Shown here: in pieces, positions 1 to 24,000 of the stretch
Layout of the letters: the number at the start of each line of letters is the position of its first letter
How positions within the stretch are numbered: position 1 is the first letter of the stretch
Notes under the pieces: generated by a model
What the model was told of the DNA's origin: nothing
Seen by the model: the letters and a program-made list of their open reading frames with translations, nothing else
Database searches by the model: none
Made by a program: the position numbers and the translations under genes
Origin: Thiogranum sp.
GTDB taxonomy: Bacteria > Pseudomonadota > Gammaproteobacteria > DSM-19610
Assembly (NCBI GenBank): GCA_030148775.1
Contig: JASBST010000020.1
Coordinates: forward strand, 102,674-126,673
DNA length: 24,000 nt
Direction of reading: 5' to 3'

Positions 1-1229
1 GAGGCGGCGCCGCCGCCGCGCTTAGAGCGTGGCGAAGGCGCCTGGCGCTGCTTGAACACCGGCTCGGCGCGTATCGAGGGATCGGGCGCAAAGCCCTCGA
101 TGATTTCTTTGGGGATTTCCTGTTGGATCAGTTTTTCTATGCCACGCAAAAAGGCGTGTTCATCGATACACACCAGAGATATCGCCTCACCGGCATTGCC
201 GGCGCGCCCGGTGCGCCCGATACGGTGTACATAGTCTTCCGCGATATTCGGCAATTCGAAGTTGACCACGTGCGGCAACTGATCGATATCCAGGCCGCGG
301 GCGGCGATATCGGTGGCCACCAGCACCCGCACGGCGCCGCGCTTGAAATCGGCCAGCGCGCGGGTGCGCGCGCCCTGGCTTTTATTGCCGTGAATCGCCG
401 CGGCGGTGATGCCGTCCTTCTCCAGCTGTCCGGCCAGACGGTTGGCGCCATGCTTGGTGCGGGTGAACACCAGCACCTGGTGCCAGTTATTCGAACCGAT
501 CAAATACGACAACAGCTGTGGCTTGCGCACCCGGTCCACCGGATGCACCCGCTGCGTCACAGTCTCCACAGTGGTGTTACGCCGCGCGACTTCGATGTGC
601 ACGGGGTCGTGCAGCAGGCCGCTGGCCAGTTGCCGAATTTCATCGGAGAAGGTTGCTGAAAACAGCAGGTTCTGCCGTCCCTCGCGCCCGATCGGCGGCA
701 GCAGGGCGAGGATTTTACGAATATCGCGAATGAACCCCATGTCGAGCATGCGATCGGCTTCGTCCAGGACCAGAATGTCCAGTTGCGACAGGTCGACGGT
801 TTTCTGACCGATGTGATCGAGCAGCCGTCCCGGCGTGGCGATAAGAATATCCACGCCGCGCCGCAGTTGCGAAATCTGCGGGTTGATGCTCACCCCGCCG
901 AAAATGATGGCCGAGCGCAGCGGCAGGTATTTGCCGTAAGTGGCGACACTTTCGCCCACCTGGGCAGCCAGTTCACGCGTCGGTGTGAGAATCAGCGCGC
1001 GTACCGGGGCCTTCTTGCCCGCGGCGCGGGGTTGCTGCTGCAACCGGTGCAACAGCGGCAGGGTGAACCCCGCCGTCTTGCCCGTACCGGTTTGCGCGCC
1101 GGCCAGCACATCGCTGCCCTGGAGGATGACCGGGATGGCCTGGCGCTGCACCGGCGTGGGTTCGCTGTAGCCTTCCTCGGACACAGCACGAACCAGTTCG
1201 GCCGTCAGGCCGAGTTCGGAAAACGACAT
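1..1229 (-). CDS. rhlE: ATP-dependent DEAD-box RNA helicase RhlE (3' end beyond left edge of window)
   Basis: Absent from the ORF track because it runs off the window. Reverse-complement translation from the ATG (CAT at 1227-1229) reads [33 protein letters not shown]. It then shows AQTGTGKT (motif I), PTRELA (Ia), [13 protein letters not shown] (DEAD box), SAT (III), [11 protein letters not shown] (V) and [10 protein letters not shown] (VI). A basic tail (...RSKRGGGAA) follows, with no stop before position 1. AGGAG lies about 11 nt upstream of the ATG. The + strand ORFs 123..659 and 783..1298 are antisense artefacts. Confidence 0.9.
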
Positions 1230-1690
1230 CTTGGATATTGCTCCTGGAATGGCCTGCACGGGGGGTGCCCGGGTCGGTCTAGGCGGAATTCACGTTAGGT
1301 AAAAGGGGATCGGGGCAGGCGGAAAGACCTTGCCGCGATGTCACGACGCTGACCGAAGGGCGCCGGAACTCGCGCATTGTAACAGGCTGTGAATTTTGCC
1401 GCCGACTTTTTTGCTCTAGCCGCTAAAGTCCCGCCGAACGCCTGCCGAGAAGGACGACGCCTGGAAAAGTCTGTGTAATCAATAAGATTCAAACAATATT
1501 TTTACAGATGAGAGGAATTCGTTATGAAACTGACAAATTGGTCAATGAAGGGGCGGAAGATGGTTGGGGCGAGGGCTTTTGGGCGTTCGGCCGCATCAAT
1601 CCAACGCGGGTTTTGTGACTGTCCGATAACGGCGTGGCGCCAAGCGCGAGCCGAAGCAACCGGCGCCGACATGGGGAACGGAGGTGAATC

Positions 1691-3337
1691 ATGGCTTGGC
1701 TGAACCAGCTCTCCCTGCGCAGCAAACTGCTGATACCCATCGCCATCGTTGCGCTGGCGCTGTTGAGCCTGATGTTGGTCTCGTTGCGGGAAACCAGCAG
1801 CATCAATCTCAAATCGCGCGAGATCGCCCGAATTCATCTGCCCAATATCGACGCGCTGATGCATGCCGATCGTGATCTCTATCATGCGTTGGTGGCAGAG
1901 CGCAGTCTGATGTTCGGTGACGCGCATTCGGCCGAATTCGCGGCGCTGAAGGCCGAATACGAAGATAATGTGCAGCGTGCGGGCGAGCGCATGGAGGAGT
2001 ACGCGAAGCGCTCCCGCGATCCGGACACGCGCGCCACAGTCGCGCGGTTCCACGAACTCCACGCGGCCTGGGAAAAAGCCAGCGGGCAAGTGGTGGCGGA
2101 TCTCGCCAGTGGCGAGGCCGCTGCACACCAACGCGCCGTGGCGCTGAGCTTCGGTGACGCCAGCCGTCTGTTCGACAAGATGCACGCGGTGCTCAAGGGC
2201 CTGATTCAGGACGAACTCAGGCTCACCGATACGGCGCGGCTGGACAGCGACCGGGTGGTCGACGAGGGCCGGCGGGTGATTCTCGGCGCCGGTATCGGCG
2301 GGCTGATAATCTGTCTGGCGTTGATGTGGATCTTCCCCGCGCTGATCCTGCGACCGGTGCGCAGGCTGATCGCCCACATGCAGGACATTGCCGACGGCGA
2401 CGGCGACCTCACGGCGCGGTTGAAGCATGATTCGCGCGATGAGTTGTGCCTGCTGGCCGCGGCGTTCAACCGTTTCCTCGATAAACTGCATGCCACCATC
2501 AGCCAGGTGGGAGTTACCGCCAACGCACTGGACGTGGCCGCCGCCCGGCTCGCCGAGGTGGCTGCGGAAAGTCACCGCACCGTGGGGTCGCAATTGAATG
2601 AAATCGATCAGGTGGCCACGGCGATGAACCAAATGACCGCGACCATTCACGAAGTGGCCGCCAACGCCAGCAACGCCGCCGAAGGCGCCGGCGAGGCGGA
2701 TGCTCAGGCGCGCGCCGGCCAGGGCGTGGTGAGCGACGCACTGCAGGTGATCAAGGAGCTGGCCGGCGAGGTACAGAGCAGTGCCGACGTGATCCGCCAA
2801 TTGGAGAGCGAAAGCGCCGATATCGGTGCCGTGCTGGACGTGATTCGCGGTATCGCCGAGCAGACCAATCTGCTGGCGCTGAATGCCGCCATCGAGGCGG
2901 CGCGGGCCGGCGATCAGGGTCGGGGCTTTGCGGTGGTCGCCGACGAAGTGCGTACCATGGCGTCGAAAACCCAGGATTCGACCGGGGAGATCGAGGCGAT
3001 TATTCAGTCGCTGCAGGATCGCGCCGCCGCCGCCGACCGGGCGATGGCCTCCGGTTGCGATAAAGCCGAAATCAGTGTCGCCAAGGCGGGGGTCGCCGGC
3101 GAGGCGTTGGCGGACATCGCGCGTGCCGTGGCGCGCATCAACGACATGAATACTCAGATCGCCAGCGCCGCCGAGGAACAGAGCGCTGTCAGCGAGGAGA
3201 TCAACCGCAACACGGTGAGCATTCACGACCTGGCGGAACGCTCCGCGCAGGCGGGCCAGACGACCGCGGAGGAGGCGGCGCAGTTGCAACGGCTCGCCGG
3301 CGAGGTGCAACAGCGTATGCAGCAGTTCAAGTTGTGA
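1691..3337 (+). CDS. Methyl-accepting chemotaxis protein (four-helix-bundle sensor, HAMP, MCP signalling domain)
   Basis: 548-aa ORF with GGAGG 6 nt upstream of the ATG. Two TM segments ([18 protein letters not shown]; [25 protein letters not shown]). HAMP-like region ([24 protein letters not shown]...FNRFLDKL). Highly conserved MCP hairpin tip ([32 protein letters not shown]). No C-terminal NWETF-type pentapeptide. Confidence 0.9.
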
Positions 3338-3382
3338 CGTTTCAGCAGACCTGTGACCGCCCGTGGCCGGTTCGAAGGCTGT

Positions 3383-4861
3383 TCAATAAGGGCCGGCGCG
3401 TGCGTGATCGAGTCGCCGCACGAAATCGCCCATGATGATGCGGTACAACTCGTCGTCCAGATAGGCGTCTTCCACGCCGCTGTCGATCGACGGGTTGTCG
3501 TTGATCTCGATCACCACCGCCCGCTGGCCGCTGGTTTTGATGTCGACCCCGAACAGACCGTCGCCGATCAGGCGCGCGGCCCGGGTGGCGATTTTGCAGA
3601 CCTCGCGCGGTACGTGCTGGATGCCGACCGTTTCCGCGTTGCCGCTGCGGTACTTGCTGGCCGCGTGGTTGTAGATCTGCCAGTGACCGCGCGCCATGTG
3701 GTACTTGCAGGCGTAAATGGGCCGGTGGTTGAGAATGCCGATACGCCAATCGTAATCGGTCGGCATGAACTCCTGCAGCAGAACGATGGCCGAGCGCTGG
3801 AACATGTTCTCCACACCCTGGCGCAGTTCCTCGACGCTGTCCGCCTTCTCCACGCCGATAGAAAAGGATCCGTCGGGGATTTTCATGATCAGGGGGAAGC
3901 CCATCTCCGTTTCGAGCTGGGCATAGTTCACCGGCTGGTCGCGCAACAGCAACTGGGTCACCGGTTGGGGGATATTGTGGGTATCCAGCAACTCGTTGAG
4001 AAATACCTTGTTGGAACAGCGCAGAATGGCCTCGGGCGCGTCGATGACCGTCAGGCCTTCGTGTTCGGCGTGTTTGGCGAAGCGGTAGGTGTGGTGGTTG
4101 ACCGCCGTGGTTTCGCGGATGAACAAGGCGTCGTACTCGGCCAGACGGCCGAAATCATCGGGCGTGATCAGTTCGACGTCCAGCCCGAGTTTGCCGCCGG
4201 CGCGGATAAATTTGTTCAGCGCGGCGCGGTTGCTGGGCGGCAGCGCTTCGTCCGGATTGTGCAGTATCGCCATGTCATAGCGGTTGCGCCGTCGCAGGCG
4301 CGGGCGTCGCCAGACGCGTTTGCAGAATGCGTCCAGACTGTCGCCGAACAGCGTCTGCTCGGCGTTGTCGAGCTCCTGCAGGTTGCCAAAACGCACGCCC
4401 ACCACTTTCCACTCCGGCGTGCCGGAAAGCTGCACGCGCAGAATCGGCGCGCTGTAACGCTCGAACAGCGAGCGGGCGAAGGCGGCCAGTTCGGCCACGT
4501 CGCACTTGCCAAAAACGATCAGCAGTTCCAGATTGTCGACATCGCTCATGCCGAGCTTGCGTAAATAGGCCTCGATGGCGCGTTCCAGCTCGTTGTCGAA
4601 CAGGCGGTAGTGGGCGAAGTTGTGCAGATCGTTGATGGTACTGACCGCGGGGATGACCTTCTCCCCCCTGGCCTCACCGAGCAGCGAGCAATAATAGCCG
4701 GTGCCAAGGTATTCAAGACCGCTGCAAAGATTGATTATGTAGCCCGGTTTTTGCTCCGTTTGCGTCTGCTGCAGATAATCCTGCGCCGTAATGACGTTCT
4801 CGCTGGGATAATACGGCGACCAGGCGGCGGCATCATCGACGATGATGCGGAATTGTTTCAT
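3383..4861 (-). CDS. RimK-family ATP-grasp amide ligase with a ~190-aa N-terminal extra domain (RLAN-like)
   Basis: 492-aa ORF. The C-terminal ~300 aa carries ATP-grasp/RimK motifs: FPLIMKIPDGSFSIGV (ATP-binding Lys region), VLLQEFMP, and GVDIKTSGQRAVVIEINDNPS (Mg-binding E-x-N). The N-terminal ~190 aa (MKQFRIIVDDAAAWSPYYP...GYYCSLLGEARG...) has no counterpart in E. coli RimK. ATG at 4861 with GAGG about 13 nt upstream. Confidence 0.85.
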   Translation of the reverse strand: MKQFRIIVDDAAAWSPYYPSENVITAQDYLQQTQTEQKPGYIINLCSGLEYLGTGYYCSLLGEARGEKVIPAVSTINDLHNFAHYRLFDNELERAIEAYLRKLGMSDVDNLELLIVFGKCDVAELAAFARSLFERYSAPILRVQLSGTPEWKVVGVRFGNLQELDNAEQTLFGDSLDAFCKRVWRRPRLRRRNRYDMAILHNPDEALPPSNRAALNKFIRAGGKLGLDVELITPDDFGRLAEYDALFIRETTAVNHHTYRFAKHAEHEGLTVIDAPEAILRCSNKVFLNELLDTHNIPQPVTQLLLRDQPVNYAQLETEMGFPLIMKIPDGSFSIGVEKADSVEELRQGVENMFQRSAIVLLQEFMPTDYDWRIGILNHRPIYACKYHMARGHWQIYNHAASKYRSGNAETVGIQHVPREVCKIATRAARLIGDGLFGVDIKTSGQRAVVIEINDNPSIDSGVEDAYLDDELYRIIMGDFVRRLDHARAGPY

Positions 4862-4916
4862 CGATTTCGGAGCGCCTCGTCAGAGTTTGCGACGGCGGCC
4901 AATGTCGCACCAAAGA

Positions 4917-4934
4917 CAAGCGCTGGCAAGCGCT
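4917..4934. promoter_or_regulatory. Tandem 8-nt direct repeat CAAGCGCT-gg-CAAGCGCT, giving two AGCGCT palindromes 10 bp apart, in the divergent intergenic region. Candidate operator.
   Basis: Read directly: CAAGCGCT at 4917-4924 and again at 4927-4934. Each contains the self-complementary hexamer AGCGCT, and the centres are one helical turn apart. The repeat lies 56-73 nt upstream of the ligase ATG. It could also fold as an AAGCGC/GCGCTT hairpin. Function not demonstrated. Confidence 0.25.
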
Positions 4935-5027
4935 TTTAACCGACGACGCCCGCCGGTCCCGCATGCCGCCGGCCGGCGCCGGGCGAGCGACCACCCGGGG
5001 GCGCGCCGCGGAGCAGAAAAGACTTCC

Positions 5028-5050
5028 ATGCGGCCCGCTTCAGGCCGCAT
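5028..5050 (+). other. Perfect 8-bp stem / 7-nt loop hairpin in the leader of the GNAT-peptidase gene
   Basis: ATGCGGCC (5028-5035), loop cgcttca, GGCCGCAT (5043-5050). The stem contains the in-frame ATG at 5028 and abuts the in-frame ATG at 5052. The structure is certain from the sequence; the role is unknown. Confidence 0.3.
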
Positions 5051-5081
5051 TATGGGCGTCTCAGATAAAAGTTCTTTACCC

Positions 5082-6230
5082 ATGATTCGTACCGCCACCC
5101 TGGATGATCTCGACGCACTGCTGGCCCTGGAGCAGCAGGGCTTCGAGGAAGACCGTATCAGCCGGCGCCAGTTCCGTCATCTGCTCACCCGCGCCAACGC
5201 CACCGTGCTGGTCAAGCTGGACGAGGCGCAGGCGCTGGTGGGCAACACCGTGGTGTTGTTTTCACGCGCAACATCGGTGGCGCGGCTCTATTCGCTGGCG
5301 GTGGCGGCGCAGGCGCGTGGCCAGGGCGTGGCCACCGCCCTGGTGCACGCGGCCGAGCAGGCCGCCTGGGCCAGACGTCGTGCCTATATTCGCCTGGAGG
5401 TGCGCAAGGACAATGCGCGGGCGATGGCCTTGTATGAGCGCCTCGGCTATCGCCGCTTTGGCGAGTGGGTCGACTACTATGACGATCACGCCGATGCCTG
5501 GCGCTACGAGAAGTCGCTGTCTCCCGAGCTGCGGCCTTCCCTGCGCGAAGTCTCGTGGTATGAACAGAGCCTAGAGTTCACCTGCGGTCCGGCGGCGCTG
5601 ATGATGGCCATGGCCACCCTGAATCCGGCTCTGAAGCCGAGCCGCAAGCTGGAATTGCGCCTGTGGCGGGAGGCGACCACCGTTTTCATGACTGCCGGGC
5701 ACGGGGGATGCGGTCCCTATGGGCTGGCGCTGGCGGCGGCTCAGCGCGGTTTTGACGTGCGCGTGTATGTCAGCGGCAAGGGTGTGCACCTGGTGGACTC
5801 GGTGCGTGGCGAGGATAAAAAAGAAGTCATGCGTCTGGTTCAGGAAGATATGCGCGATCAGCTGCGCGCGCTGCAGGTGCCGGTGATCCATGCTGCCATG
5901 TCGCTGAAAAAAATGGAGGCCGAGTTCGCCGCCGGGGCGATTCCGCTGGTCCTGATCTCGTCGTGGCAGATCTATGGCGAGCGTTTTCCCCACTGGGTGG
6001 TGGTCAGCGGGTTCGATGCCAGCTTCGTCTATGTGAATGACCCTTATGTGGATTACGATGCCGGCGAAACGGCGCTGGATTCCATTTCCATGCCGATCGC
6101 GCGCGAGCGCTTCGCCGCGATGGCGCGCTATGGGCGCGTCAAACTTCAGGCTGTGGTGATGTTGGCCGCCGGTAGTAAGAAGGATTCCGGTGTCACCGGC
6201 GACGCCAAGCCTATGGTGAATGAGAAATAA
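5082..6230 (+). CDS. Two-domain protein: GNAT N-acetyltransferase fused to a C39/papain-like cysteine peptidase domain
   Basis: The ORF track gives 4842..6230, but its first 80 codons are Arg/Pro-rich and overlap the divergent ligase start. A typical GNAT N-terminus, MIRTATLDDLDALLALEQ, begins at ATG 5082. In-frame alternatives at 5028 and 5052 cannot be excluded, and there is no strong SD. GNAT acetyl-CoA motif A: LAVAAQARGQGVATALV. The C-terminal domain has the Gln/Cys/His/Asp set of C39-type peptidases: QSLEFTCGPAALMMAM, FPHWVVVSG, VYVNDP. Confidence 0.8.
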   Translation: MIRTATLDDLDALLALEQQGFEEDRISRRQFRHLLTRANATVLVKLDEAQALVGNTVVLFSRATSVARLYSLAVAAQARGQGVATALVHAAEQAAWARRRAYIRLEVRKDNARAMALYERLGYRRFGEWVDYYDDHADAWRYEKSLSPELRPSLREVSWYEQSLEFTCGPAALMMAMATLNPALKPSRKLELRLWREATTVFMTAGHGGCGPYGLALAAAQRGFDVRVYVSGKGVHLVDSVRGEDKKEVMRLVQEDMRDQLRALQVPVIHAAMSLKKMEAEFAAGAIPLVLISSWQIYGERFPHWVVVSGFDASFVYVNDPYVDYDAGETALDSISMPIARERFAAMARYGRVKLQAVVMLAAGSKKDSGVTGDAKPMVNEK

Positions 6231-6274
6231 TTTATATATCGATATTTTCGATACTATCGTGCAATAAATCTCGC

Positions 6275-6302
6275 TTGTTACGTATTATATTTCTCTTATA
6301 CT
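6275..6302 (+). promoter_or_regulatory. Candidate sigma70-type promoter for the dsrC/tusE-like gene
   Basis: TTGTTA (6275-6280), a 16-nt spacer, then TATACT (6297-6302). It sits inside the only strongly AT-rich ~100-bp island in this part of the window (6231-6332), about 30 nt upstream of AGGAG and ATG 6333. Confidence 0.3.
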
Positions 6303-6332
6303 CCATGGGTAAATCACTTTCAGGAGACGATC

Positions 6333-6698
6333 ATGTCCAGTGTTGAGAGTTGCCGGGCCCCCGAGGACATTGTTCTTGACGAACTTGAGCGCGACGAGGA
6401 AGGCTTTCTGCTCGACGCCCACGACTGGCATCCGGGCCTGATCGAGCCGCTGGCAGCCGAGAGCGGACTGGAATTGACGCCCGAGCGGCTGGAGATCATT
6501 CGCTATATTCGCGAGTATTTCGAGACCAACATGAGTGTTCCGGAAGCCCGCGTGCTGCTCAAACATCTGCGCCAGATCGCCGGCGAGGAGAAAGCCACCC
6601 GACGCTATCTCTATCAGCTGTTCCCGCGCGGTTACGGCCAGCAGGCATGCAAGATCGCCGGCATGCGCAAGCCGCGCAAACTGATGTTGGACGTTTGA
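6333..6698 (+). CDS. DsrC/TusE-family sulfur-relay-like protein, atypical C-terminus (no penultimate Cys)
   Basis: 121 aa with AGGAG upstream. Family-typical core: EEGFLLDAHDWHPGLIEPLAAESGLELTPERLEIIRYIREYFE...VPEARVLLKHL...LYQLFPRGYGQQACKIAGMRKP. It ends in RKLMLDV instead of the canonical PKPTGCV. Confidence 0.85.
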   Translation: MSSVESCRAPEDIVLDELERDEEGFLLDAHDWHPGLIEPLAAESGLELTPERLEIIRYIREYFETNMSVPEARVLLKHLRQIAGEEKATRRYLYQLFPRGYGQQACKIAGMRKPRKLMLDV

Positions 6699-6699
6699 T

Positions 6700-6730
6700 C
6701 CGCGCCTCGGCGGCGGGCGCGGCTATTTTT
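6700..6730 (+). terminator. Candidate rho-independent terminator between the convergent genes
   Basis: CCGCGCC (6700-6706) pairs perfectly with GGCGCGG (6716-6722) around a 9-nt loop. This is followed by CTATTTTT (T-run 6726-6730). It starts 2 nt after the dsrC-like stop. The T-run overlaps the last codons of the convergent EncFtn-like gene. Confidence 0.45.
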
Positions 6731-7019
6731 CCTCGAGGTCGGCGATTGGCGCCTCGGTGAACAGATAGTCGCGCAGCTCCTTGTCGAGCCGCGCATCGCG
6801 GCGGCGCAACCATTCGAGCACCATCGCCGCGTGTTCCTTCTCCTCGTCGCGGTTGTGCGCCAGAATGGCCTTGAGTTCCGGATCCTTGCACGCATCCACG
6901 CGCTGGTTGTACCAGTCGACGGCTTCCAGCTCTTCCATTAAAGAGACGATGGCGCGGTGGAAATCGCGGGTCTCGTCACTCAGTTCCTCGATGGGTTCGT
7001 GATAGCCTTCGTTACTCAT
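6723..7019 (-). CDS. Encapsulated-ferritin-like (EncFtn family) ferritin-like protein, apparently not encapsulin-associated
   Basis: Near-diagnostic EncFtn core: HEPIEELSDETRDFHRAIVSLMEELEAVDWYNQRVDACKDPELKAILAHNRDEEKEHAAMVLEWLRR. The Glu/Glu/His ferroxidase ligands are in the EELEAV and EEKEH motifs. The ORF-track start at 7046 is a GTG. ATG 7019 (MSNEGYHEP...) has GGAAGG about 10 nt upstream and is preferred. Confidence 0.85.
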   Translation of the reverse strand: MSNEGYHEPIEELSDETRDFHRAIVSLMEELEAVDWYNQRVDACKDPELKAILAHNRDEEKEHAAMVLEWLRRRDARLDKELRDYLFTEAPIADLEEK

Positions 7020-7113
7020 TTTTGCTGTGCCTTCCCGTTTCGCCACGGCACAGGACCTGCGCCCGTAGCAAAAGTATACAGCATGCGCCGTCGCCGGCTA
7101 GAGCCACCGCGCA

Positions 7114-9768
7114 TCAGTGTTTGCGGAAGAAGATGTAACGGTAACCGCCGGCGATCAGAGCGGCGATATCCATCAGCAGGGGCGGCAACGGCGTGAGCAC
7201 CGGATAGGCCAGATAGCTGCCGCGCCACAGCGGGTGAAATTTTTCCTTGAAGCTGCGCAGACCCTTGTAGTTGTAGAAACGGTTGCCGTATTCAAAGGCA
7301 AAACGCGCCACTTTCTCCCCGGCGCGCGCGTAGCGGTTGCCGCCGACACCGCTCAGCGGCGCCAGGCCGAGATTGAAATAGCGATAACCGGCGCCGCGCG
7401 CGTGTTCGATCAGGTTCGCGAACAGAAATTCCATGGTCCCGGGCGGGGCGCTGTCGTGCTGGCGCATCAGATCGACACTGAGTTCCTGCTGCCGCGCATA
7501 GTCCGGCATCAGGCTGGCGAAGGCCACGATGCGTTGCTCCACGCTAACGGCGGCGATGTCGCCGCGGCTGAGATAAGCGCGGGAGAACGCCCCCAACGAG
7601 AAACCTTTTTCCGCGCCATGGCGGCTGCGCAGCCAGTGGTCCGAGACGGCTTTCAGCTGTTCCCAGGTGGCCTCGTCTAGCGGCTGTCGCAACCAGTGGA
7701 ACGTGACGCCGCCGCGCTTGGCGCGATTGACAGCATGACGTACCGCTTCACCGCGCTTGCCGCTTAAGCTGAAGCCGTCGAGTTCTACCAGCGCCGCTTC
7801 GCCCAGTTTGAGAAAGGCAAAGCCCGCGTCGTGATAGCGGTGCAGCTCGGATTCCTCGACTTCGTAAAAACAGGCGGTCAAGTTCAGGCGATCGGCGTAC
7901 TCGCGGAACGCGACCACCAGCGCGTCGAAAGCCTGCGGGTTGCCGCAAGGATCGCCCAGGGCCAGCAAGCGGTCGCGAACGATCCCGTATTGAATGAAAG
8001 CATCGCGCGCCTCTGACCAGAACAGGCGTTTATCACCAAGGAAAACCAAATGGGCGAAGCCGCTACCGCCGAAACGTTGCAGCAGTGCCTGGGCCTCTGC
8101 CAGCTCGTCGGCGCCGGCGGGCGAGGCCACCGTCGGGGTGCGGCGATACAGCGCCCAGGACAGCACCACCAGCACCACCAGCGCGGCCACCAGTAACGAG
8201 CGGGCAAAGCGCGGCGCTTCGTCAGCGGCGGAGAACTGCGACAGCCGCTCCCAGCCGAGCGGAATTGCCCCGTGGACCCAGTCGCCCAACCAGGCAAAGG
8301 CGACTACGGCGACCATCATCCCGACCAGCCAGCGCAGATTGCGCGGATGGAACAACATGAAGTCGGTGCGATAAAAGCGCTTGCGCTCGAGGCGCAGCAG
8401 CGCGGCGATGCCGGCCAGTAGCGCCGCCTCTTCATAGTCGATGCCTTTGAGCAGGCTGAAGGCGATGCCGGCGCCGAGTAAACTCAGGGTGAAGCGATAA
8501 GCGCTGCGGTATTGTTCGGCGATTCCGCGCGAAACGGCGATCAGCAAAACGCCCGTGGCTACCGACAACAGGTGGGAGATTTCTATAATCCCCAATGGTA
8601 CCAGCTTGTGCAACAAGGTGAGACGCGGCACCAGCGTCGGAAAGGCCGCCGAGGCCAGCAGCATGGCGCCGGCGAGAAAGGTGAGATAAGCCAGCACGCG
8701 CACACCGAGCGAAGCGAGCAGGTTGAGCGGCGGGCGTAATAGCCCGAGCCAGCGGTTACTGCGCCAGAGTTGCTCCAGCGCGAAGCGTTGCACCTGGCGC
8801 GTGGCCACCAGGCGGCCGGCGCCGAGATACAGGCCGATGCACCAGGGGACGACGTAGTAGCACAAACGGTACACCAGCAGGCCGGAAATCACGCTGGCCG
8901 GCTGTTCGCTGAACGGCGCCAGCAGAAGAAACAGTGCGGTATCGAACACGCCCAGGCCGCCGGGTATCAGGCTGAGGATTCCCAGTGTGCTGGCGAGTAC
9001 GAACGCGGCCAGGAAAACAGCGCCGTCCAGGCCGGCGCCGCTGATCTGCAAGGCCAGCCAGGCGGTGGCCGCGGCCAGCAGCCAGTCGAGGGTGGAAATC
9101 GCCGTCAACGACAGCAATCGGGCGCCGGGGATCGGGGTCAGGACACGGACAAAGCGCTGCAGTGCGCCACGCCGCAGCAACCAAAAATACAAGGGCAGAT
9201 ACAGGGCGAATGCGCCCAGCGCCAGACGCACGACCCAGTCGGCGACGGGCAAGGCCTCGGTATCGGGCACGGCGAACAAAAGCGGCCAGCTCAAGACAGA
9301 CAATCCCACGGGTAGCGAGAACAGGATCAAGGCGGTAAACGCCGTTGCGCTCCGGGCGCCGAGTTTCTCGCCGCTCAGCAGCAACAGGCGAATGGCGCTG
9401 CCGGCCAGGCCGGACAACCCGATCAGATTGTTGAAGCTGTTGGCGATCCAGGCGTTGCGCAACAGGGTTGGCGGCGGCAGCGGCAGGCGTAAGATGCGCG
9501 CCGCCAGCCAGTCGTGCAGACCCATGACGAAAATGCCGATGAGGGCGATCAGTTGCACGCCGGCCAGATGCGCCGGATCGAGCGCGCGCCAGGTGGCGCG
9601 GATGGCATGAAAGTCGAGCTGCTGCAGACCGCGCGCGGCGGCGACGCCGACCAGGGCGAGGAACACAAGCGGCACGCCGCGGCGCAGCCAAAGCAGCGCG
9701 GCCGGTGGCGCGGGCCCTTCCTCGGGTAACGATCGATCGTCCCTGACTGCGGTACGCCGTCCGGTCAT
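7114..9768 (-). CDS. mprF: Bifunctional aminoacyl-phosphatidylglycerol flippase/synthase MprF
   Basis: 884 aa. The N-terminal ~540 aa is polytopic membrane (many hydrophobic helices). The C-terminal cytoplasmic synthase domain carries family motifs: FLGDKRLFWSE, FYEV, GFAFLKLGEAALV, GKRGEAVRHAVNRAKRGGVTF, EKGFSLGAF, SVDLMR, PGTMEFLF, YRYFNLGLAPLSG, RFYNYKGLRSFKEKFHPLW. Confidence 0.9.
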   Translation of the reverse strand: MTGRRTAVRDDRSLPEEGPAPPAALLWLRRGVPLVFLALVGVAAARGLQQLDFHAIRATWRALDPAHLAGVQLIALIGIFVMGLHDWLAARILRLPLPPPTLLRNAWIANSFNNLIGLSGLAGSAIRLLLLSGEKLGARSATAFTALILFSLPVGLSVLSWPLLFAVPDTEALPVADWVVRLALGAFALYLPLYFWLLRRGALQRFVRVLTPIPGARLLSLTAISTLDWLLAAATAWLALQISGAGLDGAVFLAAFVLASTLGILSLIPGGLGVFDTALFLLLAPFSEQPASVISGLLVYRLCYYVVPWCIGLYLGAGRLVATRQVQRFALEQLWRSNRWLGLLRPPLNLLASLGVRVLAYLTFLAGAMLLASAAFPTLVPRLTLLHKLVPLGIIEISHLLSVATGVLLIAVSRGIAEQYRSAYRFTLSLLGAGIAFSLLKGIDYEEAALLAGIAALLRLERKRFYRTDFMLFHPRNLRWLVGMMVAVVAFAWLGDWVHGAIPLGWERLSQFSAADEAPRFARSLLVAALVVLVVLSWALYRRTPTVASPAGADELAEAQALLQRFGGSGFAHLVFLGDKRLFWSEARDAFIQYGIVRDRLLALGDPCGNPQAFDALVVAFREYADRLNLTACFYEVEESELHRYHDAGFAFLKLGEAALVELDGFSLSGKRGEAVRHAVNRAKRGGVTFHWLRQPLDEATWEQLKAVSDHWLRSRHGAEKGFSLGAFSRAYLSRGDIAAVSVEQRIVAFASLMPDYARQQELSVDLMRQHDSAPPGTMEFLFANLIEHARGAGYRYFNLGLAPLSGVGGNRYARAGEKVARFAFEYGNRFYNYKGLRSFKEKFHPLWRGSYLAYPVLTPLPPLLMDIAALIAGGYRYIFFRKH

Positions 9769-9949
9769 GACCCTTTACTAACGATCCGCTGTCGCGGAGA
9801 TGAGAGTACCCATAGTCTAGAGAATATCAGAACCTTTGCCCGCAACCGGCATCTAAGTTTCAGCGTCGGGTCGTTGATGCGCCGCCGGCGGTCTGTCTGT
9901 ATCTATCGGTTGCGGCCGTCGGCATCTGTTGAAATCAAAAGGATCGAGT

Positions 9950-11482
9950 ATGCGCGAATCATCGGCCGGGAGGACTCCGCAACACGCCCAGTTCGTCCTC
10001 TTCGGCGCCATGGGCGATCTGGCCTGGCGGCTGATCGGACCGGCGTTGTACAACCTGCACCTGGACGGTCACCTGCCGCAGGAATTCGCCTTGATCGGCG
10101 TCGATCGCGAAATCAGCGTCGATGCCTTACGCCAGCGCTGGCGCGACGGCGTAGACCGCTTTTCGCGTCGCGGCCGTGCCGAACAAGCGGACTGGGATTC
10201 GTTTGCCGGCCTCTTGCAGGTTCATGCGATGGATCTTACGCAGCCGGCGCAATACGAGGGTCTCAAGGTCCGTCTCGACGTCGCCGCCGAAAAAGCCGGC
10301 GCGCAGGTGTTCTATCTTGCCATTCCGCCGCGCCTGTTCGCCGCCGTGACCGACGGCCTGGCTTCGGTCGGCCTGCAGCGTCCCCGCGGGCGGGCACGGG
10401 TGGTGGTGGAGAAGCCGCTGGGCGACAGCCTGCAGGCGTTTTGCCGTATCGACCAGAGCCTGCGCAGCCATTTCGAGGAGTCCCAGATCTATCGCATGGA
10501 TCATTTCCTGGGCAAGGAGACAGTGCAGAACATTCTGGCGATGCGCTTTGCCAATCCTATATTCGAACCCATCTGGAACCGCCGCTATATCGACCATGTG
10601 GCGATTACCGTGGCCGAAAGCATCGGCGTGGGGCACCGCGCCGGCTATTACGAACACGCCGGCGCGCTGCGCGACATGGTGCAGAACCACCTGCTGCAGG
10701 TCATGTGTCTGGTGGCGATGGAGCCGCCGGTGGCTTATGATGCTGACGATATCCGCAACAAGAAGCTTGACGTCCTGCGCGCCTGTCGGCGTATTCCCGC
10801 CGACGATGTTCGCCGTTTTGCGGTGCGCGGACAGTACGCCGGCGGCTGGATTGAGGGCGAGGCGGTGCCGGGCTACTGCGACGAGCCCGATATCGCGGCG
10901 GGATCGAATACCGAGACCTATGCCGCGATCAAATTGCTGGTGGACAACTGGCGTTGGCAGGATGTGCCCTTTTATCTGCGCACCGGAAAGCGCCTGGCGG
11001 CGACCGTCTCGGAGATTTCGATCCGCTTCCGGGACATTCCGCACAATGCGTTTCCGGCCGATACGGGCCTGAACTCGCAACCGGTGCGGCTGGTGATCCA
11101 GATCCAGCCGCAGGAGGGGATCATACTGAAATTCATGGCCAAGCAACCCGGCAGTCCGCTACGTCTGCGACCGGTGGATATGCGTTTCAGCTATTGCGAC
11201 GCCTTTAAAACGGCCAGCCCGGGTGCCTACGAAACTTTGCTGCGAGACCTGCTGGCCGGCGACGCCACCCTGTTCATGCGCGCCGATCAGGTCGAGGCCG
11301 CCTGGTCGCTACTGATGCCGGTGCTGGAGGCCTGGGCGGCCAATCCGGCACTTGACTTTCCCAATTATCCGGCCGGCACCTGGGGGCCCGAGGCCGCCGA
11401 GCGCCTGGTGGCGCGCGACGGTCGCGCCTGGCTCACGCCAAGCGCGCCGCGTGCAGCGGCGAGTAGCGGGCGTTGTGACTGA
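9950..11482 (+). CDS. zwf: Glucose-6-phosphate 1-dehydrogenase
   Basis: NADP-binding N-terminus FVLFGAMGDLAWRLIGPALYNL. Active-site block RMDHFLGKETVQNILAMRFANPIFEPIWN. Also YYEHAGALRDMVQNHLLQVMCLVAMEPP. The ORF-track start at 9929 is a TTG. ATG 9950 has AAGGA about 7 nt upstream. Confidence 0.92.
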   Translation: MRESSAGRTPQHAQFVLFGAMGDLAWRLIGPALYNLHLDGHLPQEFALIGVDREISVDALRQRWRDGVDRFSRRGRAEQADWDSFAGLLQVHAMDLTQPAQYEGLKVRLDVAAEKAGAQVFYLAIPPRLFAAVTDGLASVGLQRPRGRARVVVEKPLGDSLQAFCRIDQSLRSHFEESQIYRMDHFLGKETVQNILAMRFANPIFEPIWNRRYIDHVAITVAESIGVGHRAGYYEHAGALRDMVQNHLLQVMCLVAMEPPVAYDADDIRNKKLDVLRACRRIPADDVRRFAVRGQYAGGWIEGEAVPGYCDEPDIAAGSNTETYAAIKLLVDNWRWQDVPFYLRTGKRLAATVSEISIRFRDIPHNAFPADTGLNSQPVRLVIQIQPQEGIILKFMAKQPGSPLRLRPVDMRFSYCDAFKTASPGAYETLLRDLLAGDATLFMRADQVEAAWSLLMPVLEAWAANPALDFPNYPAGTWGPEAAERLVARDGRAWLTPSAPRAAASSGRCD

Positions 11483-13841
11483 CGCCGCGGTCTTTGACGC
11501 CGAACAAGCCCCGGGGGCGCCGGGCATGCTGCCCAACTGGTGCGACGGCGCCAAGCAGATGGTCGGGACCAGCCTGGGCCCGGCGCGGGTCTGGTTCACC
11601 GTCGGTCAGGGCATCCTCAACGAAATCTATTATCCGCGCGTCGATATTCCGCAGGTGCGCGATCTCGGCATCATCGTCGCCGATGGCGACGGCTTTTGGC
11701 AGGAGGTCAAACGCCTGCCCGAGTGTCGGCTGAGCTGCGTAGCGCCCGGTATTCCCGCTGTCACCGTGGTGCATCGCCACGAGCGGTTTACCCTGACCCA
11801 GCGGTTGGTGCCAGAGCCCAACCGCGATGTGATGCTGCTGGAAATCAGTTTGCAGGGCGACGAGGCGCTGCGCCCCTATGTGTTGCTGGCGCCGCATCTG
11901 GGCGGCACGGGCCGGCAGAACATGGCCGAAGCCGGTCGCTTTCGCACCCGCCGCGTGCTCTGGGCCGAACAAGGCCCCTTCGGTCTGGCGATGGCGGCCG
12001 TCGACGCACATCAGGGCGATGCGTTGGGCGTGTGCAGCGCCGGTTATTCGGGCGAGTCCGATGGCTGGCAGGATTTCAACCGCCACGGCCGCTTGCGCCG
12101 ACGCTACCGCCGCGCCGGACCGGGCAACGTTGCCTTGACCGGTGCATTGCCGCGCCAGGCGGTGGTCGCACTGGGGTTCGGCAGCAGCCGCGAAGCCGCG
12201 GCGACCCTGGCGATTTCGGCATTGTTACATCCGTTTGAATTGATCTGGCAGCAACAGATCGCACACTGGCGCGAGTGGCACACGCGGCGTTGTGTGCCGC
12301 CGACGCCCACCCGTGGCAAGCTCCCCGTGGCGCTGGACGAGCAGGTGCGTACCAGCGCCATGGTGCTGCGTGTGCATCAGGATCAGACCTTCCGTGGAGC
12401 GTTGATCGCCAGCCTCAGCGTGCCCTGGGGCGAGCATTCGGAAGAACGCCCCGGTTACCATCTGGTCTGGCCGCGCGATCTGGTCGAGTGCGCCGGGGCG
12501 CTGCTGGCCTTGGGCGCCGACATCGAGGCGCGGGAGATCCTGCGCTACCTGATGGCGACGCAACGCGAAGACGGCAGCTGGTATCAGAACCAGTGGCTGG
12601 GCGGCAAGCCCTATTGGACCGGTGTGCAGCTCGATCAGGTCGCCTTTCCGGTGCTGCTCGCCGGTACCCTGGCCGAGCGCGATTCGCTCGACGGTATCGA
12701 GGTCGGCACCATGGTGCAACAGGCGTTGGGCTTTATCGCCACCCACGGGCCGGCCAGCCCGCAGGATCGTTGGGAGGAGAACAGCGGCGTCAGCACTTTT
12801 ACTCTGGCGGTCTGTATCGCGGCGCTGGTATCGGGAGCGCAGTTTCTGCCCAGCGCCGAAGAAGCCTTCGTGTTGGAGCTGGCCGACTACTGGAATCTGC
12901 GCCTCGACGCCTGGACGGCGGTGCGGGACACGCCGTTCGCGCGCCGCCATGGGGTCGACAGCTACTACCTGCGGATCATGCCGGGCGCGGCGCTGCTCGA
13001 CGAGTCCGTGCTCACACAAGTGCTGCCGATCAAAAACCGTCAGCTCGACCCCGGCCTGTTGCCGACCGAACAGATCGGGGTGGATTTTCTACAACTGGTG
13101 CGCTACGGACTGCGTGAGCCCGATGATCCGCTGGTACGCGACACCCTGGCGTTGGTCGACCGTCAGCTGCGCGTCGATTTGCCTCAAGGCCCCGGCTGGT
13201 ATCGTTATACCGGCGACGGCTACGGCGAACACGCCGACGGTCGCGCCTACAACGGCAGCGGACGTGGTCGTGTCTGGCCGCTGTTGACCGGTGAGCGCGG
13301 GCACTATGAGCTGGCGCGCGGCGGCGACGCCATGCTTTATCTGCGCGCCATGGCGGCGATGGCCGGAGACGGCGGCATGCTGCCCGAGCAGGTCTGGGAC
13401 AGCGAGGATATCGCCGCGCGCCGATTGTTCCGCGGCCGCGCCACCGGGTCGGCCATGCCGCTGGCCTGGGCCCACGCTGAGTATATAAAACTGGCCTGTT
13501 CCATCGCGCAGGGGTATCCGGTGGATCGGCCGCACACCCTTTGGGCGCGTTACCGTGGCCGCCGACCCGAGGCGGCGATCTGGTACTGGTCGCCACAGGC
13601 GCCATTGCGCACCATGCCGGCAAACGCCCGGCTCGGCTTCTGCCTGCCGCAAGCGGCGACGGTCGTCTGGTCCTGTGACGACGAGACGCCGGAGCAGTCC
13701 ATTGCCACCCGCGAGCTGGCCATGGGGGTGCATCTGGCACGGCTGCCGGCGCAGCCGCGCGCACGGCAACGGCTGACTTTTCGTCTCAAGGGTTACGGTG
13801 CGCCGGATACGCGCTATGCTGTACAGCTTGTTAACGAGTGA
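11475..13841 (+). CDS. Glycoside hydrolase family 15 enzyme (bacterial glucoamylase / glucodextranase / trehalase type)
   Basis: N-terminal glucodextranase-type domain (APGAPGMLPNWCDGAKQMVGTSLG...WFTVGQGILNEIYYP). (alpha/alpha)6 catalytic domain with the GH15 general-acid motif QDRWEENSG and the general-base region GMLPEQVWD. The ORF-track start at 11352 lies inside zwf. GTG 11475 keeps the conserved N-terminus and overlaps the zwf stop (GTGACTGA). ATG 11526 would truncate the conserved APGxPG block. Confidence 0.85.
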   Translation: MTDAAVFDAEQAPGAPGMLPNWCDGAKQMVGTSLGPARVWFTVGQGILNEIYYPRVDIPQVRDLGIIVADGDGFWQEVKRLPECRLSCVAPGIPAVTVVHRHERFTLTQRLVPEPNRDVMLLEISLQGDEALRPYVLLAPHLGGTGRQNMAEAGRFRTRRVLWAEQGPFGLAMAAVDAHQGDALGVCSAGYSGESDGWQDFNRHGRLRRRYRRAGPGNVALTGALPRQAVVALGFGSSREAAATLAISALLHPFELIWQQQIAHWREWHTRRCVPPTPTRGKLPVALDEQVRTSAMVLRVHQDQTFRGALIASLSVPWGEHSEERPGYHLVWPRDLVECAGALLALGADIEAREILRYLMATQREDGSWYQNQWLGGKPYWTGVQLDQVAFPVLLAGTLAERDSLDGIEVGTMVQQALGFIATHGPASPQDRWEENSGVSTFTLAVCIAALVSGAQFLPSAEEAFVLELADYWNLRLDAWTAVRDTPFARRHGVDSYYLRIMPGAALLDESVLTQVLPIKNRQLDPGLLPTEQIGVDFLQLVRYGLREPDDPLVRDTLALVDRQLRVDLPQGPGWYRYTGDGYGEHADGRAYNGSGRGRVWPLLTGERGHYELARGGDAMLYLRAMAAMAGDGGMLPEQVWDSEDIAARRLFRGRATGSAMPLAWAHAEYIKLACSIAQGYPVDRPHTLWARYRGRRPEAAIWYWSPQAPLRTMPANARLGFCLPQAATVVWSCDDETPEQSIATRELAMGVHLARLPAQPRARQRLTFRLKGYGAPDTRYAVQLVNE

Positions 13842-13865
13842 GCGAGCCGGTCGGGCCCTGCGTCG

Positions 13866-14336
13866 ATGGACAAAAGCAAAGGTATCAAGCGCCGCGGCGA
13901 TCCGCTGCCGGTGATCGGTTGGCGCGAATGGATCGCGCTGCCGGCGTTGGGTATCGAGCAGATCAAGGCCAAGACGGATACCGGCGCAAGAACTTCCGCG
14001 CTGCACGCATTCTACGTCGAGCCTTTTAGCCGAGACGGTAGCGACTGGGTGCGTTTCGGCATCCACCCGCTACAGCGGCGCAACGATCTGGTGATCGAGT
14101 GCATCGCGCCCGTGCACGATCAGCGCGTGGTCACCGATTCCGGCGGTCACGCCGAGCGGCGTTATGTAATTTCCACGCCGGTGCGTCTGGGCGAGTGGGA
14201 ATGGGACATCGAACTCACCCTCACCAACCGCGATACCATGCGCTTTCGCATGCTGATGGGACGCATCGCGCTCGATGGACGTTTTCTGGTCGATCCGGCG
14301 GCGTCCTATCTCCTCAGTCGCAAGTCTTCGCGCTAG
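13866..14336 (+). CDS. Retropepsin-like aspartic endopeptidase of the 'ATP-dependent zinc protease' / RimK-associated (RimB-like) family
   Basis: 156 aa. Family-typical N-terminus [33 protein letters not shown] contains the aspartic-protease D-T-G-A signature. It starts 24 nt after the GH15 stop. No clear SD. Confidence 0.8.
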
Positions 14337-14544
14337 CTCTCGTCCGCGCCGGACGTGCGCAGGCCGCGGGGGAACTTTCGCCGCAGGCCGGAATCTATTG
14401 GCTCGTTCTCACCAGCACGAGCAGAAAAGAGCAGCCAATGCGTATGAGAATAGCGGCCAATGGCGTGGAGCAAACGGTGTCGTTCCGGCGCGCTTTCCAC
14501 ATCTTCTTTTTCGATAGCGGTTTCCCCTGAGTCTTTCTTCCGCG

Positions 14545-14565
14545 CGCGTCACTTGACGCGTTTTT
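14545..14565 (+). terminator. Small hairpin + T5, candidate intrinsic terminator/attenuator in the 315-nt gap upstream of the ABC operon
   Basis: CGCGTC (14545-14550), loop ACTT, GACGCG (14555-14560), then TTTTT (14561-14565). Only the + strand has the U-tract. Confidence 0.35.
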
Positions 14566-14651
14566 AACTTCCGTCAGGAAATGGTTCCGGCGGTATCCCA
14601 ATGGCGCATACGCCAGGTCGACAGGCTGGCAACAAATTCAAGGGGGCGTAG

Positions 14652-15581
14652 ATGATTACGGTCGAGCATTTAACACGCAGCTATGGTGATTTTCTTGCCG
14701 TGGACGATGTCTCGTTTGGCATTGAGCGTGGAGAAATCGTCGGGCTGCTTGGTCACAACGGCACCGGCAAGACCAGCATCATGAAGATGTTGACGGGATA
14801 CCTTGAGCCGACCTCCGGTGTCATCCGGGTGGACGGGCTCGAAATCGGGCCCGACACCCGCGCGATTCAACGGCGGGTCGGCTATCTGCCGGAGAACTGC
14901 CCGGTCTATCCGGAAATGAGCGTGATCGACTACCTGGACTTCCAGGCCAGTCTGCACGGTGTCGAGGAAACGCAGCGGCCGCACGCCGTCGCCCGTGCCA
15001 TCCGCCGCAGCGCCCTGCAGGAAAAGGCATTGCAGCCGATCGACACGCTCTCGCGCGGCTACCGCCAGCGTGTCGGTGTCGCCCAGGCCATTTTGCACGC
15101 GCCCGACATTGTCATTCTCGACGAACCGACCAATGGCCTCGACCCGACCCAGATCGTCTCGATGCGCGAACTCATCCGTGAACTGGCGAAGAACGCGACG
15201 GTGATCGTCTCCACGCACATCCTGCAGGAGGTGCAGGCGGTCTGCGACCGGGTGCTGATTCTGCGCAGCGGGCGGCTGGCGGTGGACACGCGGCTGGATG
15301 CCTTGCAGCGGCAGTCGCGCCTGCTGGTGTCGGTCGACCGCGAAGCGGCCGAGCCGCTCGCCAGCGTCGAAGGCGTCAGCGCCGTGGAGGTGCGCGGGCA
15401 GGCCAACGGCCTGTGGCAGTACGCGTTGGAGGCCGCTGCGGACACCGCTCCCGCCGTGGCCAGCGCGCTCAACGCCGCCGGCCGGCGGCTGTATCTGTTG
15501 CAGCCCGAACACCGCGACCTGGAAACTCTGTTCGCCCAGGTCAATACGCCGGCGGCCGACAAGGAGGTGGCGCATGGCTGA
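14652..15581 (+). CDS. ABC transporter ATP-binding protein (ABC-2 / GldA-like subfamily)
   Basis: AAGGGGG SD upstream of the ATG. Walker A GHNGTGKTS, Q-loop, signature LSRGYRQRVGVAQAIL, Walker B IVILDEPTNGLD, H-loop STHIL. C-terminal ~85-aa extension as in GldA-type ATPases. Confidence 0.9.
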   Translation: MITVEHLTRSYGDFLAVDDVSFGIERGEIVGLLGHNGTGKTSIMKMLTGYLEPTSGVIRVDGLEIGPDTRAIQRRVGYLPENCPVYPEMSVIDYLDFQASLHGVEETQRPHAVARAIRRSALQEKALQPIDTLSRGYRQRVGVAQAILHAPDIVILDEPTNGLDPTQIVSMRELIRELAKNATVIVSTHILQEVQAVCDRVLILRSGRLAVDTRLDALQRQSRLLVSVDREAAEPLASVEGVSAVEVRGQANGLWQYALEAAADTAPAVASALNAAGRRLYLLQPEHRDLETLFAQVNTPAADKEVAHG

Positions 15582-18441
15582 GATCTGGCGTATCGCGCGC
15601 AAGGAGTTCGGCGGTTTTTTCGCCTCGCCCGCGGCTTATCTCTTTCTGGGTGCCTTCCTCGCGGTGACACTGTTCGTGTTATTCTGGGTCGAGACCTTCT
15701 TTGCCCGCAATCTGGCCGATGTCCGGCCCTTGTTCCATTGGATGCCGGTGCTGCTGATCTTCCTGGTGGCGGCGCTCACCATGCGCGCCTGGTCGGAGGA
15801 GCGACGCTCGGGCACGCTGGAGACACTGCTGACCAGCCCGGTGCGGCCGCTGCATCTGGTGTTGGGCAAGTTTCTTGCCGGGCTGGCACTGATGGGACTG
15901 GCGCTGTTGTTGACGCTGCCCCTGCCGCTGAGCGTCTCGCAGCTCGGGCCGCTCGACTGGGGGCCGGTCGTCGGCGGTTACGTGGCGACGCTGTTTCTGG
16001 CGGCCGCCTATGTCGCCATCGGCCAGTACATGAGCGCCCGTACGGACAACCCGATAGTGGCATTGATTCTTACCGTGGTGGTGTGTGGCCTGTTTTATCT
16101 GTTGGGCTCGCCCACCATTACCACGTTGTTCGGGCAATCCATTGGGCATCTGCTGGCGCTGCTTGGCAGCGGATCGCGTTTCGAATCCATTACCCGCGGG
16201 GTACTCGATGCCCGCGATCTCTATTATTACCTGTCAATCGTCGGCGTGTTTCTGGCGCTGAACCTGTTTTCGCTGGAGCGTCTGCGCTGGGCTGGCAACC
16301 CCGGCAGCCCACGCCACCGCCAGTGGTCGTTGCTGGTGGCGTTGACCGTGGCGAACTTCCTGGTCGGCAATCTGTGGCTGGCGCCGATCGGTTGGGCAAG
16401 GGCCGACATCACCCGCGAGCATCTCTATTCGCTCTCGCCCGCCACCCGCCAGTACCTGGCCGAACTGCACGAGCCCCTGCTGATCCGCGGTTACTTTTCC
16501 GCCAAGACCCATCCGCTGCTGGCGCCGTTGGTGCCGCAGCTGAAGGATCTGCTGGAAGAATACGCGGTGGCCGGCAAGGGTCACGTGCGCGTGCAGTTCG
16601 TCGATCCGCAAGACGATCAGGCCGCGGCGCAGGCGGCGGCCGGCAAGTACGGTATCAAGCCTGTGCCTTTCCAGGTGGCGAGTAAATATCAGGCTTCCGT
16701 GGTGAGTTCGTATTTCGATATCCTGGTGGCTTACGGCGATCAGTACCAGGTGTTGAATTACCGCGATCTGATCGAAGTGAAGGCCCGCGGCGAAGGTGAT
16801 ATCGAAGTGGGATTAAAAAATCCCGAATACGCCATCACCCGCTCCATACGCAAAGTCCTGAACAGTTATCAGGCCGGCGGCAATCCCTTCGAAACCCTGT
16901 CCAAACCGGTGAAATTCACCGGCTACATTTCCCCGGACGCGCACTTGCCGCAGCAGTTGGTCGCGCTGCGCAAGGATCTCAACGCCGTTCTCGCCGACAT
17001 GAAAAAGCAGGCCGGCGGCAAGTTCAGCGCCGGCTTCCAGGACCCGGACGCCGTCGGTGGCGCGCTCGGCAAGACCCTGAAGCAGAAATACGGCTTCTCG
17101 CCGCAAGTGGCGAGCCTGCTGGACCCGCAACCGTTCTGGTTCTATATGCTGCTCGAGAGCGACGGGCGCACCGCCCAGGTTCCGTTGCCGGCCGATTTCA
17201 GTCAGGCCGCGCTCAAACGCTCCCTGGAGTCGGCCTTGCAGCGGCTCTCGCCCGGCTTTCTCAAGACGGTTGCCCTGGTCAAGCCGCCGGCGTTCGGCGC
17301 CAACGCCAAACGTTACACCCGGCTGAACGAGACGCTGTCGGCCAATATGCACCTCGAGGATACCGACCTTAAAAACGGCCGCGTGCCCGCCGACGCCGAT
17401 CTGCTGCTGGTATTGGCGCCCGACTCGCTCGACGACAAGCAGGTCTTCGCCATCGACCAGTTCCTGATGCAGGGCGGCAGTGTGGTGCTGGCGACCTCGC
17501 CATTCGACGTTGACATCAGCGACAGCCTGCAGGCGCGGATGCACACTTCGGGCCTGGAGAAGTGGCTCAAGTACCAGGGGCTGACCATCGGCAAGAGCAT
17601 GGTCCTCGATCCGCAGAACGCCGCGCTGCCGGTGCCGGTGCGGCGAAACCTCGGCGGCATCAGCTTGCGCGAGATACGTATGCTGCCCTATCCGCACTTT
17701 CCCGACATTCGCGGCGCGGGCCTGAACGACAACAGCCCCATCACCGCTTCCCTGGGGCAGATCACGCTGGACTGGGCCTCGCCGATCAGCGTGGACAAGA
17801 AAGCCAACGCGGCGCGCAAGGTCACGCCGCTGCTGCATTCCTCGGCGCGCAGCTGGGTGTCGGACGATCTCAATATCGTCCCCGATTACCGTGCCTGGCC
17901 GCAAAGCGGCTTCCAACCCGCCAAGTCGCGCGCCGCGCAACTGCTGGCGGTCGCCGTGGAAGGACGTTTCGACTCATTCTTCAAAGGCAAGGATTCGCCG
18001 CTGGCTCAGGCGCCGGCCGAGACGCCGGGAGCGACGAAAGCCGACGCCAAAGGGACGGGCACGAAGGCGCCCCCGCCGATCAGCGGGGTCATCGAGCGTT
18101 CCCCGGGGGCGGCGCGTATTGTGCTGGTGGCCGCCAACACGTTCGCTGACGACGCGGTGCTGAATCTCGCCTCCGAAGGGCTCGGTACGCTCTACACCCA
18201 GCCACTGGCGTTTCTGCAGAACGCCATCGACTGGTCGCTGGAGGATCGCGGCCTGCTGACGATACGCAGCCGCGCGCAATTCGCGCGCACTCTGGTGCCG
18301 ATGACGCGCTCCGAGCAGATTTTCTGGGAGTACCTCAACTACGCATTGGCGTTGCTCGGTCTGGTCGCTGTGTGGTTGGTGCGGCTATGGTTGCGCGGCA
18401 ACGCCCGCGTGCGCTATCGCTCGATACTGGCGGAGGTCTGA
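15574..18441 (+). CDS. Fusion protein: ABC-2 type permease (GldF-like) + GldG-like 'ABC transporter auxiliary' domain
   Basis: The ORF-track start at 15298 lies inside the ATPase gene. ATG 15574 has a perfect AAGGAGG 6 nt upstream and overlaps the ATPase stop (ATGGCTGA). The first ~250 aa form a six-helix ABC-2 permease (MAEIWRIARKEFGGFFASPAAYLFLGAFL...EERRSGTLETLLTSPV...). This is followed by a TM helix and a large GldG-like domain (ADITREHLYSLSPATRQYLAELHEPLLIRGYFS...), then a C-terminal TM anchor (YALALLGLVAVWLVRLWL). Confidence 0.85.
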   Translation: MAEIWRIARKEFGGFFASPAAYLFLGAFLAVTLFVLFWVETFFARNLADVRPLFHWMPVLLIFLVAALTMRAWSEERRSGTLETLLTSPVRPLHLVLGKFLAGLALMGLALLLTLPLPLSVSQLGPLDWGPVVGGYVATLFLAAAYVAIGQYMSARTDNPIVALILTVVVCGLFYLLGSPTITTLFGQSIGHLLALLGSGSRFESITRGVLDARDLYYYLSIVGVFLALNLFSLERLRWAGNPGSPRHRQWSLLVALTVANFLVGNLWLAPIGWARADITREHLYSLSPATRQYLAELHEPLLIRGYFSAKTHPLLAPLVPQLKDLLEEYAVAGKGHVRVQFVDPQDDQAAAQAAAGKYGIKPVPFQVASKYQASVVSSYFDILVAYGDQYQVLNYRDLIEVKARGEGDIEVGLKNPEYAITRSIRKVLNSYQAGGNPFETLSKPVKFTGYISPDAHLPQQLVALRKDLNAVLADMKKQAGGKFSAGFQDPDAVGGALGKTLKQKYGFSPQVASLLDPQPFWFYMLLESDGRTAQVPLPADFSQAALKRSLESALQRLSPGFLKTVALVKPPAFGANAKRYTRLNETLSANMHLEDTDLKNGRVPADADLLLVLAPDSLDDKQVFAIDQFLMQGGSVVLATSPFDVDISDSLQARMHTSGLEKWLKYQGLTIGKSMVLDPQNAALPVPVRRNLGGISLREIRMLPYPHFPDIRGAGLNDNSPITASLGQITLDWASPISVDKKANAARKVTPLLHSSARSWVSDDLNIVPDYRAWPQSGFQPAKSRAAQLLAVAVEGRFDSFFKGKDSPLAQAPAETPGATKADAKGTGTKAPPPISGVIERSPGAARIVLVAANTFADDAVLNLASEGLGTLYTQPLAFLQNAIDWSLEDRGLLTIRSRAQFARTLVPMTRSEQIFWEYLNYALALLGLVAVWLVRLWLRGNARVRYRSILAEV

Positions 18442-18444
18442 AGC

Positions 18445-19560
18445 ATGCAAAAAAAAATTGGACTGCTCACTGCATTGCTGGCGGCACAATTGATCCTGGC
18501 TTTGGGGCTGGGTCTGGGTCGACCGGCGGTCAATGCCGCGCAACCGAGCACGCCGTTACTCGCGCTGGGCGACCAGCCTGTCGATCGCCTGGAAATCCAG
18601 GGTCCCGACAAGCAGACATTGCTGCTGCAAAAAACGGCCGGCCGCTGGGTATTGCCAGACAGCGCGGGTTTTCCCGCCGACAAGTCGAAGGTCGAACGCC
18701 TGCTGGGCGAACTCAAGGCGCTGAAGCGGGGCCTGGCCGTGGCGACCACCGCCGGCGCGCAACAGCGCTTCAAAGTGAGCGACGACGATTTCGAACGCAA
18801 GCTGGTGCTGGCGCAGGGCGACAAGACGCTGGCAACGGTCTACTTTGGTACTTCGCCGGGCCTGCGCCAGGTGCATGCGCGCAGTGCCCGGGACAGCGCC
18901 GTTTACACCACCGGTTTCGGTCTTTATGAGGCGCCGCTGGGCGCGGATGCCTGGGAAGACAAGACGCTGCTGAGGGTCCCGGCCGACGATATCCGGCGTA
19001 TCGAGGTGGCCGTCCTGGCGCTGTCGCCGCTGCAACCCCCGCACGCGGCCGCGGCCAAGAAGACCGCGCAGGGCGCGGCCGGACCGCCACCCTGGAGCGC
19101 CACCGGACTCGACGACGGCGAAGTGGTCGATCAGGCGCACGCGGCGGATCTGGTGCAGCAGGTGTCGCAACTGACCTTCGCCTCGGTGCTCGGAACCCGG
19201 GCGGATCCGGCCTACGGACTGGAACAGCCCGCGCTGACGCTGGAGCTGACGCTCAAGGACGGCAAGCGCGAACAGATCCGTCTGGGTCGGCGCGAGAAGC
19301 AGAACGACTATGTCTTGCAGGTTTCGTCCCGTCCCGAGTATTTCCGCCTCACGTCCGCCGCCGGCGCCGCGCTGATCAAATCGGCGCAGCGCAATCAGCT
19401 GGTGACGAGCGCGAAGACGTCGGTTGCGGCCAAGACCCCGTCGGCCGACGCCAAGGCGGCAGCGACAAAACCGCCGGCGGCGAGCGCAAGCCCGCCGCCG
19501 GCCGTTTCGGCAGGTGCCGTTCGATCGGCGCCGCCGTCCGCCGCCGGGGGTGCCTCATGA
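18445..19560 (+). CDS. Membrane-anchored/secreted protein, DUF4340-like (the usual partner downstream of gldG-like genes), with Ala/Pro/Ser-rich C-terminal tail
   Basis: GGAGG 8 nt upstream of the ATG, which lies 3 nt after the preceding stop. N-terminal signal/anchor MQKKIGLLTALLAAQLILALGLGLG. The position and ~370-aa size fit DUF4340, but the family assignment is from context and recollection only. The last ~55 aa are low complexity (AAKTPSADAKAAATKPPAASASPPPAVSAG...). Confidence 0.6.
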   Translation: MQKKIGLLTALLAAQLILALGLGLGRPAVNAAQPSTPLLALGDQPVDRLEIQGPDKQTLLLQKTAGRWVLPDSAGFPADKSKVERLLGELKALKRGLAVATTAGAQQRFKVSDDDFERKLVLAQGDKTLATVYFGTSPGLRQVHARSARDSAVYTTGFGLYEAPLGADAWEDKTLLRVPADDIRRIEVAVLALSPLQPPHAAAAKKTAQGAAGPPPWSATGLDDGEVVDQAHAADLVQQVSQLTFASVLGTRADPAYGLEQPALTLELTLKDGKREQIRLGRREKQNDYVLQVSSRPEYFRLTSAAGAALIKSAQRNQLVTSAKTSVAAKTPSADAKAAATKPPAASASPPPAVSAGAVRSAPPSAAGGAS

Positions 19561-20561
19561 CCTCGCCGCTGACCACCCCCGTCGACGCGACGTCGGATCA
19601 GACTTACGCGGCCGTTCAGCGCCTGCGGGGTTATCTGGAGACTGAAATTATCGGTCAGCAGGGCCTGATCGGGCGACTGTTGATGGCCTTGCTCGGCGGC
19701 GGCCACGTCCTGGTCGAAGGTGCCCCCGGCTTGGCGAAGACGCGTGCGGTGAAAACGCTGGCCAACGGCATGGAGGCGGATTTTCATCGCATCCAGTTCA
19801 CGCCGGACCTGGTGCCGGCCGATCTCACCGGCAGCGATGTATTTCGCCCCGAAGACGGTAGTTTCCATTTTCAGCGCGGGCCGATTTTCCATAATCTGTT
19901 ACTCGCCGATGAAATCAACCGCGCCCCGGCCAAGGTGCAGTCGGCGCTGCTGGAAGCAATGGGCGAAGGCCAGGTCACCGTCGGCGCCCACAGCTACCCG
20001 CTGCCGCCGTTGTTTCTGGTCATGGCGACGCAAAACCCCATCGAGCAGGAAGGCACTTATCCGTTGCCCGAAGCGCAACTCGATCGCTTCATGTTCCACG
20101 TGCAGGTCGACTACCCATCGCGACAGGCCGGGCGCGAGATACTACGCCTGGTCCGCCGGGAGGCGCTGGCCGAAGCGTCGGCGCTCACCGAGGTGGAGCC
20201 TTTGTCCCAACAGGCGGTGTTCGCCGCACGCCGACAGGTGTTGCGCCTGCATCTGTCCGAATCGGTGGAGGAGTATCTGATCGAGCTGGTCGAGGCCAGC
20301 CGCGCGCCGGCGGCCTACTCGCGCGAACTTGCCGACTGGGTGCGCTGGGGCGCAAGCCCGCGCGGCGCCATCTATCTGGAACTCGCCGCGCGCGCCCATG
20401 CCTGGCTTTCGGCGCGGGATTTCGTCACCCCGGAAGACGTGCAGGCGGTGGCGGCCGACGTATTGCGCCATCGCGTGCTGCTCAACTACGAAGCGCAAGC
20501 CGAGGGGGTGAGTGCGCAACGTTTCGTCACGGAGTTGTTGTCCCGTGTCCCGGCACCTTGA
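19557..20561 (+). CDS. MoxR-family AAA+ ATPase
   Basis: ATGA overlap with the upstream stop. Walker A GAPGLAKT, Walker B LLLADEINRAPAKVQSALLEAM, sensor 1 VMATQNPIEQEGTYPLPEAQLDRF. C-terminal lid GASPRGAIYL...ARDFVTPEDV. Confidence 0.92.
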   Translation: MTSPLTTPVDATSDQTYAAVQRLRGYLETEIIGQQGLIGRLLMALLGGGHVLVEGAPGLAKTRAVKTLANGMEADFHRIQFTPDLVPADLTGSDVFRPEDGSFHFQRGPIFHNLLLADEINRAPAKVQSALLEAMGEGQVTVGAHSYPLPPLFLVMATQNPIEQEGTYPLPEAQLDRFMFHVQVDYPSRQAGREILRLVRREALAEASALTEVEPLSQQAVFAARRQVLRLHLSESVEEYLIELVEASRAPAAYSRELADWVRWGASPRGAIYLELAARAHAWLSARDFVTPEDVQAVAADVLRHRVLLNYEAQAEGVSAQRFVTELLSRVPAP

Positions 20562-21468
20562 AACCGCCGACGTGTTCCCGTCGCTGGCGGAGCTGGTGGC
20601 GCTGCGCCGCGCGGCGCACGGCATCGAACTGGATGCGCATCGCCTGGCGCTGGCCGCCAGTTCCGGCGCCTACCGCTCGGTCTTTCGCGGTCGCGGGCTG
20701 GAGTTCGACGAAGTGCGGATCTACCAGCCGGGCGACGAGGTGCGCGATATCGACTGGCGGGTGACGGCGCGTCGAGGCCGGGTGCATACCAAGCTCTATC
20801 GCGAAGAGCGCGAACGCCCGGTGTTGCTGCTGGTCGATCTGCATCCCGGCATGCTGTTTGGCAGCCGTCGGCTGAAATCGGCGCAAGCCCTGCATGCCGC
20901 GGCGCTGTTTGCCTGGGCGGCGGAACGCGCGGGCGACCGTGTCGGCGGCGTGGTGGTGTCGTCCGCCGGCCATAGCGCCCGCCGGGCCGGCCTGCGCCAG
21001 GAGGCCGTGCTGGGGCTGCTGCAGACGCTGGTGGAGTTGCAGCCGCGCCGCATCCAGGCGCCGCGCGACGATTTGCTGAACGCCGGTTTGCACCGCTTGG
21101 TCCATAGTGCACACCCCGGCAGTCTGATTCCTGTACTGAGCGACTTTCATGGTCTTGACGGCGACGGCGAGCGCCATCTGCAGCGGCTGGCATTGCACAA
21201 CGATCTGCTGCTGGTATGGCTATTCGATCCGCTCGAAGCCGAGCCGCCGCCGCCGGGACGTTATCGGCTCGGCGTCGCCGGGCGCACGCTGGATCTGGAC
21301 AGCAGCGCGGTCGCCCAGCGCTGGCGCGAACGTTTTCAGCAACAGCGGGTGCGGCTGGAGCGTATCGCCCGCCGTCTGCGCTGTCCTTTGATGCCGCTGG
21401 CCAGCGATGCGCCGGCGGCGCAGGTGCTTGGACGCGGCCTGATCCGGCGCCGCCCGCTGGCGGCATGA
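20545..21468 (+). CDS. DUF58 domain protein (MoxR-associated, VWA-fold-like)
   Basis: Diagnostic block GAYRSVFRGRGLEFDEVRIYQPGDEVRDIDWRVTARRGRVHTKLYREERERPVLLLVD. The start is uncertain. GTG 20545 (GGAG 10 nt upstream, 17-nt overlap with moxR) is preferred. GTG 20512 and GTG 20572 are in-frame alternatives. Confidence 0.85.
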   Translation: MSRHLETADVFPSLAELVALRRAAHGIELDAHRLALAASSGAYRSVFRGRGLEFDEVRIYQPGDEVRDIDWRVTARRGRVHTKLYREERERPVLLLVDLHPGMLFGSRRLKSAQALHAAALFAWAAERAGDRVGGVVVSSAGHSARRAGLRQEAVLGLLQTLVELQPRRIQAPRDDLLNAGLHRLVHSAHPGSLIPVLSDFHGLDGDGERHLQRLALHNDLLLVWLFDPLEAEPPPPGRYRLGVAGRTLDLDSSAVAQRWRERFQQQRVRLERIARRLRCPLMPLASDAPAAQVLGRGLIRRRPLAA

Positions 21469-21932
21469 AGGGCTCGCCCGACCCGCTGGCAGCCCTGCGC
21501 CCGCTGCACACCCCGGCGCCGGTGTACTGGTGGCCGCCGGCGCCGGGGTGGTGGCTGTTGATGCTGCTTGGCGTCTCGCTGCTGGCGCTGTTCTGGTGGC
21601 TGCGGCGACGCCGCGCATTACGTCGCGCGGCCCTGTTGGAATTGCGCCGGTTACAGAACAACGCGCGCGACGACAGCGAATTCGCCGCCGGCGTCAACCA
21701 ACTGCTGCGCCGCTTCGCCCTGGCGTGTTACCCGCGCCGCCAGGTGGCCGCGCTGAGTGGCGAGGCCTGGCTGGCGTTTCTCGAAAGTCACTCCTCCGGC
21801 GGCGGTTTTGCCGCCGGACCCGGACGGGCGCTGCTGCGGGCGCCGTACGCGCCGCGCAGTGAACTGGATCGCGACGCCTTGGCCGTGCTGGCGCGGGGCT
21901 GGATCCGGCGCCAGCGGGTGGGCGCAGGATGA
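21465..21932 (+). CDS. Small single-pass membrane protein, DUF4381-like (typical third gene of MoxR/Bat operons)
   Basis: The ORF-track start at 21216 lies inside the DUF58 gene. ATG 21465 forms an ATGA overlap with the DUF58 stop. Characteristic N-terminus HTPAPVYWWPPAPGWWLLMLLGVSLLALFWWLRRRR, followed by a soluble ~100-aa region. The family name is from recollection. Confidence 0.65.
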   Translation: MKGSPDPLAALRPLHTPAPVYWWPPAPGWWLLMLLGVSLLALFWWLRRRRALRRAALLELRRLQNNARDDSEFAAGVNQLLRRFALACYPRRQVAALSGEAWLAFLESHSSGGGFAAGPGRALLRAPYAPRSELDRDALAVLARGWIRRQRVGAG

Positions 21933-22924
21933 TCGAGCTGGCTTGGCCCTGGCTGTGGCTGCTGCTGCCGTTGCCCTGGCTGGTGCGGCGCAGTTTTCCG
22001 GCCGCGCCGGCGCGTGTCGGCGGGGCATTGTATGCGCCCTTCGCGCTGGCGTTCGCCGAGGGTGGCGCCGGCCGGTTGCCCGCGAAAACGCCGCGTCGCC
22101 TGCGTCTGGGGGCGATGGCGGTCTGGATTTGTTTGCTGGCGGCGGCCTGCCGGCCTCAGTGGCTGGGCGAGCCGATCAACCTGCCGCAGACCGGGCGCAA
22201 TCTGATACTGGCCATCGATGTCTCCGGCAGTATGCAAACCCCGGATCTGGATCTTGACGGCGGGCAGGCGAGCCGCCTCGAGGTGGTCAAACAGATGGCG
22301 GGTGATTTTATCCAGCGCCGTCGCGGTGACCGCGTCGGCCTGATCCTGTTCGGCACGCGTCCTTATCTGCAATCGCCGCTGACGTTCGACCACCAGACGG
22401 TGCGCCGGTTTCTCGATGAGGCGGTGATCGGCGTGGCGGGTCGCAAGACGGCGATCGGCGATGCCATCGGACTGGCGCTGAAACGGCTGCGACAGGCGCC
22501 CGGCAAAGAGGCGGTATTGGTGCTGTTGACCGACGGCAGCAACACCGCCGGTAACCTGCGGCCGCGCCAGGCCGCCCGGCTGGCCGCGCAAAGCGGTCTG
22601 CGCATTTACACCATCGGCGTCGGCGGCGCGCAGATGCGGGTGCAGGGTTTGCTGGGGACCCAGGTGGTCAACCCGGCGGCCGATCTGGACGAAAGCACGC
22701 TCAAGGCGGTGGCCAGCATCACCGGCGGAGCGTATTTCCGCGCCCGCAACCGCCAGGATCTGGAAAAGATTTATCAGCGGCTCGACCGGCTCGAGCCGGT
22801 CGCCGGAAAAGGCGCGGTCGTGCGCCCGGTGACCGCGCTCTATCCTTGGCCGCTGGGAGTGGCTTTGGTGTTGAGCCTATTGCTGGGCGTGCGGGCGCTG
22901 CTGCGCAGGGAGGCGCGACCATGA
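21929..22924 (+). CDS. BatA-like membrane-anchored von Willebrand factor A (VWA) protein
   Basis: ATGA overlap with the upstream stop. BatA-type N-terminus MIELAWPWLWLLLPLPWLV, then a second TM. VWA domain with MIDAS motif ILAIDVSGSM, TAIGDAI and LLTDGSNTAG. C-terminal TM ALYPWPLGVALVLSLLLGV. Confidence 0.85.
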   Translation: MIELAWPWLWLLLPLPWLVRRSFPAAPARVGGALYAPFALAFAEGGAGRLPAKTPRRLRLGAMAVWICLLAAACRPQWLGEPINLPQTGRNLILAIDVSGSMQTPDLDLDGGQASRLEVVKQMAGDFIQRRRGDRVGLILFGTRPYLQSPLTFDHQTVRRFLDEAVIGVAGRKTAIGDAIGLALKRLRQAPGKEAVLVLLTDGSNTAGNLRPRQAARLAAQSGLRIYTIGVGGAQMRVQGLLGTQVVNPAADLDESTLKAVASITGGAYFRARNRQDLEKIYQRLDRLEPVAGKGAVVRPVTALYPWPLGVALVLSLLLGVRALLRREARP

Positions 22925-24000
22925 GCGCTTTTCATTTTCTGCGTCCCGCCTGGTTGCTCGCCGCTTTGCCGCCGCTGCTGTTGCTGTGGTTGTTATGGCG
23001 GCGACAGGTGCACGGCAATCCCTGGCGGATGTTGGTCTCGCCCGCCCTGTTGCCGCATTTACTGCTAAACGCCGGCCGCGGCGCACGCCTGCCGTGGGTT
23101 TTGTTGGGCCTGGGCTGGTTGCTTGCCGTCGCCGCGCTGGCCGGTCCGACCTGGGAGCGTCAGCCGCAGACCTTGTACCGCGCCTCCTTCGACCGCGTAC
23201 TGGTGCTGGATGTGTCGCCGTCCATGGCGGCGGCGGACGTCTCGCCGACGCGCCTGGCGCGGGCGCGTCTGGCCATCCGCCGTTTGTTGTCGGAGGGCCG
23301 GGAAGGACGCAACGCGTTGGTGGTGTTTGCCGGCGAACCTCATATAGTGGTGCCGCTGACCGAAGATGTCGCCACTATCGAGGCGCTGCTGCCGGCGCTG
23401 TCCCCCGGCATCATGCCCACCGGCGGCGATCGGGCCGCACCCGCGCTGCGTCGGGCCGGTGAATTACTGCGGCGAGGTGGCGGCGGTGCGAGTGCACAAG
23501 TGTTGTTGATCAGCGATGGTGTCGCCGATCCGGCCGACAGTCTCAACGCGGTGCGGGCGTTGCGTGCCAGCGGCGTGACGGTCTCTGTTCTGGGCGTCGG
23601 TACCGCGCAGGGCGCACCGGTGCCGCGGACCGAGGGCGGCTTCGCGGCCGATGCGCAGGGCGCGGTGTCGCTGGCGCGCTTCGAACCATCCGGTCTGAAG
23701 GCGCTGGCCAGCGCCGGCGGCGGACACTATCTGCATCTGGGGGAGGGGAAGCTGGCGCAGTTGTTCACCCCTGGGGTGGATCGCAATCCCGAACATGCCA
23801 AGGCCAGTCGGGGCGGGCCGGCGCGTTGGATGGAAGAAGGCCCCTGGTTGCTGTTGCCGTTGCTGTTGCTTGCGGCCGCGGGGTTCCGGCGCGGCTGGCT
23901 GGGCCTGTGGCTGCTGGTGCTGTTGGCGCCGCCGCAACCGGCACAGGCGTTCTCCTGGAAGGATTTGTGGTTGCGCCCGGACCAGCAGGCCAGCCAGTTG
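22921..24000 (+). CDS. BatB-like VWA protein continuing into a probable TPR (BatC-like) region; 3' end beyond right edge
   Basis: Absent from the ORF track because there is no stop in the window. My own translation from ATG 22921 (ATGA overlap with the batA-like stop) is open for 360 codons to position 24000. It reads MSAFHFLRPAWLLAALPPLLLLWLLWRR..., with MIDAS VLVLDVSPSM, LLISDGVA and SVLGVGT. A TM (WLLLPLLLLAAAGF) follows, then AQAFSWKDLWLRPDQQASQL, which resembles the start of the TPR part of BatB/BatC fusions. Confidence 0.8.
   Translation, partial: MSAFHFLRPAWLLAALPPLLLLWLLWRRQVHGNPWRMLVSPALLPHLLLNAGRGARLPWVLLGLGWLLAVAALAGPTWERQPQTLYRASFDRVLVLDVSPSMAAADVSPTRLARARLAIRRLLSEGREGRNALVVFAGEPHIVVPLTEDVATIEALLPALSPGIMPTGGDRAAPALRRAGELLRRGGGGASAQVLLISDGVADPADSLNAVRALRASGVTVSVLGVGTAQGAPVPRTEGGFAADAQGAVSLARFEPSGLKALASAGGGHYLHLGEGKLAQLFTPGVDRNPEHAKASRGGPARWMEEGPWLLLPLLLLAAAGFRRGWLGLWLLVLLAPPQPAQAFSWKDLWLRPDQQASQL

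Follow-up and report, generated by a model that had tools for sequence, protein, structure and literature searches.

What do an amino-acid ligase, an acetyltransferase, and a peptidase do side by side in one bacterial genome? This question was raised by two adjacent genes in a 24,000-nucleotide stretch of Thiogranum sp. DNA (the window), one for a RimK-type ATP-grasp ligase and the other for a fusion of a GNAT domain with a C39-like peptidase domain. We analyzed the two proteins, their intergenic region, and their genomic neighborhoods, and the features of the locus are listed in Table 1.

Table 1. Features of the ligase/GNAT-peptidase locus (positions in the window)
Feature	Position	Strand	Remarks
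RLAN + RimK-type ATP-grasp ligase gene	3383..4861	(-)	492 aa; ORF and Pfam
Pre-ATP-grasp + ATP-grasp catalytic region, RimK-type, residues 195-492	3386..4279	(-)	E. coli RimK alignment
RLAN region, residues 1-190	4292..4861	(-)	alpha/beta domain absent from canonical RimK
Pfam RLAN match, residues 26-173	4343..4786	(-)	PF14401, E 1.4e-42
Divergent intergenic region, 220 bp	4862..5081	.	between the ligase and GNAT-peptidase starts
Inverted repeat TGCGAC-N10-GTCGCA, candidate operator	4888..4909	.	kept with one mismatch in relatives L002 and L004
GNAT + DUF3335 (C39-like) fusion gene	5082..6230	(+)	382 aa; Pfam, homologue alignment
GNAT domain, RimI/NAA10-type N-alpha-acetyltransferase	5082..5540	(+)	PDB sequence and fold matches, residue conservation
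DUF3335 papain-clan, C39-like cysteine peptidase domain	5553..6164	(+)	PF11814, residue conservation
Catalytic candidates Q162, C168, H304, D320	5565-5567, 5583-5585, 5991-5993, 6039-6041	(+)	382-aa numbering

Domains of the two proteins and the region between their genes

The preliminary description of this locus pointed to four domains, RLAN, RimK, GNAT, and C39-like, and profile searches bore out all four assignments. The RLAN region of the ligase scored 145.3 bits against the PF14401 cut-off of 25, and residues 283-460 matched the RimK ATP-grasp family PF08443. The RimK-like catalytic motifs pointed out earlier are present at residues 326 (MKIPDGSF), 361 (LLQEFMP), and 452 (EINDNPS). Because the global alignment with E. 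coli RimK begins at approximately residue 195, the ~190 extra N-terminal residues, which had also been reported, are real and correspond to RLAN. The catalytic residues K327, Q363-E364, D440, E452, and N454 (the last two from the E-x-N motif), equivalent to K141, Q177-E178, D248, E260, and N262 of E. coli RimK, were invariant in our alignment A3. The AF2 model (pLDDT 80) was closest in fold to the RimK structures 7qyr, 5zk6, and 4iwx (TM 0.79-0.83), and the best sequence matches likewise came from RimK structures, among them 5zk6, the complex of RimK with RpsF. The ATP-grasp domain is of the RimK/LysX type, not the graspetide type. Judged from its sequence, the ligase is an intact RimK-type ATP-grasp enzyme with an added RLAN domain. 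RLAN occurred in 627 clusters at 50% identity among 1.84 billion representatives, and a sequence-profile search found no relative of it in the PDB. RLAN was also considered as a degenerate ATP-grasp copy, but this was rejected, as hhalign against the ATP-grasp half of the same protein gave a non-significant probability of 1.4%.

The mechanically called reading frame of the second gene spans 4842-6230 (462 aa). Its start is placed at the ATG at 5082 by the alignment of homologues, together with a stop codon that lies in frame in the relative L004, and the NCBI copy has an alternative annotated start at 5052 (392 aa). With the start at 5082, the divergent gap agrees with the approximately 220 bp given earlier. 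Pfam matched the N-terminal domain to GNAT (PF00583, 1.2e-14), with RGQGVA at residue 79, and the C-terminal domain to DUF3335 (PF11814, "Peptidase_C39 like", clan Peptidase_CA) at 2.9e-83 and 278.9 bits over model positions 2-205 of 206. The best PDB sequence matches of the GNAT domain were NAA10, RimI, and archaeal Ard1, and its best folds were RimI 5isv (TM 0.83) and Ard1 4pv6. It carries the NAT-type YY...DA motif, and E106, N111, Y132, and Y133 were kept in 117-119 of 119 loci. The peptidase domain alone passed PF13529 (C39_2; 29.4 versus 24 bits). Q162, C168, H304, and D320 were kept in 106-107 of ~108 homologous loci, and the Gln/Cys/His/Asp set is thus intact, as had been claimed. The AF2 model of the fusion protein had a pLDDT of 85 and a pTM of 0.80. 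Because GNAT and ATP-grasp chains filled the list of Foldseek matches in the PDB, neither the C39-like domain nor RLAN received a fold-level match. Judged in the same way, the second gene encodes a RimI/NAA10-type N-alpha-acetyltransferase and a papain-clan cysteine peptidase on one chain, both of them intact. Since both proteins have thousands of homologues (for the ligase, at least 7954 with E <= 0.001 among 8000 candidates), chance ORFs are ruled out for both genes.

In the intergenic region, a CATTAT box is kept between the window and its two closest relatives (L002 and L004). The inverted repeat of Table 1 occurs once in the window; two or more matches were obtained in 19 of 100 shuffles, and its count is not significant alone. 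No match to the sigma-70 consensus and no Rfam family was detected in these 220 bp. The preliminary description had also taken a leader hairpin and a tandem AGCGCT palindrome as signs of dedicated regulation. This suggestion was not sustained, as the hairpin was not significant (z = -1.33) and was not conserved in the two closest relatives, and the palindrome was not kept in them either.

Conservation of the gene pair

Co-conservation of the two genes had been set beforehand as a test by which their association could be refuted. When genomes were searched with the GNAT-peptidase, the ligase adjoined it in 74 of 80 loci; when metagenomes were searched with the ligase, a GNAT adjoined it in 69 of 80 loci, and six of the 11 loci without one have less than 1 kb of upstream sequence. 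The adjacency persisted under several phyla-level labels and in three different gene orders. The pair is real, hundreds of species keep its genes adjacent, and this branch of the RimK family is tied firmly to a RimI-like acetyltransferase in no fewer than ~600 species. The divergent layout described earlier is correct for the window; however, it is one among several, and the nearest relatives of the GNAT-peptidase form co-directional operons. Similarly, the proposed three-activity unit is complete in the window but is not the conserved core, because in 41 of the 69 loci in which a GNAT adjoins the ligase (~60%), that GNAT stands alone without a detectable peptidase domain. An M14-like DUF2817 protein was added in 14 of 80 loci, and it matched the AstE/AspA catalytic domain (AstE_AspA_cat) above the Pfam threshold. 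The conserved core, or minimal unit, consists of the ligase and the GNAT, to which the peptidase and DUF2817 are added as accessory hydrolases. The window itself is without DUF2817. An apparent partner swap was seen in the window lineage, whose pair looks like a hybrid, with its ligase and its GNAT-peptidase derived from different clades; adjacency survived this swap.

Besides the pair, no protein family was kept in more than 15 of the 80 loci, and the family that came to this number is a genuine argE. We considered argE/argA as functional partners and rejected them, as the M20 neighbor in these 15 loci is a housekeeping-type ArgE and the arrangement is probably synteny. A search within 1.5 kb in ~160 loci revealed neither a conserved small ORF nor a conserved precursor peptide; the small-ORF clusters retrieved near the module were alternative-frame artefacts or lineage-specific. 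Likewise, no conserved gene for an ABC transporter, a carrier protein, or a double-glycine leader was found near the ~160 loci. PADLOC anti-phage defense models returned 0 families for either protein. The other neighbors in the window (MCP, DsrC-like, EncFtn-like, and MprF-like proteins) are unrelated.

Candidate products of the module and competing explanations

We lean, with somewhat less than even confidence, toward a build, cap, and trim module whose product would be a free N-acetylated, Glu-containing di- or oligopeptide (NAAG-, NAGGN-, or oligo-alpha-glutamate-like) and not a leader-processed RiPP. To our knowledge, every characterized RimK-family enzyme converts a terminal carboxylate into an acyl-phosphate and then adds an amino acid. 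The two genes would form one cytoplasmic amide-bond module, in which the ligase would activate a terminal alpha-carboxylate by forming an acyl-phosphate and would then attach an alpha-linked L-glutamate or similar amino acid, a specificity that we assumed from the family. The same molecule would be acetylated by the GNAT at its free alpha-amino end, either at the outset, which would yield an N-acetyl-amino-acid primer resembling a peptide C-terminus, or later as a cap. The fused C39-like peptidase would trim or degrade the product and thereby control its length or turnover, and DUF2817 may share this role in other lineages. Many relatives lack the peptidase, so that trimming is not essential to the core function, which speaks against this reading.

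A free peptide is favored by the domains and their catalytic residues, by the gene coupling, by the lack of a cis-encoded protein or peptide substrate, and by the active site of the ligase. In RimK_PA, the poly-Glu chain is contacted by S7, R8, S14, R64, S68, R189, and N262, of which R64, R189, and N262 hold the reacting carboxylate end and S7-R8 contact the upstream glutamates (PMC10092738). The reacting-end residues are retained in the ligase as R249, R373, and N454. In contrast, S7-R8 are replaced by H201-N202-P203, and S68 by A253. The pattern of these contacts is mixed; the loss of S7-R8 would speak against an acceptor of the bS6 type or with a long poly-Glu chain. The match of DUF2817 to AstE/AspA, a family that hydrolyzes small N-acyl amino acids, also speaks for a free peptide. 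There is also a precedent in RimB, the dedicated peptidase partner of RimK, which shortens poly-Glu chains and promotes the synthesis of free poly-alpha-Glu (PMC11957791, PMC7343187). Against this reading, no exporter, amidotransferase, or osmolyte-operon-type regulator was conserved near the module. Moreover, the GNAT is most closely related to N-terminal acetyltransferases of proteins, and the ligase to enzymes that act on a protein, bS6, so a protein substrate encoded elsewhere would be just as natural.

Such a protein tag is possible, although we doubt it. Here, RLAN-RimK would add a Glu tail to the C-terminus of bS6 or another protein encoded elsewhere, with RLAN docking, the GNAT acetylating a protein N-terminus, and the C39-like peptidase erasing the tail. 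RimI acetylates bS18, the partner of bS6, and the matches to RimI, NAA10, Ard1, and the RimK-RpsF complex, together with the YY...DA motif, fit this explanation. The design of ligase plus eraser is experimentally established for RimK/RimB (PMC7343187, PMC11957791). The absence of a neighboring target is no argument against tagging, because rimK is unlinked to rpsF either. However, the ligase is only ~22% identical to RimK and below the cut-offs of all RimK models, namely far below the bS6--L-glutamate ligase equivalog NF007764 (40.8 bits, cut-off 331) and below TIGR00768 (rimK_fam; 86.9 bits, cut-off 143.4). Furthermore, the S7-R8 contacts are lost, the GNAT is below the RimI equivalog TIGR01575 (66.9 bits, cut-off 86.4), and the presumed eraser is absent in many relatives. 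Less probable still, and in our estimation unlikely, is N-terminal maturation, whereby the papain-like domain would expose a new N-terminus, the fused GNAT would acetylate it at once, and the ligase would act on the same substrate. Actin matures comparably through ACTMAP cleavage and then NAA80 acetylation, and the fusion does place both active sites on one chain. One homologue also gave a faint ACTMAP-like_C match, a lead only, as it is not significant (E 0.11). Nevertheless, the GNAT occurs without the peptidase in most of the ligase-side pairs, and no precursor gene is conserved nearby.

We regard a RiPP- or bacteriocin-like pathway, with a ribosomal precursor whose leader is cut by the C39 domain before acetylation and ligation or cyclization by the ATP-grasp enzyme, as very improbable. 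RiPP clusters can contain GNATs and ATP-grasp enzymes, the GNAT weakly matched the RiPP acetyltransferase HaaN (NCBIfam, E 0.0063), and the peptidase aligned weakly with the PCAT double-glycine protease 6mpz (E 0.09), a member of its papain-clan fold family, bringing Q-x5-C and H...NDP into register. However, the domain is ~70 residues longer than PCAT C39 and has invariant WREATT and GHGGCGP motifs of its own. PF03412 gave no Pfam match in the window protein and was weak in 8 of 10 homologues (best E 0.0012), and Guanylate_cyc_2 was weak in 6 of 10. The ATP-grasp type also differs from that of graspetides. Because neither a leader peptide nor a carrier protein nor an ABC transporter lies nearby, the module is not a classical C39 system, and the earlier statement that C39 domains cleave peptide leaders is not transferable to it. 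Finally, the opposite strands in the window and the unrelated flanking genes could mean that the two genes are accidental neighbors serving unrelated processes; this explanation is effectively refuted by the independently sampled loci of the census and their three gene orders.

Relation to known systems and significance

Iyer, Abhiman, Burroughs, and Aravind reportedly described the RLAN-RimK/GNAT-papain-like peptidase neighborhood computationally in 2009 (Mol Biosyst 5:1636). The window pair has the same architectures (PF14401, PF11814) and pairing and is a member. DUF3335 is often fused to GNAT, as noted in a paper citing Iyer et al. 2009 (PMC10318531). Our literature search found no experimental work on RLAN, DUF3335, DUF2817, or the RimK-GNAT-peptidase pairing, in agreement with the earlier remark that the system had been discussed only computationally. 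The pair belongs to this described kind; new here are the dispensable peptidase, the DUF2817 variants, and the partner swap.

Other systems resemble the module in part. An N-acetylated dipeptide is made by the NAGGN osmolyte system, which is said (Sagot et al., 2010) to comprise Ngg (a GNAT + ATP-grasp fusion), AsnO, and an M42 peptidase, so that acetyltransferase, ATP-grasp ligase, and peptidase are likewise encoded together. However, the window GNAT scored 39.5 bits against Ngg TIGR03103 (cut-off 569), through the acetyl-CoA motif only; its GNAT and ATP-grasp are on separate chains, no amidotransferase is present, and the peptidase is of another clan. In mammals, NAT8L (a GNAT) makes NAA, RIMKLA/RIMKLB of the RimK family add Glu to give NAAG, and aspartoacylase (AstE_AspA) degrades; the DUF2817 variants recall this by analogy only. 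In the glutathionylspermidine synthetase/amidase GspSA, a papain-like (CHAP) cysteine amidase reverses the amide bond made by the ATP-grasp ligase, but the amidase is fused to the ligase, whereas the window peptidase is fused to the GNAT, and families and substrate differ. In Pseudomonas, RimK poly-alpha-glutamylates bS6 and the dedicated protease RimB, sometimes fused, edits the Glu chain (PMC4741518, PMC7343187, PMC11957791, PMC10092738). The window pair shares with RimABK the pairing of a RimK-family ATP-grasp with a peptidase and the ATP-grasp core residues; however, its peptidase is papain-clan C39-like where RimB is a retropepsin, and it adds RLAN and a RimI-like GNAT and is without RimA.

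RimK-family ligases serve ribosome re-tuning (bS6), intermediate carriage (LysW), cofactor finishing, and the synthesis of neuropeptide-like NAAG. The present census sharpens the design of experiments, since the ligase and GNAT are the minimal unit, the hydrolases are accessory, and no substrate gene lies nearby. The hybrid pair suggests that ligase partners may be interchangeable between clades. We propose, tentatively and with more doubt than conviction, a "cap, tail and erase" system with RLAN as its specificity or regulatory domain, which may yield N-acetylated oligo-alpha-glutamyl or N-acetyl-dipeptide metabolites of a new class or write and erase a dual N-acetyl/C-terminal-Glu protein mark. 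Once its substrate is found, bacterial physiology would gain either a small peptide metabolite or a reversible protein modification that is new to it.

Gene boundaries, domains and active sites

Next, we analyzed the coding capacity and domain content of the two genes. ORF and Pfam searches agreed with the preliminary description in genes, domains and coordinates: a RimK-type ligase and a GNAT-cysteine-peptidase fusion are encoded divergently, separated by a gap of 220 bp. The GNAT-peptidase start was placed at ATG 5082, because homologues start at the equivalent position in the alignment and an in-frame stop follows the upstream ATG in L004, a Thiogranum MAG locus that is, together with locus L002, the closest relative of the pair. 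The NCBI-derived database copy starts at 5052 and contains 392 aa.

Features of the ligase and GNAT-peptidase pair and of its intergenic region
Feature	Position	Strand	Basis or remark
Ligase gene	3383-4861	minus	ORF, 492 aa
RLAN (PF14401)	ligase residues 26-173	minus	Pfam, 1.4e-42
RimK-type ATP-grasp (PF08443)	ligase residues 283-460	minus	Pfam, C-terminal to RLAN
GNAT-peptidase gene	5082-6230	plus	382 aa; mechanical ORF 4842-6230
Inverted repeat TGCGAC-N10-GTCGCA	4888-4909		conserved in window, L002 and L004; candidate operator
CATTAT box	5047-5052		conserved in window, L002 and L004; candidate -10 box

The GNAT-peptidase matched PF00583 (1.2e-14) and the DUF3335 'Peptidase_C39 like' family PF11814 (2.9e-83). 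By profile, the closest solved relatives of the GNAT domain were the protein N-alpha-acetyltransferases NAA10, bacterial RimI and archaeal Ard1, with the C-terminal YY..D.DA motif in register, and RimI 5isv (TM 0.83) and Ard1 also ranked top by fold. E106, N111, Y132 and Y133 were kept in 117-119 of 119 loci. The score stayed below the RimI equivalog cut-off (66.9 versus 86.4 bits), and the domain is RimI-like, not RimI.

No close solved relative was found for the C-terminal DUF3335 domain. Its profile aligned weakly with the PCAT double-glycine protease 6mpz (E 0.09), with Q-x5-C and H...NDP in register, and likewise with the 'putative C39-like peptidase' 3erv and BtrH N-domains. Scanned alone, the domain exceeded the Peptidase_C39_2 threshold (29.4 versus 24 bits), and weak matches to Peptidase_C39 and Guanylate_cyc_2 were observed in 8 and 6 of 10 homologues, respectively. 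Each of the residues Q162, C168, H304 and D320 was kept in all but one or two of about 108 loci (106-107). One DUF3335 homologue (alignment A4) gave a faint ACTMAP-like_C match that was not significant (E 0.11); ACTMAP processes the N-terminus of actin proteolytically, ahead of the acetyltransferase NAA80, an intriguing analogy for a peptidase-acetyltransferase fusion. A 2023 classification of papain-like enzymes placed DUF3335 beside PF09778 and noted that GNAT fusion is frequent (PMC10318531).

When the ligase was aligned globally with E. coli RimK, the match started at approximately residue 195, indicating that the roughly 190 extra N-terminal residues noticed earlier are real and constitute the RLAN domain. 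The nearest NCBIfam models of the C-terminal 270 residues were rimK_fam, LysX and MptN, but every curated cut-off lay above the score obtained (rimK_fam, 86.9 versus 143.4 bits; bS6 ligase, 40.8 versus 331). Pseudomonas and E. coli RimK were the top PDB sequence matches, followed by LysX/ArgX, and the AlphaFold2 model (pLDDT 80) matched RimK chains at TM 0.79-0.83. In the RimK_PA structure, a Glu5 chain touches S7, R8, S14, R64, S68, R189 and N262 (PMC10092738). The alignment showed that R64, R189 and N262, whose equivalents sit at the reacting end, are retained as R249, R373 and N454, whereas S7-R8 is replaced by H-N-P with an invariant Glu close by. This pattern suggests that the acceptor is something other than a long poly-anionic chain.

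Within the intergenic region, only the inverted repeat and the CATTAT box of the table were shared by the window with both L002 and L004. The preliminary description had also proposed a leader hairpin and a tandem palindrome as signs of dedicated regulation; neither held up, in that the hairpin (5029-5048) was absent as a conserved element from L002 and had an unremarkable energy (z = -1.33), and the AGCGCT palindrome was not conserved relative to L002 and L004. Searches of the intergenic region for Rfam families and for a sigma-70 consensus were both negative.

Conservation of the pairing

A census with one genome per GTDB species was then used to analyze the neighbourhood of the GNAT-peptidase, in which the best 80 of at least 593 loci were kept. 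These were mostly from Chromatiales-like and Ectothiorhodospira-like Gammaproteobacteria, and also from Rhodocyclaceae, Competibacteraceae, Gemmatimonadota, Leptospiraceae and others. The ligase adjoined the GNAT-peptidase in 74 of these 80 loci, and in three of the six exceptions a contig end truncates the locus. The GNAT-peptidase came first, followed closely by the ligase on the same strand, in 72 loci; within this census the divergent layout of the window was observed only in L002 and L004. Reciprocally, 80 of at least 581 metagenome loci were sampled from the ligase side, and a homologous GNAT adjoined the ligase in 69 (60 divergent, eight on the same strand with GNAT downstream and one with GNAT upstream); less than 1 kb of upstream sequence was available in 6 of the other 11. 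Co-conservation of the two genes is thus borne out from both sides.

The peptidase behaved differently. Among the 69 ligase-side loci with an adjacent GNAT, the C39-like domain was detectable in only 25; three more were cut by contig ends with DUF2817 present, and in the other 41, nearly all encoding stand-alone GNATs of 150-190 aa (e.g. Pseudidiomarina), it was not detectable. In 14 of the 80 ligase-side loci (e.g. Methylomarinum), an M14-like DUF2817 gene lay between the ligase and GNAT genes (including L082 at 7482-8555, L086, L087, L094, L112, L115, L116, L139, L140, L153 and L162). Its product matched the AstE/AspA catalytic domain (AstE_AspA_cat) above the Pfam threshold and MpaA weakly; the gene is absent from the window. 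Since hydrolases are present in some loci but not others while ligase and GNAT are kept, the conserved core is the RLAN-ligase plus the RimI-like GNAT, and the hydrolases are optional accessories. Of the ligase, acyltransferase and peptidase trio proposed earlier, all three members are intact in the window, but the peptidase is dispensable elsewhere.

Proteins of Idiomarina, Methylomarinum and Methylophaga shared 53-60% identity with the window ligase, compared with only 42-51% for the ligases beside the nearest GNAT-peptidase relatives. Neighbour-joining trees, which compared window 3383-6230 with L002, L004 and L003-L162 as distance trees of a similarity-selected sample, divided the ligases into clade A, containing only co-directional GNAT-peptidase operons, and clade B, containing all divergent and ligase-first layouts. 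The ligases of the window, L002 and L004 fell in clade B, whereas their GNAT domains lay deep within clade-A-type fusions. Read most simply, these trees suggest that the window lineage exchanged its ligase partner and retained the pairing; such a replacement would support functional coupling and interchangeability.

No further protein family was conserved at the loci. The best candidate, an M20 gene, lies directly upstream of the GNAT-peptidase and divergent from it at 15 of the 80 genome loci (e.g. L008, L011, L012, L021, L027, L029, L037, L044, L054, L068 and L071) and encodes a genuine ArgE (acetylornithine deacetylase; 559 bits versus a cut-off of 460); argA was nearby in 5 of 80. Inherited gene order could explain these neighbours, or they could point to N-acetyl-glutamate chemistry.

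Several other neighbours were observed. Within the stand-alone-GNAT subclade, 11 metagenome loci (including L117, L122, L127, L129, L131 and L132) encode a small putative membrane protein (about 87 aa) downstream of the ligase and convergent with it on the opposite strand; the window lacks it. The window carries an EncFtn-like (encapsulated ferritin) gene (6723-7046, minus strand) with no encapsulin shell gene beside it, between DsrC-like (6333-6698) and MprF-like lysyl-phosphatidylglycerol synthase (7114-9768) genes; an EncFtn-like gene also adjoins the module in L004. The listed glucose-6-phosphate dehydrogenase (9929-11482) and GH15 glucoamylase/glucodextranase (11352-13841) ORFs overlap by about 130 nt, and the true GH15 start is probably further downstream than 11352.

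Possible products and standing of the pair

The ATP-grasp ligase, the N-alpha-acetyltransferase-like GNAT and the Cys peptidase of the pair are all intact; they are genomically coupled and predicted to be cytoplasmic, and no cis-encoded substrate was found for them. Enzymes of the RimK family work by activating a terminal carboxylate, to which they attach an amino acid, in most cases alpha-L-Glu; proteins (bS6, LysW), cofactors (F420, H4MPT) and small acids (N-acetyl-Asp) are known to serve as acceptors. Free poly-alpha-Glu is a further product of RimK, which in Pseudomonas is teamed with its own protease, RimB, that cuts back the Glu chain and boosts free poly-Glu synthesis; RimB and RimK also occur as fusions (PMC7343187, PMC11957791). 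We tentatively propose, as a possibility short of an even chance, that the pair makes a short Glu-containing peptide with an acetylated alpha-amino end. The acetyl group would serve as a primer mimicking a peptide C-terminus or as a cap against aminopeptidases, and turnover or length control would fall to the fused peptidase, or to DUF2817 in other lineages.

Tagging of a protein by the pair has the precedent of bS6 and is a rather unlikely alternative. N-terminal maturation coupled to acetylation, which would draw on the fusion of peptidase and acetyltransferase in one chain, is improbable, the peptidase being optional among the loci. A RiPP pathway would fit the alignment with the PCAT protease, but no conserved small ORF was found within 1.5 kb of the module, and this explanation is very improbable. 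Coincidental neighbourhood, for which the opposite strands of the two genes in the window might speak, has a negligible chance against the recurrence of the pairing in both censuses. The earlier interpretation, a module that builds, caps and trims a peptide tail or small amide-linked metabolite, was partly right.

Functional analogues of the pair are RimABK, the NAGGN system, NAT8L/RIMKLA/ASPA and GspSA; in membership tests, it fell outside canonical RimK, RimI, Ngg and true C39, and PADLOC models gave no match. The architecture and neighbourhood of the pair were reportedly defined computationally by Iyer et al. in 2009, a study cited in turn by the papain-like classification. The architectures are captured in PF14401 and PF11814, and the NCBI names in use are 'RimK family protein' and 'GNAT family N-acetyltransferase/peptidase C39 family protein'. 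As the preliminary description had supposed, the system has been treated only computationally, no experimental study of these proteins being found in the literature searched. The window pair thus belongs to an already described, uncharacterised kind; it would not surprise a specialist, and it is a good experimental target.

Follow-up and report, generated by a model that had tools for sequence, protein, structure and literature searches.

A nine-gene operon in Thiogranum and relatives that joins a GldG-type ABC cassette with DUF4340 to a MoxR-Bat module

The window, the whole 24,000-nucleotide stretch of Thiogranum sp. DNA analysed here, holds the leader of a nine-gene operon and its first eight genes; the operon is a fusion of two cassettes that act separately in most other bacteria. 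Judged from comparison of related loci, this fusion is clade-limited and reversible. The reading that we favour, and consider probable on present evidence, is that two independent envelope modules, joined by an operon fusion, are expressed together from a single predicted envelope-stress promoter; because the cassettes occur apart elsewhere, the join would point to common regulation and does not prove a single machine. Each of the two cassettes is very widespread, and to our knowledge neither has been assigned a molecular function: the GldG-type ABC systems that we know of are described from gliding phenotypes only and the Bat/MoxR operons from stress phenotypes only. A conserved operon under one predicted envelope-stress promoter, together with relatives in which the halves are unlinked, offers a way to probe cooperation between them, and the sigmaE-type motif with the conserved upstream open reading frame (uORF) provides a concrete regulatory hypothesis for the GldG/DUF4340 cassette. 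If the halves are co-regulated only, this would be an ordinary case of operon fusion.

The operon and its two cassettes

A sequence-only reading of this DNA had described eight tightly packed plus-strand open reading frames from position 14652 to the window end, and they are present as stated. Its domain assignments were all borne out by Pfam, every gene scoring above the gathering score. The genes are as follows:

14652..15581, +: ABC ATPase, GldA-like, 309 aa (Pfam ABC_tran)
15574..18441, +: fused ABC-2 permease, DUF7088 and GldG (ABC_transp_aux), 955 aa
18445..19560, +: DUF4340 protein, 371 aa (Pfam, transmembrane scan, AlphaFold2)
19557..20561, +: MoxR AAA+ ATPase, 334 aa (AAA_3 and AAA_lid_2)
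20545..21468, +: DUF58 protein, VWA-like fold without MIDAS (Pfam, 117 bits)
21465..21932, +: DUF4381 single-pass membrane protein, 155 aa (Pfam, E = 1e-42; transmembrane residues 28-46)
21929..22924, +: BatA-like membrane VWA protein, 331 aa (MIDAS DVSGS)
22921..24000, +: BatB-like membrane VWA protein, truncated to its first 359 aa by the window end

Their junctions are:

15574-15581, +: ATPase/permease, ATGGCTGA overlap
18439-18447, +: permease-GldG/DUF4340, TGA-agc-ATG, with GGAGG at 18432-18436
19557, +: DUF4340/MoxR, ATGA overlap
21465, +: DUF58/DUF4381, ATGA overlap
21929, +: DUF4381/BatA, ATGA overlap
22921, +: BatA/BatB, ATGA overlap

The Pfam domains of the eight proteins follow one another in the order ABC_tran; ABC2_membrane, DUF7088 and ABC_transp_aux; DUF4340; AAA_3 and AAA_lid_2; DUF58; DUF4381; VWA; VWA, and the observations support one compact, overlapping string of genes made up of the two cassettes. 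What had been called an eight-gene operon has eight genes in the window, but the operon comprises nine, since the window end truncates BatB and BatD comes next in orthologous loci. All junction positions given earlier hold, and the alternative starts proposed for the DUF58 gene (20545 or 20572) could be narrowed to one: the start is most likely GTG at 20545, with a 17-nt overlap with moxR, because this codon is kept in 5/5 fused loci compared and relatives read GTT or GTA at 20572. Gene callers placed the DUF58 start 17 nt inside moxR in loci L130, L140-L144 and L147.

A terminator or an independent promoter at the DUF4340/moxR junction had been named as evidence that would separate the two halves; near position 19557, no plus-strand terminator-like site was found in the window sequence, and the sole sigma70-like match is at chance level. 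GC3 is 0.78-0.85 throughout the eight genes and near the values of the neighbouring genes, so that neither half looks recently imported. In the window, a hairpin at 19473-19502 folds well, with z = -2.7 to -2.9, but was judged incidental because the corresponding stretch shows no unusual structure in L001, L130, L142 and L045. An Rfam search of the whole window returned no family at threshold.

The first cassette is predicted to be a GldA/F/G-like ABC-2 exporter together with a membrane-anchored periplasmic DUF4340 protein. It has the composition of the broad GldG-type cassette, with ABC_tran, ABC2_membrane and ABC_transp_aux followed by DUF4340, all above their gathering scores and in this order. 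In the cytoplasmic ABC ATPase, the Walker A/B and signature motifs are intact. The permease-GldG protein has ~7 transmembrane helices at its N-terminus, followed by ~650 aa in the periplasm and, at the C-terminus, a transmembrane anchor; the fusion of permease and GldG is kept in all ~45 related loci and in the best 120 of 4206 homologues. Residues 608-717 of the protein, in its GldG region, give a sub-threshold match to Pfam DUF4350 (25.7 bits, E = 1.6e-5, cutoff 30.4), the ABC_transp_aux match being stronger. The DUF4340 protein consists of an N-terminal transmembrane anchor, a repeated alpha/beta periplasmic body and a disordered Ala/Pro-rich tail (AlphaFold2 model, pLDDT 88.6). Searches for relatives of solved structure found none for the permease-GldG protein and none, by fold or by sequence, for the DUF4340 protein.

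The second cassette is, as read from this and related loci, MoxR-DUF58-DUF4381-BatA-BatB-BatD, with a predicted cytoplasmic AAA+ ATPase and its VWA-like partner. MoxR (AAA_3, 208.9 bits; PDB 2R44, E = 2.6e-94) has an intact Walker B motif and is followed by DUF58, as in Bat/MoxR operons, and by two membrane VWA proteins with MIDAS: VWA and VWA_2 score above cutoff, and BatA and BatB have transmembrane segments and retain the DxSxS motif, in BatB as DVSPS. The downstream TPR and BatD of such operons are judged from relatives' loci, beyond the window. L001, a Thiogranum locus syntenic with the window, encodes a BatB of 699 aa (VWA and TPR), followed by BatD (BatD and DUF7939) and then by a 6-phosphogluconate dehydrogenase gene; BatB with TPR followed by BatD is also found in L140-L144 and, except that no Pfam family is listed for its last gene (560 aa), in L147. 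MoxR and DUF58 presumably assemble or remodel the membrane-anchored MIDAS VWA proteins and the exported BatD.

Occurrence and splitting of the fused order

The adjacency is not unique to one strain; uniqueness would have counted against the sequence-only reading. At least eight lineages, spread over four or more genomic contexts, share this nine-gene order, in every case with a 4-nt ATGA overlap where DUF4340 meets moxR, and the fused lineages all lie within one Thiogranum/Ectothiorhodospiraceae-like clade of sulfur-oxidising bacteria. The ATGA overlap is present in 11/11 fused loci (at least eight lineages), with DUF4340 identity to the window falling to 39%. The flanks of these loci differ: zwf-GH15-RimB...gnd; GGDEF-EAL...DsrC; MoaA...Usp; HIT/DUF1488...Dus. 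Neighbour-joining (NJ) trees of the ABC half and of the Bat half, which are simple trees from query-anchored alignments without support values, have identical branching; their agreement points to a long co-inheritance of the two halves.

Elsewhere, the cassettes are mostly found apart. The three-gene ABC cassette is present in ~45 loci of Gamma-, Alpha- and Betaproteobacteria and Magnetococcales, with MoxR next in a few only, and some 35 of the 40 orthologous ABC-GldG-DUF4340 cassettes with enough flank stop after DUF4340. The order MoxR-DUF58-DUF4381-BatA-BatB is kept in 80 metagenome loci, and GldG/DUF4340 was found upstream of none of 60 more distant MoxR-Bat operons (56-66% MoxR identity; at least 1.2 kb upstream). 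In the NJ tree, a sister clade of ~10 loci has the ABC cassette only; clade III, with the ABC cassette only, could consist of paralogous copies and not of lineages from which the Bat half was lost. In one Nevskia metagenome-assembled genome (L011), a convergent Bat operon is separated by 69 nt from the DUF4340 gene; a second Nevskia genome (L134) lacks this adjacency, which was taken as incidental or as a remnant. Taken over the loci compared, a single origin of the fusion, at the base of a family-level clade, is most likely.

Within the fused clade, the fusion has been undone at least twice. GCA_030148915.1 carries the Bat operon alone at the window-type locus (L140) and the ABC cassette elsewhere (L131), both intact, and both halves are nested among fused lineages in their respective NJ trees. 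In GCA_041395565.1, likewise nested among fused lineages, the Bat operon stands alone. Behind a pair of HSP20 genes, L141 has the Bat operon alone, and behind the orthologous pair L135 has the ABC cassette alone.

The leader and the meaning of the join

Three features precede the ABC gene:

14371..14398, +: sigmaE/AlgU-type (ECF) promoter-like motif GGAACTT-N16-TCTAT, located ~280 nt before the start codon of the ABC gene
14438..14530, +: short 30-codon uORF (MRMRIAANGVEQTVSFRRAFHIFFFDSGFP, then stop) in the operon leader
14544..14566, +: GC-rich hairpin with TTTTT directly after it, 14 nt past the uORF stop, terminator-like

The sigmaE/AlgU consensus consists of a -35 element GGAACTT and a -10 element TCnnA/T at a spacing of ~16 nt; the motif at 14371-14398, a predicted promoter, fits this pattern. 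GGAACTT-N16-TCTAT is invariant in the window, L001, L130 and L140. In a relaxed form (GAACTT-N15-17-TC, at most 400 nt upstream of the ABC gene), it is found in 31/51 cassette loci against 0.8 expected, an enrichment whose p-values are inflated because the loci are not phylogenetically independent. Gammaproteobacterial ABC cassettes carry the sigmaE/AlgU-type motif in front, and in the fused clade a leader of ~270 nt with the 30-codon uORF is present. The uORF retains a C-terminal FF[D/A]xGFP-stop in clades I-III, with changes that are mostly synonymous at third positions (TTC/TTT, GAT/GAC, GGT/GGC/GGA). The hairpin at 14544..14566 is a possible attenuator; it is strong in the window and L001 only, the stem being weak or absent in L130, L131 and L140. 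A claim for a conserved RNA structure of the leader was dropped, the RNAalifold consensus being weak (-4.3 kcal/mol). The sequence preceding the ABC gene in the window, L001 and L130 can be aligned, promoter motif included, with that preceding moxR in L140: by this alignment, the ABC-type leader stays before moxR after a split. As far as literature searches show, the sigmaE-type motif and the conserved uORF are undescribed for the GldG/DUF4340 cassette; searches on GldG with AlgU and on PA4037-PA4040 returned nothing useful.

These observations fit best, in our judgement, with co-expression of two independent envelope modules. The fusion would have placed the Bat genes behind the promoter and leader of the ABC cassette; it has since been retained, the stop and start codons still overlapping. 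A single transcript would yield all the products in linked amounts, probably on envelope stress. A single transcript, sigmaE dependence and translation of the uORF are predictions from sequence. The link would be the co-regulation of two envelope modules, which may interact physically but need not, because each half survives without the other beside it. The two cassettes may already share a regulon: GAACTT-N15-17-TC is found in 6/72 unrelated stand-alone moxR operons against ~1.1 expected.

A different conclusion had been drawn from the tight coupling, namely that the genes encode one envelope machine. This does not follow, as ~35/40 ABC cassettes and 60/60 distant Bat operons are unfused and at least two splits have occurred. 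As an explanation in its own right, it holds that an ABC-2 exporter with a GldG/DUF4340 scaffold works physically with BatA/BatB/BatD as one trans-envelope machine, assembled or remodelled by MoxR-DUF58, with the fusion and the translational coupling serving stoichiometric co-assembly. We regard this as unlikely. The fused order and ATGA, kept in at least eight lineages despite changes of context, and the congruent trees of the two halves argue for it, as do the linkage of GldG-fold DUF4350 proteins to MoxR and vWA that exists independently in archaea and mycobacteria, the sub-threshold DUF4350 match of the window's GldG region (E = 1.6e-5) and the convergent Bat operon 69 nt from DUF4340 in the Nevskia genome. 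Against it, each cassette stands alone in the great majority of genomes sampled, the secondarily split GCA_030148915.1 has both halves intact and GCA_041395565.1 a Bat operon alone, the second Nevskia genome lacks the adjacency, and an ABC transporter is absent from the archaeal and mycobacterial systems. Retention through deep divergence and changing flanks would also be expected from a true functional or physical partnership, and "co-regulation only" may understate the link.

The join could also be neutral, produced by a deletion or rearrangement and vertically inherited in one clade, with no selective or functional meaning. Its restriction to a single clade among the lineages sampled, its loss on at least two occasions, with both halves intact in the one genome where both were found, and the sister clade of ~10 loci with the ABC cassette only would all be expected from such an event. 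However, the precise 4-nt overlap and a Shine-Dalgarno-like purine run persist where DUF4340 has fallen to 39-53% identity and the flanks have been replaced, a junction conservation that exceeds what drift would usually leave, and the motif count in stand-alone moxR operons suggests that the two cassettes may already share a regulon; we consider a neutral join rather improbable. That the MoxR-VWA half serves as an anti-phage or conflict system, comparable to the MoxR-vWA ternary systems, with the ABC part as accessory, is hardly credible: a secondary Pfam match links MoxR to bpMoxR, the MoxR domain found in MoxR-vWA-beta-propeller systems, but PADLOC found no match for 7/8 proteins and generic ATPase matches only for the ABC ATPase, no beta-propeller, effector or mobile-element gene is present, GC3 is native, and the module is an ordinary housekeeping-type Bat operon conserved in 80 loci.

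Co-expression of independent modules remains the preferred reading. The most far-reaching reading, which we offer as a long shot, is that the GldG/DUF4340 scaffold is a working partner or client of MoxR-DUF58-BatA/B/D, that the link of a GldG-fold ectodomain to MoxR and VWA proteins in this operon, in archaea and in mycobacteria would reflect one ancient type of envelope-remodelling or export machine, and that envelope stress would turn the machine on here through a sigmaE-type promoter and a leader peptide.

Comparison with known systems

With GldA/GldF/GldG of Flavobacterium johnsoniae, the first cassette has in common the ABC ATPase, the ABC-2 permease and the GldG/ABC_transp_aux ectodomain. 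The F. johnsoniae Gld models are the best NCBIfam matches of the window proteins, at scores far below the equivalog cutoffs: TIGR03522 (GldA) is the best-scoring family for the ABC ATPase with 288.3 bits (cutoff 402.6), the permease reaches 176.3 bits with TIGR03518 (GldF; cutoff 288.5) and the ectodomain protein 122.2 bits with TIGR03521 (GldG; cutoff 389.85). In contrast to F. johnsoniae, permease and GldG are fused in the window (955 aa), a DUF4340 gene is added and the host is a gammaproteobacterium; a Pfam search revealed no gld, spr or T9SS genes among the window's other genes. Closer is the proteobacterial cassette of a "Gldg family protein" and DUF4340, which has the same three-gene order and the fused permease-GldG in ~45 loci, and of which P. 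aeruginosa PA4040 is the DUF4340 gene; in the fused clade, unlike in this cassette at large, it runs gapless into the MoxR-Bat module. A SAR11 orthologous group of DUF4340 has been predicted to be part of an ABC transporter complex (SAR11 preprint).

The second cassette resembles the Bat/MoxR operon moxR-DUF58-batA-batB-batC-batD(-batE) of Bacteroides fragilis, Leptospira biflexa and Borrelia, MoxR being present also in Riemerella, in its MoxR AAA_3, DUF58, small transmembrane protein, two MIDAS VWA proteins, TPR and BatD, all in the same order. Stress and envelope phenotypes, without a mechanism, have been reported for these operons (PMC3557215, PMC5700661, PMC11834572). In the window, however, moxR is not the first gene: it has no upstream region of its own and is predicted to be translationally coupled to the ABC cassette. 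Moreover, BatB and BatC are fused (VWA and TPR) in window-type loci, and the window proteins score below the cutoffs of the Leptospira-specific NCBIfam models for BatA and BatB.

The earlier statement that no functional link between the two cassettes had been described calls for a qualification: GldG-homologous DUF4350 proteins encoded with MoxR-vWA have been described (PMC5898192, PMC8191103). Makarova et al. (2015) found operons of a GldG-homologous DUF4350 ectodomain protein, MoxR and vWA in most archaea and predicted the archaeal DUF4350 (arCOG01314)-MoxR-vWA set to be a secretion or membrane-remodelling system (PMC5898192); in mycobacteria, the corresponding genes are Rv3691 (DUF4350)-Rv3692 (MoxR)-Rv3693 (DUF58) (PMC8191103). 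These archaeal and mycobacterial systems differ from the window in having no ABC transporter, DUF4340 or BatA/B/D, with S-layer or Ig-like proteins instead; such S-layer/Ig-like domains were not found in the eight window proteins or in the downstream genes of L001. Common to the window, the archaeal DUF4350 system and Rv3691-Rv3693 is the gene for a membrane-anchored GldG-fold ectodomain beside MoxR and DUF58/vWA, and the DUF4350-MoxR-vWA linkage in archaea and mycobacteria hints at a recurrent functional connection.

Gene content and junctions of the operon

Eight consecutive plus-strand ORFs, running from 14652 to the end of the window, join an ABC cassette (ATPase, fused permease-GldG and DUF4340 genes) to a Bat half (MoxR-DUF58-DUF4381-BatA-BatB). 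Direct sequence reading bears out every junction that the sequence-only reading had listed between them, and the protein families it had stated are each assigned in Pfam above the gathering score.

Genes (Pfam families) and junctions of the operon, all on the plus strand
Gene 1: ABC_tran
Gene 2: ABC2_membrane, DUF7088 and ABC_transp_aux, in a single 955-aa protein
Gene 3: DUF4340
Gene 4: AAA_3 and AAA_lid_2
Gene 5: DUF58
Gene 6: DUF4381
Gene 7: VWA
Gene 8: VWA
15574-15581: ATPase/permease junction, ATGGCTGA
18439-18447: permease-GldG/DUF4340 junction, TGA-agc-ATG, with GGAGG nine bases 5' of the ATG
19557, 21465, 21929 and 22921: ATGA overlaps, by direct sequence reading
20559-20561: moxR stop, with in-frame GTG codons at 20512, 20545 and 20572

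The catalytic and MIDAS motifs of the operon proteins are intact. According to a hydrophobicity scan, the permease carries a periplasmic region of ~650 aa between about seven helices at its N-terminus and one at its C-terminus, DUF4340 and DUF4381 are each anchored by one N-terminal segment, and membrane segments lie around the VWA domain of BatA and BatB. GC3 is 0.78-0.85 across all eight genes and similar in neighbouring genes; thus, neither half looks foreign.

The DUF58 gene, for which 20545 and 20572 had both been considered as starts, most likely begins at 20545; this GTG is kept in 5 of 5 fused loci compared, and in eight related loci the start assigned by gene callers lies 17 nt within moxR, whereas position 20572 is GTT or GTA in relatives. 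The count of eight genes holds for the window, but not for the full operon: in the syntenic locus L001, BatB (699 aa, VWA and TPR) is followed by BatD (BatD and DUF7939) and then by 6-phosphogluconate dehydrogenase, which makes nine genes. A terminator at the DUF4340/moxR junction, named earlier as an argument against a single operon, was not found: around 19557 the plus strand has no terminator-like site, and sigma70-like matches do not exceed chance. The Ala/Pro-rich DUF4340 tail contains a GC-rich inverted repeat of 13 bp at 19473-19502, 55 nt 5' of the moxR start; its local fold z is about -2.8, and most relatives are without comparable excess structure.

Distribution and history of the fusion

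Scanning genomes with an alignment of DUF4340 yielded 49 loci, from Gammaproteobacteria (Thiogranum, Ectothiorhodospiraceae, Halothiobacillus, Nevskia, Halieaceae, Lysobacteraceae, Marinobacter, Alteromonas, Acidiferrobacteraceae) and from Thalassospira, Magnetococcales and one betaproteobacterium. The nearest relative of the window is a Thiogranum MAG, at 73-94% amino-acid identity. ATPase, fused permease-GldG and DUF4340 are present in essentially all 49 (tblastn with the window proteins), and MoxR-Bat lies directly 3' of DUF4340 in only four (L001, L007, L008, L045) of the ~40 loci with at least 0.9 kb downstream; in the remainder the next gene is variable and often on the opposite strand. 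A metagenome scan with MoxR returned 80 loci (MoxR at 56-66% identity), among which the order MoxR-DUF58-DUF4381-BatA-BatB is conserved, 55 being complete. GldG/DUF4340 was found upstream of MoxR in 0 of the 60 metagenome loci with at least 1.2 kb upstream. The cassettes are thus independent units in most lineages, but the fusion recurs among close relatives.

The MAG MFD04944.bin.2.29 carries three paralogous ABC-GldG-DUF4340 cassettes (L002, L003, L049), two of them ~14 kb apart on the same contig and none linked to MoxR. In a Nevskia MAG (L011), a convergent Bat operon at 11011-14614 on the minus strand, with BatB, a TPR protein and BatD, is separated from DUF4340 by 69 nt; another Nevskia genome (L134) is without Bat genes beside its DUF4340 cassette.

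Context look-ups of the closest homologues added the fused loci L130, L142/L143, L144/L145/L146 and L147. The adjacency is therefore not unique to this strain, a possibility that had been raised against it, since 11 verified loci from at least eight lineages are fused, all sharing one 4-nt ATGA overlap; in the junction sequences shown, the overlap is preceded by a purine-rich Shine-Dalgarno-like run. Four more MoxR clusters are probably fused as well, judged only from longest contigs equal in size to those of GldG/DUF4340 matches. Across the verified loci, DUF4340 drops to 39-53% identity with the window, GldG to 65-69% and MoxR to 72-76%, and the flanking genes differ.

Genes flanking fused operons
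Window, L001, L130: upstream zwf-GH15-RimB-like; downstream gnd (seen in L001)
L142: upstream GGDEF-EAL; downstream DsrC
L144: upstream MoaA; downstream Usp
L147: upstream HIT/DUF1488; downstream Dus

Pentose-phosphate and glycogen genes enclose the operon in the window-type locus (window 9929-14336, L001 18570-20069): upstream are G6PD, a glucodextranase-like gene of GH15 and a RimB-like Zn protease, and in L001 and L140 6PGD lies downstream. L130 and L140 also have a RimK/RLAN gene and a GNAT-DUF3335 gene nearby, and the latter is present in the window too (4842-6230). The longest ORFs of G6PD (9929-11482) and GH15 (11352-13841) overlap by ~130 nt because the GH15 ORF is called from the first TTG; the overlap is only 8 nt in the relatives L130 and L140, which makes a later start codon probable for GH15. 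The DsrC-like gene fits a sulfur-oxidising host, and a DsrC gene also lies 3' of BatD in L142/L143.

Other genes upstream of the operon in the window
3353-4564, plus strand: long ORF, 403 aa, no Pfam match
3383-4861, minus strand: long ORF, 492 aa, overlapping the former on the opposite strand
6333-6698, plus strand: DsrC-like gene
7114-9768, minus strand: MprF-type lysyl-phosphatidylglycerol synthase gene

Neighbour-joining trees of the ABC half and the Bat half show the same branching: clade I (L130, then L131/L140, then L001 and the window), clade II (L007, L039/L045, L008/L142) and clade III, with ABC cassettes only (L002-L006, L049, L133, L135, L138). L131 and L140 belong to the same genome, GCA_030148915.1. 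L140 is a window-type locus without the ABC cassette (RimK, GNAT-DUF3335, zwf, GH15, RimB-like, then directly moxR...batD, gnd, ARD), and the cassette of this genome (L131) lies on another contig between a NUDIX and an ATP-sulfurylase gene. Both halves are nested among fused lineages, and the split is thus derived. In L140, the 275 nt 5' of moxR align to the sequence that precedes the ABC gene in three fused loci (window, L001, L130), which indicates that the coding part of the cassette was removed and its leader left behind. A second split locus, L141 (GCA_041395565.1), reads DegP...HSP20-HSP20-moxR...batD; L135 reads DegP-HSP20-HSP20-ABC...DUF4340, with HSP20 78% identical, and the fused L008 has the same pair 5 kb upstream.

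Positions of the HSP20 pair, often with DegP
L135: 7783-8720
L141: 7725-8608
L008: 3-881
L011: ~5100-5470

The pair stands upstream of an ABC cassette (L135, L011), a fused operon (L008) or a Bat operon alone (L141), which suggests an ancestral heat- or envelope-stress neighbourhood. In the simplest reading, one fusion at the base of the clade was inherited vertically, kept through context changes and undone at least twice; the fusion is clade-specific, conserved and reversible.

Upstream motif and leader

Features 5' of the ABC gene, all on the plus strand
14371-14398: sigmaE/AlgU-type promoter-like motif GGAACTT-N16-TCTAT, 280 nt 5' of the ABC gene in a conserved upstream region
14438-14530: uORF of 30 codons between motif and ABC start, ending FFDSGFP-UGA
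14544-14566: hairpin GCGCGTCACTTGACGCGT followed by TTTTT, 14 nt 3' of the uORF stop

We take the motif to be a match to the sigmaE/AlgU ECF consensus. Of 51 loci, 31 have GAACTT-N15-17-TC within 400 nt 5' of the ABC gene, where 0.8 would be expected; of 74 unfused loci, 8 have it 5' of moxR, where 1.15 would be expected. The loci in both counts are related, so the p-values are inflated. A stricter scan (GAACTT-N15-17-TCT) places the match usually 245-310 nt 5' of the ABC start. The motif is present in Halieaceae, Nevskia and Chromatiales and was not found 5' of the ABC gene in Thalassospira or Magnetococcales loci. Two of the eight moxR loci are the derived L140 and L141, where the motif is retained and the cassette gone.

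Clades I-III share the uORF C-terminus, FF[D/A]xGFP-stop, in which most changes are synonymous ones at third positions, a coding signature; L140 has a disrupted uORF, and L144, L147 and L039 have diverged ones. The uORF may encode a regulatory leader peptide (Pro-stop), and the hairpin with its TTTTT would suit an attenuator. The hairpin is strong in the window and L001 only, although a block CTTnAC...GTTTTnAC is conserved at the sequence level. RNAalifold gave no convincing consensus structure for the leader, and an Rfam search gave no match.

Competing readings and known systems

One transcript may start from the sigmaE-type promoter, with translation coupled through the overlapping stops and starts and expression responding to envelope stress. 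The ABC-2 exporter would act on an envelope substrate, and GldG and DUF4340 would form its periplasmic side (a SAR11 preprint predicts that DUF4340 joins a transporter complex), and MoxR with DUF58 would assemble or remodel a BatA/BatB/BatD membrane complex. In the Borrelia homologue BB0173, the VWA domain is reported to be periplasmic (PMC5700661), in contrast to the cytoplasmic MoxR. The fused operon stands as an observation, and the interpretation first put on it is supported in part: shared regulation is favoured over a single envelope machine. The reading that we hold to be reasonably probable is that two independent modules are co-regulated. One physical machine made from both halves is unlikely. 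A neutral join of the halves is rather doubtful, and a defence system highly improbable. Since shared regulation is favoured over a single machine, the fusion is not a new kind of system; it offers experiments a practical way into two cassettes whose function is unknown.

A literature search found no description of an ABC-GldG-DUF4340 to MoxR-Bat fusion, nor of a sigmaE-type motif or uORF for the GldG/DUF4340 cassette. The earlier statement that no link between the cassettes is described thus holds for the fusion itself, but a DUF4350-MoxR-vWA link has been published: such operons, whose DUF4350 is a GldG homologue (HHpred 99%), occur in most archaea (Makarova et al. 2015, PMC5898192). In NCBIfam the ABC-cassette proteins score best against GldA, GldF and GldG, in each case far below the equivalog cutoff; the cassette is GldA/F/G-like and not a Gld ortholog. 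The Bat module of the window and L001 has every sequence-level feature of a Bat/MoxR operon. The archaeal operons and mycobacterial Rv3691-Rv3693 (PMC8191103), unlike the fused operon, are without ABC transporter, DUF4340 and BatA/B/D.
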